The notes under the pieces: model-generated
What the model was told of the DNA's origin: nothing
What the model saw: the letters and a program-made list of their open reading frames with translations, nothing else
Databases searched by the model: none
Shown here: piece after piece, positions 1 through 64,000 of the stretch
Numbering within the stretch: position 1 is the stretch's first letter
Layout of the letters: the number at the start of each line of letters is the position of its first letter
Program-made: the position numbers and the translations under genes
Sequence record: OR670491
DNA length: 64,000 nucleotides
Direction: 5' to 3' (one strand)
Origin: Escherichia phage vB_EcoM_JNE01

Positions 1-219
1 GGGTTAGATGTTGGTGAGTTTATTTGGAATGGTGGAGACTGCCACATTTACAAAAACCACGTTGAACAAGTAAAAGAACAACTACTTCGTGAGCCACACG
101 AACTACCAGAATTATGGTTAGATCCTTCAATTACTTCTATCGAAGATTTGAAAATGAATTCATTCAAACTACTGAATTACAATCCAATGGCAACAATCAA
201 AGCACCAATGGCTGTATAA
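1..219 (+). CDS. thyA: thymidylate synthase, C-terminal fragment (5' end outside window)
   Basis: Frame-1 translation GLDVGEFIWNGGDCHIYKNHVEQ...LLNYNPMATIKAPMAV* matches the conserved ThyA C-terminus (GDxHxYxNH ... HPxIKAPxA); stop TAA at 217-219. Confidence 0.85.
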   Translation, partial: GLDVGEFIWNGGDCHIYKNHVEQVKEQLLREPHELPELWLDPSITSIEDLKMNSFKLLNYNPMATIKAPMAV

Positions 220-222
220 ACG

Positions 223-253
223 AAAGGGAGAACATATGTTCTCCCTTTTTTAT
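223..253. terminator. bidirectional intrinsic terminator
   Basis: Perfect 20-nt palindrome GGGAGAACAT/ATGTTCTCCC flanked by A-run upstream and TTTTTT downstream; lies between convergent thyA and the minus-strand fiber gene. Confidence 0.7.
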
Positions 254-2217
254 TATCTTAATGTTACCAATGTTCTTCCAGCAAACCTTACATCAGGTGA
301 AGAAGGGATGCTAAAGACCACGTTAGTGCCGTTAAACGTCACGCTATCGACCTCAACTCGTGTATACACACCAGTACTCACTAGTTCCTGAATCTCTGCT
401 GTAACGATGTTACTGGCTGTTACAGTGAGTGTATAGTAGTCACCACTAAGCACCCATGCAGACGCAGTGAATGGGTCAGTACGAACAGAACCAGAACCGA
501 TTGGAACCCACTGTCCTTGTACTTTTTGCATTGATGTACGTTCGGTGTTGGAGTATGCAATCATACCATCTACACCTACACTGTTATCAATAGTAGCTAG
601 TACTGGTAATTGAATACCATAACGGTTGAAACGTGTACGAATAGTACCATTATCAAGAATAGTTACGTCAGCGTAATTACCCATAGATACTTTTAAATCA
701 GCACTTAGCAATTGAATAGTTGATTGGTTAGCTGTACTTTCTAAAGTAAAGATACCACTTTCCATTAGATTAAGATTTTTGAATCTATTACTTGCAGCAT
801 TGAATACGGTATTAGCTGCAAAAGTACTTACACCATTGATAGTAACTGTATCAGTATTAGCATCACCTAAAACAGTATTACCTTTAACGTTCAGGTTACC
901 ACTTGCTGTAATGTTAGTTACGTTCAAACCACCACTAAGAGTAGTTGCACCATCAACTGTCAAATCACCATGAAGTACTGTAATACCATTTCTAAATTCA
1001 GCTTGAACTTTGTTCATTGAACTTAGTGAGATAATATTACTATCACCACTAATACCTACGTTAGTATTAGTTGCATTATCAAAACGTATAGTTGGAGTAG
1101 CTGCTGGTGTTGTATTTGAATAGTAAAGTACTAATGCACCATTAGTTACACGTACACGTTCAGTTCCATTAGTCGTGAAACCAATAGTATCATCTTGTGG
1201 ATGGAAAATACCAGTATTCGGGTCAGACCATTTGGCTGGATCATTACCTGGGTTTGTTATTGGATCAAATGCGTTATTGTTAAATGACAATGCTGGAGCA
1301 GAGGCTGTACCATATGTTATACCAAAACGACCTGCACCTTTAGTTCCATCGTCATACATGGAATCACCATCACGACGAAGACCTTCAACTGCAATGTTAT
1401 CAAGCATAGTTTGAACAGTACTGGAGTTTTTAACGAACTCACGATTGTTTGCAATCATTACTGTATTATCATATAATACTGAAGCCGCTGCAATACTTGC
1501 TCTTGATTGACGCAAACGAATGTTTTTAGTATCAGTTATAATAATCCAGTCACCATCAGAAAGTGCGGTTTGGTTCATAGGTGAACCACTAGCAAATGCG
1601 TTTGTCAAATCAGTGTCTTGTGCAAGATTAACTAAACCAGTGTGACCTGTGGATGGAATTGAAGCAGTTACAATACGAGCAAATGCATAACTTACTAGTT
1701 TAGAACCAGCAACGATTGGATTGGAATCAACGTAATACATTATTTGAATCCAGTTCCCTTGACCAGTTGGGTTGGTAGGCGTAAATGTTACTGGACTTGT
1801 AGCTGGACTGTTTGCTTCAAAGTGAGCTTGTGCCGCGTCCATGATACCACGAACAACATAATAATCACCTTTAATACTTTCAGCAGGGGCTGGAAGTGGG
1901 CTTTGTGTTAGTGGAGGATCAATATCATCTTCAATAGGTGAATATGTACCAACGAATTGAAGACCACTGGTAATTGAATCAGGTAATTGTGAAGTTAATA
2001 GTTTACCATTGTTATCTAAGTTAGCAAATCTTCTATATGAAACCGTCCCATCTTCAAAATCAAGTACACCTTCAAACGCTTTCCATTCTTGGTTGTATCG
2101 AAACATACCAGACCTGATAACATCAGTTGTTTGTTTAGTTGGTGCTTTAGGTAATTCTAGAAAGGATTTACTATCTATAATTACACCGCCATCACCTCTA
2201 ATTCGATTTATACTCAT
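253..2217 (-). CDS. tail fiber protein (654 aa)
   Basis: Long ORF with GAGGAAA RBS before ATG; Gly/Thr/Asn/Ser-rich beta-structure-type sequence with repetitive VTxNGxxT segments typical of phage fibers; sits in fiber cluster. Confidence 0.6.
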   Translation of the reverse strand: MSINRIRGDGGVIIDSKSFLELPKAPTKQTTDVIRSGMFRYNQEWKAFEGVLDFEDGTVSYRRFANLDNNGKLLTSQLPDSITSGLQFVGTYSPIEDDIDPPLTQSPLPAPAESIKGDYYVVRGIMDAAQAHFEANSPATSPVTFTPTNPTGQGNWIQIMYYVDSNPIVAGSKLVSYAFARIVTASIPSTGHTGLVNLAQDTDLTNAFASGSPMNQTALSDGDWIIITDTKNIRLRQSRASIAAASVLYDNTVMIANNREFVKNSSTVQTMLDNIAVEGLRRDGDSMYDDGTKGAGRFGITYGTASAPALSFNNNAFDPITNPGNDPAKWSDPNTGIFHPQDDTIGFTTNGTERVRVTNGALVLYYSNTTPAATPTIRFDNATNTNVGISGDSNIISLSSMNKVQAEFRNGITVLHGDLTVDGATTLSGGLNVTNITASGNLNVKGNTVLGDANTDTVTINGVSTFAANTVFNAASNRFKNLNLMESGIFTLESTANQSTIQLLSADLKVSMGNYADVTILDNGTIRTRFNRYGIQLPVLATIDNSVGVDGMIAYSNTERTSMQKVQGQWVPIGSGSVRTDPFTASAWVLSGDYYTLTVTASNIVTAEIQELVSTGVYTRVEVDSVTFNGTNVVFSIPSSPDVRFAGRTLVTLR

Positions 2218-2236
2218 GTAATATTTCCTCAGAATA

Positions 2237-2246
2237 GATTTATATA
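2237..2246 (-). promoter_or_regulatory. putative late promoter (TATAAATC on minus strand)
   Basis: Reverse complement reads TATATAAATC about 20 nt upstream of the ATG at 2217; 7/8 match to the T4 late consensus TATAAATA. Confidence 0.45.
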
Positions 2247-2260
2247 TTATGTATTTATTT

Positions 2261-2295
2261 TAGATAAAAGAAAAGGCCAACCATAGTTGACCTTA
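2261..2295 (-). terminator. intrinsic terminator after the 260-aa gene
   Basis: On minus strand AAGGTCAAC-tatg-GTTGGCCTT stem (one G-U pair) followed by TTCTTTTATC. Confidence 0.5.
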
Positions 2296-2308
2296 GAATA
2301 GTTATATA

Positions 2309-3091
2309 TTAACGAGTGCGTTCTGGAATTTCTACCCCTTCATACACCCATTTTGCTGCTAACTGTAGTTGGCGAATAGGTTCATCACCTACATCTTGTA
2401 CTGCATTAATTGCAGAAACTTGTGCATCACATTCAGCGAATACTGCATCAATCATAGCAAACAATTCATCATTTAGTTGAGTCATTTCTGCTGCTGAAAG
2501 AGTTAAAATTGCATCTGCAAGATATAAAGAAACTGATTCTTTACCAGCTTGAACTTGTGTGTAATAGTTTAGAACCATTTGACGACCAGCAATATCAGTT
2601 GGAATTAAATGATCTTTGAACTTATAACCAGCGGTTGAACGTTCAGAACGTGCACTATAGGTTCTTGCTACTAGTTCACTTTGTACATCAATGAAATTTG
2701 AATCCACATAATTGTAAGTTTTAAGAGCAGTTAGTGCTTTATAATCCCCTTGTGCTTCTTCAATAAAAGTAACTTCAGGTTGACTGGAATCTTTTAATTT
2801 GACGAATTCTAGATATTCACCAATTGCGTTAGTATTCCCGACATTTTTATTTTCCAACCACCAGAAACCTTCTTCTTTACGTACATCATCATTTCCTACA
2901 GGAGCCGGAGAGTTAGGAGAAACCGAGATGCCGTATAGTGGACGAATGTCAGAATACATGTTAAAATATTCTTTCCCTTCATCTGGGGTTGCGATAGTGC
3001 GAGGCTTCAATCCTTTTACGTTAACTGGATTGGAAATGATATTTCCGAGTTCGTAATTTTCTTGAGAGCTACCCTTAACAAATGTAAACAT
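2309..3091 (-). CDS. hypothetical protein between fiber genes (possible fiber assembly or accessory protein)
   Basis: ORF track 2309..3100 begins at GTG; an ATG three codons downstream (MFTFVKG...) is preceded by AAGGTGG RBS, so start placed at 3091; no recognisable motif. Confidence 0.55.
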   Translation of the reverse strand: MFTFVKGSSQENYELGNIISNPVNVKGLKPRTIATPDEGKEYFNMYSDIRPLYGISVSPNSPAPVGNDDVRKEEGFWWLENKNVGNTNAIGEYLEFVKLKDSSQPEVTFIEEAQGDYKALTALKTYNYVDSNFIDVQSELVARTYSARSERSTAGYKFKDHLIPTDIAGRQMVLNYYTQVQAGKESVSLYLADAILTLSAAEMTQLNDELFAMIDAVFAECDAQVSAINAVQDVGDEPIRQLQLAAKWVYEGVEIPERTR

Positions 3092-3125
3092 ATAAACCAC
3101 CTTATTTTATTTTTTTTTGAATTAG

Positions 3126-3166
3126 TATCGAAAAACCAGTACTGATCATTGTGACCAGTACTGGGG
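3126..3166 (-). terminator. intrinsic terminator after giant fiber A
   Basis: Two copies of the palindrome CCAGTACTG(G) separated by 10 nt form a stem; on minus strand followed by TTTTTCG. Confidence 0.45.
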
Positions 3167-3173
3167 ACATCAA

Positions 3174-6100
3174 TTATGAAGTACGTTGAGCAATAAACAA
3201 GTCAATAACGTTACTTACACCATCATATACTGCTTGGTAGATAGTAACACTGTTCGCTGCTAGGTTCTGTTCACCATCCACAATAGAGTAAGATGGGTCA
3301 GCAGTTAGTACACGGTTACCAGTTGCATCTTGCTTCGCATACATGAAGATAGATGCAGCTTTACCACCACCAATCAGGCCAGCAATTGGTGCTAGTGTGG
3401 TGTTCTGGTCTAGAGTGATAAAGTACACACTAGTAGAGCCATCAGGAGTCCATGTACCAGCCGGAGCAACAGTACTGGAAGTAACTTGTGATGGGATAAC
3501 ATCATACTTCTTAGTAGTTACAGAAGTAGTTACAAAGTTAGCTTCGTCAGTAGTGAATACACCAGCAACTTCAATACCTTTTTCGAAAGTAGCTTTCTCA
3601 ATGAAAGTACTTGTTCCGTTAACTGTGATAACATCTGCTGCTGCATCACCTAGTGTTACGCTACCAGTGGTAGTTAGTGCACCAGATATATTTACAGCCG
3701 CTAGGGTACTTGTACCAGTTACTGCTAGAGTTGAACCGATTGTTGCAGTGCCAGAAGTTGTTAGGTTAGTAACAGAAGCTTCTGCTAGTGTTGCTTTACC
3801 AGTTACACCTAGTGTACCACCAACAGTTGCTGCACCAGTTACGCCTAAAGTAGTTCCAACAGTTACTGCACCAGTGAAGGTTCCACCAACACCACTTACG
3901 TTACCACTGAACTCACCATCAACGCCTTTAACTTTACCAGTACTGGTGATTGCACCAGAACCTAAAGTACCAGTGATTGTCGCTGCTCCACCAACTGTTA
4001 AGTTACCAGTTGATTGCATTGAACCACCTTTAACTAGGTTAGTACTTGTTAGTGATTTAACGTTTACATCAGCATTTGATTGGTCAACGTTGGCATATAG
4101 AACACCACCAACTGTAAAGTTACCAGTAGTAACAACGTTACCGTTAACTGTTAAGTTGTTGTTTTGTGATCCAACTGCACCAAATGTACCAGAGTTTGCA
4201 ATAACTGCTGCGTCAGTTGAAATGTTACCAACTGCGGATAGAGTTGCAGAAGCTTCAATTGCATATGGTTCTAGTGTTTGACCACTTACGTCGATATCGG
4301 CGTTAATGCCACCTTCAACACGTAGTTTACCAGCAATAAAAGTATCAGGGAAAATCTGAACAGTTTCAGGTTGTTCACCAACTTTAACACCAACTACTAG
4401 GTTTGCACCAGTTTTAACTGTACCAGTTTCTAGTGAACCAGAAGTTACTTTGCCAGTTACTTTTGCATCAGCAGCTACAGTTAGTGCATCACCGGAAGCG
4501 GAGGACAATGCCAATGATGGAGCAGAAACAGCACCAGTTACACCTAAAGTGCCACCAACAGTTGCGTTACTTGTTACACCTAGTGTACCACCGAATGTAC
4601 CGTTTGTATCACTGTGGATAGCAGCAGAAGTAGACAAACTCTTCGCAACGATATCAGATGTTGTTAGGTCTAAACCACCAGCAGGAGTAAATGTACCGCT
4701 TACTGTTAGGTCATTAGTGAAAGATGAATTACCAGCCATAGTTAAACCAGCAGTACCAACAATACTTGTTGCAGAAACTGCACCAGTATCTAGTGAACCA
4801 GTTGTTGCTTTACCAGTTACACCTAAAGTATTACCTAAAGTAACAGCACCAGTTGTAGATAAAGTACCAGCTACAATTGCATTACCTTTAACATCAAGAC
4901 CAGTACCAGAAGCATTGGACAATGTTAGGGACGGAGCAGAAACTGCACCAGTTACACCTAGTGTACCAGCGATAGTTGAGTCACCACCAATAGTTGCCCC
5001 CGCAGTGCTCTTAATTGTGGTTGCCACGTCAAGGCTGTTTGCAGTAATATCAGAAGTAGATAGATCCAAACCACCCACTGGAGTGAATACACCGTTAACC
5101 GTTACAGCATCAGCAAATGTTGCAGCACCAGTTACACCTAGTGTACTACTAAATGTTCCAGATGTTGCAGAAACTGCACCAGTATCTAACGAACCAGTAG
5201 TTGCTTTACCTGTTACACCAAGAGTACCACCAACAGTTTGATTTCCGGTAACAGTAAGAGTCCCAGTTTGTGCATCAACAGTTGTGATTTTACCTGAACC
5301 ACTGATATCAGTAGTAGATACACCACCACTTAGAGTACTCAAACCAGTTGCTTTTAGGGTTGTCGCAACATCAAGACTGTTTGCTGTAATGTCTGCACCA
5401 CTTAGATCCAAACCACCTTCAGGAATAAATTCACCTTTAACAGTTAGTTTTTGAACTACTGAATCACCAGTTACGGTTAGAGCAGAAGAAGTTAAACCAC
5501 CGTTCAAAGTTGCTGCACCAGTAACACCAAGTGTACCACCGACAGCCGCATTAGAAGTTACTGAAGCGTTTTCTAGAGTTGCAGTACCGGAGATATTTGC
5601 ACCTTGTGCAGTGATACTACCAGTATCAACACGTACACCACCAGCTACAACTTGAATACCACCTGTATTAACAGTTAGTTTATTACCAACAGTTGCTGCA
5701 CCAGTTAGAGTGCTTGTACCAGCTACAGACAAGTTACCGGAAACGGCTGGGCTACCAGTTACATTACCAGTTGTTAGAACTAGATCAGCACCAACAGTAG
5801 TATTACCGACAGAAGCTAAAGTGTTTGCAGTTACATCAGAAGCAGATAGGTCAAATGTACCAGCTACTACCAAGTCACCACCGATATTTGCACCACCAGT
5901 AGTAGTGATTGATTTAGCACTAACATCAGTTGTTGCTAGGTCAATTGCACCTGGAGTTACAGTTCCGGTTACAGTTAAATCACCTGTTACTTTAGTGTTG
6001 CTTGCAATTTCCACACCAGTTTCGTTAGAAATGGTTGGAGTTACCAAGGAAACAGCAGTTGCTTGACCAGATACTGTTAGTGAAGTTCCAATTACTGCAT

Positions 6101-9100
6101 CTGCACTTGTGCGTAGACTTGTTAGAATTGATGGACCTTCAACAGATAGCTCAGTTGCATTAACTGCATTAATAGTTGCAGTAGTAGATTTAAGTACTGG
6201 AAGTACGTTAGCATTAACTAAGTCAGTACTTTGAATAATACCAGCAGAAGATAGTGATTTAACACTAACATCAGCAGCACTAAGATCAACAGTGCCAGCT
6301 ACTACTAAGTTACCACCAATGTTTGCACCTTCGGTTGTTGTAATAGATTTAGCACTAACATCAGTAGTGGTTAGGTCAATAGAACCTGGAGTTACGGAAC
6401 CAGTCACTACTAGATTACCAGTTACGGTAGTGTCGTTTTTAATTTCAACACCAGCAGCATTTGCAATTGATGGAGTAGTTAGTGAACCAACGGTAGCATT
6501 ACCAGTTACATCAAGAGTAGTACCCACAGATACTGCACCAGTAGCATCGAGTGAAGCTACATTAGATGCACCACTAACATTTAGTGCGGTTACATTTGCA
6601 GTTCCAACAGTTGCTGTGGTACTATTAAGTACTGGAAGTACGTTTGCATCAGTTGCGTTAGTAGAAGTTACAATACCTGGAGTAGTTAAAGATTTAACAC
6701 TAACGTCTGCTGCACTAAGATCAACTGTACCAGCTACTACTAAGTTGCCACCGATAGATGCACCAGCAGTTGTAGATATGGATTGAGCACTAACATCAGT
6801 CGTTGATAGATCAATTGCACCTGGGGTAAGTGTACCAGTGACAGTTACATTATCAGTAAAAGTAGTGTTACCGTTAATAGTTGGTGAAGTTAGAGTTCCA
6901 GTTGATAATGAACCAGTAGTTGCTGCACCAGTTAAATTCATAGAAGAACCAGCGATAGCTACACCTTCGATATTACCAGTTACTTTCAAAGAAGAACCAG
7001 AAATAGCTGCTGCACTAACGTTACCAGTTGCAGTGATTGCACCAGCACTTACATCGGCTAGGGTACTTGCACCAGCAACACTTAGGGTTGTGGTTACATC
7101 AACTTTATTAGGAGCAATATCAAGACCATCAACGTTAGCATCTGCTACAACACCAGTTGTAGTTCCAGTTACTACTAGGTCTTTAACTGTTACTGTTTGA
7201 CCAGTTACTGTCACATTCCCGCTAAATGCACCCGCTGCACCACTTACATCACCACTGAATGTACCGTTCACACCACTTACATTACCAGTAAATGTACCAT
7301 CAACACCGCTCACATTACCACTGAACTCACCACCAACGCCTTTTACGTTACCAGTACTGGTAATTGCTCCAGAGTTTAGTGCTCCAGTCACGTTAGCAGT
7401 TCCACCAACGAGTAAGTTAGCATTAATAGTTGCACCACCAGTTGATTCTAATGATGAAGATTTAATTTCACCAGCCGCAATAACGGAATTAGGTGTTAAA
7501 TCCTGACCACTCACATCAACTGTTAGACCAGTTACGACACCAGTGAAGTCTACATCATTAAGAATGGTTTTACCATTAACTTTTAGACGAGGTGTTGCTG
7601 GGCTTTGTGTTGAGTTACCTAGAATTTCTACATAATCTAATTTGTTTAGACCTTTACCTGTAATACCATAGGTCGCAAGAGACTCATCACCAAAAGTTGC
7701 AGTTTTTTGTACAGTAAGAGTTACCGGAGCCATAGATTCAGACTGGATTTCGTTCTGTAGTAGAACTGTTGGACGTTGACCTGCTGCGGAATAACCAAAA
7801 CCTAGTTTAACGTCAGCATTTGCAACGTTTTGACCAAGGGTAATGGCTTTAACAGTTGCAGTTGTGTTGTTACCAGTGATGTTTGCACCTAATGTAACTG
7901 CTCCGTTAAGACCAGTAGCACCACTTACGTTCAAACTGGTAGCCTGGATATCATCTAAATCAAATGTACCACCTAATGTTCCAGAAACATTGATGTTATT
8001 GAAGTTTGCAGTACCAGTACTTTCAATATTAGGTAATGTTGCAGTTCCAGTTACTTCTAAATCAGTGACCTTAGTTAGTCCTTTGGTTACTTCGAGTAAA
8101 GGAGTACTAGGATCTTGTGTTAAGTTACCACTAATAGTTACATAATCTAATTTGTTTAGACCTTTACTTGCGATACTATAGGTGGAAAGAGATTCATCAC
8201 CAAACGTCGCACTTTTTAGTACGTTTAGGTTAGTTGGTGACATTAATTCGGTTTGAATTTCGTTTTGTAGAACTACAGTTGGGCGAAGCCCTGCCGCTGA
8301 ATATGTAAAACTCAAGCGATCAGTACTACTTGCTGCGTTAGCACCCAATTTAATGTCTTTGAATGTCGCAGTTGTATTGATACCAGTGATGTTTGCACCT
8401 AATGTAACTGCTCCGTTAAGACCAGAAGCACCACTTACGTTCAATGAAGTTGCATTAATGTCATCAAGACTGAATGTACCACCAAGAACACCATTTATGT
8501 TAATATCATTGAAGTTAGCTGTACCAGTACTTTCAATATTAGGAATAGTAGCAGAACCAGTTACTTCGAAATCAGTTACTTTAGTTAAACCTTTAGTAAC
8601 TTCAAGTAAAGGAGTAGTTGGTGATTGAACTGTGTTACCACTAATAGATACATAATCTAATTTGTTTAGACCTTTACCTGTGATACCGTAAGTATCGAGA
8701 GACTCATCACCAAATGTTGCAGTTTTGAGTACGTTTAGGTTTGTTGGTGACATTAATTCAGATTGAATTTCGTTCTGTAGAACAACTGTAGGTCGTTGAC
8801 CTGATGCTGAATAGGTAAAACTCAAGCGATAAGTACTGCTTGCTGAGTTTGCACCCAATTTAATGTCTTTGAATGTCGCAGTACTATTGATACCAGTAAC
8901 GTTAGCACCAAATGTAACAGCACCTTGTAAACCAGAAGCACCACTTACGTTCAATGTAGTTGCATTAATGTCATCAAGGCTGAATGTACCGCCTAGTGTA
9001 CCACTAATATTAACATCTTTGAAGTTTGCTGTACCAGTGCCAGTGATAGTTTCACTAGAAATTGCAGTGATTGTTGCTTCATTTGCAGTTAATTTATCAA

Positions 9101-9536
9101 AAGCAGCAGTTGTGCCTACACCAGCAGTGATGTTACCATCAAATTGTGTAGTTCCGGTGACTTCTAATTGGTCAACTGTTGTGTTTTTAAGAACAGCAGA
9201 ACCAGCAGTTTGATTAATATCGTTGGCAAATGACGCAGTGCCGTTAAAAGATGCATTGGAGTTAACAGTTGCAGTATCAGAACCGACAACAGCATCACCA
9301 ATTACAGAATTACCTTTAATATCTACGCCACCATTAAGAGATGCTTTACCAGCTACGTCTAGGGTAGAAGTGATATTAGCAGTTGCTGCTTCAATTGCAG
9401 TAAATGTTGCATTTGCGAAAGAAACTGTACCATTTACGGTTACATTTTTCTCAAATACAGCATTACCTTTAACCAAAAGATCTTTATTTACCGTAGCACC
9501 ACCAGTAACATCTAGATCCGTCTTTATAGAGTACAT
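3174..9536 (-). CDS. giant tail fiber protein A (2120 aa), paralog of the fiber at 9675..14561
   Basis: Single ORF; N-terminus MYSIKTDLDVTGG... and C-terminus ...TLDQNTTLAPIAGLIG...FIAQR shared with neighbouring gene; Thr/Gly/Val/Ser-rich repetitive beta-type sequence; three tandem ~170-aa repeats; GGAGGG RBS. Confidence 0.8.
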   Translation of the reverse strand: MYSIKTDLDVTGGATVNKDLLVKGNAVFEKNVTVNGTVSFANATFTAIEAATANITSTLDVAGKASLNGGVDIKGNSVIGDAVVGSDTATVNSNASFNGTASFANDINQTAGSAVLKNTTVDQLEVTGTTQFDGNITAGVGTTAAFDKLTANEATITAISSETITGTGTANFKDVNISGTLGGTFSLDDINATTLNVSGASGLQGAVTFGANVTGINSTATFKDIKLGANSASSTYRLSFTYSASGQRPTVVLQNEIQSELMSPTNLNVLKTATFGDESLDTYGITGKGLNKLDYVSISGNTVQSPTTPLLEVTKGLTKVTDFEVTGSATIPNIESTGTANFNDININGVLGGTFSLDDINATSLNVSGASGLNGAVTLGANITGINTTATFKDIKLGANAASSTDRLSFTYSAAGLRPTVVLQNEIQTELMSPTNLNVLKSATFGDESLSTYSIASKGLNKLDYVTISGNLTQDPSTPLLEVTKGLTKVTDLEVTGTATLPNIESTGTANFNNINVSGTLGGTFDLDDIQATSLNVSGATGLNGAVTLGANITGNNTTATVKAITLGQNVANADVKLGFGYSAAGQRPTVLLQNEIQSESMAPVTLTVQKTATFGDESLATYGITGKGLNKLDYVEILGNSTQSPATPRLKVNGKTILNDVDFTGVVTGLTVDVSGQDLTPNSVIAAGEIKSSSLESTGGATINANLLVGGTANVTGALNSGAITSTGNVKGVGGEFSGNVSGVDGTFTGNVSGVNGTFSGDVSGAAGAFSGNVTVTGQTVTVKDLVVTGTTTGVVADANVDGLDIAPNKVDVTTTLSVAGASTLADVSAGAITATGNVSAAAISGSSLKVTGNIEGVAIAGSSMNLTGAATTGSLSTGTLTSPTINGNTTFTDNVTVTGTLTPGAIDLSTTDVSAQSISTTAGASIGGNLVVAGTVDLSAADVSVKSLTTPGIVTSTNATDANVLPVLNSTTATVGTANVTALNVSGASNVASLDATGAVSVGTTLDVTGNATVGSLTTPSIANAAGVEIKNDTTVTGNLVVTGSVTPGSIDLTTTDVSAKSITTTEGANIGGNLVVAGTVDLSAADVSVKSLSSAGIIQSTDLVNANVLPVLKSTTATINAVNATELSVEGPSILTSLRTSADAVIGTSLTVSGQATAVSLVTPTISNETGVEIASNTKVTGDLTVTGTVTPGAIDLATTDVSAKSITTTGGANIGGDLVVAGTFDLSASDVTANTLASVGNTTVGADLVLTTGNVTGSPAVSGNLSVAGTSTLTGAATVGNKLTVNTGGIQVVAGGVRVDTGSITAQGANISGTATLENASVTSNAAVGGTLGVTGAATLNGGLTSSALTVTGDSVVQKLTVKGEFIPEGGLDLSGADITANSLDVATTLKATGLSTLSGGVSTTDISGSGKITTVDAQTGTLTVTGNQTVGGTLGVTGKATTGSLDTGAVSATSGTFSSTLGVTGAATFADAVTVNGVFTPVGGLDLSTSDITANSLDVATTIKSTAGATIGGDSTIAGTLGVTGAVSAPSLTLSNASGTGLDVKGNAIVAGTLSTTGAVTLGNTLGVTGKATTGSLDTGAVSATSIVGTAGLTMAGNSSFTNDLTVSGTFTPAGGLDLTTSDIVAKSLSTSAAIHSDTNGTFGGTLGVTSNATVGGTLGVTGAVSAPSLALSSASGDALTVAADAKVTGKVTSGSLETGTVKTGANLVVGVKVGEQPETVQIFPDTFIAGKLRVEGGINADIDVSGQTLEPYAIEASATLSAVGNISTDAAVIANSGTFGAVGSQNNNLTVNGNVVTTGNFTVGGVLYANVDQSNADVNVKSLTSTNLVKGGSMQSTGNLTVGGAATITGTLGSGAITSTGKVKGVDGEFSGNVSGVGGTFTGAVTVGTTLGVTGAATVGGTLGVTGKATLAEASVTNLTTSGTATIGSTLAVTGTSTLAAVNISGALTTTGSVTLGDAAADVITVNGTSTFIEKATFEKGIEVAGVFTTDEANFVTTSVTTKKYDVIPSQVTSSTVAPAGTWTPDGSTSVYFITLDQNTTLAPIAGLIGGGKAASIFMYAKQDATGNRVLTADPSYSIVDGEQNLAANSVTIYQAVYDGVSNVIDLFIAQRTS
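7470..9040. repeat. three tandem ~510-bp coding repeats inside fiber A
   Basis: Motif CATAATCTAATTTGTTTAGACC recurs at about 7631, 8141 and 8651 (period 510); encoded protein repeats TGTANFxDxNxSGxLGGTFxLDDI... x3. Confidence 0.8.
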
Positions 9537-9575
9537 ATAGTTCCCTCCATTTTGGGTTATTAAAATACCATGTTT

Positions 9576-9592
9576 ATGTTTATATATTTAGT
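9576..9592 (-). promoter_or_regulatory. putative late promoter of fiber A (CTAAATATATAAAC)
   Basis: Minus strand reads AACTAAATATATAAACA 40-50 nt upstream of ATG; same block found upstream of fiber B. Confidence 0.4.
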
Positions 9593-9629
9593 TGAATTAA
9601 TTGTTTTGGAACTCTCAAAGATAATTATT

Positions 9630-9663
9630 TAGGGAAAAGAAAAAGCCAACACGAGGTTGGCTT
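9630..9663 (-). terminator. intrinsic terminator after fiber B
   Basis: AGCCAAC-loop-GTTGGCT hairpin; minus strand then TTTTTCTTTT. Confidence 0.6.
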
Positions 9664-9674
9664 TCTTTTATTTG

Positions 9675-12600
9675 TTATACACGTTGAGCAATGAAGGTAT
9701 CAAATACAGTACTGAAACCATCATAAACAACTTGAATGATACTAACTTGGTTCACAACTGAACTTACCTGACCAGATACAACTGCGTATTCAGCAGGGAT
9801 AGTTAGAACAGCATCACTAACAGTTGGTGTTACGTAAATGTATACAGAACACGCTTCACCGCTACCGATTAGACCAGTAATTGGTGCTAGGGTAGTGTTT
9901 TGGTCAAGAGTTAGACGATATACGTTACTAGAACCATCTGGAGTCCATGTACCGGATACAGAAGCGGTAGAAGCTACTACTGAAGTTGGTAGAACAGAGT
10001 ATTTCTTAGTGATTACAGTACTGGTTGTGAAATCAGCATCAGTAGTGTTCAATGCACCAGTCACCGTTAGGGCTTTATCAATCACAACGTTCTCTTTGAA
10101 GGTTGCAGTGCCATTAACAGTGATAGTATCAGCGGCAGCATCACCTAGAACAACATTACCATTAGCGGTTAATGTACCAGTAAAGGTTGCAGAACCAGTT
10201 ACGGCTACACTTGCTAGTGTTGCTAAACCTGTTGTAGTTATGGATGCAGTTGAAATTTCACTTTGAACGCTTAAGTTTTCAGAGAATGTTGCTGCACCTG
10301 TAACGGCTACACCACCATTCAGACTCGCTAGTCCAGTTACTGCAAGGGTAGAGCCGGTTTCTAAACTTCCACCAGTAATTTTACCAGTTGCAGTAATTGT
10401 TGTACCAGCAGAAATTGAAGTCCCCGCATTCACATTGTTGGTTGCAGTTAAAGATTTAACAGCTACATCAGAATCCGCTTGGTTCAATTGTGCGTTTAGT
10501 ACTCCTGTTACTGTGAAGTCACCGTTGGTTACAACGTTACCATTTACGGTTAGGTTGTTGTTTAGTGAACCAGAATCACCAATTGTTGCTGCTTTAGCAA
10601 TCATGGTTGCACCAGAAGTGATGTTACCAACTGCACTAACAGTTGAATCAGCCGCAATTGCGAATGGTTCTAATGTTTGACCGCTTACATCGATATCGGC
10701 GTTAATACCACCATCAACACGTAGTTTACCAGCAATATATGTATCAGGAACAATATGAACTGTTTCTGGTTGAACTGCTAGAGGTGTGCCAACTGTAAAT
10801 GATGTACCAGTTTTCACTGCACCACTTGCGGTTAGATCTGCAACGGTTGTTGCTCCAGTCACACCTAGTGTACCACCAACTGTAGTATTACCAGTAGAAG
10901 ATAAAACTCCTGCCCCGACAGTTCCAGATGCAGTTAATGATGTTGCATTGATGTCTGCTGTTGATATTCCACCACTCAATGTACTCAAACCAGTAACACT
11001 TAAAGTAGTTGATGAAGACAAGCTATTTGCAGAAACATCAGCACCAGTTAGATCCAAACCACCTTGTGGAATCAATGTACCTTCAACTGTTACGTTACCT
11101 TTTGCCACGGTTGCACCAGTTACTTCCAAAGACGCAGCAGTTGCTTTACCAGAGGTAGATAGAGTTGAAACACTTGTTGCACCAGCTTGTACTACACCAA
11201 GAGTTGAGGTTCCAGTAACACCAAGAGTGGTTGTTACGGATGCACTTGATAGGGTACTTGCCCCAGCAGTTAGCCCAGCAAGAGATGTTGTACCAGTTAC
11301 GCCTAGTGTACCACCAACGGTAGTATTACCAGAGATTACAGGAGCACCAGTAATTACCCCAGTTGTTAGTACTAAATCAGCACCAACAGTTGTGTTTCCA
11401 GTACTTGCTAGTGTTGCAGCTTGTAGGTTTGTACCACTTAGGTCAAATGTACCATCAACTGTTAAATTACCTGCAACGTGTGCATTACCAAGAGAGTTAA
11501 GTGACTTAACAGAAACATCAGTAGTGCTTAGATCAATTGCACCAGCAGTTAAAGTACCAGATGCATGGAAATCACCAGTAACATTTGTGGATTTTGAAAT
11601 TTCAACTGTTGCACCAGGAGCCGTGAAGGATGCACCACTAATTGCACCAGTTGCCGCTACAGAACTAGCATCAATTGCAGTTGCAGATACAGCAGCAAGG
11701 GTAGAAGCACCAACAACATCAAGTGAGCCAGAAGCAGAAATATTACTTGTATTAATATTAGCTACAGTACTTTCCCCAGATACATTCAATGTTGTTGCTT
11801 TTGCTGCACCTAATGTACTATCGGTTGAAGATAGTTTAGGGAATGTATTGGTTTTTAATGCATCAGTACTAACAAAACTTAATGCAGATACATCTGCACC
11901 ACTTAAATCAACAGTACCTGCAACAGATAGGTTTCCACCGATAGTAGCACCTTCAGTTGTGGTTATTGAGTTAGAAGTTATGTCAACTGAGCTTAGGTCA
12001 AGACCACCTTGCGGGGTAAAGACACCTGTTACGGTTAGGTCTTTAGCTGCTACTACATTACTAGCAAGATTCAATGTTCCCGCACCAGACGCTCCAGCTT
12101 GAACCGTAGGAGTTGTTACAGAAGTTGAAATTGTAGCAGTTGTAGAAGATAAACGTGAACCAGAAACAACACCAGTACTGGTCAATGTTCCAACTTTTGC
12201 AGCACCAGTAGTTGTGATAGTACCACCAGATACATCACCGGAAGCTACTACAGAAGATGCGTTAACAACACCAAAGGTACTTGGGTTAGTTGCAGTAATA
12301 GATTTTGCAGTTACATCAGCAGAACTAAGATCGATAGCACCAGATACAGCAAGAGAACCACCTACGGTTACGTTTCCAGTAGTAGTTAAAGATGCAGCAC
12401 TTACATCAGTAGTACTTAAATCAATCCCACTTGGAGTTAGTGTTCCAGTGATCGTAACATCATTAGCAAATGTAGTATTCCCACTGATAGTTGGAGCAGT
12501 TAGTGAACCAACAGTCGCAGCACCAGTTACTTCTAAAGAACCAGCAGTTGCTTTACCGGACACACCTAGTGAATTACCTAAAGTAACAGCACCAGTTACA

Positions 12601-14561
12601 CCTAATGTACCACCAACTGTAGCATTACTCACTACATGAAGACCAGTACCAGATGCACCATTTAGTGTTAGATACCCTGCCGATGCTGCACCAGATATAG
12701 TTGCTGAACTTGCATTAACAGCAGCCAATGTGGTTTCACCAGCAACACTTAGTGTTGTTGTTACATCAACTTTATTAGGAGCAATATCAAGGCCATCTAC
12801 GTCGGCTACGGCGGTTACACCAGTTGTGGTTCCAGTTACTACTAGATCCTTAACAGTTACTGTTTGGCCTTGTACGGTTACATTACCATCTAAAATACTA
12901 TCTCCAGTTACACCTAATGTTCCACCAAGAGACGTTCCACCTGTGACTTCTAGATAGCCAGCAGTGGTTTTGCCAGTAGAAGTTAATGTTGTTCCCTGAA
13001 TACCAGACGTTGCAGTTACGGAGTTAGGAGTTAGATCCTGCCCACTAACATCAACAGTTAGGCCAGTAACAGTTCCTGTGAATTCTACATCACCTAGAAC
13101 CGATTTACCAGCAACAGAAAGTTGTGGAGTTCCTGGAGCTTGAGTAGCGTTACCAGCGATTTCTAGATAATCTAGTTTGTTTAGACCTTTACCTGTGATA
13201 CCATATGTTGCTAGTGAAGCATCACCAAAGGTTGCAGTTTTCTGAACAGTTAATGTAGCAGGAGACATTAATTCAGATTGAATTTCGTTCTGTAGAAGAA
13301 CAGTTGGGCGTTGACCAACGGCAGTATAAGCAAAACCAACTTTGGTATCAGCACTTGCAGATGCTGGACCTAGGTTTAGTGCTTTAATATTTGCAGTAGT
13401 GTTAGTACCACTGATATTACCACCTAGAGTTACAGAACCTTCAAGACTAGTTAGGCCAGATACTTTTAGTGTTTGTGCTTCGATATCACCTAAACTGAAT
13501 GTACCACCAAGAACACCACTTACGTTAATGTTATTGAAGTTTGCAGTGCCAGTACTTTCAATATTAGGAATAGTAGCAGAACCAGTTACTTCGAAATCAG
13601 TTACTTTAGTTAAACCTTTAGTAACTTCAAGTAAAGGGGTAGCTGGTGATTGAACTGCGTTACCACTAATAGTTACATAATCTAATTTGTTTAGACCATT
13701 ACCAGTGATACCAAAAGTACTTAAAGATGCATCACCAAAAGTAGCAGACTTAAGAACAGTTAGGGATGCTGGAGACATTAGCTCGGACTGAATTTCGTTT
13801 TGTAGAATTACAGTTGGGCGTTGGCCTGGTGCGGTATAAGTGAAGCTTAAACGGTAAGCACTGCTTGCGGAGTTAGCACCGATTTTGACATCTTTAAATG
13901 TTGCAGTTGTGTTGATACCAGTGATGTTCGCACCTAGAGTAACAGCACCCTGTAGGCTACTTTGACCAGACACAGTTAGGGTAGTTGCGTTTACATCAGA
14001 AAGACTGAATGCACCACCTAGTGTACCACTTATGGTAACATCGTTAAAGCTGGCTGTACCAGTACTATTAATGTCGGTTGCATTTAAAGTTGCAATAGTT
14101 GCTTCGTTTGCAGATAGTTTATCAAATGCAGCAGTAGTTCCTGCGTCAGCATTAATATTACCTTTAAAAGTTGAAATTCCATCAACTGATAGTGAGTCAA
14201 CAGATGTTGCTTTCAAATCAACATTACCAGCAGTTTGACGAATATTACCACCAAATGAAACACCAGAGTTAAAAGTTGCTGCGGAGTTAATTGTAGCAGT
14301 ATCAGTACCTGGTGCTACTGCACCAATCACAGTGCTACCTACCACTTCAACACCACCATTAAGAGATGCTTTACCAGCTACATCTAGGGTAGAAGTGATA
14401 TTAGCAGTTGCTGCTTCAATTGCAGTGAATGTAGCATTTGCAAAAGAAACTGTACCATTTACGGTAAGATTCTTATTGAATACTGCATCACCTTTAACTA
14501 ATAGATCTTTACCGACTACAGCACCACCAGTAATATCTAGATCAGTTTTAATCGAGTACAT
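9675..14561 (-). CDS. giant tail fiber protein B (1628 aa), paralog of fiber A
   Basis: N-terminal ~80 aa and C-terminal ~60 aa nearly identical in pattern to fiber A; two tandem ~170-aa repeats; GGAGGG RBS. Confidence 0.8.
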   Translation of the reverse strand: MYSIKTDLDITGGAVVGKDLLVKGDAVFNKNLTVNGTVSFANATFTAIEAATANITSTLDVAGKASLNGGVEVVGSTVIGAVAPGTDTATINSAATFNSGVSFGGNIRQTAGNVDLKATSVDSLSVDGISTFKGNINADAGTTAAFDKLSANEATIATLNATDINSTGTASFNDVTISGTLGGAFSLSDVNATTLTVSGQSSLQGAVTLGANITGINTTATFKDVKIGANSASSAYRLSFTYTAPGQRPTVILQNEIQSELMSPASLTVLKSATFGDASLSTFGITGNGLNKLDYVTISGNAVQSPATPLLEVTKGLTKVTDFEVTGSATIPNIESTGTANFNNINVSGVLGGTFSLGDIEAQTLKVSGLTSLEGSVTLGGNISGTNTTANIKALNLGPASASADTKVGFAYTAVGQRPTVLLQNEIQSELMSPATLTVQKTATFGDASLATYGITGKGLNKLDYLEIAGNATQAPGTPQLSVAGKSVLGDVEFTGTVTGLTVDVSGQDLTPNSVTATSGIQGTTLTSTGKTTAGYLEVTGGTSLGGTLGVTGDSILDGNVTVQGQTVTVKDLVVTGTTTGVTAVADVDGLDIAPNKVDVTTTLSVAGETTLAAVNASSATISGAASAGYLTLNGASGTGLHVVSNATVGGTLGVTGAVTLGNSLGVSGKATAGSLEVTGAATVGSLTAPTISGNTTFANDVTITGTLTPSGIDLSTTDVSAASLTTTGNVTVGGSLAVSGAIDLSSADVTAKSITATNPSTFGVVNASSVVASGDVSGGTITTTGAAKVGTLTSTGVVSGSRLSSTTATISTSVTTPTVQAGASGAGTLNLASNVVAAKDLTVTGVFTPQGGLDLSSVDITSNSITTTEGATIGGNLSVAGTVDLSGADVSALSFVSTDALKTNTFPKLSSTDSTLGAAKATTLNVSGESTVANINTSNISASGSLDVVGASTLAAVSATAIDASSVAATGAISGASFTAPGATVEISKSTNVTGDFHASGTLTAGAIDLSTTDVSVKSLNSLGNAHVAGNLTVDGTFDLSGTNLQAATLASTGNTTVGADLVLTTGVITGAPVISGNTTVGGTLGVTGTTSLAGLTAGASTLSSASVTTTLGVTGTSTLGVVQAGATSVSTLSTSGKATAASLEVTGATVAKGNVTVEGTLIPQGGLDLTGADVSANSLSSSTTLSVTGLSTLSGGISTADINATSLTASGTVGAGVLSSTGNTTVGGTLGVTGATTVADLTASGAVKTGTSFTVGTPLAVQPETVHIVPDTYIAGKLRVDGGINADIDVSGQTLEPFAIAADSTVSAVGNITSGATMIAKAATIGDSGSLNNNLTVNGNVVTNGDFTVTGVLNAQLNQADSDVAVKSLTATNNVNAGTSISAGTTITATGKITGGSLETGSTLAVTGLASLNGGVAVTGAATFSENLSVQSEISTASITTTGLATLASVAVTGSATFTGTLTANGNVVLGDAAADTITVNGTATFKENVVIDKALTVTGALNTTDADFTTSTVITKKYSVLPTSVVASTASVSGTWTPDGSSNVYRLTLDQNTTLAPITGLIGSGEACSVYIYVTPTVSDAVLTIPAEYAVVSGQVSSVVNQVSIIQVVYDGFSTVFDTFIAQRV
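13060..14066. repeat. two tandem ~505-bp coding repeats inside fiber B, homologous to the fiber A repeats
   Basis: TCTAATTTGTTTAGACC recurs about 505 bp apart (near 13170 and 13680); stretches such as GGAATAGTAGCAGAACCAGTTACTTCGAAATCAGTTACTTTAGTTAAACC are shared with fiber A around 8530-8600. Confidence 0.75.
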
Positions 14562-14612
14562 TTAGTTCCCTCCATTTGAATGATTATAAACATAACCATT
14601 CTCGTTAATATG

Positions 14613-14623
14613 TATATATTTAG
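14613..14623 (-). promoter_or_regulatory. putative late promoter of fiber B (CTAAATATATA)
   Basis: Minus strand AAACTAAATATATACAT about 55 nt upstream of ATG; leader ends in the same AAATGGAGGGAACT RBS block as fiber A. Confidence 0.4.
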
Positions 14624-14633
14624 TTTATGATAT

Positions 14634-14665
14634 AAAAAAACCAGACCTGATACTAAAGGTCTGGT
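14634..14665 (-). terminator. intrinsic terminator after the 298-aa fiber/spike gene
   Basis: CCAGACC-loop-GGTCTGG hairpin followed on minus strand by TTTTTTT. Confidence 0.65.
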
Positions 14666-14673
14666 TATATTTT

Positions 14674-15570
14674 TTATTTACCGGATATTACAACCTTGCC
14701 ACTAAATGCAACATAGGATGTGAATATAACATTACCACTAGCATCAATTTGAGTTTCAGCAGTAACAGCTTCAAAAGGTGCAAGAGCAGTACTGCCTTGT
14801 ACTTTATTACCGTATAGAGAAACGTATAGATTGTCAGGGGTTTGTTTATGATCTGCTGCTGGAATAGTTAGAGTGAATTGATCACCGGAAGCTACCCAAT
14901 CAGCCTGATTAATAAGTTTACTGTATGGTACTGTCATAGTTGTTGCTCCTATAATATTAATTTTAACACTTGCGTATTCTGAAAGCTGACCAACTACTTC
15001 TAGAGTTATATCACCAATACCAGAAACTGTAACGTTAGTTTGGAATACAGAATCCAAATCGACATCACCTGGGTCACCTTGCAATTGAACCATAATATCA
15101 GCACCGCGACCATGAATAGATTCAGGAAGAGTGTATGTATATTTGTCAGATGAACCTGGCTCTAATACAAATGCTGAAACTGGAACAGTATGTGTGGTTA
15201 CATAAGAACTATCACTACCAGGAGTAGATGATTTAAGTGGTTTCCATACACCAAGGTCTTTAATATAAATCTGAAGTGTATTTTCAGCATCAACTAGGAA
15301 ATACACATCACCATCGGTTCCCAATGCATCAGCAGGAGCTACAGTACCGCGAAGAATACCACCAGCACCACCGCCACCATGTGCGTTTAAATATCCCAAG
15401 GTTACCAGATGGGTATTAGCTGTTGGGTCAGCCGCAGAAATTGGAAGAAGACCAGTTCCTGTATAGTTTTGAATTTGCACAACACTACCATTCGTAGTGA
15501 TTTGTGCACCATTTTTACCAAGTATGAAGGTCTTCTTCATGGTTCCTTCTAAATTAGAAAAAACTGCCAT
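14674..15570 (-). CDS. tail fiber/spike protein with conserved N-terminal anchor domain (298 aa)
   Basis: Start moved to the ATG preceded by AAAGGAGATGA RBS (MAVFSNLEGTMKKTFILGKNGAQI...); N-terminal ~110 aa parallel the N-terminus of the adjacent tailspike (VFSNLEGTM..FILGK.GA.I). Confidence 0.7.
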   Translation of the reverse strand: MAVFSNLEGTMKKTFILGKNGAQITTNGSVVQIQNYTGTGLLPISAADPTANTHLVTLGYLNAHGGGGAGGILRGTVAPADALGTDGDVYFLVDAENTLQIYIKDLGVWKPLKSSTPGSDSSYVTTHTVPVSAFVLEPGSSDKYTYTLPESIHGRGADIMVQLQGDPGDVDLDSVFQTNVTVSGIGDITLEVVGQLSEYASVKINIIGATTMTVPYSKLINQADWVASGDQFTLTIPAADHKQTPDNLYVSLYGNKVQGSTALAPFEAVTAETQIDASGNVIFTSYVAFSGKVVISGK

Positions 15571-15584
15571 TTTAATCATCTCCT

Positions 15585-17727
15585 TTATGATAGAGTTATA
15601 TATGTTATTGGCTGTGCCGCTTTTAATAATGCACCTGCTGCTGTAGCAGTTACAATTGGGTCGGCAATGTCAACGCGGTATGCGTTTGATACTACGTAAA
15701 CTGCTCTGGTGATGTATGTTAATAAATCTTCACCATTTGCCCCAGCACCTGTAATGAGTATTTGTGTTCCAGCAGCTTTCGCATATTGGTTATCACCCCA
15801 TGATACGCCTAACGCCTCTATATATGTTTGTCCTACAACCGTTTGTCGTATGGTGTCGTATTTTCCGAAGAAAGAACCACCAACTGTTACAATATATTTA
15901 CTCCCTGACTGGTTGTGAATAATTGTACCTTGTGGGAAATAACGACCACCAGGGAACGTGTCATATGGAACATAATATTGTTCAACTACAGGTATCAGTA
16001 CTGGACCACGGTGACCAGTTCCGTCAATATCAGTTGGTACTTTAAAGTTGTTAGATGATTGGTCAATTCTATCCACATACATTTTAGCAAAACTATATTT
16101 GGATATGTTACAATCATCTTGGACTACACAGTTTGTCCAGTTTGTATATGTATATTTAGAACGGGTATACAAACCACCACCTTCACCTTCTGTTGACAAG
16201 TGTTGACCAATAACATCTAACTCTTTAGTGCGAATATCACTAAACTTAGAAGCTGATGGAAGACCACGCCATTGAATCTTAGTACAAGTTACATTGGATA
16301 ATTCAGTATTGTTTGTCCAGTTATCAGAACAAGATGTATAAACTAAAATAGTTGATTCTGGAATATACAAATTAGATAATTTAAAGTTACGTGGAGGTCC
16401 AGCAAATTTACCAGAAGTTACACCCCAGTTTATAGAAACCATACGTGTAGTTACTGATGCGTCATTTAATAGATGTCCAGTAAGACCATCGACAATAAAG
16501 TCTTTTGAACCATAAGTGATAACACCACAGGTAGTAAGGCCAGTACCAGTCGATACCAATGAGGATGGATATACCTCGTTATCTAAAATTTTAAAATCTT
16601 TACCAACTTCAACGTGAATACACTGACGAACGTTATAAACTCTATTGTTTTTAATAACAAAGTTTTTAACATATTGTGAATCAGGAGCATCAACGTCATA
16701 TGGACCAGAACCCGCTACCCCAATTCCTATACCCCAGTTTGATAATGGGATTGGTGCATTAGTACCGTCAACGTTTTCAATAATATTTCCTTCAATTACA
16801 AAACCATCAGGATAATGAGAGTTGATAACGTTTAGTTCGATTGCATCCCCATAGATATCGTGAATATGGTTATAAGAATAACGCCCTACTGTCATTTTTT
16901 CACCCGTGCCTTGTTGAAGAACTCCATACTTACAAAGAGTCATTTCATTAAAGCAGAAATCAATAGTGCCAGTTTGAGTCATACCTTGCATTAAAAACGC
17001 AGCAGTACTGGTAATGTTTATAAATTTATTAAAATAAAATTTACCATCACCACCAAAGAATTTAAGATAACAACCAGTTAATGTAGCAAATTGTATATGG
17101 CAGTTGATTACAGAAATCATAGTACCGCCGTTACCTGTTATTGTTCCACCAAACCAAGTTATATCTTCCAAGTATAAGGCTGTTTTAATTCTATAATTAC
17201 CTTTACCTTGAACTTGAATTTTATTCTCTTTTGCATATACTGCACAGGCATTTACTGCCGCAGTGTCATCTGTTTCACCATCACCTGCTGCCCCAAACTC
17301 TTCAGGAGTTACATAGAACTGTGCTTGTTGAAGTGTTCCTCCTGTTATCAATCCAATATAATCTCCGTCCGTTAACACTTGACAAAATATCTTTATTAAC
17401 GTATAGTGATTTTACCCATTTACCATCAATTTTTAGAAATATATCAACAATCCCTTCACTGTTAGTTTGGAAATATGTATAATTATTTTTACCGATATCA
17501 TCTGAAGGGATGGCTTCACCAAACATTACGGTTGGGTGATCTTCTAGATACTTAACATTGACAGCAGAATCGGCATCAACCGCAGACCCTACTTTAACTG
17601 GTAGAAATTTTTCACCAAATGAATCCTTTATTGAAATGGAATCATCTGAAAAACTAATCAAGGCTCCTTTTTTACCAAGGATGAATGAGGGCTGCATGGT
17701 TCCTTCTAAATTAGAAAAAACTGACAT
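15585..17727 (-). CDS. tailspike with pectate-lyase-type beta-helix (depolymerase-like); N-terminal anchor domain and enzymatic domain in different frames (apparent +1 frameshift near 17380-17410)
   Basis: ORF 17302..17727 encodes the anchor domain (MSVFSNLEGTMQPSFILGKKGALI...); ORF 15585..17378 (+1 frame, starts only at GTG without RBS, in-frame stop 11 codons upstream) encodes ...EEFGAAGDGETDDTAAVNA..., the classic right-handed beta-helix pectate lyase/tailspike signature. Confidence 0.6.
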
Positions 17728-17741
17728 AATCAATACCCCCG

Positions 17742-18869
17742 TTAGATGTTATCGCTAATTGGTTGTATTGGTGATTGCCATGCCAAAGTACAGATAATTT
17801 TAATTTGACCATAAGCACTGTTGTTTACAGAGTCGTTGAAAATACAAGAGATAATTTCATCTTTATCAGAAACAGTGTGGTTAACTTCGTTAACAATAAA
17901 ACGCATTTTACGGTTAATGTCAAAATAATCAACTGGAGCAATTACAGTACCCCCAATATCTTCTTGTGCTTCACCACCGAAACGAACAAACATTTCGTTA
18001 ACTGGTAAATCATAAGCTTGTTGTACATCAACATCGATATTAGTAACTAGGTATCCAGCAGGACATGTACCAATAACTAGAACGGCGTTAGTCCATGAAT
18101 GATCAATAGTGTTTACAATAACCAAGGAATCTTTACCTGGAGCACCTGTAGCACCTGGTAGACCTTGTTCACCTTGAATACCCTGTTTACCACGGAATTC
18201 AATACCAGTACTCCACTCTTTGGAAGGCGGGGTTGTGGTGTTTACAATATCAACATAGTATAGTTTACCATCTGTGGTATTATAGAAGCAGTAGTCTTCA
18301 GGAAGGTCAGTAATACTAGGGAATACATCACCAGTACTATCAATATGGAATCGTCCACGTAGACCTTGTGGGCCACGGAATTGTACACCATCACTCCAAG
18401 TTGCAGTTACTGATTGATAGAAATAAACTTTACCATCAGTTGTATTATAGAATGTATAGTTGTTTACGAGGTTAGTAGTTGGGAATGTATCACCAGAGCT
18501 ATCAATATGGAATGATTTACCAGCTTCACCAGTATCACCTTTACCAAATTCTACAACGTTCCAAGTACTATTACTGTCAGTTGCGGCGTTGGTTTTGAAA
18601 TATAGCTTACTAGTTCCGTTTGCAAGACTAAGATAGCACCAGCCAAGTTCTTCACCTACTCGGAATGATTCATCTGGGATTTCAAAACCTATCTCGTTTG
18701 GATAAAAGTTTTTACCATTTGTACCATCTCTACCAACAACAAGACCTAGATCTTGAATTGTGTTGTCAGCGTAAGTTACGATCAAATGTCCAGCAGAGTT
18801 GATAACTAAACTCTTTATGCCGGAATTATTGCATGAACTACTAGTCCCATTATTAAATGAAATTGTCAT
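17742..18869 (-). CDS. collagen-like repeat-containing fiber protein (375 aa)
   Basis: Start placed at MTISFNNG (AAAGGAAATAATA RBS) rather than the upstream ORF-track start; contains G-x-y triplet runs GPQGLRG and GKQGIQGEQGLPGATGAPGKD. Confidence 0.6.
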   Translation of the reverse strand: MTISFNNGTSSSCNNSGIKSLVINSAGHLIVTYADNTIQDLGLVVGRDGTNGKNFYPNEIGFEIPDESFRVGEELGWCYLSLANGTSKLYFKTNAATDSNSTWNVVEFGKGDTGEAGKSFHIDSSGDTFPTTNLVNNYTFYNTTDGKVYFYQSVTATWSDGVQFRGPQGLRGRFHIDSTGDVFPSITDLPEDYCFYNTTDGKLYYVDIVNTTTPPSKEWSTGIEFRGKQGIQGEQGLPGATGAPGKDSLVIVNTIDHSWTNAVLVIGTCPAGYLVTNIDVDVQQAYDLPVNEMFVRFGGEAQEDIGGTVIAPVDYFDINRKMRFIVNEVNHTVSDKDEIISCIFNDSVNNSAYGQIKIICTLAWQSPIQPISDNI

Positions 18870-18907
18870 TATTATTTCCTTTTTATAAGTGAATCGTAAT
18901 ATACCAA

Positions 18908-18914
18908 TATTTAT
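18908..18914 (-). promoter_or_regulatory. putative late promoter (ATAAATA) for the collagen-like gene
   Basis: Minus strand CTGATAAATATTGG about 39 nt upstream of ATG. Confidence 0.4.
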
Positions 18915-18941
18915 CAGTACAAAATACATTTCGACATCATT

Positions 18942-18949
18942 AATAAATA
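18942..18949 (+). promoter_or_regulatory. putative late promoter (ATAAATAAAT) for the plus-strand genes 18982-21215
   Basis: TAATAAATAAATG about 32 nt upstream of ATG 18982; divergent from the minus-strand promoter. Confidence 0.4.
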
Positions 18950-18981
18950 AATGAAAGTTCACTACTAAAAAGGGCTTAACA

Positions 18982-19479
18982 ATGGCATTAAGATCAAAAG
19001 ATTTCCTATTCAAGCGTAAAGCTAAAGACGGTTCATGGCAAGAGTTCCCTGAATCTGACAGTTGGTATCCATCAAACCTAGATTATCTCTGGAATGAGCA
19101 AACACTACCTCTTGCAAGTGGTGGTTACTATGGAAGTACAACTGGGTTACATACAATTTCCTTTACCCTGCGTAACTTCATCGGTAGAATTTATGTACTA
19201 GCAACTCTAGCAAGTAACCCGTCAGATGATGATTGGTTCCCTATTAAATTTACCGAAAGCTGCAATTATTATCTTGAATTCACTGATACTGTTATTCTAA
19301 ACCCAAATGGCGGTGATCTTATCAGAGAACAAGGTACAACTGGTACATTTGCTGAAACATTAACTGGTAACTTTACCTATCTCAAAATTGGTATCGACCG
19401 TGACTACATTAGTAAGTACCCTTCTGATGTTCAGAAGAGTTTAGCTGGTAAATTAGAACAAATTTTAATAAACTATTAA
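18982..19479 (+). CDS. hypothetical late protein (165 aa)
   Basis: ORF with AAGGG RBS; no recognisable motif. Confidence 0.5.
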   Translation: MALRSKDFLFKRKAKDGSWQEFPESDSWYPSNLDYLWNEQTLPLASGGYYGSTTGLHTISFTLRNFIGRIYVLATLASNPSDDDWFPIKFTESCNYYLEFTDTVILNPNGGDLIREQGTTGTFAETLTGNFTYLKIGIDRDYISKYPSDVQKSLAGKLEQILINY

Positions 19480-19492
19480 TTAAGGATTAGAA

Positions 19493-20101
19493 ATGAAGTT
19501 TGAAACAGAACAACCAAAACTATTTGTTAAGGGTCATGTACTAATTACTGATGTTACTGATCCAGAACATGAAAAAATTGTTTTAGACAAGTCCAACGCA
19601 ATTCACCCTGAAAATATGAGTACTGCTATTGCGAATGCTCTAGCTTATAACCAAGATAGTACGGGTATTCCTATCGGTTCTATTAGTGAAATGCGTTTTG
19701 GTAATGGTGGTACAGTAGTATTGAGTACTGGTCGCGTTACTTACAAAAAACCACGTGTAACATCGTTTGGTGGCTTGTATTCTGAAACATATTTGAAGAA
19801 AATCAACCCGCGTATCACTGCTGGTATTGATGCACAATACAATAACATTACAACTGTTCACATCCCAGGCCAATCTTATACTGATATCGTTTGTATCTGT
19901 ACTCTAGGTCTAGGTGAACCATCTGACCAAGCAGTTAGTTCCGGTACAAGCATGGATGGAACCTATGTATTTGATGAATTGGGGTTATATACAGATGGTG
20001 ATAGTGGTATTCCACTTACTCACATCATTTTCCACCCAGTTGAGAAAAGTGCTAACCGTGTATTGCAAATTAAATACACTGTACGTGTACAACTTCAATA
20101 A
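19493..20101 (+). CDS. hypothetical late protein (202 aa), probably structural
   Basis: ORF with AAGGA RBS tightly packed after previous gene; Gly/Thr-rich. Confidence 0.5.
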   Translation: MKFETEQPKLFVKGHVLITDVTDPEHEKIVLDKSNAIHPENMSTAIANALAYNQDSTGIPIGSISEMRFGNGGTVVLSTGRVTYKKPRVTSFGGLYSETYLKKINPRITAGIDAQYNNITTVHIPGQSYTDIVCICTLGLGEPSDQAVSSGTSMDGTYVFDELGLYTDGDSGIPLTHIIFHPVEKSANRVLQIKYTVRVQLQ

Positions 20102-20114
20102 TAAGAGGTAGAAT

Positions 20115-21215
20115 ATGAATATTAACTATACAATTTATCGTAGTGATGGTACAGTTTATGCTACCATCCCTAATAACGTAATTCTTGGACCGAATCAACC
20201 TGGTTCGAACCCAGTACCTCTAAACTTGGTCGGTCGTAACAAAGTTGGTTACGGTCAAGCATGGAATGAAAACTTTTTACATTTAGTTGAGCATTTTAGT
20301 GGTAGTGTTGCTCCACGTGGTAACGTTAAAGGTCAAATCTGGTACAGAAACACTGGTGCTACTGGTGAGTTGCTAATTTCTCTTCTTGACAACGCCAGAC
20401 AACCAGAAGATACTGTTACGGAAGCAGAATGGGCTTCTATCCCAATGATTAGTGTTTTTAACACTATTCCTGATGGTGAAAACAGTGTTATGGGACGTAT
20501 GGTTTTAACCAGCAATGGTGATTCCCTCCGTGTCCTAATGAAAAACAAAGAATGGCGTGAAATCCAGACATCCAGACCAGAAAACAAAGAGTACTCAACT
20601 CTTTTAGATATCAACTATGATACTGGTAAGAAATATATCGAATTTACTCAAAGTGCCAGTACTAAACCACTAGCTTACTTTAATATGGGTGGTACTTCTC
20701 AAGTTGACGAGGATAACTGGACTACTTTCACTAATGGTACTGGTGTATTTGAATTTGGTAGCAACTATTTCTACGAATTAAAAATTATGATTCGTGAAGT
20801 AAGTGATGCAACTGGTTCAGTGGTGTCTTTACCATATAATTCCAAAACATTTATGATTAAAGGTCAATTCTATGTTGATAACCAAGGTACATTTGTTCCT
20901 GGTTCAGTTGGTGCAAGCTCTATCCCTGATCCACGTCGAATTACTCAACTAGAATCAATTAAAGACGTTATTACAAGCAGCCGCCCTAACTGGGATGTTA
21001 ATATTGTAATCAACGGTGTAGATTCAACGATTCCTAATCCAAATGGCGTTACTAAAGCTGATTATGAGAACTGGGTAATCAATTCATTGAACTCTAACAA
21101 AAACTTAGGCTTCAGGATTGATGGTTCAATCAGTAATCTGGTTGCTGGGGAATCTGTTAAGCTTCAGGCTTCAGTACTATTGAATATTACTGGTATCCCA
21201 CTAATTGGTGTATAA
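20115..21215 (+). CDS. hypothetical late protein (366 aa), probably tail/fiber-associated
   Basis: ORF with AGAGG RBS; N-terminus IYRSDGTVYATIPNNVILGPNQPGS...LVGRNKVGYGQAWNENF resembles fiber N-terminal regions; followed by terminator. Confidence 0.5.
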   Translation: MNINYTIYRSDGTVYATIPNNVILGPNQPGSNPVPLNLVGRNKVGYGQAWNENFLHLVEHFSGSVAPRGNVKGQIWYRNTGATGELLISLLDNARQPEDTVTEAEWASIPMISVFNTIPDGENSVMGRMVLTSNGDSLRVLMKNKEWREIQTSRPENKEYSTLLDINYDTGKKYIEFTQSASTKPLAYFNMGGTSQVDEDNWTTFTNGTGVFEFGSNYFYELKIMIREVSDATGSVVSLPYNSKTFMIKGQFYVDNQGTFVPGSVGASSIPDPRRITQLESIKDVITSSRPNWDVNIVINGVDSTIPNPNGVTKADYENWVINSLNSNKNLGFRIDGSISNLVAGESVKLQASVLLNITGIPLIGV

Positions 21216-21250
21216 AAGAAAAGGAGAGCATTAAGCTCTCCTTTTTTATT
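21216..21250. terminator. bidirectional intrinsic terminator
   Basis: AGGAGAGC-atta-GCTCTCCT hairpin then TTTTTTATT; between convergent genes. Confidence 0.7.
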
Positions 21251-21713
21251 AATAACGATAAGGTAAACTGTTGACAAACTGCTTACCTTGATTTATACTT
21301 TCCCACAATGAAAGGAAATCTTTCATCAAATTAGTGTTAAGTAAAGTGTTTTTAGCTCCTGGGTGAAGCGGCTTAGGCCACGAACCAATTTTTACCCATG
21401 CATATCCTGAACTCTCATGGTTTAGTATTGGAACAAATTCATTTTCAACAACAACAACAAAAGAATAATATCTGAACTTACCATTCTTAGTACAAAATAC
21501 GTCGAATGGAATAATATCAATAATATCAGGTATAGAATCACCCAACTCTTCTTTCATTTCACGATGTAAACCTTGAATCGGAGTTTCCTTATGTTCAAGC
21601 TTCCCACCAACAAACGCCCAGTTATTTGAATATGTACTTCTTTCAGATCGTAGATTCAACATCATATGACCAGTGCTTTTCGATAAAAATATAGCACCTA
21701 CTGCTTCATTCAT
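21249..21713 (-). CDS. Nudix hydrolase
   Basis: Contains complete Nudix box GGKLEHKETPIQGLHREMKEELG (Gx5Ex7REUxEExGU); AAGGAGG RBS. Confidence 0.8.
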   Translation of the reverse strand: MNEAVGAIFLSKSTGHMMLNLRSERSTYSNNWAFVGGKLEHKETPIQGLHREMKEELGDSIPDIIDIIPFDVFCTKNGKFRYYSFVVVVENEFVPILNHESSGYAWVKIGSWPKPLHPGAKNTLLNTNLMKDFLSLWESINQGKQFVNSLPYRY

Positions 21714-21725
21714 AACAACACCTCC

Positions 21726-23069
21726 TTATTTGTCAGTGAAAGTTATCTTCCAGTATCCTTGACGGTATTGAGACATAATACTATTATGCCATTTGAATTT
21801 GTCATTATAACGATAATAGTGGCTGTCAGTACGGTTGTAAACATAGTTGTGTACTGTTAGCGGATCTATCAATTCAACACCATCATTTGTTATTTTAAAC
21901 AAAGCGTATGCTGGAATTTCTGTATCTTTATAAACGATGCCATGTATAGTGTTATTTACATAATATTGTTCAGGTATAGCGTTATATAATTCAGATGATT
22001 TCGTTACAAATCCAGTCAACGTATAATCAACACGGTAATTAGTGCTGTCAAGTTGGACTACAATCTTATTCGCTTCTGCATCTTCACCATAAGATGTGAT
22101 GACACCCTTAAGCGGATTATCTTCTTCAATTGCTTGTTGGAATTTGATACCAATTTTCTTATTTTTGTATTCAGGTTCCAAATACTCCATGTATTTTTCC
22201 CAAGAATAGATATTTCCACTTGGTGTGATTGGGTTCATAGACTGACTTACTAAAGTAAGAACATAACTATCAGGGATAGAAAGTCTAGAGTCAGTAATTT
22301 CATCAACTTTAATACATAGATTCTTTGGAGTAAACACATCAGTGATTATATCAGTGAAGTTTCCAAATTCCATATCAAATTCATCAATACCACTTTGAAT
22401 ATTCGTTGTGATTTGTTGAATAAGTTTTGGTTTCTCTACAATAGCTGGTAGAGAGAACCAGATTGTTGTTTCAAAAGTTAGAACCATGATATCTAAATCG
22501 GTATCAGTACCCTGTGGGAATCCACGAGTACTGAATTGACAATCGATTAACTCAACATCACTAAGAGAAGTCCAATCCAATGGGTTCTCGGTAAGCTGTA
22601 ACTGAATACTCGGTGCAAACAAAGTTGAGATCTGTTCGAACAATTCCATTTTTGTTTGTGTTTGAGTAACCCAAATATTCAAATCAAACGTAAATGTCCA
22701 AGGCACAGGGTTGTGCCTAGTTACTTTATGTTGCTTATCTAACTTCTTAGTATATTCGTTCTGTGCTGGTGACTCATTAGTACCGAAGATAATAGTTTCA
22801 TTTGCGTTAGAACGAATACTTTTCCTATCCATCTTAAGTTGGTTTACACTAATAGTCATGATTGGTGCTGATGGTAATACGTTTTCACTGTTACCATTGA
22901 TAATAGCAGCAGCCAAACGTGAAATGTCAGCATATCTACATGGAACTTTCTTATATTTCGCCTTCCCTTCACTATCGATTCCGTTCTGAACTTGAAATTC
23001 ACCAAAAACACGAATCAAATGTTTCAGTACTCGACGAAATTGTCCATCATAATAATAATCTACTTTCAT
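21726..23069 (-). CDS. 15: gp15-like tail completion / sheath stabiliser protein (447 aa)
   Basis: N-terminus MKVDYYYDGQFRRVLKHLIRVFGEFQVQ...KYKKVPCRYAD parallels T4 gp15 MFGYFYNSSFRRYATLMGDLFSNIQIKRQ...KFIRVPITYAS (recalled from memory); AAGGA RBS. Confidence 0.55.
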   Translation of the reverse strand: MKVDYYYDGQFRRVLKHLIRVFGEFQVQNGIDSEGKAKYKKVPCRYADISRLAAAIINGNSENVLPSAPIMTISVNQLKMDRKSIRSNANETIIFGTNESPAQNEYTKKLDKQHKVTRHNPVPWTFTFDLNIWVTQTQTKMELFEQISTLFAPSIQLQLTENPLDWTSLSDVELIDCQFSTRGFPQGTDTDLDIMVLTFETTIWFSLPAIVEKPKLIQQITTNIQSGIDEFDMEFGNFTDIITDVFTPKNLCIKVDEITDSRLSIPDSYVLTLVSQSMNPITPSGNIYSWEKYMEYLEPEYKNKKIGIKFQQAIEEDNPLKGVITSYGEDAEANKIVVQLDSTNYRVDYTLTGFVTKSSELYNAIPEQYYVNNTIHGIVYKDTEIPAYALFKITNDGVELIDPLTVHNYVYNRTDSHYYRYNDKFKWHNSIMSQYRQGYWKITFTDK

Positions 23070-24556
23070 TCGCTATCCTTATGTACTCTATATACAATGT
23101 TTGGTTTAACTGCGTCATGCAACGGAACTCTGTTTGGATTATTCACAAACGAAGTTAGTGCTAGGTCTGCACCTTCCCACGGTTTTCTTCCACCATAATC
23201 GAAAATTACCCAAGAATTCTTATCAGCACTGTATTCCCATAGTGTTACTGGTGTGTAATCAGTTCTATAGAAGAATTCCCCATCAGAAACATCAGTTGGG
23301 AACTCAGTTCCTTCACCAACAGTTCCACGAGCCGGAGGAATACGAGGACGATAGTCTTGTTGTGAGTCAATGTTGCCATAAACACTATTAGAAGTGAAAG
23401 CATCATTCACGTAAGTTACTTCTGGTAGCTGCCACTCACCATCTCTGTACTGATAAATGGTAGGAACAACATATTTTATGTAAAAATCATCAACCCCTTG
23501 CGGTGGTGTATCTTCTGTTGTATACTGCACATCACAGTTGAGCCACTTTTTAGAAGATTTGTCGTATTGATAGAGAGAATATCCGGTTATATCAGATTCA
23601 TTCTCTTTAAAGAAGAAATCTCCGTCACTTGGCTTACGTGGGAACAGTGTTCCGTTAATAACTGAAACATCTTCCCATGTGCCATTGACAAGTTCTTTCA
23701 GTACTGGTAAACTCTTCTTCAAGAAATACATTTTATCGGCTGGTTCTCCTGGGAATTCATATCCATTGAGAACAAATTTGGATAAATCCATAGTATCGGG
23801 TCTGTCATCAAATAGATGTTCGTTGGTAAAGTGAATATAAGGTACTTCGTCATCAGCTTGCATAATGATACGGTTCATAATATCCATTTCATTACCGTAG
23901 TTGCTGTTTTCGGAGCCGCCATCTGTGTTACCATTACCATTGTTTGGATCATCTGGGTTATCAGGGTAGTTATTGTTGTCAAGTAGCTCTGAATATTCAG
24001 GTGAATCGGTAAGTGGTTTAACACGGAGTTTAAAAATGTGATGTTGCCATGTAACTGAGTAACCTTCAGATGTTCTAAACGCATCTTGTACTACATAGAA
24101 GCGGTTAAGACCTGAATCTTTACCAATTACATCAAAATCACGAAGGTTAGGAAGTTCAATAACATCGCCTGGCATTATTTTTCTTCCCAAGCGTTGCATC
24201 ATAGTGTTATAATGAACTGTAATATCCATTGTGTTAAAGTTAAAGAACAACCCAGGGATTTTTAAATCAGGAGTTGCTTCTTGGACTTGATAAACACAGC
24301 TAAATGTGATAGCCTCTAAGTTGTAGTTACGATTAGGAGTATCACCAAAAATTAAATCACCAATGCTTGACACGGTGCTATCATTTGTGAGATAATCTCC
24401 ACCGTAAGATAAATCAGTGTTGTCGGCAACTTGTTTTGCCCCAACATACGCGTAGAGCCACATGTCTACGCCGCCGATGTTGTACTGTTCGGCTATGGCA
24501 GAATCAATAAACTGATAGTCTTTGGTTCTACCTTTCTTCCACATTTTATATGCCAT
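23066..24556 (-). CDS. putative neck protein (gp13/gp14 position), 497 aa
   Basis: Start moved to MAYKMWKKG (GGAGA RBS); position immediately upstream of gp15-like gene as in T4 13-14-15 order; no sequence motif confirmed. Confidence 0.4.
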   Translation of the reverse strand: MAYKMWKKGRTKDYQFIDSAIAEQYNIGGVDMWLYAYVGAKQVADNTDLSYGGDYLTNDSTVSSIGDLIFGDTPNRNYNLEAITFSCVYQVQEATPDLKIPGLFFNFNTMDITVHYNTMMQRLGRKIMPGDVIELPNLRDFDVIGKDSGLNRFYVVQDAFRTSEGYSVTWQHHIFKLRVKPLTDSPEYSELLDNNNYPDNPDDPNNGNGNTDGGSENSNYGNEMDIMNRIIMQADDEVPYIHFTNEHLFDDRPDTMDLSKFVLNGYEFPGEPADKMYFLKKSLPVLKELVNGTWEDVSVINGTLFPRKPSDGDFFFKENESDITGYSLYQYDKSSKKWLNCDVQYTTEDTPPQGVDDFYIKYVVPTIYQYRDGEWQLPEVTYVNDAFTSNSVYGNIDSQQDYRPRIPPARGTVGEGTEFPTDVSDGEFFYRTDYTPVTLWEYSADKNSWVIFDYGGRKPWEGADLALTSFVNNPNRVPLHDAVKPNIVYRVHKDSE

Positions 24557-24597
24557 TGTTCGTCTCCAAAATAAATCGGGTATATCTCTATTTACCT

Positions 24598-24628
24598 TGT
24601 TGACAACAGCAAATAATGTGATATAATG
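24598..24628 (+). promoter_or_regulatory. sigma70-type early promoter for clpA-like gene
   Basis: TTGACA - 16 nt - TATAAT with TGn extended -10 (TGATATAAT), about 40 nt upstream of ATG 24668 which has AGGAGA RBS. Confidence 0.65.
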
Positions 24629-24667
24629 TTTATTAATTAGAGTGAGTTTAATCACATAGGAGAACAC

Positions 24668-26953
24668 ATGAACCTGACACAACTATTCAAGAAAAGCGAC
24701 GAACTGGCAACCTCTATGGGTCATACTTTTTTGACAATTGACCATGTGAGTGCTACAGTACTGACAGTTGATAGCATTGTTGACGTATTCAAGTCGATGG
24801 ACATTGACGCTGCAAAGCTTCATGCACGTTTGATTGATTATTTGAAAAACAACCCAGTTCCACCAGCACCAAAAAGTACTTTAGATGATGACTCGAACCG
24901 TACTTCACTTCTAGTGAATCGCGTGATGCAGGAACTGTCTAAAAAAGCAGTGATTGAACAGCTAAATCGTGATGATTTCTCCATTGATGCATATTTTGTT
25001 CTGTTTGAATGTTTGTCCTTCCCAAATACTGCATTCGAAGCAGTACTGAAAGAAGAAGGGGTTTCTTGTACTGAAGTAGCACGTACACTACAGAAACATG
25101 TAGAAGATATTGATACTGGCATCAACCTAAAAAGTATTAGCGACGAACCAACAGGGGACAAAAAAGTGGCTCAACAGCAACCAGCATCTAAGCAGAAAAG
25201 TTTGGAAGATTACACTACCAACCTTACCGCACTAGCGAAGGAAGGTAAACTCGACCCAATGATTGGTCGTCAAAAAGAGCTTGCTTCTCTCGTTGAGACT
25301 CTTGCTCGTAAAACTAAGAAGAACGCAATCCTAACTGGTGAAGCTGGCGTAGGTAAAACTCAAATCGTTGATGGTTTGGCACAAGCAATCGCAAATGGTG
25401 ATGTTCCAGAGCATCTAAAAGATGTGGAACTACTGTCTCTGAACGTTGGTGCACTAACTGCTGGTACAAAATACCGTGGTGAGTTTGAAGAACGCATTGA
25501 CAATCTTCTAAAAGAACTGAAGAAACGCGAAAACACCATCGTCTTCATCGATGAAATCCATATCATGGTTGGTGCTGGTTCTGCGAGCAACGGTTCAATG
25601 GATATGAGCAACATGCTCAAACCTGCTCTATCTCGTGGTGAGATTCGTGTCATCGGTGCAACCACTTATGACGAATATCGTAAAAACATCGAGAAAGACA
25701 GTGCTCTATCACGTCGTTTTATGAAAATTGATGTTGTTGAACCAACAGTTGAAGAAACTCGTGAAATTATCAACGGTCTACAAAAGACTTATGAGAAATT
25801 CCACAATGTAACCTTCACTAAAGGTGCGATGGATGCAGTTATTACACTAAGTGATAAGTTCCTGAAGAACAAACACTTCCCTGACAAAGCAATCGACCTA
25901 ATGGATGCGTCAGCAGCGAAGAAACGTTCTCGTGACAATGGTAATGAAATTACTGTTGGTGATATCCAAGAAGTTGTTGCTGGAATCGCTAACCTAGACC
26001 TGAACGTAGTTGCTTGTACTGAAAGTGAGCGTATGCGTAGTCTTCCTGATGCACTTCGTTCTCGTGTATATGGTCAAGAAGAAGCAGTAACTAAATTGGT
26101 TGATAACGTGATGGTTGCTCGTGCAGGTCTACGTGAATCTTCCAGTGTTCAGGGTGCATTCATGTTTGTTGGACCATCTGGTACTGGTAAAACTGAAATC
26201 ACCAAAGCGTTGGCTGATGCAACTGGTTCTAAACTGATTCGTTTCGATATGTCTGAGTTCTCTCAAGAACACACTGTGTCTAAACTGATTGGTTCACCTC
26301 CAGGTTATGTTGGTCACGATTCTGGTAATGGCCTACTACTAGACCAGATTGAGCAATACCCGAATGCAGTGCTGCTACTTGATGAAATCGAGAAAGCAGA
26401 TCGTAAAGTACTGTTGACTTTCCTTCAAGTTCTTGATGAAGGTCGTCTAACTGGTTCTCAAGGTAAGACTGTTTACTTCAACAACGTAACTGTTGTTATG
26501 ACAACTAACCTTGGTGCAGCAGACTCTACAAAACGTAGTATCGGTATGAGTGGTAGTGATACAGCACAGGATAAAGCGATTAAAGCTTTCCTACCGCCTG
26601 AATTCATCAACCGTATCGACAGTATCGTTACATTCAATGATTTGTCTTCTGATGCAATTCAGAGTATCATTGATAAATTCATGGGTAGTTTGAACGAACA
26701 AGTTAAAGACCGTGGTGTTAAGGTTTCTCTAACTAAAGCGGCTCGTGAATGGTTGGCGAAGAATGGCGTTAAGAACGGAATGGGTGCTCGTCCAATGAAA
26801 CGTACCATTGAACAGAATATCCGTGTTCCTCTGGCGAAAGAAATGCTTTGTGGTTCACTGGTTGATGGCGGTTCAGTAACATTTGATGTTATCAACGGTT
26901 CACTAGGCATTAAGCCAAAGCGTGTTAAAGCAGCAGATAAAGTAGAAGCGTAA
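24668..26953 (+). CDS. clpA: ClpA-type two-domain AAA+ unfoldase (761 aa)
   Basis: Two Walker A boxes (GEAGVGKTQ and GPSGTGKTE), Walker B IVFIDEIH and LLLDEIEKA, sensor/arginine-finger context GARPMKR, and KRSIGMSG loop aligning with the ClpA IGL ClpP-docking loop; collinear with E. coli ClpA over the full length. Confidence 0.9.
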   Translation: MNLTQLFKKSDELATSMGHTFLTIDHVSATVLTVDSIVDVFKSMDIDAAKLHARLIDYLKNNPVPPAPKSTLDDDSNRTSLLVNRVMQELSKKAVIEQLNRDDFSIDAYFVLFECLSFPNTAFEAVLKEEGVSCTEVARTLQKHVEDIDTGINLKSISDEPTGDKKVAQQQPASKQKSLEDYTTNLTALAKEGKLDPMIGRQKELASLVETLARKTKKNAILTGEAGVGKTQIVDGLAQAIANGDVPEHLKDVELLSLNVGALTAGTKYRGEFEERIDNLLKELKKRENTIVFIDEIHIMVGAGSASNGSMDMSNMLKPALSRGEIRVIGATTYDEYRKNIEKDSALSRRFMKIDVVEPTVEETREIINGLQKTYEKFHNVTFTKGAMDAVITLSDKFLKNKHFPDKAIDLMDASAAKKRSRDNGNEITVGDIQEVVAGIANLDLNVVACTESERMRSLPDALRSRVYGQEEAVTKLVDNVMVARAGLRESSSVQGAFMFVGPSGTGKTEITKALADATGSKLIRFDMSEFSQEHTVSKLIGSPPGYVGHDSGNGLLLDQIEQYPNAVLLLDEIEKADRKVLLTFLQVLDEGRLTGSQGKTVYFNNVTVVMTTNLGAADSTKRSIGMSGSDTAQDKAIKAFLPPEFINRIDSIVTFNDLSSDAIQSIIDKFMGSLNEQVKDRGVKVSLTKAAREWLAKNGVKNGMGARPMKRTIEQNIRVPLAKEMLCGSLVDGGSVTFDVINGSLGIKPKRVKAADKVEA

Positions 26954-26954
26954 A

Positions 26955-26990
26955 AAAGAAAAGGAGAGCATATGCTCTCCTTTTTTATTA
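26955..26990. terminator. bidirectional intrinsic terminator
   Basis: AGGAGAGCATATGCTCTCCT perfect palindrome then TTTTTTATT; same hairpin family as 223 and 21216. Confidence 0.75.
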
Positions 26991-29900
26991 ACTAAATTTT
27001 AATAAACGACCTACATCCAATCCACTAATTGTCAAACTGTCTGTATAAACACTCAATTCAATTGGCAAATAGTTCTCACCATATTTCTTGAACTTATCAA
27101 TGTTTCCTAAGTTCATGCCAGTAAATGTATATGTCTCATCTAGTTTGAAATCATGTTCCGCACTGTACATCGCACCACGTAGTAAGTTATTTGCATTACG
27201 TACTTGGACTTTCTCGTAACCCAATGAAATAACATCATTCAGTGAAGCTGCTGCACCCGATAGAACATTATTGGTAACACTGTATGGGCTTACCGATGAA
27301 GGTTGTGAAACATAGGTCATATGTTCATTCTCAATCATCGTAATGCTTGTCACAGTACTACCAACAGCGGTAATATAAGCATTTGATACTAGTGGGTAGT
27401 TATACACCCAAACCCCGTCAGAATTACGTGTAGGTTCTAGTAAACCAGCATCGTATTCAAACACGTTAATCTCAACGCTATCAACCATTCTTGTTCTTAC
27501 TAGTTCACTTAGAACACCAGAACCAGTAATAGGTAGATTATAGCCGTTATCGATTGTAACCCCGTCCACAACGAAAATTTCATTTGACACTAACCATAGG
27601 TCAATATCACTTGAAGTTATTCCGTCATTATATGAACCGTTATCTAATGTCGTGTCATAAAATACTTCGTATTTCATTGCATCAATTGCATAGTTTCGGT
27701 TTTCTTCGTATAATTTAACTCCATTAACAACAAATTCAGGATCTGCGAATGTTCTAATACGAACTAGGTTCAGTGCTAGAGGCATTGCATGTTCACCAGC
27801 TTTGTTAGTAGTGATGTTATCAAACATCAGTACTGCACCAGTTGAATCTAGTAATTCAACAGTACCATTGGCTGTATTATTTCGTACAGTGAATAGTTTA
27901 GGTGTAGTTCCTGTTTTGATTTTAGATACACTCAAGATGGTTTCCCATGTATCGTTTTGGTATCTTACAAAATCCTCACCATCAGTGGTGAAAATCATAA
28001 CTTTATCCCCATTAGCTAATGAATTATCTACTAACTTCATTTGACTTTGAGTTTGCACTGATTTCACTTGATAGAAGTATTTTTCATCATACTTATCTGT
28101 TGTTGCACTAATATCGTTAGATACTTTTGCGTATGAAGGAATACTAATAATTGCTTGTCCATAGTTGTAAGGATTGATTAGAACCATACCTTCAACATGT
28201 AAGCGACTATTGTCACGTAGCTGAACTTGAGCAGCAGTATCAAAGCCATATCCATCAATCGTTACTCTGATTTGACCGATATCACGTTCCGCTGGGTTCA
28301 CATCACGAATATCAATGATATAAGGATCAACCTCATCGTCTTGTACTGACCATTTCATGGTAGCTGTTTGTGATTCTAGTGCTAGGTTATCGAAAGAGTT
28401 CATATCATTATAATATTTCGCACCTTCAATACCGTCTAGTATTTGTTTATAATCAGAATACATTGGATTGTTAACATCTTGCGGTAAATCATCCAAATTG
28501 ATTTCAGCTAAACTTACAGCCTGACCAGTTGTGATGTAGATATCTTCGATGAAATCGTCAATACTTTGATTACGTGGAATACTAACAAACGTATCATTTA
28601 CTTTAGCATATACATATTTTCTAGGAATCATAGTGAATGCATAGTTTTGTACAGAATTATTACTTAGTACTTCTTCGGCAATTTCATAATTATTGGAAGC
28701 ATCCTTGTTAAACAAGTTACGCATACCAGTTAATACATGAACTGCGTCGGTGTAATATCTTCTTACTTCAATTACAACTTCTTCACCATCTTCATCTTGA
28801 ATTGTTTGTTCTTCCATGAACTTATACATGTAAACGCCGTATTCAACTTCTAGCTCAATTCTAACTTCCTCGTCACTGAACGCAGGATTTGCAGTTTTAA
28901 TCAAATCAACATATTTCTTATACAATTCACTGGATACTTCATAATAACCTAAGTTATAATCAGTACTGCTTGCGAAACCAAACGGTAGACGAGTGCTTGG
29001 GTTGTCAGTGAAGGTCACTCCACTAAAACCACATCCAACTTCATCATGAATAACTTCATTACTAGCACCAGTGTACAGCTTCAATCGGTTAGAAAGAGTG
29101 TTGTACTGAACATAATGTTTAACATCGTCAAACACTTCGTTATTTGTCGCTTCTGCATAAATGCGGTGAAGATTTTGGGTAAATTCTTCAGTTAGTGCTA
29201 AGTTATCAGAATTTTCTTTATACCAATCGTTAATTGCTTTAGCAGCACCCATTGTAATATTCATACTTGGATATAGAATTTGCATTTGGTATGCAACTTG
29301 TAAATCTAAAGTTTCTGAATTATTTTCAGGGAAGGTATAAATGAATCTTTGTAACTCAAAATCACTGACTACATCTTTTTCGTTACTTTGATACTTGTTG
29401 TTAACTGCATTTAGTACATCTAGGCTTGCCAAATCTTCATTTGGTTTACACTGAATGTTGTCATAATGCATAATCACATCAATTTCTTGGAAACGTCTAT
29501 TTGGTGTTACAAAATCGCTTGGCAATGAACCAATTTGTTCCCATCTCTGAGTAACATCACTAAACTGTGCGTATTCATAGTCCCAAATATCTTTTTCAGT
29601 TTTAACCCAAGAACCATCAACAAGAATATAGCCATTTGGATCGAGGTCGTTGCATAATCCTTTGATAACATCATCATCTGATGTTTTCTGTTCAATCTGA
29701 GAACGAATCTTAGTTCTGTACGGTTTAACTTCTTCAAAGTACTCGACAATTTGATTAATCAAGTTATCGTTTGAATAGTTCTGTACAAGAGATTGCTCTA
29801 GACCAATAATATAAATGTAAGATGTTTTGAATACCCAGTCCACAACACCCTGTTCAACGTGAACATACTTAACCATATCAAATACTATTGTACTTTGATG

Positions 29901-32900
29901 TAAATCGAAAGAGTTTTTCAATAAAGCTAGTGCTTTACGAACGTTAATCTCTCTATTACTCAATGAACCACTTTCAGTTCTCACAGTATAATCAGCATAC
30001 AACATATCGTTCAATTCAATTGTACTGTTTTCACGTCCAATTGCTTTCCAATATATAGATTCACGTGATTCTGCTTTAATGTAAAGAGTCCATATACCAT
30101 CACTATCAGTAACACGAATTACATCACCGATTTGGTAGTTTTTAGCATTTGCATCATCTAAACTGTCTTCTTGTGTATAAGAAGTTGTGCTACTGTATCC
30201 TTCATCATACCAGTCGGCAAGATTCCAGTACTGAGTCATGTCTAGAGACGTTCCCAATGATTCTTCAAAGTCAGCGTGCTTGATCATTTTGTGTTGACCT
30301 TCACCACGGTTCTCTAATGTGATGGTAACGATGCTACCAGCACTAGATGGGCTATTCATTAGATGAATATAACCGTTAGCGTCAATGTGAACAAAATAAA
30401 CAGAGCTTGTGGTAAGTGGGGTCGGTAATGAGCCGCTTGTACTAACCAGTACTGCATCGTTTTCTTTGAACTTATCACTTTCTGGTGCAATTACTAACTC
30501 ACTATTGTAAGAAAGAACACGGAAAGCAACTTCATTTGGGTTAACTTCAGTTGTTTTAACGTTAAACACTTCAGCCATCACAACTGTATTAGTTGTCATG
30601 TTTTGTGAACGGTAAAAATCATTTGCACTGTCTACAAAAGTACGGCGAGCTTCAATAACATCTTGGAACCATGTTTTATTGGAACCTAAACCATTATCAA
30701 CGGCTGGATATAGCAAATCAATCACACTACCAGACTCGGTTGTTTCTTGGCCTCTTAAAGAGTTCCACATTGAATCCCAAATTGCACTATTGAAGTTATA
30801 ACTGTCACCTTCTTTACATAGTTGATATTGGTCATGTTTGACAACTTCAGTGTTATCCATATAATATGAAATAGTTAGAACACTTGTGTCATCATTCACT
30901 TCAAATTGCATATTGCTTAGAATAAATGAGCTTTCATTGATTGGTGCGAACCAAGGAATGTTTAATTGTGCTGGTTCTTCAATGATTCTCGCAATATCAG
31001 TACAAGACTTAGTTCTGGTATGTAGTGGTGGTACATAAATGGTATCACGTACCCAGAAATAGTATTTTGTAACATAAGAATCAGTTGCACTATCATATTC
31101 CAAAAATGCACTGTAGTTATCTTCCAAAGCAGTACCGCTCGGTAGATACATAGTGTTATTTTTGTTTTTCTTAGCCATATCTTTGCAATATGTTTCCCAG
31201 TTGTATGGTTCAACAGGTGAACATACCCATTCTAGGACATCAATCTTGCTATGTGGTAACAATTTACCCCAGTTGTAGCGTTTGTATTCATTTGTTGCTT
31301 CAACATCCACAACACCGTCTGCATCAAAGATTGGACGAGTATAATCCAAGTAGTATGCAGTACTTGTGTTCCACCAAACCTGACCAACTTTATCAGCACC
31401 CCATGCTTGCAGCAATTCACCATTGCTATTGTACTGAGCAGGGTCAACTGGAGTTGTGTAGTTCACGTTTTGCATTGCCACACCAGGGATAACACCGTTA
31501 ATCGGGTCAAACACGTTAAGGTATAGTGCAGTTACGTTTGTACGGTCATCATAAGTTGTTGGGCGGTCAAACAAGGTACTTTCTGGTGCTTTATAGCTAT
31601 ATTTCTTATCCATATACGCCTGACGGTCTGCGTCAGTACTGAAACGACTCTTATAACGATATAGTTTAGGTTGAGTATCAACATCAGTAAATGTAATGTC
31701 GATTGATGTATCAAACGGAACTACCATCACTTTAGGATCTGTACCAGCAGTGTAATATTGGCTTTCAACAGTTAATGAATCAGGCATAAAGTTTGTTTCA
31801 TCAACGAAATAATAGTATTCACCATCTACCAGTGGAATGTTATCGCTCAAAGTTACTTTACAGAATTGTTCTGCATATGGGTCGTTATTTTCGATAGGTG
31901 TAATACTTAACATCTTAACTTCAGTATCAACTAAATCAAAAATATCCCATAAACCATCAACATCTTTATACATCCATACAGATTCTGGGATTTCACCAGT
32001 TTTGTTCATATATTGAATACGGTCATCGTATGCAGTACTGAATTCTTTAGTGATATATGAAATTTCATCTAAAGAAACTGGGCCAATGTCTGGTAATTGA
32101 ATATTCTCACTTCTTCCACTACGCATAGGGAATGAGAATTTACCATTTGGACGTGTAACCCAACGTGGGTCTGCACCTTGTTCACCAAAGTAAACGATGT
32201 TATTACCGTTTCCATTTGATGTTGCATGAATATCAAAAGAAACTAGTTGTGGTTGTTGTTTAAACTGATCATTGATTAGTTTAAATTGTAGGTTTTTCTT
32301 ACCATCTACGTTACCGTAAGTACCGATTTTAAACGCCCATTCTTGAAGTGCTTTATACTCTTCAGTATCGTAAGACTTAGATACGCGTAATACTTTCTCT
32401 AGTACTTGATTCGAACCTTTATCATGAATAAAACCTTTATAGAAATCTACACGGTTAGCATCGCTACCAATCATACGTTGTAGATAATCACGGGTTTGAT
32501 ATCCAATAAGGTGGTTCGATAGTTCTTGTAATTGAATATCACTAACAGGAGTTTCGCTGTTGTAATACAATTCAAAATCAGTAACTAATTTTTCAAAGGA
32601 AGGTAATGTACCAGCTTCTAGAATGATGAATCCAGGAGCTTGTAGTCTACCAGTCCATGAACCAGTAATGTAACCATACATTTTAATTAGTTCTTGTACG
32701 GAACCGAATGTTGGTTGATAGATATAATCACCGAAGATAGTCTGGTCATCGAAAATAACAGCATGTTCATATGAGCATAGACTCAAACGGATTAGTGCCA
32801 TACGTTTATCCGAATCATCAGTTGTTCTTACAGTGAAGACGTTACCAATGCGAGATGTTTCAATCTCATATTGACGAATACCTTGGTTTTGATCATCAAG

Positions 32901-35900
32901 TAGTGACCATACACCACCGCTATTCTGTGCAATTGATTGTACTGAACCAAAATCTGCACCAAATTTAGCATTTGCTGAACTTGGAGTACAAGAAATGTAT
33001 TCACCACTCACAAGAGTACTTTGACTCCATGTTACGAAATCTTTAGCAATAGTATTCCAGTCTTGTTGAGCACCAGAATCGTTTACATCTTCAAAAATCC
33101 AACCATGTTCTTTTAGATACTCACCATAACCACAAATGAAAGTATATACTTCCTGATAAGTGTTGAATACTTTACCATATTCAATTTCACTTTCATTTTT
33201 CCATTCATTGTAATGAGCAACATTACGGGTTCCAATTTTTAGTGATACTTTCTTGCCGTTCTTAACTGGTAATTTATATTTGAATTTAGCACCAACCAAA
33301 TCATAACCATCAATTTGGTATGCACTACCAGTCCATGTAATTTTCACTGCACTAATTACTTCGTCACGAATATTACTGGAACGAACTAGTCCGATAGTTT
33401 GGTTTTCTTGTGAAATCAGACCAAAAGATTTTGCTGTAAATGTTAGTTGGTCAGCTTTAGTGAAGCCACCAATTTTATGTCCCACGTTAACGTAAGAAGA
33501 ACGAACAACATCACCATATTTTGTAGTAATATTTTTATTTTGATAAGCCAAATAGTCACTAACAAACATTTGATAGCCAACGGTTCTGGTATTATTTTCA
33601 CCATGAACTACTGTAGCACTGTCAAAGTTAATTCGTTTACGGGTTTCACCATAAAGGAACTGTGGTTGACCAGTATATACAGAATTTAGACTGTTATTAC
33701 GGGTATCCCAGTAATAGTTTGCGAACTGTGCTGGTTTAGCTTTATACAATAGAAGCATTTGGTCGTAAGCGAACATAGCAGTGTTCATGTAAGTGAATTC
33801 CATGTCACCCATGTCACCATATGACCACGGTTCAGCACGATGATTCAATGAACCACTAACTAGACCTAGAACTTCAGGAGCGATGTACTCAATCTCACAA
33901 ATATCGATACCAGTGCTTGTCTTAGAGCCTGTTTTTGTAATTTTGAACGGTTGTACACCGAAACGTTTGTATTTGTCGTATTGACCTTTACGTGCACCAT
34001 ATAGGATTGTACCAGTACTGCTATCACCAATGGTTCCGTCAACTGACCATAGGCCACTTGGAACATAATCACCATTTTCGTTTAGTACTAGAGCTTCATA
34101 TACAGCAACTGTATCACTTTCACGTTCACCAACCTGTACATATGTTGGTTCATACTCTTGGTTCCACCATGATGGACGTTGAGAGAATCCTAGCATTTCC
34201 CACGGATGGGTTGCTGGACGATATGTACCGTACTGATCAGTGTAAATTGCACGCCATGAACCACGAGCAGGAATATCAGATACATGACCATCAACTACAT
34301 AATTGGTTCCAGTATAGTTCCATGTTTTCCAGTTACTTTGGACATATGCATTAGTACTGTTACTAATACCGTTGGTAGCAGTAAAGTTAATGTATCCACG
34401 CAATAGTAGAGTTTGTTTCTCTGCCATCGTATAATCAGTTGTCTGGAAATACGGGGTTGGGAATAAATCTTCACTACTTAGTACTGGTTGATAATCTACA
34501 TCTTTGAATACGTTATCAATACTATCAAAAATACGAGATTCCAATTCAAACACAACATCATCCATTTTATCAACACCGTTAATTGCACGATATGATTTGG
34601 AAATAATACCAGTGTGGCTGATATTATAGAAGCTTGATTTGCTACCTGGATTTAGGTATGTAGCTTTTTGTGGTGCATAAGCTTGTAGAATACCTAAGAA
34701 TTGTGGTGTTGGTGGAACAAATGTACGAATAAAACCAGAAGTGCTTGCTACGTTGTCATAATAGAATGGGAATGAACTATCACGTCCCATGTTAATAGCA
34801 CTAAAAATTGCATCTACAATATTAGAAGCACTATTAGCAACAAAGCCACTTGGATCTTCGTCATACATACGAATCATTTGTGTATTGAATTTGTTAATGA
34901 AGCGGAAGTATTCTGCTTGCATAAACATGATAGCTTCAAACAAATCGATATCTTCGTTTGCAGTGTGAGCCATCAATGGAAGCATTGAAGCTTCGTTTTG
35001 AATAATGTGAGTACCGACACCATTATCAACCAACCCAGCAGCTAGACGTTCTTCGTAATCGTTGAAGTCATCAGATGAACCACTTGTAATATTCTTTTGA
35101 ATAATATCCTTGAAATGTAGGGTGTACATTCCTTGGTTGATATAAATGATATTACCGTTGTATGGGTTATTTTGTAAGTTGATTGGAATTTCATATGCAC
35201 CAAGATTCTTATCAGGAGTAATAGTACTGCTATAAGTTCTGATTTGAATAACTGAATCTTCATCTAGTGCAACAGTACTATCGATTGTAATACTTTGAAC
35301 TTGATTTTTGGACACGGTTTTGCTGAAGCTGTTGGTAACTACACCATCAACTGTTAGCTCAATAATGTCATCAGAATTATCAAGTACTTTCTGTGCCAAT
35401 TCAAATGTATGATTGTATTTTACACTTTGAACACCGTCGCCAGTGATAACGTGCCAATCAAGATATGTTTCTTTTTCTGCTTTGTAATATTGGTAAGTGC
35501 GATCCACTTCGATTACATAAGCATACATTCCATCAACTGGTGAACGGAAACTTTCTAGATCGTAAACAGTACTGAATACACGATACATGTCAGTACGGGT
35601 AACTTCTAGAGTTTGTTTAACGAACTGTTTGGAATATTCAGCAGAACGAACCCAGTCAGTTTTTAGGTGCATAGAATTGTCTTCACCGATGACGTTAAAA
35701 TAATACAAACCGTCAATCTCAACTTCTTCACCTAAATGATCATATGTATAACGTTCGGACTGTAGAAAGTTCTCATATGTATAATAGTTGTAATCACCTA
35801 ATTCGATGTTATAACCATATACACCATCAGTTGGATAGTTGTAGTTGATTTTAAATCCAAATAGAGAAGAACCTTTGAAAGTACTGGATGGATAAACGGC

Positions 35901-36998
35901 ACTATCGTTTAGTTTATTACCATTGCGATCATATAATTGGAATTGTGGGAAAAAGTTAACTGTAGGTTTGGCTTGTGCTTGAACCCAATGTGCACCATCC
36001 CAATACATTGAACTATTACCATAGGTATTACCTTTAGTAATTAGAACCACGTCACCTTTAATTGGTTCACCACTTGGACGGTCTTCAGTTTCTTCTTCAG
36101 GATCTAATGCTAGACCATATACGCGTGTACCATCTTGTAATTTTTTAATGTATACTTTATAAATTCGGTTATTCTCACCACTGTTACCAATACTGGTGAA
36201 GAGAATGCGTTGACCATCTTGTGGGATAATCCCGTCAATACGAATACCGGAGTTCACATCTTTTTGAACCATATCTTCTGGTTTGATGGTATCAGAGTAC
36301 AAATCAACTGTACCACGGAATTTAGTACCGTAGTTTAGAAGTTCGATATCTTTATTGAACTCGATAATAGGTGCTTTAGCACGAACGAAACGCTCATCCT
36401 GCATTAGATCTTGGGTTAGTACTGTACCATCCCCTAATGTTTCACCTAGAGTGTACCAGAAGTTTTGTAGGGACCATGTGTTGCCGTTAGTAGCATTACG
36501 TTCCATTACAACATAGTCTGGAGTTTGAATATTGTATTCGTTTTGTGTATCCCAAAGATATGAACTGTAGTTGTTCATTTTGTTTGGGTTAATAGCAGGT
36601 GTCCATGCGTAAAACTTACCAGCAAATAGGCGACTTTCATTATCAGTTAGTGCACCGTAATGATTCATGTAGCCAACGAGGTCATCATAAAATTGAATTG
36701 AACGAATACTGCGGTCATCATTTCTTGAGACGTAAGCAGTGGATAACTGATACAGTTGACGTGCAACTGTTGATTCAGCTAGGAAGATGTTACCTTCAGC
36801 GGCGGGAGAACCCATATCACCAATATAGCCGTCAACCAATTCGTTTTCAGCCGGATTAAACCATTGTTGAATGACATCATCACTTACCTTCTGAATGTCT
36901 TCTAGACCTTGCATCCATTCAGGTAATCTTTTGATGAAAAGTTTTTTCTGTACTGCTTCAGCCGTTTGTGTAGGTTGAAACTTAAAATTATTAGTCAT
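26988..36998 (-). CDS. giant virion structural protein (3336 aa), baseplate/fiber-associated (possibly gp7-position)
   Basis: Uninterrupted ORF of ~10 kb; start placed at second ATG (MTNNFKF) which has TGGAG RBS; located directly downstream of gp6-like gene in baseplate operon; Tyr/Asn/Asp-rich beta-type composition. Confidence 0.7.
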   Translation of the reverse strand: MTNNFKFQPTQTAEAVQKKLFIKRLPEWMQGLEDIQKVSDDVIQQWFNPAENELVDGYIGDMGSPAAEGNIFLAESTVARQLYQLSTAYVSRNDDRSIRSIQFYDDLVGYMNHYGALTDNESRLFAGKFYAWTPAINPNKMNNYSSYLWDTQNEYNIQTPDYVVMERNATNGNTWSLQNFWYTLGETLGDGTVLTQDLMQDERFVRAKAPIIEFNKDIELLNYGTKFRGTVDLYSDTIKPEDMVQKDVNSGIRIDGIIPQDGQRILFTSIGNSGENNRIYKVYIKKLQDGTRVYGLALDPEEETEDRPSGEPIKGDVVLITKGNTYGNSSMYWDGAHWVQAQAKPTVNFFPQFQLYDRNGNKLNDSAVYPSSTFKGSSLFGFKINYNYPTDGVYGYNIELGDYNYYTYENFLQSERYTYDHLGEEVEIDGLYYFNVIGEDNSMHLKTDWVRSAEYSKQFVKQTLEVTRTDMYRVFSTVYDLESFRSPVDGMYAYVIEVDRTYQYYKAEKETYLDWHVITGDGVQSVKYNHTFELAQKVLDNSDDIIELTVDGVVTNSFSKTVSKNQVQSITIDSTVALDEDSVIQIRTYSSTITPDKNLGAYEIPINLQNNPYNGNIIYINQGMYTLHFKDIIQKNITSGSSDDFNDYEERLAAGLVDNGVGTHIIQNEASMLPLMAHTANEDIDLFEAIMFMQAEYFRFINKFNTQMIRMYDEDPSGFVANSASNIVDAIFSAINMGRDSSFPFYYDNVASTSGFIRTFVPPTPQFLGILQAYAPQKATYLNPGSKSSFYNISHTGIISKSYRAINGVDKMDDVVFELESRIFDSIDNVFKDVDYQPVLSSEDLFPTPYFQTTDYTMAEKQTLLLRGYINFTATNGISNSTNAYVQSNWKTWNYTGTNYVVDGHVSDIPARGSWRAIYTDQYGTYRPATHPWEMLGFSQRPSWWNQEYEPTYVQVGERESDTVAVYEALVLNENGDYVPSGLWSVDGTIGDSSTGTILYGARKGQYDKYKRFGVQPFKITKTGSKTSTGIDICEIEYIAPEVLGLVSGSLNHRAEPWSYGDMGDMEFTYMNTAMFAYDQMLLLYKAKPAQFANYYWDTRNNSLNSVYTGQPQFLYGETRKRINFDSATVVHGENNTRTVGYQMFVSDYLAYQNKNITTKYGDVVRSSYVNVGHKIGGFTKADQLTFTAKSFGLISQENQTIGLVRSSNIRDEVISAVKITWTGSAYQIDGYDLVGAKFKYKLPVKNGKKVSLKIGTRNVAHYNEWKNESEIEYGKVFNTYQEVYTFICGYGEYLKEHGWIFEDVNDSGAQQDWNTIAKDFVTWSQSTLVSGEYISCTPSSANAKFGADFGSVQSIAQNSGGVWSLLDDQNQGIRQYEIETSRIGNVFTVRTTDDSDKRMALIRLSLCSYEHAVIFDDQTIFGDYIYQPTFGSVQELIKMYGYITGSWTGRLQAPGFIILEAGTLPSFEKLVTDFELYYNSETPVSDIQLQELSNHLIGYQTRDYLQRMIGSDANRVDFYKGFIHDKGSNQVLEKVLRVSKSYDTEEYKALQEWAFKIGTYGNVDGKKNLQFKLINDQFKQQPQLVSFDIHATSNGNGNNIVYFGEQGADPRWVTRPNGKFSFPMRSGRSENIQLPDIGPVSLDEISYITKEFSTAYDDRIQYMNKTGEIPESVWMYKDVDGLWDIFDLVDTEVKMLSITPIENNDPYAEQFCKVTLSDNIPLVDGEYYYFVDETNFMPDSLTVESQYYTAGTDPKVMVVPFDTSIDITFTDVDTQPKLYRYKSRFSTDADRQAYMDKKYSYKAPESTLFDRPTTYDDRTNVTALYLNVFDPINGVIPGVAMQNVNYTTPVDPAQYNSNGELLQAWGADKVGQVWWNTSTAYYLDYTRPIFDADGVVDVEATNEYKRYNWGKLLPHSKIDVLEWVCSPVEPYNWETYCKDMAKKNKNNTMYLPSGTALEDNYSAFLEYDSATDSYVTKYYFWVRDTIYVPPLHTRTKSCTDIARIIEEPAQLNIPWFAPINESSFILSNMQFEVNDDTSVLTISYYMDNTEVVKHDQYQLCKEGDSYNFNSAIWDSMWNSLRGQETTESGSVIDLLYPAVDNGLGSNKTWFQDVIEARRTFVDSANDFYRSQNMTTNTVVMAEVFNVKTTEVNPNEVAFRVLSYNSELVIAPESDKFKENDAVLVSTSGSLPTPLTTSSVYFVHIDANGYIHLMNSPSSAGSIVTITLENRGEGQHKMIKHADFEESLGTSLDMTQYWNLADWYDEGYSSTTSYTQEDSLDDANAKNYQIGDVIRVTDSDGIWTLYIKAESRESIYWKAIGRENSTIELNDMLYADYTVRTESGSLSNREINVRKALALLKNSFDLHQSTIVFDMVKYVHVEQGVVDWVFKTSYIYIIGLEQSLVQNYSNDNLINQIVEYFEEVKPYRTKIRSQIEQKTSDDDVIKGLCNDLDPNGYILVDGSWVKTEKDIWDYEYAQFSDVTQRWEQIGSLPSDFVTPNRRFQEIDVIMHYDNIQCKPNEDLASLDVLNAVNNKYQSNEKDVVSDFELQRFIYTFPENNSETLDLQVAYQMQILYPSMNITMGAAKAINDWYKENSDNLALTEEFTQNLHRIYAEATNNEVFDDVKHYVQYNTLSNRLKLYTGASNEVIHDEVGCGFSGVTFTDNPSTRLPFGFASSTDYNLGYYEVSSELYKKYVDLIKTANPAFSDEEVRIELEVEYGVYMYKFMEEQTIQDEDGEEVVIEVRRYYTDAVHVLTGMRNLFNKDASNNYEIAEEVLSNNSVQNYAFTMIPRKYVYAKVNDTFVSIPRNQSIDDFIEDIYITTGQAVSLAEINLDDLPQDVNNPMYSDYKQILDGIEGAKYYNDMNSFDNLALESQTATMKWSVQDDEVDPYIIDIRDVNPAERDIGQIRVTIDGYGFDTAAQVQLRDNSRLHVEGMVLINPYNYGQAIISIPSYAKVSNDISATTDKYDEKYFYQVKSVQTQSQMKLVDNSLANGDKVMIFTTDGEDFVRYQNDTWETILSVSKIKTGTTPKLFTVRNNTANGTVELLDSTGAVLMFDNITTNKAGEHAMPLALNLVRIRTFADPEFVVNGVKLYEENRNYAIDAMKYEVFYDTTLDNGSYNDGITSSDIDLWLVSNEIFVVDGVTIDNGYNLPITGSGVLSELVRTRMVDSVEINVFEYDAGLLEPTRNSDGVWVYNYPLVSNAYITAVGSTVTSITMIENEHMTYVSQPSSVSPYSVTNNVLSGAAASLNDVISLGYEKVQVRNANNLLRGAMYSAEHDFKLDETYTFTGMNLGNIDKFKKYGENYLPIELSVYTDSLTISGLDVGRLLKFS

Positions 36999-37032
36999 TG
37001 TTGGACTCCATATAATTCGTTCATTCATTTGA

Positions 37033-37043
37033 TTTATTTATGA
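37033..37043 (-). promoter_or_regulatory. putative late promoter (CATAAATAAAT) for the giant protein gene
   Basis: Minus strand TATCATAAATAAATCAA about 37 nt upstream of the RBS-supported ATG at 36998. Confidence 0.45.
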
Positions 37044-37046
37044 TAT

Positions 37047-37072
37047 AAAAAAGACGTTCCGAAGAACGCCTT
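37047..37072 (-). terminator. intrinsic terminator after gp6-like gene
   Basis: GGCGTTC-ttcg-GAACGTC hairpin followed on minus strand by TTTTTTAT. Confidence 0.5.
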
Positions 37073-37079
37073 AAATGTA

Positions 37080-40000
37080 TTAAGAACCGATATTAATATT
37101 ACTCTTCGCCAAAGAGTTAACAATTTGTACGTTATCAACGGATGCAGTACTTAGGAAGATTTGGTCAGACCTTGAAGGAATTTCAAAGAGTGAACCAAAT
37201 TTGGAGTTAGGGTTTTTAGCCACAATAACGATAGTACTGATATGTCGTCCCAATTGGGAGTGAATGTAAGTACATAAATCCGTATAATAGAAGCTTTCAC
37301 CGAAATCCCAGTTATCAACGTTAAAGTATTCATTAGTTAATGATATTACATTCTGACGTACTTCATCATCACTCATTGTACTGTTAGGTAATTTGACAAC
37401 TTTAAAGTCTGCTTGATAATCTTCAACAGCACTATTTCCGAATAGTGGTAGATACTCCGCACTATGCCAGATGATACTATCGCTGATTACAATCTTCTCT
37501 TCAACTTCTTTGAAGATATCCTTCAACTCAACAGAGGTTGGTGGCTTAGGTAGGCTACTGGTAGCTCCATTCTTCAACCATACATCAACTTCAGTTTTGT
37601 ATGAGTTGGTTAAAACATACATATCGATTAAGTTCGTTCTACTTGGGTCAATACGGTTATCATCTGGTGCATAGTGCTTCCAATGGAAGTCAACGCTAGT
37701 TCTTGCATCAGTTTTTACTGTGTATTGAGACGTTACATCTATATATCCATAGTAATCTAATTTTTGGTCATCATCAACCGCAGTTCCCATGTTATTTAAT
37801 GCACGATAAAACGCAACTTCAGGTGAAACAGCACTGGCATCATCGCTGGTTGTCATATTGGAAATTAATTGGTTCAAACGGTCGTTATTATTACCAACAG
37901 TTTGTTCAATAAAGTAATATTTACCATCTACTTTAAAAGCAACCAAGAATCCTGAACCTTTACTATACAAACCACTTAGTGTAGTTGAACGAATTTCATT
38001 GTTACGCTGGAATTCATGACGCTTATAAGAGTTAGTTTCTAGAAGTGCCTGATCTACTGTGTAAGCCCATGAAGTATCAAGTAAAGTGAAAGTATCATTT
38101 GGTAATGACAGTACTGAAATGGTAAAATCATCGTTTTCTTGGAAAACTAAGATACCACCGTATTTTAATGCATCTTCACCAGTCCATGTAGGTACGATTT
38201 CATTGAACTTATTGGGTTCCAATGGAATACCATTACTATCAACTGTTTTAGATGTAATTACAACACGAGAGCCATCCAAATACCCATTTTCTTGTTGAAT
38301 TGTATCATAGATTTGGAAATCAATGTTACTAGACAACCCAGCATTGCTGGAACTGGTTGTATTTGAAGAAAGAATCTCAATTTTATCACTTTGAACTGTA
38401 CCACTACTAATATCAGTGATTTTCTTAGATGAAACAAAGTAAAAACGAACCTTATCACCACCAACAAAGATATATTCAACGCCGTTAGCATTAAATTCCC
38501 ATGTTTCAGCAGTATATTTCACATTTACTACAACTTGTGTTGTTACACCATTGTATTGTACGGTTTCTTCATTAGTACTAATCTCGATTGGAACCCATGA
38601 AGTTGTTGCGTTATCATGGATTATAACAAAATCCGTTTTCTTGTCAAGCATTGATGCAATCGCCTGTACTTCTACACTGTTAAAACGTGTACGGTACGGA
38701 AGAATGTAAGATTGTGCTTGCATTGTAGATGAAATCGATGTACTTAGAACATAATAACCATTATCAAGTACGTTTACGATACTAGCCCATACAGTTATAC
38801 CAGTATTTGCAAACTTAATCAAGGTTCCCACTTCATAATTTCCATAAACTGTACCAGATGCACCCAAAATACGACCATATGTGTTGGTTGCGTAGTTGGA
38901 ATTGTATTCAGGTGACCATTTTTGTTGAACTTCGATACCAACAGTGTTAGCTGGATATGCCTGATAACGTTGAATCACAGCATTTTCACCAATTAGTGGC
39001 TGGATGTTATCAACTGCGATACTTGCATTGGTTTTTGTAGTCGGTAAAAGTAATGAAGTGTTGAAAGTATTGTTTTCTTTATACATTGAACCGTCATCAC
39101 TAAACACATCAGTGTTTTGGTACTTACCAGTTGGGTCATTAATGTCAATAAAGCGTGATTGACCACTGTAAATTCGGTTAATTGCTTTTGATTTTAGAAC
39201 AGTGTTACCTAAACTCAATGGAGCAATGTTATAGTCTTCGCCGTTAACGAAACGGTTTTGAGTATAGTACATTTGTGGTGCACGAGCTTTAATTTGTTCA
39301 ATAGTTTCTGCACTTTGTGCTCGGTCTGATTCGTACTGAAGTGTAAATCTAACATCGAGAGTACTGGATTCGTAATTGGATTGTGATTTAGTACGATAAT
39401 TATATTTTACACTCTTATTTTGAATTTCAGAGGTTTTGATATTATATGTTTCACCATTACTAACACGATACCAAACGCGGAATGTACCACGAGGAACTAC
39501 ACCACTACGAGAGTCAGGGAACTTAATAGTAATCTGATCATTATCACGAGTAGTTATTGCAAAGATAGTTTTAAGTTGACGGTCAACGCTGTTGTATGCA
39601 ATACTTTCCATTGAAGGAACTTTAGTCCATTTAGTACGGACAATACCATCTTCGTTAATTTCTTGAACCCAAACGTCAATTTCGTTAATGTTATCTACGT
39701 TAACGTCTTGAATTCGGTTTTCTTCTCTGACATTATACTGATAATCTTGATAAGTCAATGTACCTTGTACAAAATAAACAAAGAAACCAGTGTTTGGTGA
39801 ACTAAAACCATTACCATCGTTCTGATAAACAATGTATTTTTGTTCTTGTGGCTCTGGATGACGTTCTTCAACACCAACTGATGTAATATCAGGGTTAACA
39901 ACTTCAAACGTCATTGATTCACCGTTGACAGTTGCAGAGAATGGCATACTAGGAGCAGTCATTGGTAATGTGTTCATGCGATACAATTGGCGAGATACAC

Positions 40001-40541
40001 CATTGATATCAATACGCTTAACTGGGTTACCAAATTGGTTAGTACTGACGAATGAGCTATTCATTACAAGAATAAAGTTCTCATACCAGTTTGAGTCCAT
40101 TGGGTCATTCCAACGGATGATTTTATCTTTTAATGATTCGTTAAAACTGTTACGTACATCTTGGTTAGTTTTGATTTCAGTTAGTTTTGCTGTTGCACGA
40201 CCTGGATATGAACGGCGTGGAGAATAAGAAATCATTTTAGCAAGTTTTAGTACGGATGCACGACGAGTTGCAGTGTCTAGGAAGTTTTCACGTGTATTAA
40301 GATCCATACGAAACGCTAAGTTCTGCCCCAGCATAGATATTGTATCTAGAATAAAAATAAACTGGTCGTTCTCAATCCAGTCGTTGAAAGAATCTGGATA
40401 TGTAGTACGGAGATAGTCTATCATACTTTGACGAATGGTATCGTAATCAAATGCCGTGAGATTAATTTTATAGAAACTTTCATACACTTGAGTCCAATCC
40501 TCACCACTATATAAATTAGACTGTCTTTTTTGTTGTGACAT
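37080..40541 (-). CDS. gp6-like baseplate wedge protein (1153 aa)
   Basis: N-terminal region ...DYDTIRQSMIDYLRTTYPDSFNDWIENDQFIFILDTISMLGQNLAFRMDLNTRENFLDTATRRASVLKLAKMISYSP... parallels the N-terminal domain of T4 gp6 / baseplate J family; position between gp25-like and giant protein. Confidence 0.5.
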   Translation of the reverse strand: MSQQKRQSNLYSGEDWTQVYESFYKINLTAFDYDTIRQSMIDYLRTTYPDSFNDWIENDQFIFILDTISMLGQNLAFRMDLNTRENFLDTATRRASVLKLAKMISYSPRRSYPGRATAKLTEIKTNQDVRNSFNESLKDKIIRWNDPMDSNWYENFILVMNSSFVSTNQFGNPVKRIDINGVSRQLYRMNTLPMTAPSMPFSATVNGESMTFEVVNPDITSVGVEERHPEPQEQKYIVYQNDGNGFSSPNTGFFVYFVQGTLTYQDYQYNVREENRIQDVNVDNINEIDVWVQEINEDGIVRTKWTKVPSMESIAYNSVDRQLKTIFAITTRDNDQITIKFPDSRSGVVPRGTFRVWYRVSNGETYNIKTSEIQNKSVKYNYRTKSQSNYESSTLDVRFTLQYESDRAQSAETIEQIKARAPQMYYTQNRFVNGEDYNIAPLSLGNTVLKSKAINRIYSGQSRFIDINDPTGKYQNTDVFSDDGSMYKENNTFNTSLLLPTTKTNASIAVDNIQPLIGENAVIQRYQAYPANTVGIEVQQKWSPEYNSNYATNTYGRILGASGTVYGNYEVGTLIKFANTGITVWASIVNVLDNGYYVLSTSISSTMQAQSYILPYRTRFNSVEVQAIASMLDKKTDFVIIHDNATTSWVPIEISTNEETVQYNGVTTQVVVNVKYTAETWEFNANGVEYIFVGGDKVRFYFVSSKKITDISSGTVQSDKIEILSSNTTSSSNAGLSSNIDFQIYDTIQQENGYLDGSRVVITSKTVDSNGIPLEPNKFNEIVPTWTGEDALKYGGILVFQENDDFTISVLSLPNDTFTLLDTSWAYTVDQALLETNSYKRHEFQRNNEIRSTTLSGLYSKGSGFLVAFKVDGKYYFIEQTVGNNNDRLNQLISNMTTSDDASAVSPEVAFYRALNNMGTAVDDDQKLDYYGYIDVTSQYTVKTDARTSVDFHWKHYAPDDNRIDPSRTNLIDMYVLTNSYKTEVDVWLKNGATSSLPKPPTSVELKDIFKEVEEKIVISDSIIWHSAEYLPLFGNSAVEDYQADFKVVKLPNSTMSDDEVRQNVISLTNEYFNVDNWDFGESFYYTDLCTYIHSQLGRHISTIVIVAKNPNSKFGSLFEIPSRSDQIFLSTASVDNVQIVNSLAKSNINIGS

Positions 40542-40545
40542 TGTA

Positions 40546-41310
40546 TTAATCCTTTAATATTATGTTAAAATTATCATAAAAGTACCTTTTTAGTACTGAG
40601 ATATGATCCTCATTGTATTTTATACGAAGCAAGTTAATATCATGTTCAGTACAGTACGCGTTTTTAATTTTATCATTGTGTTGAGTTTGTTTTAGTGATT
40701 CATCTCCACCCCAATGTTCTGAACATTGAAAATGCTGTTCACCATCATATTCAATACACAAATTCAAATCTTCAATATAAAAATCAAATGGTAAAGTGAA
40801 TACGTTTCGACAATCAGAAAAACGCTTTTCTTTTACATACTTCATAAAAGATAACATTTTTTCTATATCTGTTACAGCTTTTGATTGAGTTGATTCCATC
40901 ATACACTGCTCACAACCATGCCTACTAGCCAAATGATTATCAGGTCTTTGTAAAAATGACCCATGTATGGGGCATATTATGGATATATGTGTTTTGTTGT
41001 TAATATACTCCGCAGTATTGTAATCAAATTTGTTTTTAAACTTCAAATTAGCTTTTTCACGAAAATTTATAAAGTTTTTTGGACTTTTTTGACGGTTTGC
41101 ATTATATTCTTTTGAACATTTCATGCAACCTTTACCACTAGTATGATCGTTTGGTCTTTGAAGAAAAAAACCATGCTTTTCACACCCAATCCATACCTTT
41201 GTTTTTGCATTATGGTATTTAACCATACTATAATCATATCTAATTCCATGAACTCGTATTGCATTGGTCACAAATTTGTCTTTCGTTGATCTTGTGGTTG
41301 CATATTTCAT
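40546..41310 (-). CDS. free-standing homing endonuclease-like protein (two CxxC/HG repeat modules plus Vsr-like PD-(D/E)xK nuclease domain)
   Basis: Two tandem ~60-aa modules with HGxxYDYS...KVWIGCEKHGFFLQRPNDHTSGKGCMKC / ...ISIICPIHGSFLQRPDNHLASRHGCEQC; C-terminal ...FDFYIEDLNLCIEYDGEQH resembling Vsr/Hef-type endonucleases; GGAG RBS. Confidence 0.6.
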   Translation of the reverse strand: MKYATTRSTKDKFVTNAIRVHGIRYDYSMVKYHNAKTKVWIGCEKHGFFLQRPNDHTSGKGCMKCSKEYNANRQKSPKNFINFREKANLKFKNKFDYNTAEYINNKTHISIICPIHGSFLQRPDNHLASRHGCEQCMMESTQSKAVTDIEKMLSFMKYVKEKRFSDCRNVFTLPFDFYIEDLNLCIEYDGEQHFQCSEHWGGDESLKQTQHNDKIKNAYCTEHDINLLRIKYNEDHISVLKRYFYDNFNIILKD

Positions 41311-41334
41311 ATATCACTCCATGAATTATATAGA

Positions 41335-41345
41335 AATATTTATCC
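41335..41345 (-). promoter_or_regulatory. putative late promoter (GATAAATA) for the homing endonuclease gene
   Basis: Minus strand GGATAAATATTTC about 27 nt upstream of ATG. Confidence 0.4.
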
Positions 41346-41346
41346 A

Positions 41347-41378
41347 AAAAGAAAAGCACTCATGAGAGTGCTTTTGAT
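41347..41378 (-). terminator. intrinsic terminator after gp25-like gene
   Basis: AGCACTC-atga-GAGTGCT hairpin followed on minus strand by TTTTCTTTTT. Confidence 0.6.
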
Positions 41379-41379
41379 A

Positions 41380-41775
41380 TTATACAGAAGATACTGAATA
41401 AGTAGCCATTCTATTATTACTTCTAGCATCAAACACAATAGTTAGTTCTTCCAATGTTTCCAGAACCACATAACCAAGTAAAATGCTCATCTGATATCCA
41501 TACTCAATTCTGGAAATTTGAAGTTCTTTTAATTCAAGACGTGGATCTAATCCAATTATTCTTCGGGCATCAGCTTCAAGAAGGTTGATTGTATTGTAAC
41601 CATCCAGTTCGAATAGTAAATCCCATGCAATAAACCCGTAGTCAGCATCAAATGCCCTTTCGCCTTTCTTTGTATTAAAATGATTAATAAGGTCTTGACG
41701 TACCAATTCACTATCGTATAATGTTTGTGTTTTCCCTACTACTGGAGTAGAGAATCCTTTAAAAACTATAGCCAT
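41380..41775 (-). CDS. 25: gp25-like baseplate wedge protein (GPW/gp25 family, 131 aa)
   Basis: Size and motif KKGERAFDADYG matching the gp25 xGSRPFDPEFG core; AAGGAA RBS. Confidence 0.6.
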   Translation of the reverse strand: MAIVFKGFSTPVVGKTQTLYDSELVRQDLINHFNTKKGERAFDADYGFIAWDLLFELDGYNTINLLEADARRIIGLDPRLELKELQISRIEYGYQMSILLGYVVLETLEELTIVFDARSNNRMATYSVSSV

Positions 41776-41788
41776 AGTGATTCCTTAA

Positions 41789-42277
41789 TTAGACGGACTC
41801 GACAATACGTGCCATTTGTTCCGCTCTGGATGTGGTTTGCTTATACCATGTACTATCACGCATTTCTTTACCAGCAGTTTTATAATCACCACGACCGAGA
41901 GCAGCCATAGCTTTTTTGAAGTTTAAAACTTTTGATTTGCCCATTTGGAAAACCATCAACCACAATACACGTTGTACTTTAACTGGTGCGGTCATACCGA
42001 ATTGGTCATAAATTGATTTAGCGTCATTGTACGCGGATTGAGCATCTTTAATTAATAGAGCATCAGCTTCTGCTTCGGTTAGACCAGATTTGAAATTTTC
42101 ACCAGGACGAACCAAGTGACCATAACCAATTGTATCTAAACCGAGGCTGTCTTTATACACCCAAAATTTGTCATTCTTAAAATAACCCAATTTCTTTTGA
42201 TAAGCAATTGTACCTTCAAATTCTTTAACTTCTTTGAAAAATTGCTCGTCTGTGTTTTTAATTTCCCATTTACTCAT
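41789..42277 (-). CDS. T4-type lysozyme (glycoside hydrolase family 24), stand-alone copy
   Basis: LDTIGYGHL, MVFQMG and WYKQT..RA motifs as in T4 lysozyme; highly similar to the C-terminal domain of the adjacent gp5-like protein. Confidence 0.85.
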   Translation of the reverse strand: MSKWEIKNTDEQFFKEVKEFEGTIAYQKKLGYFKNDKFWVYKDSLGLDTIGYGHLVRPGENFKSGLTEAEADALLIKDAQSAYNDAKSIYDQFGMTAPVKVQRVLWLMVFQMGKSKVLNFKKAMAALGRGDYKTAGKEMRDSTWYKQTTSRAEQMARIVESV

Positions 42278-42293
42278 AAAGATTTCCTCTTAA

Positions 42294-42303
42294 TTATTTA
42301 TAG
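42294..42303 (-). promoter_or_regulatory. late promoter, perfect TATAAATA
   Basis: Minus strand CTTCTATAAATAATTAAGAGGAAATCTT-ATG; TATAAATA about 18 nt upstream of the lysozyme start with AGAGGA RBS. Confidence 0.6.
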
Positions 42304-42315
42304 AAGTAAAAATAT

Positions 42316-44979
42316 TTATTGGCAAGCCTCAATTCGACGTGCCATTAATTCTGCACGACGTGTGGTTTGTCTGTACCAAGCAGAGTTACGGATTTGTGCA
42401 GCAGCTTGCTTGTAATCACCTTTAGCTAGACAACTAAGCATAGTTTTAAATTTAAGAACACCACCTTTACCCATCTGGAATACCATTTGACATAGAACTT
42501 GCTGTGCCATATATGGCGTTTTCATGTTATAAGATGCATAAATTGATTTAGCATCATTAATCGCTTTAGTACTGTCCCTTACAAGCATATCGTTTGCTTC
42601 TTGTTCAGTAATGCCGCCGCTGAAATTTTCACCGCTGATAATCAAGTGTCCATAACCTATAGTTGGGAATCCACGACTATCTATATATCTCCAGAATTTA
42701 CCATTACGGAAATATCCTTTCGCTGCTTGATATTGTTGAGTACCTTCATATTCTTTCAATTCAGATGTAAATTGAGCATCACCAGGTACAACTTTCCAAT
42801 CAATTGCCGTTTTATCAACGGTTCCAACATTATATGATTCTTGCTGTGATGCAGCAGGAGCAGAAGTAGTTCGTTGTGTTCTTCTACGTCTAGGAACATG
42901 ACGAGAACCACGTTGTGAATAACCCGTACCGATAGTTTTGATTTTAGTTGATACAACCAATTCATCACTATCAACTGAAGGTTGAACTACTGCTTTTGGT
43001 GCGGCTTGGTTTGTTGCCTGACCTGCAATTAAGGTTTTATTTGCTGCATCAGAACCAGTACCAGTTTGTGAAGCATAGAATAACCCTGGGTCAACAGAAC
43101 CACTGAAACCGTACACACTTGATGATGTAACACGAATCTCAAACATAATGACACCATTTGCTGTACCGATTTTTTGTCCTTTTTGTACAACATCTTTATT
43201 CATCAAATCAGATTTGATATTAAAGAATACAGATTTGTATCCAGACTTATGCTGAATCAACAGTCCACCATTGGTTGCTGCGACAACACCGCCATCAGGG
43301 GCAACAATATCACCTCTGCATTGGATTTCCCAACCACTACTATCAACTTTACCACCACCTGCGACTGGTACGTTTTTACCCCAGTAACCATTCTGACGAA
43401 TAGTACCGCTACATGGCATAAACATATGCAAACCTTCATATGTAATCGTATATCCGGTCATACCAGGATCAGAAGTCATTAAATCTTCGGATTGAACTGA
43501 TTCTGTTTCTTGTGTATAGTTAATAAATTGTACTGCTTCTGTATCTTGTGCTTCTGCTAGTTCAGGAGCTACGTCATTAGCTGGTTGTGGCTGTACTGGT
43601 GCAGTAGTTGATGATCTACCACCACCTTGATATGGAGGCTCAACAGTACTTCCATGATTTTCTGCATCAACCCAGTTAGAAATGTTATGAATATGGTCAT
43701 TTAATCCAGCAGAAGGTGTTTTAAAATCAGGAGCAGAGAACATTGCAGTACCAGTATTACCTGCACTATCAACAGTTAAGTTCTGACCACCACCACTGAT
43801 GTTTACAGATGAACCACCTATTACGTTTGCACTGCTTGAACCTTTAATAGATGCAGATGAGCCAGCAGTGATATCAGTACTGCTACCACTTTGTAAACGT
43901 AGAGAAGCGGCTGTTACTAGACGTAAATCTGCACCAGAGTTCAATACAATTTGACCACCTACTTTTGCATCCAAATTACCAATTAAATCTAATTTAGTTT
44001 TACCACCAATTCGGGCATTTAGGTCTTGTCCACTCTCTATATTATAAGAACGTCCTGCAACCATGTTAATATCTTGACCAGCACGAATGTTAATGTTCTT
44101 ATCACAGTGCATGTCAATATCACCGTCACCTGAGAATCTAATACGTGCAGTACCGTCACGGTTAATCAATAGAACGTCTCCAGTGGCTTCAGAAAGCAAC
44201 AATTGAGCACCACTGCGTGTCTTTATGACTACACCTTCATTCTTACGAGAACCAACTCTGGTGTCGTTTACGGGGTTATTAAATTGTGTATCCTGGTAAC
44301 CATCTGGATCATCATCCCAAGATGGAGCAGTTAATTCTTCTTCAGTGTATCCATCATCAATAATAAAACTATTCCCGCGTGGTGATGACATACCATAGAC
44401 AGTACTGGTAGTTTGTCGAGTACTGCTGCGGTTTGCTACGCCTGCTTCTTCATCATATAGCAAGTTTTGCTTTTTAAGACCTGCGATGATAGGCACGTTT
44501 GCATATTTTTCTTGTGTAGTTGATGAAAGTGTGTTACGGTCATAGTCAGTTACTGGTAATGGCATATCAGTACCACCATAGTTACTTACTTCGGTAGCCA
44601 TACCAGGAACCATAGTGTTCATTCGTTGATCATAAACACACCCAATCCAGTATGCTTGGAATGTACGAGCCTGTGCAAATATAACAACCACAGTACAACC
44701 AACATCTGGAGGTACAGCCCAAAAACCATACCCTTTAGGGAACTGACCATAAGCTTCCGCACTTGGAATGCCTGGTGTTTTCCCTGCGAATGGAGACATG
44801 TAAGATGCTTCAATCCATGACTCCTTCGAGTTCTTGTCACTTTGTGAACCCTGAATCCATACTTTCAGTTTTCCTGATTTGGTAGGGTCACGGTTATCCA
44901 TTACTGTTGCCAGTTGTGGATAAGAAGGGTCGAAACGACCCAACTGTTGTTGTGCATACTTCTTACTAGTATCTGCCAT
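42316..44979 (-). CDS. 5: gp5-like baseplate hub / cell-puncturing protein with beta-helix repeats, degenerate M23-like domain and C-terminal lysozyme domain (887 aa)
   Basis: Central repeats NINIRAGQDINMVAGRSYNIESGQDLNARIGGKTKLDL... typical of gp5/VgrG beta-helix; segment GDIVAPDGGVVAA...LIQHKSGYKSVF...GQKIGTANG resembles LytM/M23 fold without HxH; C-terminal TIGYGHL...MVFQMG...WYRQT lysozyme domain; AAGGAAA RBS. Confidence 0.75.
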   Translation of the reverse strand: MADTSKKYAQQQLGRFDPSYPQLATVMDNRDPTKSGKLKVWIQGSQSDKNSKESWIEASYMSPFAGKTPGIPSAEAYGQFPKGYGFWAVPPDVGCTVVVIFAQARTFQAYWIGCVYDQRMNTMVPGMATEVSNYGGTDMPLPVTDYDRNTLSSTTQEKYANVPIIAGLKKQNLLYDEEAGVANRSSTRQTTSTVYGMSSPRGNSFIIDDGYTEEELTAPSWDDDPDGYQDTQFNNPVNDTRVGSRKNEGVVIKTRSGAQLLLSEATGDVLLINRDGTARIRFSGDGDIDMHCDKNINIRAGQDINMVAGRSYNIESGQDLNARIGGKTKLDLIGNLDAKVGGQIVLNSGADLRLVTAASLRLQSGSSTDITAGSSASIKGSSSANVIGGSSVNISGGGQNLTVDSAGNTGTAMFSAPDFKTPSAGLNDHIHNISNWVDAENHGSTVEPPYQGGGRSSTTAPVQPQPANDVAPELAEAQDTEAVQFINYTQETESVQSEDLMTSDPGMTGYTITYEGLHMFMPCSGTIRQNGYWGKNVPVAGGGKVDSSGWEIQCRGDIVAPDGGVVAATNGGLLIQHKSGYKSVFFNIKSDLMNKDVVQKGQKIGTANGVIMFEIRVTSSSVYGFSGSVDPGLFYASQTGTGSDAANKTLIAGQATNQAAPKAVVQPSVDSDELVVSTKIKTIGTGYSQRGSRHVPRRRRTQRTTSAPAASQQESYNVGTVDKTAIDWKVVPGDAQFTSELKEYEGTQQYQAAKGYFRNGKFWRYIDSRGFPTIGYGHLIISGENFSGGITEQEANDMLVRDSTKAINDAKSIYASYNMKTPYMAQQVLCQMVFQMGKGGVLKFKTMLSCLAKGDYKQAAAQIRNSAWYRQTTRRAELMARRIEACQ

Positions 44980-44990
44980 TTTAAATTTCC

Positions 44991-47129
44991 TTATTCGATT
45001 ATACTATCATGTCGCTTCAATGCACGAATAACGATAGCGGCTTGTATTTGTTGTGTGAAAGAGCCACCTGCACCAAAATCATGAACAATCTTATTAATTC
45101 GATAGATAGTTTGGTTAAATGTAGTTGGAGTTGTGATATCCAATACACCAGTATTATCATTGATAGATACAACTGGTTGCAATTTCAATAAAAGATAAGC
45201 TTCGGATGTTATATAGTTTGCAACGTGGTAATCTTCTGGATTTATTTCCATATCTTCACCATTGATAACTTGTTCAAGATATTGGAGATAAGAATAGTCA
45301 CTCCAGCCAATCCAGAATGGGTCACCAACAACTTTCATATCTAATTTACACAAGAATGGTCTATTATAATAGTTGTCACGTATTTTACGTCTATCCATTT
45401 CATATGTGCTACTGTTATCGTTAAGAGATGCAGATAGTGTTGTTTCATTATTCGTTGCTTCGGTTGGCATAGTGAATATTTCACCATTTCTGTGACCAAT
45501 ACCATCAGTACCGGAGTCACTTGAATCATATGTAGTTACATAGTCTTCAATATAATCAGGTAATACGTTAACTTGATAGTTATTAAGTCTGTCTTGTTCA
45601 TCAGATGCACCAACTTGCATGATATTCTTAGCTGCGTTCTCAACTTTATCCAATAATTCCTGCTGTGCTTGTGTAATCATACCACCAACACTCTTAGTTG
45701 CACGAATATCCTTTGTTGCAGCCCATGCTTCGGGTATACTATTGTACTGAACACCTTGAATATTCAATTCTTGTGATGCGTGAGTGCCCTGATGGTTCGC
45801 TACATCTTGGATTGGGCCTGGGTTGCGAGTAGTTGCAACAAAAAATTGCTGATCGAACTTCAAGTCCAAATCCAATACTTCTGTGTTTAAACCAGAGAAT
45901 TGATAATTATAAGTTTTCATGTTTATTTTTGGTTTATTGTCATTTGGGTCAACATATTTCTCTGCGTTCTCAAAAAAGTACTCAAATGTGAAGTTTTCTG
46001 GTTGCAAATCGTTCTCATGAACGACATCACCAATTTTAAATCTCACAATATAGAAAACGACCTTATAAACTGATGTGTTACGATAATTATCGAACCCTAC
46101 ATATTGTTTAACCGGAATAATGTTAACAAATTGACGTACACTGGTACTTTCATCAGCCCTTACTGTGCATGTATCAATAACATCATCGATAATACGAGAT
46201 ATTGGTGTACTTGGGTTCCATGAGAAGTTTTTAGAACCCTGACTTCCACTCTTTGTCGCACCAGTTTCTGCCATTTGCTTTGAATCATAGTTAATTATCA
46301 AATCTTGTAGGTCTGGTGCGACTTTAAACTCAAAGAACTTACCTTCAGATAGTTCACTGAATTTATAACGCAAGTAACCGTATTGCTGATCAGCCATTTG
46401 ATTCAATTTGTCTTCAATATCAAAACAAAAATCACCAAAGTTCTCTGCTACACAGGTGAATGGTTCTTTTAAAGTCCATTCCACGTTATCTACAAGGGCC
46501 GCACGGTTGTGTACTAACGATAATGTGTACAGCATAGTACTTCCACTCTCAGATGCACTTGCTGCAACACTGTTAATCTTAACAGACCATTTACGGGTAG
46601 TGTCTGGAATTACTTCTGGACGACCATCAGCATTAAAACCTATAAATTTCAATTCTAATATCAAAGGTAAGTCCATAAATTTATGGTAACGTAATTTATT
46701 ACTTAAAGAAATTAGTTCATCATACAAACTCATACTATTGTTTTCAGATATCTTCATTACTGCGGTGTTGAAGCAGTAGTTAGTAGTCATGCCAGGTGTT
46801 GATGGTCCTGCTTGCGTCATCTGAACACTTGTGATATTATACTTACCAGTTACACCACTTTCCGATATAACATGACGTTGAACTTCAGCATTTGGCAAGA
46901 GCCAGAAGTTTTTGAAGTCATCTTTATCAAGTGCAAACAAAGAAAAGTGCCATGTTGGGTTGTCATACTTAAGAAGCTTGTTCTCATAAGGTATAACGAA
47001 CTCCGACAAGTCCAAATCTTCATACACTTGGTCAACACTAGTGTTTTGTTTAGGAAGTGATTGCAAATTACTTACTTGTGCTTTATAATTGTTCTTAAGG
47101 TTTGATGCCATACCTTTAATGTCTGCCAT
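44991..47129 (-). CDS. putative baseplate hub protein (gp27-position), 712 aa
   Basis: Immediately upstream of and translationally coupled to gp5-like gene; GGAG RBS; assignment by position, only weak motif resemblance. Confidence 0.4.
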   Translation of the reverse strand: MADIKGMASNLKNNYKAQVSNLQSLPKQNTSVDQVYEDLDLSEFVIPYENKLLKYDNPTWHFSLFALDKDDFKNFWLLPNAEVQRHVISESGVTGKYNITSVQMTQAGPSTPGMTTNYCFNTAVMKISENNSMSLYDELISLSNKLRYHKFMDLPLILELKFIGFNADGRPEVIPDTTRKWSVKINSVAASASESGSTMLYTLSLVHNRAALVDNVEWTLKEPFTCVAENFGDFCFDIEDKLNQMADQQYGYLRYKFSELSEGKFFEFKVAPDLQDLIINYDSKQMAETGATKSGSQGSKNFSWNPSTPISRIIDDVIDTCTVRADESTSVRQFVNIIPVKQYVGFDNYRNTSVYKVVFYIVRFKIGDVVHENDLQPENFTFEYFFENAEKYVDPNDNKPKINMKTYNYQFSGLNTEVLDLDLKFDQQFFVATTRNPGPIQDVANHQGTHASQELNIQGVQYNSIPEAWAATKDIRATKSVGGMITQAQQELLDKVENAAKNIMQVGASDEQDRLNNYQVNVLPDYIEDYVTTYDSSDSGTDGIGHRNGEIFTMPTEATNNETTLSASLNDNSSTYEMDRRKIRDNYYNRPFLCKLDMKVVGDPFWIGWSDYSYLQYLEQVINGEDMEINPEDYHVANYITSEAYLLLKLQPVVSINDNTGVLDITTPTTFNQTIYRINKIVHDFGAGGSFTQQIQAAIVIRALKRHDSIIE

Positions 47130-47140
47130 AATTTACTCCG

Positions 47141-47455
47141 TTAACCTACGTTACGTGTACCATTTAAGAATGTTTGTACACGCTGACTTGATGGGATGCG
47201 AATTGATACTCCACTTTTGAAGTTGTAGATTGGGTCAGAACCCAAAATGTTGGGATTCAAAAGGGCAAAAACATAGTACAGGCGTTCGTTACCATACATT
47301 TCATATGCTAAACGCCAAGGTTGAAATTCATACTTAGGGGGAATTTCATAGATATCATCGGTATCTGCTGGAACAATATCTCGTGGTAGATTGTACCCTA
47401 GATACCAGGTTTGTTTCACCTTAGCATAAGGTGAATATTGACTATATGTTGACAT
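47141..47455 (-). CDS. gp53-like baseplate wedge protein (LysM-like), 104 aa
   Basis: WRLAYEMYGNERLYYVFALLNPN resembles T4 gp53 LANAIYGNPQLYWVLLMCNDN; start overlaps stop of upstream gene. Confidence 0.45.
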   Translation of the reverse strand: MSTYSQYSPYAKVKQTWYLGYNLPRDIVPADTDDIYEIPPKYEFQPWRLAYEMYGNERLYYVFALLNPNILGSDPIYNFKSGVSIRIPSSQRVQTFLNGTRNVG

Positions 47456-48186
47456 TAAATAAATCCTCCATTGCGTAATAGTTCACCACGTTTAAATGAA
47501 TTCAAGTTGAATTTCTTCGTCATGAAATCAGACGTGGGTTGTTCTTCCAACTGAATAACAACTGAAATCTTTTGAGGAACCCATACTTCATCTTGTGGAT
47601 TCATATAGCCAGTACTTCTAAGTTGGTTGAAGAACTCACGACTATCTTTATCAGCTAAGTTGAAAGTACTGTTACTACTATCTAGTGGTACTTGAATATA
47701 CGATACATCGTTTGGGTATGTAAAGTTATAAGATTTCATAATTACAGGAATATCATTATATGTATAACGACCATAACCACTTAAAAGTAAAATTGGTGGT
47801 GGAGCACCAGGTATCGCCAGTTCAGGGTTGTTGGCGGCAGCAGCCTGACGACCAAAATCCATCAACGATACTGAACGGATGAAGTGCATACATGCTAGTG
47901 TATAAAGTGCTTCAGCCGCAGTATTTGCATAGAATTCACCTTGGATAGTGAAGACTGTGTTTGTTGTGTTTTTGTAGTTGTTATAGTTACTGTTTGTGTG
48001 TATAGGCGACTGTGTTTCATATTGCACAGATCTTTGTTCGGAAATTGTAGGTGTTACAGTCCAGACAAGACCATTAGTTGGACGCAGAAACGACAGTAAT
48101 GTAGGTTCAGCACTATTGCCAAAATCACCATATACGTAATTAGCACCTGCGGTTTTAGGTCTTAATCGAATTCTACGATCAATCAT
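47455..48186 (-). CDS. hypothetical baseplate/tail protein (243 aa), first gene of the late baseplate operon
   Basis: ORF with GGAGAATCAAA RBS and perfect late promoter upstream. Confidence 0.5.
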   Translation of the reverse strand: MIDRRIRLRPKTAGANYVYGDFGNSAEPTLLSFLRPTNGLVWTVTPTISEQRSVQYETQSPIHTNSNYNNYKNTTNTVFTIQGEFYANTAAEALYTLACMHFIRSVSLMDFGRQAAAANNPELAIPGAPPPILLLSGYGRYTYNDIPVIMKSYNFTYPNDVSYIQVPLDSSNSTFNLADKDSREFFNQLRSTGYMNPQDEVWVPQKISVVIQLEEQPTSDFMTKKFNLNSFKRGELLRNGGFI

Positions 48187-48217
48187 TTTGATTCTCCATT
48201 ATAAGGGAACATTTGAT

Positions 48218-48227
48218 GTATTTATAC
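48218..48227 (-). promoter_or_regulatory. late promoter, perfect TATAAATA, for baseplate operon
   Basis: Minus strand CCACGTATAAATACATC about 33 nt upstream of ATG 48186. Confidence 0.6.
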
Positions 48228-48247
48228 GTGGAACAAAGTTGATTTTG

Positions 48248-48258
48248 GTGCTATAATA
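48248..48258 (+). promoter_or_regulatory. extended -10 promoter (TGcTATAAT) for gp55 gene
   Basis: GGTGCTATAATAAC about 55 nt upstream of the RBS-supported ATG 48313; divergent from the late promoter. Confidence 0.5.
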
Positions 48259-48312
48259 ACATTGATGGTACAAGGATTGTGCCAATTGGTTTCAAAACAT
48301 GGAGAGTTAATA

Positions 48313-49152
48313 ATGTCAATTAAACCCAAGCGTAAAAAGTATCTCAACAATGCTGATTTGCTTAGAGAAATTCAGAAAAGTAAAATGTCATATTGCTGGT
48401 TGTTAGACAAAAGCTACAGTATGTACGATTACATTGTTTTTGATGAATCTGAAATTACAGCAGAAATGTTGGATAAAGCTAAAGCTGCTCGTATCAAACG
48501 TCTTAACAATGAGATGCTTGATGCAGTACGTGAAAAAGAGGGTATGAGTGCTAAGAAAGCGAAGGAATACGCAGAAGCAAACAATTTAGTACTCACTGAT
48601 GTAGCCATTGATGAAGTTGTTATTCGTGTCATCACTGATGAACATATCCAACCGGATACACGAGTGAATTTTGAACCTTTTAAACATTACATTGTTGATG
48701 AAGAAGGTATCCTGTATGAAGTTGCTCGCTCTCACTGGAAAGGTGATTTAGAAGAAGGTGAGTTCTGCTTGACACATGGCAAAATCACAAATGAACTAGG
48801 TAAGATGTTCATCAAACTAGCAGAAGAAATCTCTCACAAATCAAACTATCGTAACTATACGTATCTTGATGAAATGATGGGTGATGCTAGAATACAATTA
48901 GTTAAAAACGCACTACTCTTTAAAGAGAGTATTCTTTATAAGAAAGATAAACCAGCAGTACAGTTGAATCCTTTCTCATATTATACTTCGTTTGTCAACA
49001 ACAGTTTCAGGTCAATCCTGAACAGTGAGAAGAATGTACGTAACATCCGTGATGATCTTCTTGAGATGCATGGTTTTACACCTTCCCATACACGACAAAT
49101 TGAAATTGAAATGAATATGATTGAAAGGAAGAACGAAGATGGCTCTATTTGA
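48313..49152 (+). CDS. 55: gp55-like late-transcription sigma factor
   Basis: MSIKPKRKKYLNNADLLREIQ parallels T4 gp55 N-terminus (KPKYNYVNNKELLQAII); further matches ...KLAEEISHKSNYRNYT... and NPFSYYTSFVNNSF; start moved to ATG with GGAGAG RBS. Confidence 0.8.
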   Translation: MSIKPKRKKYLNNADLLREIQKSKMSYCWLLDKSYSMYDYIVFDESEITAEMLDKAKAARIKRLNNEMLDAVREKEGMSAKKAKEYAEANNLVLTDVAIDEVVIRVITDEHIQPDTRVNFEPFKHYIVDEEGILYEVARSHWKGDLEEGEFCLTHGKITNELGKMFIKLAEEISHKSNYRNYTYLDEMMGDARIQLVKNALLFKESILYKKDKPAVQLNPFSYYTSFVNNSFRSILNSEKNVRNIRDDLLEMHGFTPSHTRQIEIEMNMIERKNEDGSI

Positions 49153-50170
49153 TAAACTGATTACATTTACTGACATTCATCTAGGATTGAAGAATAACAG
49201 TAAGCAACACAATGAAGATTGTTTAAACTTTATCCGCTTCATGATAAAGATTGCCAAAGAAAAGGGCATTACTAAATGTGCCTTTCTTGGTGATTACTTC
49301 CATAACAGAAGTAACATTAACATTCAAACATTGAACTATGGTTTAGAAATTCTACAATTACTAAATGACAACTTTGAAAAAACATATTTCTTAGTTGGGA
49401 ACCACGATATGTATCATAAAAATAAACGTGACATTACGAGTATCAATATGGCACAGGTTTATGAGAACATCGAGTTCATTAATGAGATTACTACAATCGA
49501 TGATTGTACTTTCATTCCATTTATGATTGAAGATGAATACAAACTACTACCACAACTTAAAAGTAAGTATGTTTTCGGACACCTTGAGTTGCCTGGATAC
49601 ATGCTTAACAAGATGGTTGAAATGCCAGATCATGGCAAAGAGACAGAAGGTTCATTTAGTGGGTGTGAATATGTTTTTAGTGGACACTTTCATAAGCGTC
49701 AATCTAAAATCACCCCTAAAGGTACTCGCGTAATTTATACTGGTAACTGTTTTCCGCATAATTTCTCTGACACTTGGGATGATGCTAGAGGTGTGATGAT
49801 TTTAGAACACGGAATGGAACCAATTTTCCAAACGTGGTCTGAAGCACCTAAGTATAGAACATTTACTCTTTCAGAATTACTAACCGACCCTAGTTTCTAT
49901 CTTCAAGATAATACTATTTCAAAGATTCAGGTTGATATCCAAATCACTACTGATGAGATTAGTTTTATCCGTGATACTTTTACTAAACTGTATAACATTC
50001 GTGAGTTTAACGTTGTTACCAGTAAGCAAAGTATTAAGGAATTACTTGAAGAAGGTGAAAGTTTTGAAAGTACTGAATCAGTTGATGATATTGTTATGCA
50101 ACAAATCATGGAAATTGATTCACCTATGTTCGATAAAAATCTCCTAATTCAAATTTATAGATCATTATAA
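49139..50170 (+). CDS. 47: gp47-like recombination nuclease subunit (Mre11/SbcD calcineurin-like phosphoesterase)
   Basis: Phosphoesterase motifs DIHLG, GDYFH, GNHDMY, GHLE, GHFH; AAGGAAG RBS; overlaps end of gp55 gene. Confidence 0.85.
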   Translation: MALFDKLITFTDIHLGLKNNSKQHNEDCLNFIRFMIKIAKEKGITKCAFLGDYFHNRSNINIQTLNYGLEILQLLNDNFEKTYFLVGNHDMYHKNKRDITSINMAQVYENIEFINEITTIDDCTFIPFMIEDEYKLLPQLKSKYVFGHLELPGYMLNKMVEMPDHGKETEGSFSGCEYVFSGHFHKRQSKITPKGTRVIYTGNCFPHNFSDTWDDARGVMILEHGMEPIFQTWSEAPKYRTFTLSELLTDPSFYLQDNTISKIQVDIQITTDEISFIRDTFTKLYNIREFNVVTSKQSIKELLEEGESFESTESVDDIVMQQIMEIDSPMFDKNLLIQIYRSL

Positions 50171-50179
50171 GGAAATTCT

Positions 50180-52327
50180 GTGCTAAACATTACAAGTATA
50201 TCGATGAGAAACTTCTTCTCCTTTGGGAATGCACCACAAGTTATTGAAATGAATGGTGCTGATATCTCCCTAGTGCTAGGACAAAACAACGATGCAGTTA
50301 TTGAAGGTGGCGACAGTTCTGGTCGCCGTAATGGTGTAGGTAAAAGTGCCATTATACAAGGTTTAGTATATGGTTTGTTTGGCAAAAGTATTGGTAATGA
50401 TATTAAAATTCCAAACTTAGTTAATAAAACTAATGCTAAGAACTGTGAAGTAATCGTTGAGTTCGAAAAGGATGGGGTAAATTATAGAGTTGAACGTGGT
50501 AGAAGTCCTACTTACTTTAACTTTATTACTGTAGGAACTGATAATACAGTTACAGACGAATCAAGGGGTGAAAAGAAAGATACCCAAGAAGATCTAAATG
50601 AGATTTTGGGTATTTCTCAACTCCTGTTCGAACATATTGTAGTACTGAATGCTAACGTAGAACCATTTTTGGCATTAGGTGCTCAACGTCAACGTGATAT
50701 GATCGAAGAACTCCTTGGGATTACACAATTGACTGAAAAAGCTGAACTACTTAAGGATATGAACAAAGAATCCAAGCGTTTAGCAGAACAAGAGAAGTTT
50801 AAGAACGAAACAGTTGCTGCTAGTAATGAACGTATACAGAAAAGTATCGAATCATTGCAGGAACAAGCAAATAACTTCGAAATCGAGAAGTCAAAACGTG
50901 TTGAAAGTCTGGAAAGTGAGATTAGTTTGTATAGTACTGTTAACTTTGAGGATTTGTACAAAGCTGCTGCTCTTAATGAAGAAGCAATTGCTCATAACCT
51001 TAATATTGACAATCTATCCATCCGAGTACAAGATCTGGCTTCTAAATTTGAGACATACAATGCCGATTTAGAACGTAACAAAAGTATTCTTGCTCAAAAT
51101 ATCGATAATCTAAAGAACATTGATATTAATGCGGAGTTAAAGAGTCATGAAGAACTGGAAATGTGGAAACAATTAGATACTATTCTAAAAGAGAACAATA
51201 ACCAAAAGCGTTTCAAAGAACAGAAGTTAAATTCATTGAAAGCTAACCTTCAAACTTATAAAACTTCGTTTAGTGCAGAAGATAACAAACGTATTGAGTT
51301 GGAAAAGAGTAAATGTCCAACGTGTTTGACTACACTTGAACATAATGAACACACAATGTCATTGAAAGCTAAAATTCAAGAGACTATTGATTCATTACAT
51401 CTGAAAATTGATGAATGTACTCGTGAAATTGAGCAAGTAGAAGGTGAAATTGGTGCTATTGAGATCTTCGATATGCCACCTAAACCTATTACTCATTACA
51501 ATACGTTGACTGAAGCACAAATGCATGAACATAAGCTTCAAGAGTTGCAGAAAAAGTATGATGAGGTTCCAATTAATATCTATCAAGAAGAGTTGATGAA
51601 CTCCTATGATACTTTGAACTCATTAGTTCGTAAAGAAGTATCCGAGTCATTGACTCAATCAGAAGTAAGAGAGATTGAATTGGCTTATAACTCATTAAAA
51701 CAACAACTGGAACGTGAATTAGCAACGACTAATACTTTTATTAGTCAAATTAACACGCTTACTCAAGATTCACTTGTTGCAATCGATTATTCCGATTATA
51801 ATAACTTAGATAAGTTGGCTAATCACCAAGATTTCTTAGTTAAGCTGCTTCTCAATAAAGATTCATATGTTCGTAAACGTATCATTGAACAAAATATCTC
51901 ATATCTGAACAACCGTCTTCAGTACTACATCGAAATGTGTGGTTCAGAGCATAGCGTTGTGTTCCTTAACGATCTAAGCGTTGAGATTGAGAAAAGTGGT
52001 CAATACTTTGACTATAAACAATTAAGTCGTGGGGAAAGAACAAGGGTTAACATTGCGTTATCTTGTGCATTCCGTGATACTTATGAGTCTCTATATCAAA
52101 GTATTAACATTCTGATTATCGATGAGATGATTGACCAAGGTCTAGATTCAAGTGGTGTTCTTCGTGTGTGGTCTATCTTCCAAGATATGTCTGCTGTACG
52201 TGGTAAAAACGTATATGCAATTTCACACAGAGAAGAGTTGCTTTCTAAGACTGAAAAAATCCTTAAAGTAGTAAAAGAATACGGTTTCAGTACTGTTGAA
52301 TATACTACTCTGGATGATGTATTCTAA
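50180..52327 (+). CDS. 46: gp46-like recombination ATPase (Rad50/SbcC family)
   Basis: Walker A GRRNGVGKSAII, long coiled-coil with CPTC zinc hook, signature LSRGER and Walker B LIIDEMIDQGLD; GTG start after AAGGAA. Confidence 0.85.
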   Translation: MLNITSISMRNFFSFGNAPQVIEMNGADISLVLGQNNDAVIEGGDSSGRRNGVGKSAIIQGLVYGLFGKSIGNDIKIPNLVNKTNAKNCEVIVEFEKDGVNYRVERGRSPTYFNFITVGTDNTVTDESRGEKKDTQEDLNEILGISQLLFEHIVVLNANVEPFLALGAQRQRDMIEELLGITQLTEKAELLKDMNKESKRLAEQEKFKNETVAASNERIQKSIESLQEQANNFEIEKSKRVESLESEISLYSTVNFEDLYKAAALNEEAIAHNLNIDNLSIRVQDLASKFETYNADLERNKSILAQNIDNLKNIDINAELKSHEELEMWKQLDTILKENNNQKRFKEQKLNSLKANLQTYKTSFSAEDNKRIELEKSKCPTCLTTLEHNEHTMSLKAKIQETIDSLHLKIDECTREIEQVEGEIGAIEIFDMPPKPITHYNTLTEAQMHEHKLQELQKKYDEVPINIYQEELMNSYDTLNSLVRKEVSESLTQSEVREIELAYNSLKQQLERELATTNTFISQINTLTQDSLVAIDYSDYNNLDKLANHQDFLVKLLLNKDSYVRKRIIEQNISYLNNRLQYYIEMCGSEHSVVFLNDLSVEIEKSGQYFDYKQLSRGERTRVNIALSCAFRDTYESLYQSINILIIDEMIDQGLDSSGVLRVWSIFQDMSAVRGKNVYAISHREELLSKTEKILKVVKEYGFSTVEYTTLDDVF

Positions 52328-52332
52328 TAACA

Positions 52333-52360
52333 CAAAAGGGAGCCTTAGCTCCCTTTTTTC
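52333..52360. terminator. bidirectional intrinsic terminator
   Basis: GGGAGC-ctta-GCTCCC hairpin then TTTTTT; stop codon of the minus-strand gene lies in the loop. Confidence 0.7.
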
Positions 52361-52836
52361 ACATGCAACATATTTAATTTACCTTCCTTGATAAGCTTCC
52401 TAGCTTGCTTTACACGAGCAGCATTGTTAGCACCAGGGATGATATCGTACTCTTCCAGAATAGCGTTCTGTTGGGCTGCTGGGAGCCTTTTAAACTTACC
52501 TACATCAACTGCTAAAGCAGTGTGGTGTATAATCTGTTCCTCTTCAGGGATGCTATTATTTTTCTCTAAATAGTCTGCAAGATTACGCAGTACTTCGTAT
52601 AGGGGTTTATCAGTTAAGTGCTTCATATAGCGATTAAAGCTGTTCTGAACCTTTCCTTCCCATGCGTTCACTTCATTCTGGAGTACTTCACGACAGTGTT
52701 GATTCTCGAAGTGATAGTGATCCAGTACTGGTTTAGTGATAGTTTCTTTGATGATAGGATCTATACCTTTTTGTTTTTTAAGTAATTCATTTCGATAGTT
52801 TGCAGCGTCTTTACTATCTTTCAATCTTCGTTTCAT
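52345..52836 (-). CDS. putative endonuclease VII-like (gp49-like) protein, 163 aa
   Basis: VLDHYHFENQH...VLQNEVNAWEG...FNR aligns with the T4 Endo VII catalytic core HLDHDH...LCNLCNAAEG...FNR, but the four Zn-ligand cysteines are absent; AAGAGGGG RBS. Confidence 0.4.
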   Translation of the reverse strand: MKRRLKDSKDAANYRNELLKKQKGIDPIIKETITKPVLDHYHFENQHCREVLQNEVNAWEGKVQNSFNRYMKHLTDKPLYEVLRNLADYLEKNNSIPEEEQIIHHTALAVDVGKFKRLPAAQQNAILEEYDIIPGANNAARVKQARKLIKEGKLNMLHVKKGS

Positions 52837-52865
52837 AAATCCCCTCTTAACTAATTCCTATTGAA

Positions 52866-52874
52866 ATATTTATG
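52866..52874 (-). promoter_or_regulatory. putative late promoter (CATAAATA) for the Endo VII-like gene
   Basis: Minus strand AACGCATAAATATTTC about 31 nt upstream of ATG. Confidence 0.45.
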
Positions 52875-52947
52875 CGTTAGTTTTCAGTGCAGGAACTAAG
52901 TACTTTTTCATAAAAAAATCACATAATACTGAGACACTTTTAAAAAA

Positions 52948-52959
52948 TGTGCTATAATG
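52948..52959 (+). promoter_or_regulatory. extended -10 promoter (TGcTATAAT) reading into the ORF-free island
   Basis: AATGTGCTATAATGTT; no protein-coding gene follows for ~450 nt. Confidence 0.45.
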
Positions 52960-52964
52960 TTTAT

Positions 52965-53412
52965 TGTAGTAATGACAATCCTGTTGAATGCAGAAATGCA
53001 TATAAATTAGAACCTGATCCTATCGAAAACGTAGATGGCAGATGAGCAGTTCAACAGTGCGATGAGCAAAAGAAACCCGTCAGATGTGGGCATAGTTTGA
53101 ACCCCTCACGGCAATGCGGCTCAATAAAGAACTCCGATAAGATACAGAGAGTTCCTCGATAGACATATAAGGTAAATTCCTTACCAGATTATCTAAGGGA
53201 GTTTTTGATTTATTTCAAAAACAGCTTGAAGTTTGATTGTATAGACTTTCAAGTGAGTGTCAGGATGTTTAAGACTGACGACCGTTGCATATGACTGCGA
53301 TAGAGAGAAACAGAGCAACCCGCTTTCGTTCTTAATTAATTAAGAAATTCGCAATACAATAATTCCGATGCCATCAGCGTCAAGATTAAGAGACTTCATT
53401 GTCTCTTTTTTA
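52965..53412 (+). ncRNA. candidate non-coding RNA transcription unit (~450 nt)
   Basis: Bounded by the TGnTATAAT promoter and a hairpin plus T-tract terminator; no ORF of 60 aa or more on the plus strand; only a short RBS-less peptide; GC-richer structured-looking stretches (e.g. CCCGTCAGATGTGGGCATAGTTTGAACCCCTCACGG). Confidence 0.3.
53386..53412 (+). terminator. intrinsic terminator ending the candidate ncRNA
   Basis: AAGAGAC-ttcatt-GTCTCTT then TTTTTATT. Confidence 0.55.
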
Positions 53413-53611
53413 TTATCTTCATTCCCCTGCGGGGGGATGAAATATCCTCAACAAATCCCGTCAAGTATTAAATCATTTAAAGTTCTTTATAATTATATTA
53501 AAATGAATATGAGTTACGTCAGTAACGAATATTCTTCAGCTAACGAATGAAATGAGTTAGATGAGTTCAATATAATCCTTCTAGTATAATTCAAATCATC
53601 ATAATTTAGAT

Positions 53612-53646
53612 ACAAAAAAAACCAGCAATAGATGCTGGCTTAGTAG
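53612..53646 (-). terminator. intrinsic terminator after the 70-aa gene
   Basis: On minus strand CCAGCA-tctatt-GCTGG followed by TTTTTTTT. Confidence 0.6.
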
Positions 53647-53650
53647 TGAG

Positions 53651-53863
53651 TTACTGCTTCCCGTTGAGTTTTTTAATTTTCTTATTAAATGACTTAACTA
53701 ATAAATTCCTGTCAATTACTGGCATATTAAGGAGTGTTCCGTAGTCAATATTTTCCATATTCACAGCACACTCCATAAGTGCTTCTTTGATCTCTTTTTT
53801 ATTCAGTTCTATTTCCTTCAAAAATTCTTGAATTTCTTCTGGAGTTGACTGGAGAAGCGTCAT
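53651..53863 (-). CDS. hypothetical protein (70 aa)
   Basis: Small ORF translationally coupled (ATGA overlap) to the upstream 278-aa gene; Lys/Glu-rich helical. Confidence 0.45.
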   Translation of the reverse strand: MTLLQSTPEEIQEFLKEIELNKKEIKEALMECAVNMENIDYGTLLNMPVIDRNLLVKSFNKKIKKLNGKQ

Positions 53864-54696
53864 GCGAAAAAATGACTAGGGTCATACTTGAGTCCTTCAA
53901 TTTCCCATTGATGAGAACACTCACTGCATTCAACTTCCATAGTATGAGAAATACCTACTTCAAGTACTTCATCCATTTTTTCTTTGATTACTTTAATAAC
54001 TGCTTTGGATTGTTGTCCTAACCATTCTACAATGAATTCCTTTTCAGTTACTTCATCCCCGTCAGGAGTAATAATTTTGTTAATGACTCCAGCGATCATA
54101 TCGAAGTTCAACTGTGCCATCTTTTCAAAGATCTCACCAAATAGTTTAATTTTCTCTTCTTCTTCAATACCAGCACCTTCTAAGTACTTACTTTTCTGCT
54201 GTTCTGCGAACATACGTTCAGCAAAGTCAGAGTATTCCTTCCAAGTCAAAGGACGAAACTCCAAAGTAAGTCCGTTATCTAGGTTGACAGTCGGTACTTC
54301 TTCGAATACACTAGCAGTCTCAAGTAGGAAACTTAAGTCACGTTCAAAACGTCCTTCTTTGTGACATTCAGGACATTCAACGTTGACATCATAAGTAGTT
54401 TCTTTAGATGCTACTTTAATTGCGATAAGAAGTTGCTCAATGTCGTTGACATACAATCCATCTGCATCTATAATGTTTGGTACGCAGTTCTCGATAACAC
54501 GGGATACAGATTCACCACTCAAAAGCATGTCAGGGGTGTTAAGTGTCATCTCATCACGAGCACTACGAGCACAAATGCCACATTTTACGCTTTTACTACC
54601 GAGAACACCTTCACTGTAAGGGATCACGGCATTACTGATTAGTTTAGTACTAAGTTCTTCAATTTTAGTGTATTTTGCTAATGGGTTCATAGCCAT
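53860..54696 (-). CDS. hypothetical zinc-ribbon protein (278 aa)
   Basis: Three CxxC pairs (CGIC, CPEC, CSEC); TGGAGAAACTA RBS; late promoter-like motif upstream. Confidence 0.5.
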   Translation of the reverse strand: MAMNPLAKYTKIEELSTKLISNAVIPYSEGVLGSKSVKCGICARSARDEMTLNTPDMLLSGESVSRVIENCVPNIIDADGLYVNDIEQLLIAIKVASKETTYDVNVECPECHKEGRFERDLSFLLETASVFEEVPTVNLDNGLTLEFRPLTWKEYSDFAERMFAEQQKSKYLEGAGIEEEEKIKLFGEIFEKMAQLNFDMIAGVINKIITPDGDEVTEKEFIVEWLGQQSKAVIKVIKEKMDEVLEVGISHTMEVECSECSHQWEIEGLKYDPSHFFA

Positions 54697-54733
54697 TTTA
54701 GTTTCTCCATGTAATTCAAAAAATGTGTTTATA

Positions 54734-54742
54734 GTATTTATC
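54734..54742 (-). promoter_or_regulatory. putative late promoter (GATAAATA)
   Basis: Minus strand CAGGATAAATACTATAAACAC about 38 nt upstream of ATG 54696. Confidence 0.4.
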
Positions 54743-54771
54743 CTGATAAATTATCCAAAATGAGGTAAATT

Positions 54772-55308
54772 ATGTTAAAAGATTTTTATAAAAAATATTC
54801 CGAGCGTGTTAAAGCATTCTTTGGGATCTCATTCCTGTGCTTAGTGTTCGCAGCAGGGTTCTTTAGCTATGATTCATATAAAACTGATGAACCACCAGCT
54901 AACCATGCTCTTGAGAAGCTTAAAAGCAAACTACATGAACGTGAGTTGAGTGCGGGTACTCATATGCTACGTGGTAAAGCATACCGCTTTGATTACAGTA
55001 CTAATGAATTTGATAAGAAAGTTTGGGTAATCCTGAACGTGAAGTTCAAAGAAGACAAGGTGTACTTAGGAGACACTTACTCTATTGTACTGACATATAT
55101 CGGAACTGATGCAGATGGTCTTGACTATTATTACAAAGCTCATCATTACATCAAGGGTATCCCTGAATTACAAAAAGAAGGATATTACCTAGATTATCTG
55201 GTTATTCATGACCCAGCACGTAAGGCAGTATCAGTTAATACTACCCCAAGTGGGAACCAAACTGGTGTACCAGACACATTTATCGGAACGCTAGACCCAG
55301 TATTCTAA
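54772..55308 (+). CDS. small membrane-anchored protein (178 aa), function unknown
   Basis: N-terminal hydrophobic segment AFFGISFLCLVFAAGFFSY after a basic stretch (signal anchor); TGAGG RBS; own terminator. Confidence 0.55.
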   Translation: MLKDFYKKYSERVKAFFGISFLCLVFAAGFFSYDSYKTDEPPANHALEKLKSKLHERELSAGTHMLRGKAYRFDYSTNEFDKKVWVILNVKFKEDKVYLGDTYSIVLTYIGTDADGLDYYYKAHHYIKGIPELQKEGYYLDYLVIHDPARKAVSVNTTPSGNQTGVPDTFIGTLDPVF

Positions 55309-55329
55309 AATAATATAACTAAATCCACT

Positions 55330-55368
55330 AAGCCCAAGGGTATATTCTACTCTTGGGCTTTTTTTATT
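55330..55368 (+). terminator. intrinsic terminator
   Basis: AGCCCAAG-loop-CTTGGGCT hairpin followed by TTTTTTTATT. Confidence 0.7.
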
Positions 55369-55378
55369 CAAAAAATGT

Positions 55379-55387
55379 CATAAATAT
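55379..55387 (+). promoter_or_regulatory. putative late promoter (CATAAATA)
   Basis: GTCATAAATATCTT about 33 nt upstream of ATG 55420. Confidence 0.45.
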
Positions 55388-55419
55388 CTTTATACTACAA
55401 TTTATTAAAAGGGATTGTT

Positions 55420-57651
55420 ATGGCTATCAATACGAGTGATTACCTTCTTCAGCAGTTGGTTAATCAGAATAAAGATAATAACGATAGTTTAACTGCAATA
55501 AGAGAACTATTGGCTGACAACTTAAAACAGAATTCTAAGAAAAAGACAGGCTCCAGTAGTCCAGGTTCCCCAAGACCAGGTGGTTCCGGTGGACGTGGTG
55601 GTTCAGGAAGCGGTTCCGGTAACAAAAACACTTTCGGAAAAATGTTTAAATCACTATCATCTGAAGTTTCTAACGTAAGTAAAACAATGATGAACAGTAG
55701 TGCGAACGTAAGCACTGTAGTGAACTCATTAGGTATGAGTGCATCATCAGCAGCCGGAGCATTAACAATGATTCCTGGCCCGATTGGTGTAGCTGCAACT
55801 GCATTTAAAATGGTAGCTGACGTAGGAATGGCAGTATACAACGTCCTGAACGCACAATTAGAAGTCTACACTAAAATTAACAGTGCAGGTGTTGCATTGG
55901 CTGAAGGTTATGGTTCAGTACTGAAAGGTGCTGGTGCGTCAATGATGAGTGTTGACAACTTTGCTGCGGCATTACAAACACACAGTGCTGTTGTTGCACA
56001 GTTGGATGGGGTTTATGGGGATGGTGTATCATCATTTGGTAAATTATTGGGAAGTGTTCAATTGGCACAAAACCAATTAGGCTTATATGGTGTATCACAA
56101 CAAACTCTAACTGATTTAACTGCACGTAATATTAAATTCCAAAAACAATACGGTGGGGCTGAAATGATTCGTAATATGAATCAGGCTCAAAGTAGTGAAC
56201 AGTTTATTACTACATTAACTAAATTCAGTAAAAGTATAGGTGAATCAGTAGATTCATTATTGAATAAAACAAAGAACTTGGATAAATCTATTGATACTCG
56301 TTCTATGATCATTGCACTTAAAAACTATTCTCATTTACCAAAAGAAACTGCTGCTCTTACATCAAAAGCTTTTAACGAAGCTGCATCTTCAATGGGTGAT
56401 ATGGGCAGTGATTATTTGCGTTTGATTTCTCATAGACTATCAATTGGTGGTATTCCTGATGACCTATTTTCTCCAGTACTGAATGAGGTTGCGGATCTTG
56501 GTGAGTATATGGTTAAGTCTGGGATTACAGATGCTAATGTAATTCGCCAGAAACAAATCGAGTACGTTCGTGCTAACCGTGAAACAATTGAACAAGATAT
56601 TCTTTATCAACGTAGTATCGGTAATGAACAAGCTGCCCTATTTGAAAGTCAATTACTAGACCTAGAAGCAGCAGCGAATGACCCTAAAAATAGCCCAGCA
56701 GATAAACTAACACAATTCACAAACCGCTTTAATATGTGGATTAGTAAAACATTCTCTGAACCATTTAATAAACTCTATGCTGATACACAGAATTCAGTAG
56801 TTGATTACCTTTCTGGTATTGCAGATAGAACTGATGGTGCATGGGAATTCCTATGGGAATTTGCTAAGGATGGTTTCGGATTAATCCCAATTGCTAAAGA
56901 TGCAATAGAATATGTTGATGGCCTAGGTGCAGAATTCTCAACTTGGTTGGATAATTTGGGTTCCGATTTAATGGGTGGCTCATATGATAAGATTTCTAAT
57001 GCGTTTAACTCTTTCATTGATAACCTAGTTGATTTGCCTGGTAAACTTTGGGATTCAGTTTCTGGTTGGTTTGGTGGCGGTGAAAAAGAAAAACCTAAAA
57101 CACAAGAACCATCTGTGGATGTTACCAATAAGTCCCAGTATATAACCACCGAACAGACAACACTAAATAAGATTACAGATTCAGTTATGGGGTTGTTTGA
57201 TTCGATATATACACCATTCAAACAGTGGAATGACGCAAGAACATGGACACCACCTAAGCCAACAGATAAAGAAGCAATGTGGCGTATGGGTGATCTAATC
57301 TCTAGTAATAATGGTAAAAAACCAATATCTACTCCACGTATTGAGAAAACCGAAAACGTGGTTCCAGATGTAGTACTGGAAAGAAAAATGTTTGATAAAT
57401 CAGCTTGGAAGCCCGGTGAAGCACCTTATCAAGCCGAAAAGCCAATTGATTTTGAGTCATTTGTCAATGATCGCAAAGACCTAAATATAACAAACAGGGC
57501 AGACGTACCGCAACTACAAGCTATGGATGAACAGTCAGAGATTTTGAAACGCTTGGCTGATGCATCAGAAGCATCACTGTCAGCCATTCAACAAACAAAT
57601 AACTTCTTGAGAACTATCTCTGAGAACACTCAAGGTGAAAGAAACAGTTAA
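55420..57651 (+). CDS. hypothetical virion protein (743 aa), possible tape-measure or ejected protein
   Basis: Gly/Ser-rich low-complexity N-terminal stretch (GSSSPGSPRPGGSGGRGGSGSGSG), hydrophobic helices, long helical remainder; immediately upstream of and overlapping portal gene. Confidence 0.35.
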   Translation: MAINTSDYLLQQLVNQNKDNNDSLTAIRELLADNLKQNSKKKTGSSSPGSPRPGGSGGRGGSGSGSGNKNTFGKMFKSLSSEVSNVSKTMMNSSANVSTVVNSLGMSASSAAGALTMIPGPIGVAATAFKMVADVGMAVYNVLNAQLEVYTKINSAGVALAEGYGSVLKGAGASMMSVDNFAAALQTHSAVVAQLDGVYGDGVSSFGKLLGSVQLAQNQLGLYGVSQQTLTDLTARNIKFQKQYGGAEMIRNMNQAQSSEQFITTLTKFSKSIGESVDSLLNKTKNLDKSIDTRSMIIALKNYSHLPKETAALTSKAFNEAASSMGDMGSDYLRLISHRLSIGGIPDDLFSPVLNEVADLGEYMVKSGITDANVIRQKQIEYVRANRETIEQDILYQRSIGNEQAALFESQLLDLEAAANDPKNSPADKLTQFTNRFNMWISKTFSEPFNKLYADTQNSVVDYLSGIADRTDGAWEFLWEFAKDGFGLIPIAKDAIEYVDGLGAEFSTWLDNLGSDLMGGSYDKISNAFNSFIDNLVDLPGKLWDSVSGWFGGGEKEKPKTQEPSVDVTNKSQYITTEQTTLNKITDSVMGLFDSIYTPFKQWNDARTWTPPKPTDKEAMWRMGDLISSNNGKKPISTPRIEKTENVVPDVVLERKMFDKSAWKPGEAPYQAEKPIDFESFVNDRKDLNITNRADVPQLQAMDEQSEILKRLADASEASLSAIQQTNNFLRTISENTQGERNS

Positions 57652-57661
57652 GGACATAATA

Positions 57662-59398
57662 ATGAGTTGGAAACGACATATGACAGTTGGGAGATCGAAA
57701 CTTTCGAAAACCCCAAATCAGTCCAGTAATAGCAATAAAACTACAGGTTCAAAGTCAAATTTCGCTTCGTACCTACCAATAGTTTATAATGGTCTGGCTA
57801 ACCGTACTGATCGTTATAGTCAGTACGACCAAATGGACCAAGATCCTGAAATTAGAACTGCTCTAAACATTATAGCAGACTTCTGTACACAAAGTACTGA
57901 GGATTTTGGTCTACCTTACAAAATTAAATATAAAGACGATATCGGTGATACCGAAGTCACTACCATTGAAGACCGTCTTGATGCTTGGACAGAACAAAAC
58001 GACTTCAAAACCAGAATGTATGAAATTGTTCGTGGCCTTTTAAAATACGGCGACCAATTCTTTATTCGTGACCCTGAAACATATGACTGGTACTGGGTAA
58101 GCCCACAAAACGTTGAACAAGTATTTGTCAACGAGGCAACAGGCAAAACCCCAGTTATCTATTATATTCGTGACGTATCATTGAATCTAAAAGATAAAGT
58201 CTTTAGTAACCTTCAAGTTGGTTTTGACAAAACAGCATATCCTGGTGGCATCCCATCTACTCTAGGTGGCGGCGGTGCAGTAGCAGCAGGTGGTGCTTCC
58301 GGCTTCACTAACCAAGGAAATACCTCCGACCCATTCAGTACTAACGGTCGTATGGATGTTATCCCAGTTGGTGCAGAACACGTCATTCACCTAACACTAA
58401 ATACAGGACAAGATGGCGTTTGGCCTTTTGGTTCTAGTATACTCGAAGATGTCTTTAAAGTATATAAACAAAAAGAGCTACTCGAAGATAGTATCATTAT
58501 CTATCGTGTTCAGCGTGCTCCAGAACGTCGCGTATTTAAAATTGACTGCGGTGATATGCAAACACACCAAGCTATGGCTTATGTAGAACGCTTCAAAAAT
58601 GAAATACACCAACGCCGTATACCTTCTAATAAAGGTGGCAGTACTTCACTAATGGATGCAGCATATAACCCACTAAGTATTCTAGAAGATTACTTTTTCC
58701 CACAAACTTCAGAAGGTCGTGGTTCAGATGTTCAAACCCTACCTGGTGGTGATAACTTAGGTCAGATTGATGACTTACGTTACTTTAATAATAAATTAGT
58801 TCGTGGCCTACAAATCCCAGCATCATACCTTCCACAAGGTCCAGATGATGGCGGTGTTTCAATGTTTGGTGACGGTGCAACACAAGCAATGGCAAGTGAA
58901 CTTCGTTTTAATAACCAATGTATGCGTTATCAACGTTTAGTACAAAAAGTATTTGATAGTGAATTTAAACGTTTTATGGTTAAAAATGGATACAACATTA
59001 GTACTTCTTCTTTTGAAGTAATTATGAATCCACCAATGAACCTAGCATCTTACCGTAAAGCAGAACTAGATGCAAAACTAATTAACACTTACATGCCATT
59101 GAATGATCTACCTTATATGTCTAAACAGACTATTCTTAAGAAAATGGGCTTCTCCCAAGCTGATATTGTTGAAAACGAACAATTGTGGCTACAAGAAAAC
59201 CCTCAAGACGGTAGTAATCAACCGACTTCAGAAGACGATGCAGCAGGTTTACAATCAGTTGGTATCGACGCTCCAAATGACCCAGGAATGGATTTAGGGT
59301 TGGATGACGAAGGAAACTTGGAAAGTGCTGATGCAGAATACCAAGAACAACAAGGAAGTGCCTCTTTTGACCCGAATAATTTAGGCGATTCTTTTTAA
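57662..59398 (+). CDS. 20: portal vertex protein (gp20-like)
   Basis: IIIYRVQRAPERRVFKIDCGDM...EDYFFPQTSEGRGSDVQTLPGGDNLGQIDDLRYF...PQGPDDGGVSMFGDG parallels T4 gp20 [22 protein letters not shown]...TLPGADNTGNMEDIRWF...QGGVMFDSG; start at MSWKR after AAGGA. Confidence 0.85.
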   Translation: MSWKRHMTVGRSKLSKTPNQSSNSNKTTGSKSNFASYLPIVYNGLANRTDRYSQYDQMDQDPEIRTALNIIADFCTQSTEDFGLPYKIKYKDDIGDTEVTTIEDRLDAWTEQNDFKTRMYEIVRGLLKYGDQFFIRDPETYDWYWVSPQNVEQVFVNEATGKTPVIYYIRDVSLNLKDKVFSNLQVGFDKTAYPGGIPSTLGGGGAVAAGGASGFTNQGNTSDPFSTNGRMDVIPVGAEHVIHLTLNTGQDGVWPFGSSILEDVFKVYKQKELLEDSIIIYRVQRAPERRVFKIDCGDMQTHQAMAYVERFKNEIHQRRIPSNKGGSTSLMDAAYNPLSILEDYFFPQTSEGRGSDVQTLPGGDNLGQIDDLRYFNNKLVRGLQIPASYLPQGPDDGGVSMFGDGATQAMASELRFNNQCMRYQRLVQKVFDSEFKRFMVKNGYNISTSSFEVIMNPPMNLASYRKAELDAKLINTYMPLNDLPYMSKQTILKKMGFSQADIVENEQLWLQENPQDGSNQPTSEDDAAGLQSVGIDAPNDPGMDLGLDDEGNLESADAEYQEQQGSASFDPNNLGDSF

Positions 59399-59472
59399 TA
59401 ATAAATAACAATGTATAAAAATGAGGGTGATTAATTCATCCTCATTATAATGCATTATTCAAAGGAGACGAA

Positions 59473-59700
59473 ATGTTAAAGGACATCTTTGAATCTAGCA
59501 GTGATTCTATGTACGACCCTGAAGATGATCAGAACGTTTATAAAATTACTGATTCTCGTAAACCAAAATTAACATTACAAGTACTGAACAATTTAAGAAA
59601 GTACCGTGAGTTTAAGGCACATGAAGAACAACGACGCAAAGCAGTTGTTGCAGTTGTTTATGCCCCAGCACCCGCTGGAGATGGTTCTGGATTAATGTAA
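59473..59700 (+). CDS. small prohead core-like protein (gp67 position), 75 aa
   Basis: Position between portal and protease as T4 gene 67; AAAGGAGA RBS. Confidence 0.4.
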   Translation: MLKDIFESSSDSMYDPEDDQNVYKITDSRKPKLTLQVLNNLRKYREFKAHEEQRRKAVVAVVYAPAPAGDGSGLM

Positions 59701-59749
59701 ACAAAAATCGCACTTTTTAAAGCGTTTAAAAATGGCGAAATTTTTCAGT

Positions 59750-59758
59750 ACTAAATAA
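59750..59758 (+). promoter_or_regulatory. putative late promoter (CTAAATA) with conserved leader
   Basis: CTAAATAATATCATACT...ACGAATATAA... block nearly identical to the leader upstream of the major capsid gene. Confidence 0.5.
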
Positions 59759-59800
59759 TATCATACTTTATACGAATATAATATATCTATGGAGGATATA

Positions 59801-60643
59801 ATGGCGAATTTAAAACTACTACAAGAAGCAATTGAAGCTTTCGCAAACGGCGAGCAAGATGTTGCAGATAAAAAAATGCGTAAGTACTTTGTTGAGCAAG
59901 CTCAAGAAATTAACAAAGAACTAGAAGAAAGCATGGAAGACGAAGAAGAAATTGAAGTCAAGGATGAAGAAAAACTTGATGAAGATTTCGATGTACAACC
60001 TGATGCTGGCCTAAACTCTGAAATCGAATTCGCTCTAGGTGAAGAAGATGAAAGTGCCGAAGCTGAAGTCGAAGAATTTGGTTCTGAAGACGATGGCGAA
60101 GTTGAAGTTGGTGCTGAAGAAGAAGTTGAAGGTGATGCTGGTGTTCCTTCCGAAGATCAATGGGAATCCATTCAAGATGCTTTCCGTGGCCTACAAGACA
60201 TGTTTGATGAAATCGGTGGCGATGTAGACGTTGACCTAGACTCTGAAGAAGAAGTTGAAGGTGATGTTGAAGAATTTGGTGCTGATGGTGAAGAAGCAGA
60301 AGACGAATTTAGTGATGTTCAATTCGGTGATGAAAAAGTTGGTGAATCTTTCAAACTAAAACCAGTAGCTGGTGTTGATAAGAAAGAAAAAGCTGGTGCT
60401 AACACCAAGTCCCCAGTGGCTGGTCAAGCAAAATCTCCAGTAGCTGGCGTAGAACCAGTTAAATTCGCTAAAGCAACCGAAACTCAAGTTGATGACGATT
60501 TCGAAACCGCTGACACCCTATCTGCTAAGAAAGAAGATATGGCTAAAAATGCTCGTGGTGAAATGAAAGACGTTAAAGCACCTAAAGTTGCCGCTGCTGC
60601 GAAAAGTCGCTCAGTACTACCAAAATCTCAACCAAAAATCTAA
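59801..60643 (+). CDS. highly acidic prohead core / scaffold-associated protein (gp68 position), 280 aa
   Basis: Start at MANLK after GGAGGA; Asp/Glu-rich with internal repeats (EEVEGD, KSPVAG); between gp67-position gene and protease. Confidence 0.5.
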   Translation: MANLKLLQEAIEAFANGEQDVADKKMRKYFVEQAQEINKELEESMEDEEEIEVKDEEKLDEDFDVQPDAGLNSEIEFALGEEDESAEAEVEEFGSEDDGEVEVGAEEEVEGDAGVPSEDQWESIQDAFRGLQDMFDEIGGDVDVDLDSEEEVEGDVEEFGADGEEAEDEFSDVQFGDEKVGESFKLKPVAGVDKKEKAGANTKSPVAGQAKSPVAGVEPVKFAKATETQVDDDFETADTLSAKKEDMAKNARGEMKDVKAPKVAAAAKSRSVLPKSQPKI

Positions 60644-60644
60644 C

Positions 60645-60653
60645 AATAAATAA
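60645..60653 (+). promoter_or_regulatory. putative late promoter (AATAAATA)
   Basis: CAATAAATAAAAG about 22 nt upstream of ATG 60675, then GAAGGAGA RBS. Confidence 0.4.
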
Positions 60654-60674
60654 AAGAAAGAAGGAGATCATTAT

Positions 60675-61295
60675 ATGAGTATGATTCGTGAATGGTCTTC
60701 ATTCAATGATTCTAATATTGTTCTGGAACATCGTGATAACGGATTTGGCGGTCGTGATTGCTACCTACGTGGTATTGCAATTCAGGCCGACCAAAGAAAC
60801 TTGAACGAGAGAATTTACCCTTTATCTGAAATTACGAAGGCCGTAAATAATATGGGTCAACGTTTAGCTAAAGGGGAAAGCATTCTAGTAGAATGTGACC
60901 ATCCAGAAACATTAACCATTAACCTAGACCGTGTAGCTGCAATGATTACCAAAGTCTGGATGGAAGGTGCTAATGGTATGGCAGAAATCAAATTGCTTGA
61001 TACTGCTCATGGTCAAAATATTCGTAAAATGCTAGAGGCTGGCGTAAAACTTGGTGTCAGTTCACGCGGTTCCGGTAACGTAGATTATAATGGAATAGTT
61101 TCTGATTTTGAAATTATCACTATCGATATTGTTGCTCAACCTAGTGCTCCAGAGGCATACCCAACTGCGGTATTTGAATCTCTAATGAGCAAGTACGGAT
61201 CACCTTGTAATAGTCCTAAAAAAATCAATGAATCTAAAACAGTAAATAATGTAGATTCTGAAATTTACGATTTTTTCAAGAAATTAAAAGGTTAA
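60675..61295 (+). CDS. 21: prohead core protease (gp21-like)
   Basis: ERIYP, GVSSRGSG and IDIVAQPSAPEAY parallel T4 gp21 KRIYP, GVSSRGLG, IDLVSMPSAPDAY. Confidence 0.85.
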   Translation: MSMIREWSSFNDSNIVLEHRDNGFGGRDCYLRGIAIQADQRNLNERIYPLSEITKAVNNMGQRLAKGESILVECDHPETLTINLDRVAAMITKVWMEGANGMAEIKLLDTAHGQNIRKMLEAGVKLGVSSRGSGNVDYNGIVSDFEIITIDIVAQPSAPEAYPTAVFESLMSKYGSPCNSPKKINESKTVNNVDSEIYDFFKKLKG

Positions 61296-61305
61296 CATTT
61301 TAAAA

Positions 61306-61315
61306 ATATAAATAT
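61306..61315 (+). promoter_or_regulatory. late promoter, perfect TATAAATA, overlapping an inverted repeat
   Basis: AAATATAAATATCTGTA; 9-bp inverted repeat ATATCTGTA/TACAGATAT begins inside the promoter. Confidence 0.55.
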
Positions 61316-61362
61316 CTGTATGTTGAAGTACAGATATTTCAGTACTTAAAGGAGAGAACAGG

Positions 61363-62478
61363 ATGTCTAAATTAGAAAAGCTTCTAAAAGAATCATCACT
61401 TTCTGATGAGGCAAAACAGCTAATTCAGGAAGCATGGAATGAAGAAAAGAATACACTTGCCGCAGAAATGCGTGAAGAAATGAAAGGTCGATACAAACAA
61501 GATTTGTCCGAGCTAACCGAAGGTCTAAATACTATGGTTACTCAAGTTATCGCTGAAGAAATGGGTGCAGTATATGATGAGAAAAAACGTCTTGTAGAAG
61601 ACCGTGTAACTCTTCGTAAAACCCTAGGTAATTTCTCTCAGTTCGCAAACTCTGTATTGGCTGAAGAAGTCAAACAACTACGTAAAGAACGTAAACATCT
61701 AAGAGAAAGTATGAGCAAATTTGTTAATTTCTCAAACGGTATCTTAGCTGAAGAACTAAAAGAATTCCACGTGGAAAAACGTCAACTAGTAGAAACTCGC
61801 GTTAAACTACTTGCTGAAGGTTCCCGTCAAATTGCTGAAGCACGTAACAACTTCATCAAACGTACCTCTGAAAGTGCTGCTAAATACATTGCAGAAACAA
61901 CTCAGAAGAACCTATACGCTTTGAAACAAGATCTTGTTGAAGCAAAACAAAATATGTTTGGTCGTAAAATTTTCGAAGCATTTGCTCAAGAATTCCATAT
62001 CAAACAATTTAACGAGAATTCACTTCTACGTTCCCTAACTGAATCAGTTAAGTCTAAAGAAGACGAAATTGCTCAAGTTAAATCTGAACTAAATGAATCT
62101 GTTGCTGCTGTTAAAGCTGCGAAAACCAAACTCCGTATTATGGAAGATACTCAAACCCGTAATGCAATTATGTCCGAGTTGGTGAAGCCACTAAATACTC
62201 AGCAAAAACAAATTATGGAATCCCTTCTAGCTACTTCTCCTACAGAAAAGCTTAAAGACGATTTCAGCAAGTACCATAAGTCAGTACTTAACGGTACTAA
62301 AGTAAATGAATCTGCTACCTCTCGTCAAGCAGTTCAGTCTTCAGCTAAGAAAACTCTTGCCGAAGGTAAAGTAATCACTGGCAACCGTCAGGCTATTGTT
62401 GAAAGCGAAGAAATGACCGCTGACGATATGGCATTCCTAAAAGAACTCGATGTTCTTTCTGGTATCAATAAAAAATAA
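61363..62478 (+). CDS. prohead scaffolding protein (gp22 position), 371 aa
   Basis: Lys/Glu-rich coiled-coil-type sequence between protease and major capsid genes; AAAGGAGAG RBS. Confidence 0.6.
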   Translation: MSKLEKLLKESSLSDEAKQLIQEAWNEEKNTLAAEMREEMKGRYKQDLSELTEGLNTMVTQVIAEEMGAVYDEKKRLVEDRVTLRKTLGNFSQFANSVLAEEVKQLRKERKHLRESMSKFVNFSNGILAEELKEFHVEKRQLVETRVKLLAEGSRQIAEARNNFIKRTSESAAKYIAETTQKNLYALKQDLVEAKQNMFGRKIFEAFAQEFHIKQFNENSLLRSLTESVKSKEDEIAQVKSELNESVAAVKAAKTKLRIMEDTQTRNAIMSELVKPLNTQQKQIMESLLATSPTEKLKDDFSKYHKSVLNGTKVNESATSRQAVQSSAKKTLAEGKVITGNRQAIVESEEMTADDMAFLKELDVLSGINKK

Positions 62479-62515
62479 ACATTTTAAAGCATTTTAATAA
62501 TCAATCTTTTCAGTT

Positions 62516-62525
62516 CTATAAATAA
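62516..62525 (+). promoter_or_regulatory. late promoter, perfect TATAAATA, for major capsid gene
   Basis: TTCTATAAATAATATCATACT... about 45 nt upstream of ATG 62570; AAGGAGAT RBS. Confidence 0.6.
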
Positions 62526-62569
62526 TATCATACTGAAAAACGAATATAACATCTTTAAGGAGATATACA

Positions 62570-63745
62570 ATGTCACAACTACTAAATGAATCCAAATGGG
62601 TAGCAGTTAAAGAGAAACTAGTTGAAGGTCTACAAGGTACTCGTAAGTCCGTAATGGAAACCGTACTTGATAACCATCGTAAACTAATGCTTAACGAATC
62701 TGCTACTTCTGGTGCAACCACCGCTGGTAACATCGCTACTCTAAACAAAGTGATTCTACCAATTATGCGTCGTGTAATGCCTACCGTAATCGCTAACGAA
62801 ATCATCGGTGTTCAGCCAATGACTGGCCCAGTTGGTCAGATCCACACCCTACGTGTTCAATATGCTGACAACGCTCCTGGTGTTATCGCTGGTGAAGAAA
62901 TGCTTTCTCCATACAAAATCGCTAAAGCGTATTCTGGTGAACTAAACGCTGACAACAGCAACCCACAAGCTGCTCCTACTAGCCAACTAGAAGGTACTAT
63001 GGGTCGTCGCGTTAACATCCGTATCCTACGTGAAACTGTTGAAGCGAAATCTCGTCGTCTATCTGCACGTTGGACTGTTGAATCTGCACAAGATGCTCAA
63101 TCCCAACATGGTATCGATGTTGAAGCTGAACTAATGGCTGCTATCGCTCAAGAAGTTACCGTTGAAATCGACCAAGAGCTACTAAGCCGTCTACGTGCAC
63201 TACCTGGTGCTGCTGCTGTAACTTATGACCAATCTAAAGTTACTGGTGTTGCTACCTTCGTTGGTGACGAACACGCCGCTCTAGCTACTCTAATCAACCG
63301 TCAAGCGAACGAAGTTGCTCGTCGTACCAAACGTGGTGCTGCGAACTGGGCTGTTGTTTCTCCAACCGCTCTAACCATTCTACAGTCTGCAACTACTTCT
63401 AGTTTTGCACGTACTACTGAAGGTACTTTCGAAGCTCCAACTAACGTTAAATTTGTTGGTACTCTAAACAGTACTATGCGTATTTTTGTAGACACTTACG
63501 CCAGCGATGTCGAGGACATTTTGATTGGTTATAAAGGTAATGCAGAAACTGATGCTGGTGTATTCTACTGCCCATACATCCCACTAATGGCATCTGGTAC
63601 TGTAATGGACCCTAACACTGGAGAACTCGTTACGACCTTCTTGACACGTTATGGTTACGTTCAACTAACTGACTCAACCAGTTCTTTAGGTAATGCTGCG
63701 GATTACTACAGCAAAATCGCTATCAAAAACGTTACTTTCATGTAA
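62570..63745 (+). CDS. 23: major capsid protein (gp23-like), 391 aa
   Basis: IANEIIGVQPMTGPVGQIHTLRV, VEAKSRRLSARWTVESAQDAQSQHGIDVEAEL and VFYCPYIPLM parallel T4 gp23 IAFDICGVQPMNSPTGQVFALRA, IEAKSRQLKAAYSIELAQDLRAVHGMDADAEL, IYYAPYVAL. Confidence 0.85.
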   Translation: MSQLLNESKWVAVKEKLVEGLQGTRKSVMETVLDNHRKLMLNESATSGATTAGNIATLNKVILPIMRRVMPTVIANEIIGVQPMTGPVGQIHTLRVQYADNAPGVIAGEEMLSPYKIAKAYSGELNADNSNPQAAPTSQLEGTMGRRVNIRILRETVEAKSRRLSARWTVESAQDAQSQHGIDVEAELMAAIAQEVTVEIDQELLSRLRALPGAAAVTYDQSKVTGVATFVGDEHAALATLINRQANEVARRTKRGAANWAVVSPTALTILQSATTSSFARTTEGTFEAPTNVKFVGTLNSTMRIFVDTYASDVEDILIGYKGNAETDAGVFYCPYIPLMASGTVMDPNTGELVTTFLTRYGYVQLTDSTSSLGNAADYYSKIAIKNVTFM

Positions 63746-63785
63746 TTGTAAACGATTTAAAAGATTTAATCAAGAATTTAAAAAC

Positions 63786-63815
63786 AATAGGGACTCTTCG
63801 GAGTCCCTTTTCTTT
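63786..63815 (+). terminator. intrinsic terminator after major capsid gene
   Basis: GGGACTC-ttcg-GAGTCCC hairpin followed by TTTTCTTTTG. Confidence 0.7.
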
Positions 63816-63889
63816 TGTAAATACACTTGCACTACATACGTAATCGTGATATTATATTTTTATGGTAAACACAAGGATTTTCTTAAATT

Positions 63890-64000
63890 ATGGCTAGTAA
63901 ATTTAATGAACAATATTATGTTGATAAAATTGAAGGTATCATCAAACGTAATAACTTGAACATGAAATTCATAAAAATCATAAACTTCAAAAATGCTAAA
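63890..64000 (+). CDS. hypothetical protein, 5' fragment (continues beyond window)
   Basis: ATG at about 63890 opens a frame (MASKFNEQYYVDKIEGIIKRNNL...) that runs to the window edge; weak AAGGA-like RBS. Confidence 0.3.
   Translation, partial: MASKFNEQYYVDKIEGIIKRNNLNMKFIKIINFKNAK

Follow-up and report, generated by a model that had tools for sequence, protein, structure and literature searches.

The window considered here is a stretch of 64,000 nucleotides from Escherichia phage vB_EcoM_JNE01 (record OR670491), a jumbo myophage of the Asteriusvirus group with 98.9% identity to Escherichia phage Turkey5. Inside its block of tail and baseplate genes lie two adjacent, very long open reading frames (ORFs), gene A (2120 amino acids in the ORF list) and gene B (1628 amino acids). 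Their positions, and those of their component features, are collected in Table 1. The phrog_4549 profile matches both proteins significantly and over their full length, placing them in one family. Downstream are a gene for a DUF4376 virion protein (2309 to 3100) and then one for a 654-aa protein (253 to 2217), and the neighbors of the fiber genes are unchanged in Turkey5, Turkey3, 121Q, CRJP21, JP4, and vB_Ec-M-J. The orthologs of gene A are 121Q gp571, phAPEC6 gp256, and, of the two Turkey3 genes, the downstream one; the C-terminal part of A is 73% identical to those of 121Q, CRJP21, and the Turkey3 downstream gene versus 51% to that of gene B. Gene B is the ortholog of the upstream fiber gene of Turkey3, with 63 to 89% identity in several central and C-terminal blocks, and is matched by position and length to the upstream gene of vB_Ec-M-J. 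Do such proteins reach the virion? The orthologs phAPEC6 gp256 (180 kDa; PMC7247149) and CBB_226 (PMC5259590) were both detected in virions by mass spectrometry, CBB_226 having been paired with the homologous CBB gene through its annotation, not its coordinates. In Turkey5, both fiber genes are annotated as "hypothetical protein."

Table 1. Features of the two fiber genes and their flanks (positions in the window; aa, amino acids)
Feature	Position	Strand	Remarks
Gene A, giant fiber protein	3174..9536	-	phrog_4549 "tail fiber," E 2.7e-222
Gene B, paralogous fiber protein	9675..14561	-	phrog_4549, E 1.8e-185
N-module of A (aa 1-170, starts MYSIKTDL)	9027..9536	-	Identity to B
N-module of B (aa 1-170)	14052..14561	-	Identity to A
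Unit A1, alpha type (aa 171-340)	8517..9026	-	83% aa identity to B1
Unit A2, extra unit (aa 341-510)	8007..8516	-	Alpha-like with omega-like patches; 84% aa identity to A1
Unit A3, omega type (aa 511-680)	7497..8006	-	74% aa identity to B2, 64% to A1
Unit B1, alpha type	13542..14051	-	510-nt unit comparison
Unit B2, omega type	13032..13541	-	510-nt unit comparison
Three degenerate 435-nt (145-aa) shaft repeats, gene A	~5801..6959	-	Repeat families D6 and D13
Penultimate module of A (aa 1701-1820)	4077..4436	-	65-71% to B 1246-1360
Penultimate module of B (aa 1246-1360)	10482..10826	-	Match to A 1701-1820
Tip domain of A, beta-sandwich, last ~110 aa	3177..3509	-	AlphaFold2 pLDDT 87-96
Tip domain of B	9678..10010	-	52% to A over last 190 aa
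89-nt identity tract in A, end of unit A1	8524..8612	-	Matches end of unit B1
89-nt tract partner in gene B	13549..13637	-	Exact match to A tract
Leader of A	9537..9592	-	Box ACTAAATATATA at 9581-9592; Shine-Dalgarno block beside ATG
Leader of B	14562..14624	-	Box ACTAAATATATA at 14613-14624; identical Shine-Dalgarno block
Terminator-like hairpin between B and A	9640..9666	-	
Terminator-like hairpin after A, 13-bp stem	3136..3164	-	
Terminator-like hairpin upstream of B	14639..14666	-	

Both proteins are built to one plan: an N-module of about 170 aa, two or three 170-aa units, a shaft, a penultimate module, and a tip domain. An earlier note on this DNA had described tandem paralogous giant fibers with shared end modules, three versus two repeats of about 170 aa, and differing central regions, and each part of that description is borne out by the ORFs and module comparisons. 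The N-modules of A and B are 81% identical at the amino acid level over residues 1 to 98 and 63% over residues 102 to 199 (82% over 1 to 85 and 58% over 86 to 170 with another choice of blocks). This module is beta-rich with a weak bactofilin-like match, and its position is the basis on which it is presumed to be the virion-attachment end. Its MYSIKTDL terminus is common to Rak2-like representatives, in all but one of which the first unit begins at residue 165 to 182; A and B share this gp571-type architecture (MYSIKTDL N-module, one or more units from about residue 170, shaft, and C-terminal domain). All five 510-nt units are in register, with 62 to 84% nucleotide identity among them, and unit A3 terminates in a linker that runs into the shaft. 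The 170-aa unit is rare, being found in 19 cluster representatives among 1.84 billion, and has no solved structure; an AlphaFold2 model of a two-unit segment from an eight-row alignment reached a pLDDT of only 39 and is unusable for the unit fold.

Beyond the units, the shaft is long, degenerate, and beta-helix-like. The central regions of A and B are 33 to 52% alike, and that of A contains the three 435-nt repeats besides. Identity rises again in the penultimate module, where A is 67 to 77% identical to the homologues compared, B included, and is about 51 to 56% between the C-terminal modules of A and B. The tip is a small beta-sandwich domain, and the same domain closes the full-length relatives compared as well as many phage tail fiber models in BFVD. 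Pfam returned nothing for the two proteins or their separate modules other than subthreshold matches of beta-helix type, and a homologous-protein search with the fiber proteins yielded short fragments only.

Homology between the 5' ends of A and B extends 16 nt beyond each ATG, far enough to take in a Shine-Dalgarno block, AAATGGAGGGAACTA, that is identical in the two. The leaders also share a 12-nt box, ACTAAATATATA, found nowhere else in the window. The shared promoter/leader blocks of the earlier note hold in part, as leader homology, Shine-Dalgarno block, and box, the box being a candidate promoter element at most. Terminator-like hairpins flank each fiber gene on both sides, and A and B are predicted to be separately expressed paralogous genes for very long fibers.

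How constant is this arrangement among related phages? Units per genome were counted across 66 records, and the comparison of copy number among isolates that had been proposed as a check did reveal variation in both genes and units: the relatives examined have one or two genes, with two or three units per gene. 121Q has one gene (1841 aa) with two units; CRJP21 has one gene with three units, and the JP4 gene is 99.5% identical to it; both genes of Turkey3 have two units; and in vB_EcoM_JNE01 and Turkey5, one of the two genes has three units and the other two. Further close relatives were sought in complete E. coli genomes and in GTDB genome contigs, with no match in either, and IMG/VR contributed only 121Q itself.

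The middle unit of CRJP21 and JP4 is a chimera with a single breakpoint. In CRJP21, 95 of the 113 informative sites 5' of about unit nucleotide 310 are omega-like, while 76 of the 85 sites 3' of it are alpha-like (Fisher P of 1e-26 to 1e-33). Such a composite of last and first unit is a clean fit to what unequal crossover would be predicted to leave behind. Unit A2, on the other hand, groups with A1, so the third unit of gene A has an origin independent of that in CRJP21/JP4. By these groupings, a third unit has arisen at least twice.

The longest exact match between A and B is the 89-nt tract listed in Table 1, in surroundings that are about 74 to 80% identical. At that identity, a run of this length has a probability of about 1e-10 per position (0.78^89), far beyond chance. 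Extended nucleotide identity between genes and units, the premise of the recombination proposed earlier, is therefore present; of the two examples originally given, that in gene A (about 8530 to 8600) lies in the tract, while that in gene B was slightly off, its true partner being 13549 to 13637. The tract is not conserved in gene A of Turkey5, in Turkey3, or in 121Q. At eight sites between 8544 and 8610, gene A of the window has the nucleotide of gene B, while Turkey5 gene A retains the alleles of the outgroup orthologs. Unit A1 is also nearer to B1 than to its Turkey3 ortholog (76%). Parsimony with these diverged outgroups suggests that the tract is a recent conversion from B to A; alternatively, a foreign tract may have been imported into gene A of Turkey5.

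More broadly, a comparison of the window with Turkey5 across 26.5 kb gives 294 differences, of which 237 are clustered in the two fiber genes; it is chiefly here that these near-identical isolates have diverged. The changes in gene A amount to 120 synonymous and 50 nonsynonymous codons. In both genes, the differences lie in the shaft and units and not in the tips, whose amino acid sequences are identical in the two isolates. One patch, at 6294 to 6525 within the 435-nt shaft repeats of gene A, has 51 differences in 232 nt (22% divergence), and no donor for it was found in the genome, the fetched loci of relatives, or the phage collection. Paralogous units in register were also tried as the source of the clusters, at offsets of 435, 510, 1020, 4515, 5025, 5535, and 6045, and rejected, no paralog matching either allele set over whole clusters. 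The switching of alleles between A and B emerged only on site-by-site inspection of 8520 to 8640.

What process might account for these patterns? The probable explanation, in our view, is that A and B are old tandem duplicates that are still recombining through general homologous recombination. A gp571-like gene would have been duplicated in tandem long ago to give the pair, with gene A as the ortholog of the single 121Q gene and B as the extra copy, as in Turkey3 and vB_Ec-M-J. Unequal crossover between units adds a unit, as the chimera of CRJP21/JP4 shows, and would have done so separately in gene A. Short gene conversion tracts carry alleles between A and B, as seen against Turkey5, and the clustered, mostly synonymous divergence suggests that patches are also swapped with other, unsampled phages. 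Since the 5' thirds of the genes keep 75 to 85% nucleotide identity and exact stretches, general homologous recombination would be expected to act there. That the shared identity is actually used in this way, as the earlier note had supposed, is supported by the CRJP21/JP4 chimera and by the gene B alleles found in gene A relative to Turkey5.

Could the likeness of the 5' parts instead reflect purifying selection alone, with both proteins having the same partner to fit and no exchange between the genes? The N-module is indeed about as conserved in orthologs (78% to 121Q) as in paralogs. Protein constraint, however, leaves unexplained why 89 nt should lack a single synonymous difference in a region of about 76% identity, and it accounts neither for clustered allele switches between isolates that are 98.9% identical nor for the chimeric unit of CRJP21, so that selection by itself is an improbable explanation. 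Programmed diversification by a diversity-generating retroelement (DGR), an invertible segment or shufflon, or slipped-strand phase variation would target just such genes, tail fibers being its usual substrates, and the concentration of divergence between close isolates here is what one might look for. It is nonetheless extremely improbable as a substitute for general recombination: the region has no simple-sequence tracts, only degenerate coding repeats of 21 to 36 nt; meaningful inverted repeats are absent around and inside both genes; the annotated neighbor genes include no recombinase or reverse transcriptase; and the differences are mostly synonymous and spare the tip.

There is also the question of whether two working genes exist at all. 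Repetitive reads might have been misassembled into a tandem pair or a third unit from one real gene, and the region is certainly repetitive (510-nt and 435-nt repeats and the 89-nt exact match); some related records are poor, such as CMSTMSU, an entry flagged as unverified in which the ORFs are fragmented. Yet the independently deposited Turkey5 has both genes with no indel across their 11.4 kb, two genes are present in Turkey3 and vB_Ec-M-J too, and both ORFs of the window are intact. Because the paralogs are 20 to 60% diverged over most of their length, reads would neither collapse nor be falsely duplicated, and the likelihood of an artifact is close to negligible. If the genes are real, B (or A) might still be a redundant leftover of the duplication, decaying and with no role in the virion. 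One gene suffices in many Asteriusvirus phages, and the upstream paralog of vB_Ec-M-J is split into ORFs of 582 and 1049 aa, so certain lineages may be able to do without an extra copy. Decay of the present copy is nevertheless quite improbable. The window, Turkey5, and Turkey3 all have an unbroken gene B, whose blocks of identity to Turkey3 are kept; a Shine-Dalgarno block and terminator-like hairpins of its own go with it; and its codon differences from Turkey5 are 32 synonymous against 7 nonsynonymous. With ORFs intact in both the window and Turkey5, a synonymous excess, their own Shine-Dalgarno blocks, and flanking hairpins, both genes look functional.

On this account, the virion would carry two fiber types with the same kind of attachment but differing in length and tip (52% identity). 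The earlier note went further and proposed changes in repeat number as a mechanism of host-range diversification. This part is not supported: the units come straight after the presumed attachment module, a long way from the tip at the C terminus; the tips are identical between the window and Turkey5; and the codon differences between these isolates are mostly synonymous. Unit number more plausibly alters fiber length or geometry than receptor specificity, and any effect on host range would stem from the second fiber with its divergent tip.

One speculation, unlikely in our estimation, is that proteins of the gp571 family are not long fibers of the baseplate but the ~120-nm tail "hairs" of phAPEC6, CBB, and their relatives. 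These hairs are whiskers on the tail, each ending in a tiny globule. If length scales as in the 793-aa phiTE fiber (predicted to be ~51 nm), proteins of 1400 to 2120 aa would measure ~90 to 140 nm. The visible baseplate fibers of CBB are only ~29 nm long, which would favor this idea, and the globule could correspond to the small beta-sandwich domain at the C terminus. Were the idea correct, there would be two hair types sharing one attachment module, with gene conversion keeping that module compatible while length and tip diverge.

How do these proteins compare with known fibers? A single relative is represented in the PDB: chain 9cuy_g of Pectobacterium phage phiTE, a 793-aa "putative tail fiber protein" (9CUY/9MJN) that sequence and profile searches of the PDB matched at E values of 1e-24 to 1e-36; values of 9.8e-34 with the unit profile and 7.8e-36 with the C-terminal profile mark it as a homologue. 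Judging from its length and composition, it is most likely the phiTE long tail fiber, a trimeric protein that opens with an alpha-helical bundle and a globular domain and for which a long beta-helix is predicted (PMC11972413). Chain g shares one 170-aa unit (residues ~180 to 347) and the C-terminal domain (607 to 793) with A and B, and by this homology their fibers would be trimeric as well. Only residues 14 to 171 of the phiTE fiber were modeled, which leaves the shared parts without experimental coordinates. The phiTE protein differs in having one unit, a far shorter length, and another N terminus: the phiTE/rV5-like representatives P0014 and P0020 begin with MATDNAQFEAAV... rather than MYSIKTDL, HMMER alignments to the phiTE chain stop short of the A/B N-module, and the alpha-helical bundle that in phiTE binds the baseplate wedge and sheath initiator is not found at the N terminus of A or B.

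Closer to home, 121Q gp571 and phAPEC6 gp256 are labeled "tail fiber protein/long tail fiber proximal subunit" in Asteriusvirus. As in those phages, the genes for a colanidase-type tailspike and a 300-aa virion protein lie to one side of the locus and that for the DUF4376 virion protein to the other. The N-module, the two unit types (alpha and omega), the penultimate module, and the C-terminal domain are likewise shared, the conserved parts being 60 to 78% identical. 121Q has one gene with two units; the window, by contrast, has a pair, and A exceeds the 121Q gene by one unit and in the length of its shaft.

Many orthologs are labeled as T4 gp34, the proximal subunit of the long tail fiber. 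Homology to gp34 or gp37 was considered and rejected (one-to-one BLASTP E values of 0.24 and 0.03, respectively), and no gp34 chain was among the PDB matches at E ≤ 1 with either single sequences or profiles. The annotation can thus be corrected at both ends, from "hypothetical protein" in Turkey5 and from a T4 gp34 label that lacks sequence support. The resemblance to T4 is one of arrangement: gp34 comes from a large myophage in which the long fiber gene lies close to those of the baseplate, and it has repeated domains along the fiber; the genes described here are likewise near baseplate genes and encode repeated domains. T-even tail fibers have evolved in modular fashion, by duplication and by recombination at short conserved motifs, and the host range of T4 has reportedly been extended experimentally by duplications within gene 37. 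As in T-even fibers, recombination between intragenic repeats would alter domain number, with mosaic exchange among related phages. The duplicated segment of T4, however, is in the distal adhesin region, while the units here adjoin the proximal end. Overall, this is ordinary, well-documented tail fiber evolution, with no new mechanism or kind of system, but it offers a clean natural case in which unequal crossover and gene conversion would shape fiber length in jumbo coliphages, a sort of phage that includes candidates for phage therapy.

Genes A and B are adjacent paralogs built to a common plan (see the table), much as the earlier note had described. Both carry successive 170-aa units (a 510-nt repeat in five in-register copies), with three in A (A1 to A3) and two in B (B1 and B2), and chunk-wise protein comparison confirms that the N- and C-terminal modules are common to both proteins. 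In a repeat search of window positions 2500-15500, the 5' ends of the genes proved collinearly homologous at an offset of 5025, as did their 3' parts. The central regions do differ, the shafts being just 33-52% alike, and the tips share 52% identity across the last 190 aa. As for DNA identity between the copies, the longest exact match is 89 nt; the first range given as an example was right, while the second was off by a few tens of bases. On the strand opposite the fibre genes lie long ORFs of up to 438 aa; rather than being genes, they most likely result from the fibre coding strand being repetitive and poor in stops.

Features of the fibre locus and other genes of the window
Feature	Window (nt, strand)	Residues	Remarks
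Gene A	3174-9536 (-)	2120 aa	
Gene B	9675-14561 (-)	1628 aa	
N-module, A and B		1-170	identity 81% (residues 1-98), 63% (102-199)
170-aa units of A		171-340, 341-510, 511-680	chunk-wise protein comparison
170-aa units of B		171-340, 341-510	chunk-wise protein comparison
Shaft, A and B			long, G/T/V-rich, degenerate internal repeats
Three 145-aa (435-nt) repeats in shaft of A	~5801-6959		
Conserved penultimate module		A 1701-1820 = B 1246-1360	65-71% identity
C-terminal part, A vs B			~51-56% identity
Longest exact match	8524-8612 = 13549-13637		89 nt
Densest cluster of differences from Turkey5	6294-6525		51 per 232 nt
Antisense ORFs	3343-4281, 4450-5241, 10786-12102 (+)		
Downstream proteins	2309-3100 (-); 253-2217 (-)	263 aa; 654 aa	
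Tailspike ORFs	17302-17733; 15585-17378	143 aa; 597 aa	
Giant ORF	26988-37028 (-)	3346 aa	

The nearest genome is that of a close sister, Escherichia phage Turkey5 (351 kb), at 97.9% identity over the two fibre genes and 98.9% over 26.5 kb; its record annotates both as "hypothetical protein." Farther matches are Asteriusvirus jumbo coliphages, e.g., 121Q, PBECO4, G17, and phAPEC6. Neither protein matches a Pfam family, both match phrog_4549 "tail fiber," and the neighbouring genes are of the tail and baseplate (colanidase-type tailspike, tail protein, baseplate wedge, hub with lysozyme, and sheath stabiliser). The pair is the Asteriusvirus gp571/gp256 fibre in two-gene form, one gene having three units. 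The orthologs phAPEC6 gp256 (180 kDa) (PMC7247149) and CBB_226 (PMC5259590) were found in virions by mass spectrometry, CBB_226 being paired with the homologous CBB gene through annotation, not coordinates. Both window proteins are presumably made and mounted on the virion via the common N-module, differing in length and tip sequence, and the extra unit would lengthen the fibre near its attachment end.

Gene A is followed directly by genes for a 263-aa protein, whose match to DUF4376 is below threshold and whose counterpart is labelled "tail fiber protein" in the related phage vB_Ec-M-J, and for a 654-aa protein. The 121Q annotation makes the counterparts of both structural, and CRJP21 has one additional gene between them. 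Both may be partners of the fibres or components of their tips. Farther away, the 3346-aa ORF aligns along its entire length with phrog_10938 "virion structural protein"; size and gene order pair it with phAPEC6 gp245 (382 kDa), a protein found in virions.

How widespread are the extra gene and the extra unit? By tblastn, Turkey5 has five units per genome, like the window; Turkey3, fEgEco12, Ecwhy_1, BF17, EC.P1, WPEC3, and CMSTMSU have four; CRJP21 and JP4 have three; and 121Q, PBECO4, G17, phAPEC6, and many others have two. In more remote jumbo phages of Erwinia, Yersinia, and Salmonella tblastn detects one, whereas Rak2-like representatives found by profile search mostly have two. The gene is single in 121Q (1841 aa, two units) and in CRJP21 and JP4 (2129 aa, 99.5% identical; three units confirmed in CRJP21). 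Turkey3 has two genes (1638 and 1906 aa, two units in each), as does vB_Ec-M-J, whose upstream gene, the gene-B ortholog (10532-15452 of fetched locus L008), is split into annotated ORFs of 582 and 1049 aa, owing either to a frameshift or stop in the sequence as deposited or to the extra paralog having decayed. Block-wise identities show gene A to be orthologous to the single 121Q gene and the downstream Turkey3 gene, and gene B to the upstream Turkey3 gene. Since A and B each have their own Turkey3 ortholog, the duplication is older than the Turkey3/Turkey5 split. Compared with the window, 121Q, and gene B, the N-terminal module is missing 53 aa in the gene-A orthologs of Turkey3 (L002 11662-17382) and vB_Ec-M-J (L008 4416-10382), whose first 100 aa match the others at just ~60% identity; the group is therefore not uniform in its presumed attachment module.

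In the units, past events of unequal crossover and gene conversion have left their traces. A tree built from 19 units separates two old types, alpha (first) and omega (last). The CRJP21 middle unit is omega-like at 95/113 informative sites before unit nt ~310 and alpha-like at 76/85 beyond that point (Fisher p 1e-26, or 1e-33 when 121Q serves as reference). It is a chimera, as would form by unequal crossover if the omega unit of one molecule paired with the alpha unit of another. A2, the extra unit of gene A, resembles the alpha type along its whole length (84% aa identity to A1), apart from short omega-like patches, and is an expansion event separate from that in CRJP21.

Between the genes, A1/B1 identity climbs from ~74% to 95-100% across the final ~150 nt of these units. 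At eight sites of the 89-nt exact match, gene A of the window has B-type bases where Turkey5 gene A has bases common to A2, Turkey3, vB_Ec-M-J, or 121Q; in the adjoining 8613-8633, the allele pattern of the two phages is reversed. Their flanking genes differ by ~0.1%, and such short A/B allele switches between near-identical isolates indicate A/B gene conversion since the window/Turkey5 split. For individual patches, an alternative is that foreign tracts were imported. Differences from Turkey5 are clustered, with 237 of the 294 in the 26.5 kb compared falling within the fibre genes, and patchy exchange has occurred in the shaft. The densest cluster has no donor among in-register paralogs, fetched loci, and the phage collection, which makes an unsampled relative its probable source. 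At the units, gene conversion is also in keeping with the identity of A1 to B1 (83%, versus 76% to the Turkey3 ortholog), which fits concerted evolution of this part.

Do these repeats drive host-range diversification, as the earlier note proposed? No direct evidence supports the idea: the units lie a long way from the tip, and between the window and Turkey5 neither tip has changed, with zero non-synonymous differences in either tip domain. Synonymous and non-synonymous codon differences number 120 and 50 in A and 32 and 7 in B; both paralogs are intact and subject to purifying selection. A system dedicated to variation is unlikely because there are no simple-sequence tracts in the fibre genes, no inverted repeats around or inside them, and no recombinase or reverse transcriptase among annotated neighbours.

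The common promoter/leader blocks stand as sequence, since an identical Shine-Dalgarno block and 12-nt box, ACTAAATATATA, precede each gene; the promoter role of the box is putative. It occurs at these two places only in the whole window, other structural genes there having TATAAATA-like motifs instead, and a terminator-like hairpin of the preceding gene precedes both A and B. Comparison with Turkey5 over the 26.5 kb found just two indels. One, at 3166, is the absence from the window of two bases (GG) present in Turkey5, next to the terminator-like hairpin that follows gene A. The other is a 1-nt insertion around 17367 (GGACGGAG versus GGAGGAG in Turkey5), outside any homopolymer, that splits the colanidase-type tailspike, intact in Turkey5 (713 aa), into two ORFs; both a genuine frameshift and a sequencing error are possible.

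That repeated segments of phage tail-fibre genes duplicate and recombine has long been known; tandem duplication and unit chimeras go unmentioned in the examined publications on phages of this group. The protein of the ~120-nm tail "hairs" of phAPEC6 and CBB goes unnamed in the literature consulted, a 2026 review included. That the very long A/B-family proteins form them is speculation, and improbable. The hairs end in small globules and reach 119 nm, against only 29 nm for the baseplate fibres (PMC5259590), and scaling from the phiTE prediction of 793 aa for ~51 nm (PMC11972413) would make fibre protein length compatible with hair length.

Many orthologs are labelled "long tail fiber proximal subunit" after T4, an identity unsupported at the sequence level, since sequence comparison detects no similarity to T4 gp34 or gp37. 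A profile built from the window's five units found just 19 proteins among 1.84 billion cluster representatives; in matches with full-length units, the first almost always starts at residue 165-182, after the N-terminal module. Among the relatives, only chain g (793 aa) of the phiTE baseplate structure 9CUY has a PDB entry; it shares one 170-aa unit and the C-terminal domain with A and B and, from its length and composition, would be the long tail fibre. That fibre is a trimer with a long predicted beta-helix, and the model covers residues 14-171 only (PMC11972413), so the parts homologous to A and B are without experimental structure. Rak2-like jumbo phages share the MYSIKTDL N-terminus of A and B and mostly have two units, whereas phiTE/rV5-like proteins have a different N-terminus and one unit.

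Follow-up and report, generated by a model that had tools for sequence, protein, structure and literature searches.

A shared N-terminal module in two tail proteins of a RaK2-like jumbo coliphage and a split colanidase gene in the JNE01-like lineage

Analysis of the window, the whole 64,000-nt stretch of Escherichia phage vB_EcoM_JNE01 (OR670491) and part of an Asteriusvirus (RaK2-like) jumbo coliphage genome, revealed that two neighboring minus-strand genes begin with homologous, composite N-terminal modules and continue into different bodies, and that the gene with the enzymatic body is split by one inserted base. The three proteins considered here match their JNE01 counterparts exactly. The explanation that we consider probable is that these are 5'-paralogous genes carrying a docking module, of which the second copy was fused to a colanidase and uncoupled from it in the JNE01-like lineage. 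The module is newly defined for RaK2-like jumbo phages and previously undescribed; no description of it or of the gene split was found in the literature, the JNE01 paper being a genome announcement only (PMC10868205) and the fEgEco12 and phAPEC6 papers containing no discussion of either.

The shared N-terminal module

BLASTP of the 298/301-aa ORF against the ORF starting at 17727 gave 37/109 identities (34%, E=3e-19). A sequence-only reading of this DNA had proposed a shared N-terminal module of ~110 residues, and the similarity it saw is clearly significant and well above chance, with the quoted motifs VFSNLEGTM..FILGK.GA.I and LKI.G.W both found; the length was revised to ~105 residues, and the module proved to be composite. 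Searched with tblastn against the whole window, either module returns its partner at E~6e-18 and all else at E=1.4 or worse, and family HMMs for residues 1-65 and 66-112 match these two ORFs and no other among the six-frame ORFs; there are two module carriers per genome. A third copy in the collagen-like gene (tblastn E=1.4) was considered and rejected, as hhalign against the 298-aa family gave a probability of 0.9%.

The tailspike copy of the module lies at 17368..17727 (minus strand) and is delimited by the BLASTP alignment, a profile search, and an AF2 model with a pLDDT of 83. Residues 1-120 of the tailspike comprise an N-terminal domain without counterpart in Pfam or PDB (1-65), a single copy of a widespread fiber repeat of ~40-45 residues (66-105), and the start of a gp150-like neck (106-120). 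The copy in the 298-aa protein spans residues 1-~112 (about 15235-15570, minus strand).

A profile search of the module over 1.84 billion representative proteins resulted in 221 matches, in which residues 1-65 always form the extreme N-terminus of carriers of 99-1366 aa with differing bodies. Among cultured phages this domain is present in RaK2-like jumbo phages only, and in uncultured relatives it stands ahead of a beta-helix plus Peptidase_S74 chaperone, Beta_helix, or BNR propeller fibers (1218-1366 aa for the last). Standing ahead of such different bodies, it shows the distribution that a virion-attachment domain would be expected to have. Scans of viral_contigs and metagenome_contigs for two of the carriers (P0125 and P0138) gave only unrelated loci that share the C-terminal chaperone, and a word-indexed search with alignment of the N-terminal domain found only five short proteins. 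One of these five is encoded by a ~44-kb phage, near the terminase.

Residues 66-112 occur elsewhere as internal repeats in hundreds of proteins, with up to 14 copies per protein and often between collagen GXY runs, and this half of the module is thus no N-terminal anchor as such. These repeats, together with the many collagen-like proteins among the BFVD matches of the module, favor a rather unlikely alternative in which the module is mainly a trimerization or fiber-nucleation unit that anchors nothing to a common adapter, and the two proteins have it in common as trimeric fibers that attach otherwise or elsewhere. The confinement of residues 1-65 to the extreme N-terminus argues against it, as does conservation that is highest in the first ~20 residues (the first 22 are the best-conserved stretch, with 18/22 identical between the paralogs), and RaK2 and K64-1 keep a stand-alone version of the module, 115 aa long (ORF061 and gp067, respectively), whereas a pure folding nucleus would be useless without a fiber. 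The stand-alone version also indicates that the module is not simply a piece attached to a receptor binder. In the monomer models of both proteins, pLDDT is low over the first ~10 residues, as would be expected of a docking peptide. Between Asteriusvirus sublineages the module is 67% conserved vs 88% for the enzyme body, the reverse of the usual conserved anchor and variable tip.

Two bodies, their neighbors, and candidate docking partners

The gene for the 298/301-aa virion protein (14674..15570/15579, minus strand) encodes the module followed by two Ig-like beta-sandwich domains. It belongs to phrog_10468 (E=5.5e-89), a family that includes CBB_227 and 121Q gp572; 78 homologs were found, nearly all at 100% coverage, and those in RaK2-like jumbo phages are 284-300 aa long, share 36-78% identity, and align to an invariant C-terminus, FSGK[VI]VISGK. 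The CBB ortholog, CBB_227, was detected in virions by mass spectrometry (PMC5259590), and an ortholog is missing from the phAPEC6 virion list because the gene is unannotated in that record. This protein had been taken for a swapped, variable receptor binder, a view that does not survive the comparison, since it is conserved over its full length across all RaK2-like jumbo phages; its sequence conservation marks it instead as a core virion protein of the whole clade.

The other body, encoded by 593 codons plus stop at 15585..17366 (minus strand, +1 frame), aligns by phmmer from residues 4-592 to residues 39-623 of phi92 gp150 (PDB 6E0V, E=5e-235), and the intact protein of phage Turkey5 matches the same structure at E=1e-239. 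The body also matches phrog_6117, 'colanic acid degradation' (E=1e-253), and its 588-aa product matches PF27800 WcaM. The gp150 of phi92 is an experimentally characterized colanic-acid hydrolase (PMC13450770), and colanic-acid hydrolysis is reported for phi92 gp150 alone (Xu et al. 2025, cited in PMC13450770). Judged by sequence, the body is a close homolog of phi92 gp150 and the protein a gp150-type colanidase spike, which corrects the annotation of 'colanic acid biosynthesis/degradation protein' in these phages. Homology to gp150 begins at ~residue 100-106 of the tailspike, and this places the point at which foreign enzyme bodies are grafted at ~residue 105, a position of practical use when jumbo coliphages are to be engineered for altered host range or to display depolymerases. 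The distal domains are unrelated, as had been claimed, being a phi92 gp150-type beta-helix vs two Ig-like beta-sandwiches, and the alignments support the idea of a common N-terminal module with different distal domains. Two genes with the same module and different bodies are ordinary phage modularity, the split enzyme gene excepted.

The tailspike gene lies between a collagen-like 'tail protein' gene (17742..18869, minus strand; 375 aa, starting MTISFNNG...; phrog_13565, E=4e-210) and the 298-aa gene, in a unit that is read in that order and ends at a terminator-like hairpin followed by a T-run (14639..14666, minus strand); phage G17 has an annotated terminator at the corresponding position. 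Divergently transcribed from this unit are three conserved structural genes (18982..21215, plus strand) encoding proteins of 165, 202, and 366 aa (phrog_13657, phrog_11259, and phrog_14394, respectively), whose synteny is kept in RaK2, K64-1, CBB, and G17. The conserved gene order is gp15-like / NUDIX / three structural genes / collagen-like / module gene / long fiber, and a module gene is immediately downstream of the collagen-like gene in every relative examined. Mass spectrometry of virions detects the collagen-like orthologs CBB_228 (PMC5259590) and phAPEC6 gp253, and also the products of the 165-, 202-, and 366-aa genes in CBB (PMC5259590) and phAPEC6. The collagen-like protein is listed here as a candidate docking partner of the module, and the 165-, 202-, and 366-aa proteins as candidate baseplate partners.

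A branched adhesin system with an adapter among the adjacent genes had also been suggested, but the search of those genes in Pfam, PHROGs, and PDB sequences identified no adapter. The collagen-like, 202-aa, and 366-aa proteins returned 'structural/tail protein' labels only and no informative homolog in these searches, with no homolog among the PDB sequences, and the 165-aa protein likewise had no informative homolog in Pfam and PHROGs. T4 gp10-like XD domains, the known hallmark of branched complexes, were not detected here, nor were D1/D2 heads of the CBA120 type, and because the module is found in only two proteins per genome, an extensive branched array is not indicated.

In the explanation that we favor, both genes carry a clade-specific module made of a near-invariant ~20-residue peptide, a small beta/helix domain, and one fiber repeat. 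The 298-aa protein, with its two Ig-like sandwiches behind the module, would be the ancestral and universally conserved carrier; in Asteriusvirus the beta-helix of a phi92 gp150-type colanic-acid hydrolase would have been fused to a second module copy, and the fused gene placed behind the collagen-like tail gene, ahead of the 298-aa gene. We infer that the module trimerizes and docks its carrier at a baseplate or short-fiber site built by the products of the conserved neighboring genes, and the virion would then bear an exopolysaccharide-degrading spike next to a conserved structural fiber. In the JNE01-like lineage, a 1-nt insertion divides the gene, which now encodes an anchor-only 141-aa protein and an anchor-less colanidase.

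The extra C at 17367 and the split colanidase gene

The 'depolymerase tailspike' is not one ORF in this phage, a point that the sequence-only reading missed: an extra C at 17367 (minus strand) cuts the gene in two, and the 2143 nt of the span 17727..15585 cannot be divided by 3. Aligned to Turkey5, the junction reads AAC GGA C GGA GAT vs AAC GGA GGA GAT; the inserted base gives CGGA-CGGA, creates the 0-frame codons CGG AGA, moves the body to the +1 frame, and sits 15 codons beyond the module/body junction. The upstream product is a 141-aa ORF (17302..17727, minus strand) of 120 module codons and 21 out-of-frame codons ending in TGA, identical to JNE01 WOL22755.1 and seen in no fewer than 23 contigs and 55 index blocks. 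The downstream product is an enzyme ORF of 588 or 597 aa (15585..17351/17378, minus strand) with possible starts at TTG 17351, 11 nt past a GGAG, and GTG 17378, which has no Shine-Dalgarno; residues 11-597 of the 597-aa GTG ORF equal residues 2-588 of JNE01 WOL22754.1. In every other Asteriusvirus tailspike, NGGD[FY]IGL is read in a single frame, and the ORF is unbroken in Turkey5, G17, phAPEC6, and the 121Q type.

At least 23 public contigs, independent of one another and drawn from ENA, SRA, and DRA samples, show this split, and the extra C is present in 10/10 JNE01-like sequences (the window and nine independent loci, L007-L015); among the sequences compared, Turkey5 (99.8% identical) alone is without it. 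Exact-pattern scans of viral_contigs and genome_contigs for the split and intact junctions gave no further alleles, and megablast against complete E. coli genomes gave no match. The Turkey5 sequence is what could suggest that the C arose through faulty sequencing or assembly and that the gene is really intact, an idea with next to no probability and effectively refuted by recurrence in independent assemblies: the C is in the window, in the JNE01 GenBank genome, and in those independently assembled contigs, the upstream protein occurs in five variants that are each 141 aa, and there is no homopolymer at the site.

Polymorphic sites in the body ORF among split carriers are 9 synonymous vs 1 non-synonymous, the same 9:1 ratio as in the intact 298-aa gene, and 82:11 when L010 is counted, which is clearly mosaic; L011 has three of the L010 sites in common. 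The synonymous excess is significant (p=1.4e-5) against a neutral expectation of 77% non-synonymous, and could come partly from recombination with intact alleles. The colanidase of the JNE01 lineage, although uncoupled genetically from its anchor, still looks selectively constrained at the sequence level.

This constraint bears on a doubtful reading in which the tailspike here is a pseudogene, the enzyme half is not made, and the 298-aa protein is the sole working carrier of the module. The frameshift stems from a simple insertion of 1 nt that lies in no slippery run, the possible starts of the body have a weak context, JNE01 with the split allele is an isolated phage that makes plaques (PMC10868205), and the gene is also broken in vB_Ec-M-J (two CDS), CMSTMSU (three pieces), and Salmonella phage SD-1_S14 (a 73-aa fragment), disruptions at other positions in other isolates that suggest the gene is dispensable. 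A pseudogene is harder to reconcile with the absence of a second lesion from all 10 split-carrying sequences and with the synonymous bias just described, and split carriers cover several flanking haplotypes with intact Turkey5 nested among them, from which it follows that the allele is no very recent accident.

Recoding that bridges the split, such that some ribosomes make a full-length 712/713-aa spike, is very unlikely. One route would be a +4 hop in which peptidyl-tRNA-Gly leaves GGA and lands on a second GGA four bases on (junction …SSVNG-DYIGL…); the other would be a +1 shift at the rare CGG AGA, or at AGG AGG further along, ahead of the TGA at 17302-17304 (junction …SSVNGRRLYWIDNR-GTLQQ…). 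T4 gene 60 uses GGA as both take-off and landing codon, and here the insertion is exactly between two GGA codons; CGG, AGA, and AGG are rare codons in E. coli, tandem AGG reportedly provokes +1 shifts (as is said of work by Spanjaard & van Duin in 1988), and the 0-frame continuation opens with CGG AGA and contains AGG AGG. The allele is also widespread with its body still constrained. However, the matched GGA codons follow trivially from an insertion that falls between two of them, the rare codons come about as a side effect of the GGA GGA glycine codons that belong to the body itself, no stop follows take-off, and a prfB-like CUU-UGA with upstream Shine-Dalgarno is absent. No tRNA genes able to read rare Arg codons were found within the window. 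Independent initiation is simpler and covers the same facts.

Under the favored explanation of an uncoupled second module copy, the colanidase most likely continues to be produced, by initiation at a start of its own (TTG 17351 or GTG 17378), as a free enzyme and not a virion spike. That the split is a maintained functional arrangement, with an anchor-only filler of the docking site (the role that the 115-aa ORF061 would have in RaK2), free colanidase at lysis, and possibly some recoded full-length spike, is quite unlikely. If it is functional, gain or loss of one base (JNE01-like vs Turkey5) would switch the enzyme between virion-bound and diffusible forms, and the uncoupling would be a natural case of such a single-base switch of a phage depolymerase.

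Comparison with known systems

The closest relative of the enzyme is phi92 gp150 (PDB 6E0V/6E0W), in which the neck and entire beta-helix are homologous (E=5e-235 to 1e-239, ~590-613 aligned residues); gp150 has only ~13-20 residues before the neck, compared to a module of ~105 residues in the jumbo-phage protein, and the colanidase gene in the window is split. The body in the +1 frame, the GGA codons flanking the skipped base, and the rare 0-frame Arg codons recall T4 gene 60 and prfB. Unlike gene 60, there is no stop at take-off, the next 0-frame codon being CGG, and unlike prfB, the site (GTT AAC GGA CGG AGA) has no CUU-UGA, no stop, and no upstream Shine-Dalgarno; with no known stimulatory element here, this is resemblance only.

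CBA120 TSP1-4 and RaK2 gp526-gp534 (PMC10253068) are likewise tail proteins with related N-termini and different, often depolymerase, distal domains, and RaK2 is in the same jumbo-phage supergroup as the window phage. Those systems use D1/D2 heads and T4 gp10-like XD branching, which were not detected here. The module described here has only two sharers, of which one is a core protein that is conserved and non-enzymatic; the orthologous locus ORF060-062 is not covered in the RaK2 study (PMC10253068). In the Klebsiella podophage KP32 gp37/gp38-type pairs, as summarized in the abstracts of PMC13352976 and PMC6872550, a short, highly conserved N-terminal peptide docks the secondary RBP to the virion, and here too conservation peaks in the first ~20 residues, which are of low confidence in monomer prediction. 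Unlike those pairs as described there, no primary RBP that bears a branching domain was found here, the shared part is a folded module of ~105 residues and more than a peptide, and the phage is a jumbo myovirus. The RaK2 ORF061 and K64-1 gp067 'virion structural proteins' contain the complete module, ending just past ...GIWKPL, and their genes, too, follow the collagen-like tail gene, at the same syntenic position; they have no distal domain and resemble the 141-aa ORF described here, which arose by a different route.

Gene order around the module

By megablast against GenBank phages, window positions 14000-19100 are 99.8% identical to Escherichia phage Turkey5 and about 77-79% identical to other Asteriusvirus genomes (121Q, PBECO4, G17, phAPEC6 and others). 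The 141-aa and 298-aa proteins encoded here are identical to annotated proteins of vB_EcoM_JNE01, as is the 588-aa protein but for the residue at its initiating TTG. JNE01, a jumbo coliphage with E. coli O157:H7 as its host of isolation, is described in a genome announcement alone (PMC10868205). The minus strand carries a collagen-like 'tail protein' gene (17742-18869), the tailspike (from 17727 downward), the 298-aa gene (14674-15570) and a terminator-like hairpin (14666-14639). Across the clade the conserved gene order runs from a gp15-like sheath stabiliser through a NUDIX gene and a trio of structural genes on the opposite strand to the collagen-like gene, the module gene and a long fibre. 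The fibre here, a 1628-aa 'long tail fiber proximal subunit' homologue (phrog_4549; 9675-14561, minus), is highly repetitive and T/S/G/A/V-rich with internal duplications, and lies opposite many long spurious plus-strand ORFs (9838-14565; e.g. 438 aa at 10786-12102). In the six-frame listing, a single open minus-strand frame of about 3,350 codons (26991-37037) is probably the counterpart of the phAPEC6 382-kDa virion protein gp245.

A two-part N-terminal module

The sequence-only reading held that the 298-aa protein and the tailspike share an N-terminal domain, and this similarity is real: pairwise BLASTP gives 37/109 identities (E=3e-19), and tblastn of all phage records finds two module copies per Asteriusvirus genome and one in RaK2/K64-1, CBB, GAP32 and related Serratia, Erwinia, Yersinia, Salmonella and Xanthomonas jumbo phages. 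No further copy was found in the 64-kb window by tblastn or family HMMs. The first 33 nt of both genes (17695-17727 and 15538-15570, minus; ATG.CA GTT TTT TCT AAT TTA GAA GGA ACC ATG) are identical at 32/33 positions, all synonymous positions included, and the same stretch is 30/33 identical in G17; beyond it, nucleotide identity between the modules is about 35-55%. This could stem from an invariant peptide with biased codons, from gene conversion or from a translation-initiation constraint.

A profile built from both copies and searched against 1.84 billion representative proteins gave 221 matches in two classes. Positions 1-65 (MA.FSN..GTM...F.LGK.G ... P....DAVT..Y) align solely with the very N-terminus of their targets, which are 99-1366 aa long and include the 285-300-aa family, Asteriusvirus colanidases, a pectate-lyase-like spike of 780 aa that bears a Peptidase_S74 chaperone, a Beta_helix protein (705 aa) and BNR-propeller fibres (1218-1366 aa). 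Positions 66-112 (G..P....G..GD.Y........Y.K....W) align with repeats inside proteins, as many as 14 in one, that often alternate with collagen GXY stretches. Pfam contains neither half, and neither has a PDB match by sequence. In cultured phages, the N-terminal domain occurs solely within the RaK2-like jumbo clade, save for one weak partial match (residues 16-62, E=1e-3) in SCTP-2, a jumbo Salicola phage. The collagen-like protein carries two units of about 45 residues (F[HR]IDS.GD.FP....L...Y.FYNTTDGK.Y) before its G-X-Y run, and a 496-aa structural protein (23066-24556, minus) several 'DG[DE]FF...Y.....W' motifs; their apparent distant relationship to the second half of the module was unconfirmed by the family HMM and, for the collagen-like unit, likewise by hhalign.

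The alcyoneusviruses RaK2 (ORF061; L005 4001-4348) and K64-1 (gp067; L003 14001-14348) have the whole module as a free-standing ORF of 115 aa, which stops just past ...GIWKPL. A 165-nt gap follows, then an unrelated 510-aa structural protein (ORF060/gp066); a study of the RaK2 adsorption complex leaves out both ORF061 and ORF060 (PMC10253068).

The colanidase and its split allele

Phi92 gp150 (PDB 6E0V), a hydrolase of colanic acid according to Xu et al. 2025, as cited in PMC13450770, is closely homologous to the tailspike body (E=5e-235 for the window, 1e-239 for the intact Turkey5 protein). Homology begins at tailspike residue ~100-106 (gp150 residue ~14-20), which places the graft point of module and gp150-like neck near residue 105. 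Only Asteriusvirus has the colanidase, inserted between the collagen-like and 298-aa genes. In phAPEC6 (MK817115, L024) an intact 713-aa colanidase (3501-5642) and a 298-aa ORF (5659-6555) are both unannotated in the GenBank record, whose numbering jumps from gp253 to gp256, and therefore could not figure in that phage's published virion proteome.

The tailspike had been read as one protein; its module and homology stand, but not the single ORF. The span 17727..15585 is 2143 nt, and a single extra C at 17367 (AAC GGA C GGA GAT vs AAC GGA GGA GAT in Turkey5), 15 codons past the graft point, splits the gene. In Turkey5 the gene is a single ORF of 713 aa (715 aa in the mechanical ORF list, which starts it at an in-frame TTG further upstream), whereas in the window a 141-aa ORF (17302-17727; 120 module residues and 21 out-of-frame) overlaps a +1-frame ORF of 588/597 aa. 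A public collection lists the 141-aa product in 55 index blocks; 23 contigs were read, giving nine non-redundant loci from different ENA, SRA and DRA samples, and all nine have the 141-aa and 588-aa arrangement and the extra C. The short ORF occurs as five protein variants, every one 141 aa, so sequencing error is excluded. All other Asteriusvirus tailspikes read NGGD[FY]IGL in frame, and the insertion is therefore the derived state. Split carriers differ at many flanking sites, and intact Turkey5 has flank haplotypes in common with some of them. A weak sigma-70-like match (TTGTCA, 16-nt spacer, GATTAT; 9/12) spans the insertion (17358-17385, minus), the extra C extending its spacer from 15 to 16 nt; it is probably due to chance, shuffled controls having more matches of this kind than the region itself (20 vs 15).

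Among split carriers, the body ORF has 9 synonymous polymorphic sites and 1 non-synonymous (p=1.4e-5 against neutral expectation), or 82:11 when the contig L010 is included, and the neighbouring intact 298-aa gene has the same 9:1 ratio. This bias argues for an enzyme half that is still translated and useful, and part of the signal could come from recombination with intact alleles. L010, a metagenomic relative, carries a diverged and clearly recombinant body (dS 0.22, dN/dS 0.03) behind an identical module. Its collagen-like gene is also identical to the window, while the tailspike body, 298-aa gene and fibre start (window-equivalent 14300-17124) are about 5-6% diverged (~100 substitutions, mostly at third codon positions), and it is a mosaic produced by recombination, whose breakpoint lies between 17304 and 17124. 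Candidate body starts are TTG 17351, 11 nt past GGAG and picked by gene callers, and GTG 17378. Recoding would be a conceivable route to translation: the insertion lies between two GGA codons, and the 0-frame continuation opens CGG AGA and contains AGG AGG, but the defining features of prfB or gene 60 recoding sites are absent from the insertion site. No tRNA genes were found within the 64-kb window.

Other phage records have breaks elsewhere in the colanidase gene, which appears as two CDS (351 and 360 aa) in vB_Ec-M-J (L002 7251-9393), three tblastn pieces in CMSTMSU (match H49) and a 73-aa fragment in Salmonella phage SD-1_S14 (P0015). These records suggest recurrent loss or poor assemblies, and the breakage points to a gene that is probably dispensable under laboratory conditions.

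A probable attachment module with different distal domains

The 298-aa protein has 78 homologues of 284-300 aa with full-length coverage, 36-78% identity and an invariant C-terminus. Its model (pLDDT 83) contains two Ig-like sandwiches with generic structural neighbours only, and the CBB orthologue was detected in the virion by mass spectrometry (PMC5259590). It belongs to the conserved structural core and is no swapped, host-specific receptor binder.

The central idea of a common N-terminal attachment module bearing different distal domains is supported, all the more so by the wider distribution of the 65-residue domain. The additional proposal, that several receptor binders sit together on one adapter as a branched, multivalent system, is not established: the module occurs in two proteins only, this conserved structural one among them; searches turned up no gp10-like branching domain, and no adapter was identified among adjacent genes. 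Between Asteriusvirus sublineages (window 15585-17727 vs the 121Q-type tailspike P0008), moreover, the module is 67% identical and the neck and enzyme body 88%, the opposite of the usual conserved anchor and variable tip.

Most likely, the module forms a trimer and attaches its carrier close to the baseplate. In Asteriusvirus it would have been duplicated to mount a gp150-type colanidase, and in the JNE01 lineage a single-base insertion would have uncoupled anchor from enzyme, leaving an anchor-only protein and probably a free colanidase. The naturally widespread split at a domain boundary is moderately interesting. What is new is the previously undescribed module; the construction itself is that of ordinary modular phage tail proteins, and RaK2 likewise has an anchor-only protein of the kind proposed for the JNE01 lineage after the split.

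Follow-up and report, generated by a model that had tools for sequence, protein, structure and literature searches.

Why does the predicted colanidase tailspike of a jumbo coliphage lie in two reading frames, and is its enzymatic part still made? The question is raised by a 64,000-nucleotide stretch (hereafter the window) of Escherichia phage vB_EcoM_JNE01 (OR670491), an Asteriusvirus, i.e., a 121Q/PBECO4-like jumbo coliphage, in which an N-terminal anchor and a beta-helix enzyme module are encoded by overlapping open reading frames (ORFs) on the minus strand.

Gene layout and the inserted base

The anchor ORF (17302..17727, minus strand) runs from an ATG at 17727 to a TGA at 17304-17302 and encodes 141 aa, an exact match to WOL22755.1. 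The beta-helix ORF (15585..17378, minus strand) is read in the +1 frame relative to it, counts 597 codons from a GTG at 17378 or 588 from a TTG at 17351, and terminates at the stop at 15587-15585; its product corresponds exactly to WOL22754.1 of JNE01. The two ORFs overlap by 77 nt (17302..17378), as a previous sequence-only reading of this locus had described. Residues 1-120 of the anchor ORF are the native N-terminal anchor, and residues 121-141 (RRLYWIDNRRNTSTSTVLCNS) form an out-of-frame tail. The same reading had the beta-helix frame closed 11 codons upstream of the GTG, and direct inspection of the sequence places a TAA exactly there (17412..17414, minus strand). The frame can thus be restored only between this TAA and position 17302.

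Both ORFs occupy the central slot of a three-gene operon on the minus strand, between a fibre gene of 375 aa (17742..18869), the first of the operon, and a downstream paralog of 298 aa (14674..15570) whose similar N-terminal anchor is fused in frame with a different distal domain. The relatedness of the two anchors, proposed earlier from the letters, is confirmed by 34% identity over 109 aa (E=1e-19). The spacers within the operon measure 14 nt, with a Shine-Dalgarno (SD) sequence in each, and a terminator-like hairpin (CCAGACCT...AGGTCTGG) followed by a T-run (14634..14664, minus strand), also read from the sequence, marks its 3' end; no T4-type late promoter (TATAAATA) was found within the operon. 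The neighbouring genes start with ATG throughout, with an SD at about 6-9 nt. The GTG at 17378 has no SD, its best duplex reaching -0.9 kcal/mol versus -5.6 to -9.9 at the real gene starts of the operon. The earlier claim that the beta-helix frame has no ribosome-binding site therefore holds for this GTG but not for the positions downstream of it, where a GGAG (17366-17363) precedes an in-frame ATT at 17357 and the TTG at 17351.

Alignments with Turkey5, 121Q and EcMJ reduce the frame break to one additional base at 17367 (17367..17367, minus strand), a coding-strand C (plus-strand G) that provides the first base of codon 121, CGG, in the context AAC GGA [C] GGA GAT. The shift had been suspected near an A/T homopolymer at 17380-17411; it lies instead inside GGA-C-GGA, in a homopolymer-free context. 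The split found in EcMJ, by contrast, is located in an A8 run. Over the 64 kb compared with the nearest relative, the insertion is the sole frame-breaking indel in any solid gene. It is accompanied by a linked derived substitution, A>T at 17304 (17304..17304, minus strand), which leaves the amino acid of the enzyme frame unchanged (CCA>CCT) and makes the anchor-frame stop in UCC UGA. T is present at this position in all 19 split sequences and A in Turkey5, 121Q and EcMJ; without the T, the stub would extend by 7 more codons.

The position of the insertion is that of the anchor/enzyme junction. Homology with the paralog stops near residue 109, and homology with Phi92 gp150 begins at GDYIGL, immediately past the inserted base. 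In an AF2 model of a fused ortholog, used for the pattern of linker and domain start only (mean pLDDT of 58), residues 107-136 have a pLDDT below 50. On the enzyme side, query residues 5-596 align with residues 36-623 of the gp150 colanidase (PDB 6E0V; E=4e-235), and PF27800 (WcaM) is recorded for the 588-aa product, together with a weak match to PF12708. The domain assignment made from the letters, an anchor followed by a pectate-lyase-like beta-helix, was right, and the homology allows the enzyme module to be assigned more specifically to the colanidases of the WcaM-type beta-helix / Phi92 gp150 family. Phi92 gp150 is reported to degrade colanic acid (PMC10975011). The homology with gp150 (PDB 6E0V/6E0W) covers the whole catalytic beta-helix module; only about 35 residues of gp150 (626 aa for the PDB chain) precede the homologous region, whereas in the window the module has, or had, a 120-aa anchor of RaK2/121Q type fused to it.

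Distribution of the split and fused alleles

All cultured relatives with full-length matches have 577 nt where the window has 578, and encode a single ORF of 713 aa (2142-nt CDS), with the exception of CMSTMSU, a fragmented record that aligns over 572 nt. In no relative compared are the anchor and the enzyme separate genes, which answers the comparison with orthologous tailspikes that the sequence-only reading had called for. Like the window, 121Q gp573 (YP_009102160.1, 'colanic acid degradation') and its counterparts in PBECO4 and Turkey5 have the anchor + colanidase architecture and lie in the operon slot flanked by the fibre gene (375 aa) and the paralog (298 aa); they differ from it in being one ORF, without the insertion at 17367 or the linked T at 17304. 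Turkey5, about 99% identical, encodes a 713-aa protein (XMR01803.1) identical to the product of the window gene repaired in silico. Note that Turkey5 keeps the ancestral A at 17304, which argues that it is a real fused haplotype rather than a record from which the C was dropped in error. By these comparisons, the insertion is derived and specific to the JNE01-type lineage.

JNE01 itself is an isolate sequenced by Illumina (NovaSeq), and the exact frameshifted 141-aa and 588-aa products also occur in the 18 other ENA/Logan metagenome samples examined, which come from several submitters (ERZ, SRR and DRR accessions) and display distinguishable haplotypes. The insertion is carried by 19 out of 19 sequences (window and 18 assemblies). 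In the ENA/Logan assemblies as a whole, the 141-aa product is found on 28 contigs (55 index blocks of the collection) and the identical 588-aa protein on 31. The recurrence of the same break in many independent environmental assemblies marks it as a circulating natural variant.

The frequency of fused JNE01-type alleles was gauged by exact look-ups of six proteins repaired in silico, including the Turkey5 protein, and not by a direct census. All six were absent from a collection of 15 billion proteins in which their split counterparts are present, and the fused Turkey5 protein, used as a homology query, retrieved only 121Q-type cluster representatives, at ≤84% identity. By this gauge, the split allele is commoner than the fused one in public assemblies. 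Exact scans of IMG/VR and JGI metagenome contigs for the junction pattern, with or without the extra base, were empty, and megablast matched the junction to none of the complete E. coli genomes; the JNE01-type lineage is visible only via the ENA/Logan/NCBI protein index.

The enzyme ORF displays no secondary stop or indel in any of the 19 sequences. Its polymorphism amounts to 85 synonymous and 12 nonsynonymous changes overall, or 16 and 2 when the recombinant sequence L009 is removed, both ratios being confounded by recombination imports. L009 is identical at positions 1-603 and thereafter differs at 86 sites; a second set of sequences (Group B) has 8 differing sites, clustered in positions 4-174, and many of the variants in the ORF are outgroup states. 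Much of the synonymous diversity would thus be explained by recombination. Young variants, defined as those with at most two carriers, give a ratio of 5:2, where a synonymous fraction of about 0.25 would be expected (P=0.014, again confounded by recombination), and strict singletons, with one synonymous and one nonsynonymous change, have no statistical power. As recombination can import variation that has already passed selection, these signs of continued use of the enzyme are weakened.

Loss of the enzyme, internal initiation or frameshifting

The best-supported explanation, to which we attach roughly an even chance, is that a real single-base insertion at 17367 produced a natural, prevalent and lineage-specific allele, null or strongly hypomorphic, of a spike that is accessory and non-essential. 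The coding-strand C was inserted in the JNE01-type Asteriusvirus lineage at the anchor/colanidase module junction. Translation from the normal start ends at 141 aa and gives the anchor stub, the last 21 aa of which are out of frame, and the enzyme module is stranded in the +1 frame with neither an ATG nor a well-placed ribosome-binding site, so that virions are expected to have the docking stub and little or no attached colanidase. The split allele would be tolerated, and may even be favoured, since the phage possesses several further fibres and the stub may keep the docking site of the branched fibre apparatus occupied. It would be common in the wild, and recombination would have spread it onto many backgrounds. 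The youth of the allele relative to the mutation rate could explain why the enzyme ORF is still intact, and recombination seems to have brought in most of the variation of this ORF from alleles shaped by selection.

This explanation is supported by the derived character of the disruption, one inserted base relative to Turkey5, 121Q and other intact relatives, by the lack of a good restart (no SD at GTG 17378; suboptimal codon or spacing at the ATT and TTG) and by the absence of recoding signals, with neither a homopolymer nor an unusual RNA structure. Counting against it are the clean enzyme ORF in 19 of 19 sequences, the synonymous bias, the single 588-aa protein found on 31 contigs, the diversity of the backgrounds and the predominance of the split over the fused form in the collection, which would all fit continued use of the enzyme. 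Among the three origins envisaged by the sequence-only reading, a recent inactivating mutation is the best supported, the allele being derived and lineage-specific, but the word 'recent' needs qualifying: as many as 71 SNPs per 3 kb separate the backgrounds that carry the split allele, so the allele is not brand new. The stf gene of laboratory lambda PaPa offers a parallel, a one-base frameshift having reportedly left an accessory fibre gene as two ORFs in a viable phage that lost an accessory adsorption function. The lambda split reportedly arose in laboratory stocks, whereas that of the window dominates environmental assemblies and falls precisely at a module junction.

A second explanation, which we regard as rather unlikely, is a functional two-gene split in which the enzyme module is made separately from a weak internal start behind the GGAG, either TTG 17351 or ATT 17357. 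The enzyme would then leave the cell at lysis as a freely diffusing colanidase, or would rejoin the fibre apparatus non-covalently, with the stub filling the docking site. The candidate initiation region (17349..17366, minus strand) places the GGAG (17366-17363) 5 nt from the ATT (17357-17355) and 11 nt from the TTG (17351-17349), with M-ITGGTLQQ or M-GLITGG as predicted N-termini, and gene callers predict the 588-aa product from TTG 17351 in every assembly. The break coincides with the module boundary, which would let each part fold; the ORF is unbroken with synonymous-biased polymorphism, the gp150 chain has only about 35 residues ahead of the homologous region, and bacterial plasmids encode WcaM-type beta-helix proteins of 580-600 aa that stand alone. 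Two proteins of this size class, P0015 and P0018, were considered as phage precedents for a separate enzyme gene and rejected, being plasmid/bacterial genes beside Tn3, resolvase and IncFII repA. Against internal initiation, the GGAG is older than the insertion, the fused allele reading GGAGGAG, so that the insertion brought no gain in initiation. Moreover, the candidate starts are non-ATG codons with poor spacing or identity, unlike those of all neighbouring genes, and they lie within the translated tail of the anchor ORF, where elongating ribosomes would occlude them. No relative has the two modules as separate genes.

Compensatory +1 ribosomal frameshifting of the 'savior indel' type, giving a reduced dose of full-length tailspike, is in our view unlikely. 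Ribosomes would stall at codons read by the scarcest tRNAs of E. coli, in GGA CGG AGA or at AGG AGG 8 codons further on, or at the stop in UCC UGA A, and a fraction of them would move +1 into the enzyme frame; the product would be wild type if the shift skips the inserted C, and would otherwise have a linker altered over 9-21 aa. The predicted junction peptides are SSVNGGDYIGLITGG at GGA_CGG, WIDNRGTLQQAQ at AGG_AGG and VLCNSEEFGAAGDGETDDTAAVN at UCC_UGA, and SSVNGGDYIGL, IDNRGTLQQ and VLCNSEEFGAAGDG are likewise predicted across the junction. CGG AGA (17362..17367, minus strand) are the first two anchor-frame codons past the insertion, GGA being the overlapping +1 codon, and AGG AGG (17338..17343, minus strand) are tandem rare Arg codons 129-130 of the anchor frame, read as (A)CA GGA GGA in the enzyme frame. 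In the 19,787 codons of the long ORFs of the window, CGG does not appear and AGG appears 17 times, and the AGG-AGG tandem occurs in none of 33 long ORFs; all three candidate sites lie within the sole permissive interval, 17414-17302. The tRNA cluster of Turkey5 contains a tRNA-Gly(UCC), the reader of the +1 codon GGA, and no tRNA-Arg was found there.

Published work reportedly shows AGG_AGG to be prone to +1 shifting in E. coli, with efficiencies of 1-50%. A +1 shift in the post-insertion frame, at AGG AGG or CGG AGA, would likewise enter the enzyme frame, but hungry-codon shifting at AGG_AGG or AGA_AGA in E. coli is incidental or engineered and depends on expression level. The third site, UCC UGA, created by the linked derived T at 17304, is that of eukaryotic antizyme; shifting there is not established in bacteria. 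The PRFect paper counts this motif among the frequent +1 sites of the RECODE data. Single-base inserts that are compensated, also termed 'corrective' frameshifting, form a recognised class (Atkins et al, 2016, PMC5009743), which includes bird and turtle mitochondrial nad3 and the G-run of herpesvirus TK. As in these cases, a one-base insert is kept in a population above a downstream ORF that stays intact; the synonymous bias in the enzyme ORF would also fit a shift. The product has been demonstrated in nad3 and TK, where the insert is long conserved, whereas the candidate arrangement here is confined to one phage lineage and coexists with the fused allele.

Several observations weigh against such a shift. 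Chance would be expected to give rare codons in an out-of-frame read, P-site re-pairing is poor for GGA>GAC and AAC>ACA, and the candidate sites have neither an SD at prfB-like spacing nor a stimulatory structure. Gene positions 186-435 are invariant, so that frame-specific constraint has no variation to read there. Within 17414-17302 we found no canonical slippery site with stimulator (CUU_UGA_C with an SD 3 nt upstream, or X_XXY_YYZ with a structure), leaving only the non-canonical CGG, AGG_AGG and UCC_UGA, and no run of ≥7-9 identical A/T for transcriptional slippage, the longest being A5 (17413-17409) and T4; the RNA fold over 17240-17420 is unremarkable (local z=-1.37). The window resembles prfB (RF2) in the +1 direction and in the zero-frame UGA stop within the overlap, but differs from it in lacking CUU_UGA_C, an SD placed 3 nt before the shift site, and conservation among orthologs, the split being restricted to the JNE01-type lineage. 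A programmed frameshift, the third origin envisaged at the outset, is thus not supported by these comparisons in the usual sense of the term.

Finally, an error of sequencing or assembly in this genome, the true gene being fused, is exceedingly improbable and may be taken as refuted by the comparative data: single-base indels are the commonest assembly artefact and Turkey5, the nearest GenBank phage record, has the fused gene, but the identical insertion and frameshifted proteins recur in JNE01 and 18 samples of distinguishable haplotypes, at a site without homopolymer and in 64 kb without a further frame-breaking indel in solid genes.

Implications for host range

The pair of 'hypothetical proteins' in JNE01-type phages corresponds to the two halves of a colanidase tailspike. 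As the break is real, predictions of host range and phage-therapy use for this lineage should not assume a virion-bound colanic-acid depolymerase. Somewhat speculatively, and with low probability, the insertion could be a savior indel kept by a wild phage population since it tunes rather than abolishes the colanidase spike, by +1 shifting of a few percent at CGG or AGG AGG or by a free depolymerase; with such shifting, chains would mostly end as docking stubs and a minority as full-length spikes, and the fused and split alleles would form a dosage or host-range polymorphism. If true, natural selection would here have retained hungry-codon +1 recoding in a structural gene of a phage. JNE01 and Turkey5, whose proteins are identical once the former is repaired, offer a cheap natural comparison, by which one could learn whether rare-codon +1 shifting or weak internal initiation keeps a frameshifted gene in use, and whether phages in the field can dispense with accessory depolymerase spikes or pay a cost for them.

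A tailspike gene divided by a single base

The tailspike gene, on the minus strand, is divided into an anchor ORF of 141 aa, running from ATG 17727 to the TGA at 17304-17302, and a beta-helix frame open from GTG 17378 to 15585 (minus strand, 597 codons), the two overlapping by 77 nt with a frame offset of +1. Re-reading gave the same two-ORF geometry as the sequence-only reading, including the TAA (17414-17412) that closes the beta-helix frame 11 codons upstream of GTG 17378. As had also been noted, no Shine-Dalgarno sequence was found before this GTG, unlike at all real starts of the same operon. This minus-strand operon comprises three genes (18869>17742, the tailspike and 15570>14674) with 14-nt spacers and a Shine-Dalgarno sequence in each, and a hairpin terminator comes after 14674, at its end. 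The downstream gene (14674..15570, 298 aa), proposed as a paralog with the same anchor, indeed has its N-terminal ~109 aa in common with the anchor (34% identity, E=1e-19). The initial 57-65 nt of the tailspike gene, MSVFSNLEGTMQPSFILGKKG (17663-17727, minus strand), display 82-86% nucleotide identity in jumbo phages of Erwinia, Xanthomonas, Pectobacterium (CBB), Cronobacter (GAP32), Serratia (BF) and Yersinia, a DNA conservation that appears unusually strong for a fibre N-terminus.

The two products are identical to WOL22755.1 (141 aa) and WOL22754.1 (588 aa) of Escherichia phage vB_EcoM_JNE01, so that the window is this phage or one with almost the same genome. The tailspike region matches Escherichia phage Turkey5 (PQ471516.1) at 99.8% over 3.2 kb and jumbo coliphages of the 121Q/PBECO4 group (Asteriusvirus) at ~78%; taken as a whole, the window (64 kb) is ~98.9% identical to Turkey5, with ~660 substitutions. 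Turkey5 and 121Q encode the gene as one CDS of 2142 nt (713 aa), against 2143 nt for the same span of the window. By alignment, the extra base, a coding-strand C, is at 17367 (AAC GGA [C] GGA GAT), in no homopolymer and outside the A/T-rich stretch suspected earlier. It is the sole frame-breaking indel in a solid gene between the window and Turkey5 over 64 kb, the others being intergenic, compensating, in-frame or within a dubious 41-codon ORF. Homopolymer indels were seen at just two places in the window, 52881 and 53614, each changing the length by one base relative to Turkey5; the first falls in a T-run within an annotated Turkey5 ORF of 41 codons and the second in an intergenic A-run.

Full-length matches among cultured relatives, the orthologous tailspikes that the sequence-only reading proposed for comparison, all align over 577 nt versus 578 in the window and are annotated as a single CDS, with the exception of CMSTMSU, a fragmented record aligning over 572 nt. 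The orthologous colanidase gene of Escherichia phage vB_Ec-M-J (EcMJ; L003, OQ718158, ~4530-4560) is also annotated as two CDS; its break, at another position inside the beta-helix, comes from one A too many in an A8 run and probably reflects a sequencing error or slip in that homopolymer.

Prevalence and recombination of the split allele

The exact 141-aa frameshifted protein was found in 55 index blocks of a public-assembly collection (28 contigs counted) and the exact 588-aa protein in 31 contigs; four more variants of the 141-aa protein, with 1-3 residue differences, are also present. We took 18 loci from separate ENA analyses and SRA/DRA runs, giving n=19 sequences with the window, and the extra C at 17367 is present in 19/19. 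The only other difference in the gene fixed between these split alleles and Turkey5 is a T at 17304 (minus strand), also in 19/19 and thus in perfect linkage with the insertion. Turkey5, 121Q and EcMJ carry A at this position, and T is therefore derived; in the enzyme frame the A>T change is silent (CCA>CCT), and in the anchor frame it generates the stop (UCC UGA).

The main haplotype group comprises the window, L006-L008, L011-L014 and L023. Group B (L015-L019, with L020 and L021 in part) displays 8 clustered differences at gene positions 4-174 and 9 more downstream, and L010 and L022 are further haplotypes. L009 is identical through position 603 and then has 86 differing sites, which clearly points to a recombinant tract. 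The upstream 3-kb flanks of the split alleles are up to 71 SNPs apart. Turkey5, which carries the fused allele, is identical to split locus L011 in both flanks (upstream 3 kb, downstream 1.3 kb); inside the gene, the indel, the linked site and a SNP private to L011 are all that separates the two. Both allele types therefore occur on what is essentially one background, and recombination is frequent.

Six repaired proteins, fused in silico after removing the extra base and including one equal to that of Turkey5, gave 0/6 exact matches in a 15-billion-protein collection where their split counterparts are present, an indirect census in that exact look-ups miss fused variants with other substitutions and unnamed cluster members. 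As far as such queries reach, the split form is the dominant one in public assemblies. The natural mutation considered in the sequence-only reading is supported, and is moreover no isolated event but a prevalent, recombining allele in a lineage of wild phages.

Elsewhere in the window, a 254-aa ORF amid baseplate-wedge genes (40546-41310, minus strand), with DUF723, a treble-clef zinc finger and a DUF2726-like C-terminus, is missing in Turkey5 (~767 versus ~30 nt) and resembles an insertion polymorphism of a free-standing homing endonuclease. Two stretches ~5 kb apart (~7400-9550 and 12700-14580) are 75-84% identical in DNA, the second within the fibre gene of 1628 aa (9675..14561) and the first a short way upstream of that gene, where the adjacent giant Turkey5 gene matches; a pattern that points to repeat modules which were duplicated or recombine.

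Fate of the enzyme module

Residues 5-596 of the enzyme-frame ORF align to Phi92 gp150 (PDB 6E0V/6E0W; E=4e-235), public gene calls annotate it PF27800 (WcaM), and its orthologs are labelled colanic-acid-degrading; by homology, the ORF is a predicted colanidase. The earlier assignment of anchor and beta-helix domains is correct. The gp150 homology starts at GDYIGL, directly past the insertion, the paralog homology stops near residue 109, and a low-confidence AF2 model of a fused ortholog is disordered over residues 107-136, with a confident beta-helix from ~residue 140. The insertion therefore falls in the linker joining the anchor and enzyme modules. WcaM-type beta-helix proteins also exist on their own, with 581-602 aa (L027/L028 3001-4746, L029 301-2109) and 41-44% identity to the phage colanidase; their genes neighbour a Tn3 transposase, a resolvase and IncFII repA, or else a glycosyltransferase, and seem to reside on plasmids or bacterial contigs, not phages.

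No secondary stop or indel was found in the enzyme ORF in 19/19 sequences. Against an expected synonymous fraction of ~0.25, all polymorphisms give 85 synonymous and 12 nonsynonymous changes (P ~5e-38), falling to 16 and 2 without L009-only sites (P ~3e-8) and to 5 and 2 for variants with <=2 carriers (P 0.014); strict singletons (1 and 1) have no power. Many of these variants are outgroup states or sit in tracts, so much of the synonymous signal can be recombination import from intact alleles, and the evidence that the ORF was constrained after the split is suggestive, not decisive.

We rank first, at roughly an even chance, the reading that this is an accessory colanidase spike whose allele is null or hypomorphic. 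Two routes to enzyme expression come next, ranked alike. Internal initiation, which would make the split functional, is rather unlikely: GGAG (17366-17363) lies 5 nt before an in-frame ATT and 11 nt before an in-frame TTG, the start used by gene callers, but this GGAG is older than the insertion, the candidate start codons are weak and within the translated tail of the anchor ORF, and the neighbouring genes all start at ATG with a well-spaced Shine-Dalgarno sequence.

Compensatory +1 shifting into the enzyme frame is possible, though just as improbable. The post-insertion anchor frame reads GGA CGG AGA UUA UAU UGG AUU GAU AAC AGG AGG ... UCC UGA, and in 33 long window ORFs (19,787 codons) CGG has 0 uses, AGG 17 and the AGG-AGG tandem 0. 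The Turkey5 tRNA cluster holds Gly(UCC), two Ser, Asn and two Thr but no Arg, nor is a tRNA-Arg listed for fEgEco12 (PMC13070987). Tandem AGG_AGG has been reported to be prone to +1 shifts in E. coli. Inserts of one base that are compensated form a recognised class (PMC5009743). However, any out-of-frame read is expected to hold rare codons, and the candidate sites re-pair poorly. In the same Turkey5 region (L026, Turkey5 287000-296000; features at L026 531-603, 791-869, 1997-2310) we noted an unannotated tRNA-Gly(UCC) (56 bits), a weak extra tRNA match (33 bits) and a group I intron (95 bits) that closely precedes a gene for an HNH homing endonuclease; tRNA-Gly is also found in BAU.Micro_ELP-22, A4 and the RaK2/K64-1 group.

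A conserved programmed frameshift, another option of the sequence-only reading, is not supported by these comparisons: cultured relatives matched at full length have a single CDS, apart from the fragmented CMSTMSU record, no prfB-like CUU_UGA_C, X_XXY_YYZ heptamer or long homopolymer was found in 17414-17302, and local RNA folding is not unusual (z=-1.37). Last, with a negligible probability, comes a sequencing or assembly artefact, contradicted by the recurrence of exact frameshifted products across public assemblies; the sequencing indel suggested earlier is refuted by the same insertion, in no homopolymer, in 18 other assembly loci.

The stf gene of lambda PaPa is a frameshifted accessory fibre gene, and the tailspike of the window is likewise of this known kind. 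The interest of the split tailspike is modest, and would be greater only if enzyme expression were demonstrated.

Follow-up and report, generated by a model that had tools for sequence, protein, structure and literature searches.

ClpA is conserved in most Rak2-like phages (Attai et al. 2018). The same gene occupies the same position in about 60 deposited members of this group, for example as gp581, labelled "ClpA-like", in 121Q. It is a core gene of the Rak2-like jumbo phages, already known and routinely annotated, and the finding of one more example matters little in itself: dozens of jumbo-phage genomes on deposit already have the gene labelled ClpA-like, and the literature has noted it. 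Full-text literature searches returned no functional or expression study of a phage ClpA, and no Asteriusvirus transcriptome was found in the literature search. The useful lead is a complete, dispersed set of ClpA-, ClpP- and ClpS-like genes with a diverged interface between unfoldase and peptidase, which in Asteriusvirus carry host-type promoters. If the three products work together, they would form an uncharacterised virus-encoded ATP-dependent protease system in bacteria.

The DNA analysed here, called the window, is a stretch of 64,000 nucleotides from Escherichia phage vB_EcoM_JNE01, an Asteriusvirus jumbo phage; it is 99.3% identical to Escherichia phage Turkey5. A first-pass annotation of the window had presented its ClpA homologue as novel, a claim which, by that annotation's own reckoning, falls on the close homologues that are routine in related phages.

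Identity and domains of the protein

The open reading frame at 24668..26953 (+ strand, ATG start) encodes 761 amino acids, and the ORF list, profile matches and structure matches all describe a ClpA-like class-I Hsp100 unfoldase. The NCBIfam ClpA model, TIGR02639, aligned from end to end (755.5 bits, residues 2-740 on model positions 4-733/734), whereas the NCBIfam ClpB model gave 638 bits in two stretches only. In the PDB search the best solved structures were those of E. coli ClpA, 1KSF and 6W1Z, at 605 bits in one stretch (residues 16-739 on 19-733 of 1KSF), with ClpB and ClpC structures at about 500 bits in two stretches each. Since the ClpB and ClpC alignments are split in two, the protein has no coiled-coil middle domain. 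By alignment, then, it is classed as a ClpA-type two-ring AAA+ unfoldase and not as a ClpB-type protein, which bears out the first-pass description of a two-ring protein collinear with ClpA. As the scores lie below the NCBIfam equivalog cut-offs (755.5 against 993.15 for TIGR02639, and 654.9 against 1350 for NF008263), it is to be called ClpA-like and not a curated ClpA equivalog.

Pfam matches were obtained to AAA (D1), AAA_lid_9, AAA_2 (D2) and ClpB_D2-small. The D1 ATPase core (25337..25561, +) contains Walker A GEAGVGKT at residues 224-231, the pore loop GTKYRG at 266-271 and Walker B FIDEIH at 293-298; the corresponding elements of the D2 core (26171..26398, +) are GPSGTGKT at 502-509, PPGYVG at 544-549 and LLLDEIEKA at 569-577. 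Walker A and B, pore-loop, arginine and sensor motifs of both AAA+ modules are intact in the sequence, and K230, T231, D295, E296, K508, T509, D572, E573, Y547, R349, R350 and R708 are invariant in an alignment of 49 sequences.

The N-terminal domain (residues 1-150; 24668..25117, +) is divergent. Pfam Clp_N matched residues 11-59 only, with 19.6 bits, just below the cut-off of 20.7, and a precomputed PF02861 match is present on some ClpA-like members of the phage clade. The AF2 model places eight helices within residues 3-148, with pLDDT values of 78-89 for residues 1-60 and 120-140 and of 52-67 for residues 61-110; the predicted helices are consistent with two Clp_N repeats. The domain is followed by a disordered linker, residues 155-176.

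Transcription signals

The clpA gene is the lone plus-strand gene in a region whose tail and baseplate genes are on the minus strand. Of these, a tail completion gene resembling T4 gp15 lies upstream together with a structural gene; downstream come the gene for a giant virion protein of 3346 amino acids (26988..37028), convergent with clpA, and then a gp6-like baseplate wedge gene. The first-pass annotation had placed clpA alone between the neck and baseplate operons; its isolation and the baseplate side hold, and "neck" is loosely right for a region with a gp15-like tail completion gene.

A sigma70-type promoter precedes the gene at 24600..24627 (+). It has the -35 hexamer TTGACA (24600-24605), a 16-nt spacer and the extended -10 element TGaTATAAT (24619-24627), and scores 12/12 with the TG. 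Transcription is predicted to start near 24634. The Shine-Dalgarno sequence AGGAG (24658..24662, +) lies 5 nt before the ATG, and AGGAG or AGGA is kept in an alignment of the upstream regions of related phages. Both the consensus promoter and the separate sigma70 unit inside the late structural region are therefore present as first described. Four perfect sigma70 sites of this kind occur in the window, against 0.29 expected. The extended -10 sequence TGnTATAAT showed no overall enrichment, either in the window or around clpP, and so gives no ground for a promoter class specific to the phage. A search of the window found no TATAAATA near clpA on the plus strand, and TATAAATA was not enriched in the window.

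The region between clpA and its upstream neighbour also contains a TAAATA motif on the minus strand (24588..24595), about 33 nt upstream of the divergent structural gene (start 24556). This is a candidate late promoter. An ATAAATA late motif has been described for CBB and GAP32 (PMC5259590), and the counterpart of the motif at 24588-24595 is kept as ATAAATA in the aligned sequences of GAP32 and XaC1. The features taken to mark an early unit of T4-like phages, transcribed by host RNA polymerase, were a consensus sigma70 -35, an extended -10 and a coding strand free of late motifs; clpA has all three and is a predicted early gene.

An intrinsic terminator hairpin, bidirectional, lies at 26959..26984. 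Its stem strands GGAGAGC and GCTCTCC enclose the loop ATAT (26963-26980), with an A-run before and a T-run after. It sits in a 34-nt gap into which the stop codons of clpA and of the 3346-aa minus-strand ORF converge, and for that reason it is shared by the two genes and not private. The terminator ascribed to clpA in the first-pass annotation thus exists; its exclusive assignment to clpA does not stand. The hairpin is kept in four other phages of several genera with compensatory changes in the stem, and the annotation of phage G17 lists it as a terminator. Equivalent clpA promoters are found in 121Q, Muenster, GAP32 and XaC1, again four phages from several genera.

ClpP and ClpS-like partners

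No clpP or clpS was detected when the window was searched by tblastn with the ClpP and ClpS proteins of E. coli and the GAP32 ClpS-like protein, in agreement with the first-pass annotation. It had gone on to propose the use of host ClpP, and that step is not borne out, because the Turkey5 genome encodes both a ClpP with an intact Ser-His-Asp triad and a ClpS-like protein. In Turkey5 coordinates clpP lies at 74424-75119, about 90 kb upstream of clpA, and the gene for the ClpS-like protein (Pfam ClpS, 19.2 bits) at 249084-249629, about 85 kb downstream. The clpA, clpP and clpS-like genes are thus about 85-90 kb apart and form no operon.

Phage and E. coli ClpP share 34% identity. The phage protein is extended at its C-terminus by about 20 amino acids and aligns over its full length to solved ClpPs with E about 1e-36. 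The 121Q protein, gp464, matches Pfam CLP_protease with 141 bits, and the Ser-His-Asp triad is retained in all eight phage ClpPs compared. Relative to E. coli, the core Rak2-like ClpPs carry Y60T, F82S/N/C and L114G, at positions which we take to be those of the E. coli docking pocket. The ClpS-like protein is more difficult to recognise: E. coli ClpS as query missed the Asteriusvirus gene, and the GAP32 homologue, which matches Pfam ClpS with 41.8 bits, found it. The Asteriusvirus proteins are 35-39% identical to that of GAP32. The phage ClpS-like protein has an extra N-terminal region of about 70 amino acids and is without the classical N-degron pocket residues.

Across the phage clade the three genes are found together, the counts in phages of Escherichia, Klebsiella and Erwinia being 32, 11 and 8 for ClpA-like, 33, 10 and 8 for ClpP-like and 33, 10 and 8 for ClpS-like proteins. 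In Asteriusvirus each is served by a sigma70-type promoter, scoring 12/12 for clpA and IF3-clpS and 11/12 for clpP; those of clpA and clpP have the TG and share a 16-nt spacer. Only in Asteriusvirus does clpP have a sigma70 promoter to itself.

Two other candidate partners were rejected. An annotation as "HslV-like" near clpP has no Pfam match and only E = 0.82 to HslV in the PDB, and a second "ClpP-like" ORF gave a weak match to the ClpP fold, its 121Q homologue gp473 beginning with a hydrophobic segment. A single ClpP peptide has been reported from CBB virions by mass spectrometry. A separate prohead protease of the T4 gp21 type is present, so ClpP is not needed for head maturation. In the phAPEC6 virion proteome the ClpA homologue gp246c is absent, and the products of its neighbours, gp245 and gp248, were detected.

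The docking loop

The tripeptide IGM at residues 625-627 (26540..26548, +) aligns with the ClpP-docking IGL of E. coli ClpA, so that the KRSIGMSG loop is where the first-pass annotation had put it, in a protein for which the ClpA profile also outscores that of ClpB. By alignment this is the [LIV]-G-[FL] loop, with Met in the third position and not Leu or Phe. The segment RSIGMSG (residues 623-629) has pLDDT below 50 in the AF2 model, as expected of a flexible loop. The loop insertion is retained in every member of the phage clade; ClpB-type disaggregases are not known to have it. The tripeptide itself varies across the clade, as IGM, LGM, IGV, IGA, IGG, MNM or MSM.

The IGM tip itself looks compatible with host ClpP. 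In the alignments, the tripeptide of the loop departs from the canonical form, and so does the pocket of the phage ClpP. A comparison across lineages of the tripeptide with the pocket residues of ClpP gave no clean pattern within the core clade; in Ettore and Atu_ph07, a canonical IGF is paired with largely canonical ClpP pocket residues.

Possible roles of the phage ClpA

The most economical reading is of a phage-encoded Clp set made before the late genes. We give an even chance to clpA being the unfoldase of such a proteolysis set, inherited as part of the core of the Rak2-like jumbo phages. Host RNA polymerase would transcribe clpA ahead of the late genes, and hexamers of the ClpA-like protein would unfold particular proteins and feed the chains into the chamber of a ClpP, most likely the phage's own and possibly that of the host too. 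The ClpS-like protein may bias the choice of substrate, for which host proteins, phage regulators and misassembled giant virion proteins are candidates. Docking of the ClpA-like protein onto phage ClpP is uncertain, given the drifted pocket residues and the variable tripeptide.

A stronger form of the phage Clp set can be put forward only tentatively. It would be a private machine, orthogonal to that of the host, consisting of the ClpA-like protein, a ClpP with a remodelled pocket (T60, S82, G114) and C-terminal extension, and an adaptor of the ClpS fold whose N-terminal domain is new and whose pocket is not of the N-degron type, all made by host RNA polymerase before the late genes. Loop and pocket would have co-diverged, leaving a protease independent of host ClpAP with substrates of its own, for example host defence or takeover targets.

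Alternatively, the phage ClpA hexamer could dock onto host ClpP and redirect proteolysis, for example against defence proteins. IGM is a conservative variant of IGL in a loop whose flanks are ClpA-like, the altered pocket of the phage ClpP (T60, S82, G114) might not suit that loop, and the sigma70 promoter would give early expression, while host ClpP is abundant. However, the phage does have a clpP, and a triad-intact ClpP and a ClpS-like protein accompany clpA throughout the clade. A loop that varies to IGA, IGG and MNM over six host genera (Escherichia, Klebsiella, Cronobacter, Erwinia, Yersinia and Xanthomonas) is also hard to square with a fit to conserved host ClpP pockets, and we regard diversion of the host peptidase as unlikely. 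Use of host ClpP and possession of a phage Clp set are not mutually exclusive.

E. coli ClpA can act alone on RepA, and the phage protein might likewise serve as a chaperone or remodeller independent of ClpP. The neighbouring 3346-aa virion protein is a candidate client, as are intermediates of the tail and baseplate, or the protein may contribute to general proteostasis during the burst of giant-virion synthesis. The strictly conserved site between tail-completion and baseplate genes, beside a giant structural protein, fits such a function, as does the DnaJ gene that adjoins clpA in Atu_ph07, and a tripeptide so loosely conserved (IGG, IGA, MNM, MSM) points to weak selection on docking to ClpP. 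Iyer et al. (2021) have proposed a function as translocase or in virion assembly. Against this, clpA is on the opposite strand from the structural genes and has a host-type promoter instead of a late one, and its product was not found in phAPEC6 virions. The loop insertion for ClpP docking is kept in every member of the clade, and the ClpP and ClpS-like partners are always present. A purely ClpP-independent function is accordingly considered doubtful.

Origin of the gene

The encoded protein is 100% identical to the deposited vB_EcoM_JNE01 protein, 99.9% to that of Turkey5, 88% to that of 121Q and 61% to that of GAP32. Identities within the phage clade are at least 52%, with a sharp drop to bacterial ClpA, the closest cellular proteins being 41-42% identical, and in a neighbour-joining tree the phage ClpA-like proteins form a clade separate from bacterial ClpA. 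Asteriusvirus, Alcyoneusvirus, Mimasvirus and XaC1 share the syntenic locus, and clpA was at the same locus in every genus examined. The first-pass annotation had suggested a host-derived moron. A recently captured host clpA with no phage-specific role can draw on the promoter and terminator of the gene and on its GC content, slightly above that of the flanks (0.415-0.419 against about 0.34-0.39), but is highly improbable given a monophyletic phage clade, 42% identity to E. coli ClpA with no bacterium closer, and a locus, promoter and terminator conserved in related genera, where patchy presence and a recent cellular donor would mark such a capture.

Comparison with known systems

The ClpA-like proteins of the Rak2-like phages (121Q gp581, phAPEC6 gp246c, GAP32_229, Klebsiella phage Muenster gp308 and that of vB_EcoM_JNE01) are products of the same gene, with shared flanks, promoter type and terminator, and the protein described here does not differ from the others in substance. 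E. coli ClpA, of the ClpAP/ClpS system (PDB 1KSF, 6W1Z, 7UIV), is collinear over about 730 residues with 42% identity. Both proteins have D1 and D2 behind an N-terminal domain, which in the phage protein is a candidate Clp_N domain, and are without an M-domain. They have in common Walker A and B, the pore loops with KYR and GYVG, the arginine and sensor residues and an I-G-hydrophobic docking tip. They differ in the tip itself, IGM in the phage and IGL in E. coli, and in the divergent N-domain of the phage protein; compared to the E. coli system, the phage partner genes are dispersed and divergent. The two AAA+ cores, D1 and D2, and the D2-small domain also occur in ClpB/Hsp104 and ClpC, from which the phage protein differs in having no middle domain. 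Its NCBIfam score is 755 bits for ClpA and 638 for ClpB, and in the PDB search ClpB reached about 500 bits where ClpA reached 605.

The PA5oct-like phages and Atu_ph07 are likewise jumbo phages with ClpA, ClpP and ClpS. With about 40% identity to the window protein, their ClpAs resemble it no more closely than E. coli ClpA does, and in the tree they lie on the side of the bacterial sequences. Their loops have the canonical IGF, the ClpP pocket residues are largely canonical, entirely so in Atu_ph07, and the identity of their ClpPs to that of E. coli is 49-63%. By these comparisons their Clp sets look like a separate or less diverged lineage.

The ClpA-type protein

The clpA-like ORF of 761 aa (24668..26953, plus strand, ATG start) is preceded by AGGAG 5 nt 5' of its ATG, and the product is 100% identical to the deposited vB_EcoM_JNE01 protein. 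Pfam domains follow in the order AAA (D1), AAA_lid_9, AAA_2 (D2) and ClpB_D2-small. The NCBIfam ClpA model, TIGR02639, aligned end to end (residues 2-740 on positions 4-733 of 734) with 755 bits, short of the 993 set as curated equivalog cut-off, against 638 bits in two pieces for the ClpB model. Among solved structures E. coli ClpA (1KSF, 6W1Z, 7UIV) ranked top with 605 bits in a single stretch, compared with about 500 bits for ClpB and ClpC, whose alignments were split in two, ie the protein has no middle domain. Identity to E. coli ClpA was 42% over 731 residues by BLASTP. On these comparisons the assignment to the ClpA type is clear, and the two-ring architecture described in the first-pass annotation was confirmed.

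Walker A and B motifs were located at aa 224 (GEAGVGKT) and aa 293 (FIDEIH) in D1, and at aa 502 (GPSGTGKT) and aa 569 (LLLDEIEKA) in D2. Pore loops (KYR and GYVG) are present as well, together with the arginine and sensor residues, and all were invariant in a 49-sequence alignment. The ClpP-docking loop is retained, as had been proposed, with IGM at aa 625-627 aligned with IGL, the tripeptide by which E. coli ClpA docks into ClpP. The AlphaFold2 model (mean pLDDT 78.8) has eight N-terminal helices, a disordered linker at aa 155-176 and a flexible loop at aa 623-629. Its top fold matches were ClpA and ClpC chains of ClpAP/ClpCP complexes, with a target TM-score of up to 0.87 and 46-48% identity for ClpA.

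Transcription unit

The sigma70-type promoter, TTGACA-16-TGaTATAAT, lies at 24600-24627 on the plus strand and matches the consensus at all 12 positions, as first claimed. It is kept in each of five genomes compared, with 10-12 of 12 matches and a TG extension in four. Perfect sites of this type number four in the window, against 0.29 expected by chance. The other three (TTGACA-N16/17-TATAAT at 30838-30865, plus; 38620-38647, minus; 54446-54474, plus) may have arisen by chance or may act as internal or antisense promoters; one is antisense inside the 3346-aa ORF that follows clpA and one is sense inside the gp6-like ORF.

The terminator originally regarded as the gene's own is present as a GC-rich hairpin with an A-run on one side and a T-run on the other (26959-26984), but it sits between the convergent stop codons of the clpA-like gene (plus) and the 3346-aa ORF (minus), and is therefore bidirectional and shared. 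The hairpin is conserved across relatives, with compensatory stem changes. The description of a separate, host-type transcription unit was upheld. On the minus strand, a TAAATA-containing motif at 24588-24595, about 33 nt upstream of the structural gene start (24556), resembles the late-promoter motif reported for CBB and GAP32 (PMC5259590), and is kept as ATAAATA in GAP32 and XaC1. The arrangement fits late-type and sigma70-type promoters diverging from one 111-bp spacer, which would represent two temporal classes.

Gene order and origin

The region shares 99.3% identity with Escherichia phage Turkey5, and about 80% with 121Q, PBECO4 and phAPEC6; these are Asteriusvirus jumbo phages with genomes of about 350 kb. 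Homologs of the clpA-like gene were found in about 60 Rak2-like phage records, and gene order was identical in 121Q, G17, phAPEC6, Klebsiella phage Muenster, Cronobacter phage GAP32 and Xanthomonas phage XaC1. On one side are a NUDIX hydrolase, a gp15-like tail completion gene and a structural gene, all minus; the ClpA-like gene (plus) is central; on the other side are a structural protein of about 3300 aa and then the gp6-like baseplate wedge, both minus. Conservation of ClpA in most Rak2-like phages has been noted in print (Attai et al. 2018). ClpA and ClpX have been listed among jumbo-phage AAA+ chaperones (Iyer et al. 2021), and the gene is already known at annotation level. Close homologs being routine in related phages, the novelty first suggested is not sustained.

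Several neighbouring genes were recorded. The NUDIX/MutT hydrolase gene (21249-21713, minus) lies within the tail structural module, at the same place in all relatives examined. The 3346-aa ORF (26988-37028, minus) encodes about 3300 aa in all relatives, and its phAPEC6 homolog, gp245 (382 kDa), was detected in virions. An ORF of 254 aa (40546-41310, minus) is inserted between the gp6-like wedge gene (37080-40541) and a gp25-like gene (41380-41775); in 121Q the corresponding gp584 carries the annotation of an HNH endonuclease 'associated with group I intron'.

When 5.8 billion proteins were searched, the matches formed an unbroken phage-type clade with identities falling from 100% to 52%, followed by a sharp drop to bacterial ClpAs at 41-42%. 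Against E. coli ClpA these bacterial sequences show 56-65% identity, and no cellular ClpA is therefore closer to the phage protein than that of E. coli. In a neighbour-joining tree the core Rak2-like clade stood apart from bacterial ClpAs, with the ClpAs of PA5oct-like phages and Atu_ph07 on the bacterial side. The GC content of the gene is raised only slightly. The gene is an old one, vertically inherited among phages; the identity gap and the separate clade rule out the recent host-derived moron initially envisaged.

Probable phage-encoded partners

Neither clpP nor clpS occurs inside the window, as had been noted. With E. coli ClpP as tblastn query, 121Q gp464 was recovered (Pfam CLP_protease, 141 bits), which the 121Q record labels ClpP-like amid DNA-metabolism genes. 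In Turkey5, which supplies the genome outside the window, clpP occupies 74424-75119, some 90 kb away from clpA, and its product aligned full-length with solved ClpPs (E about 1e-36). The Ser-His-Asp triad was kept in all eight phage ClpPs compared. These phages also carry a separate T4 gp21-type prohead protease, so that ClpP is not needed as head protease, contrary to some automated 'head maturation protease' labels. The 121Q neighbourhood (208000-221000) is of metabolic or host-takeover style, not a head module, and includes a DnaJ-like zinc-finger protein, Ser/Thr phosphatase, DNA ligase, dCMP deaminase, Sir2-like deacetylase and NUDIX genes. Within Turkey5 segment 60000-100000, a second ClpP-fold ORF (18141-18752 of the segment) scored only 22 bits with CLP_protease; its 121Q homolog, gp473, has a hydrophobic segment at its start. 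The label 'ATP-dependent protease subunit / HslV-like' at 20142-20744 of that segment looks unsupported, with no Pfam match and E = 0.82 to HslV in PDB.

E. coli ClpS as query matched PA5oct-like phages, Atu_ph07, GAP32, fHe-Yen9 and Kaldavass. The GAP32 protein, which matches Pfam ClpS with 41.8 bits, in turn retrieved homologs in 71 records, 33 of them Escherichia phages. In Turkey5 the ClpS-like gene (249084-249629) directly follows an IF3-like translation initiation factor gene; the two form a tight pair with a 13 nt gap (4571-5630 of segment 244000-254000) behind a 12/12 sigma70 consensus promoter (4498-4526), and the pairing is also present in GAP32. The protein has the ClpS core and, ahead of it, about 70 additional residues at the N-terminus. 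Classical N-degron pocket residues are replaced (N34D, D36P, M40A and H66N in Turkey5), and therefore the classical N-degron pathway should not be assumed.

Records per genus agree closely: 32 ClpA-like, 33 ClpP-like and 33 ClpS-like in Escherichia phages, 11, 10 and 10 in Klebsiella phages, and eight of each in Erwinia phages. In Asteriusvirus a sigma70-type promoter precedes each of the three genes (clpA, TTGACA-16-gTGaTATAAT; clpP, TAGACA-16-gTGaTATAAT; IF3-clpS, TTGACA-17-TATAAT). No promoter of its own was found for clpP in the other genera, where it is probably co-transcribed with upstream genes.

Proposed function and docking interface

The most economical reading of the sequence data is that the clpA-like product serves as unfoldase in a Clp protease set encoded by the phage, and that it would be made by host RNA polymerase independently of the surrounding late genes. 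The ClpA homolog gp246c was missing from the phAPEC6 virion proteome, in which the neighbours gp245 and gp248 were present, and this argues against a virion component. A full-text literature search returned no report of expression, binding or phenotype for phage clpA-, clpP- or clpS-like genes.

The predicted ClpA-ClpP docking interface is not canonical. Bacterial ClpAs are uniformly L/M-G-F, whereas in the same alignment the phage clade has IGM, LGM, MGM, IGV, IGA, IGG, MNM, MSM, IGF or VGF. At what we take to be the docking-pocket residues of E. coli ClpP (L23, L48, F49, Y60, Y62, F82, I90, M92, F112, L114 and L189), core Rak2-like ClpPs carry Y60T/V, F82S/N/C/Y, L114G and F49W/Y, and their C-termini share a conserved extension, about 20 aa long. 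The ClpPs of the PA5oct-like phages and Atu_ph07 are 49% and 63% identical, respectively, to E. coli ClpP. Their pocket residues are largely canonical in the former and fully canonical in the latter, and both pair with IGF-type ClpAs. This pattern fits co-divergence of a private interface, and equally well a relaxed or lost ClpA-ClpP interaction. The partnership with host ClpP that was first proposed seems less likely. Docking of the window's IGM tip onto host ClpP is still plausible. The key step, from the lack of clpP and clpS in the window, fails since both are encoded elsewhere in the genome, as seen in Turkey5. What survives of that interpretation is the ClpA type, the docking loop and the separate host-type unit; origin, novelty and the step to host ClpP do not.

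The modest new lead is that three Clp genes are conserved as a set, each behind a sigma70-type promoter in Asteriusvirus, and that their interface has diverged.
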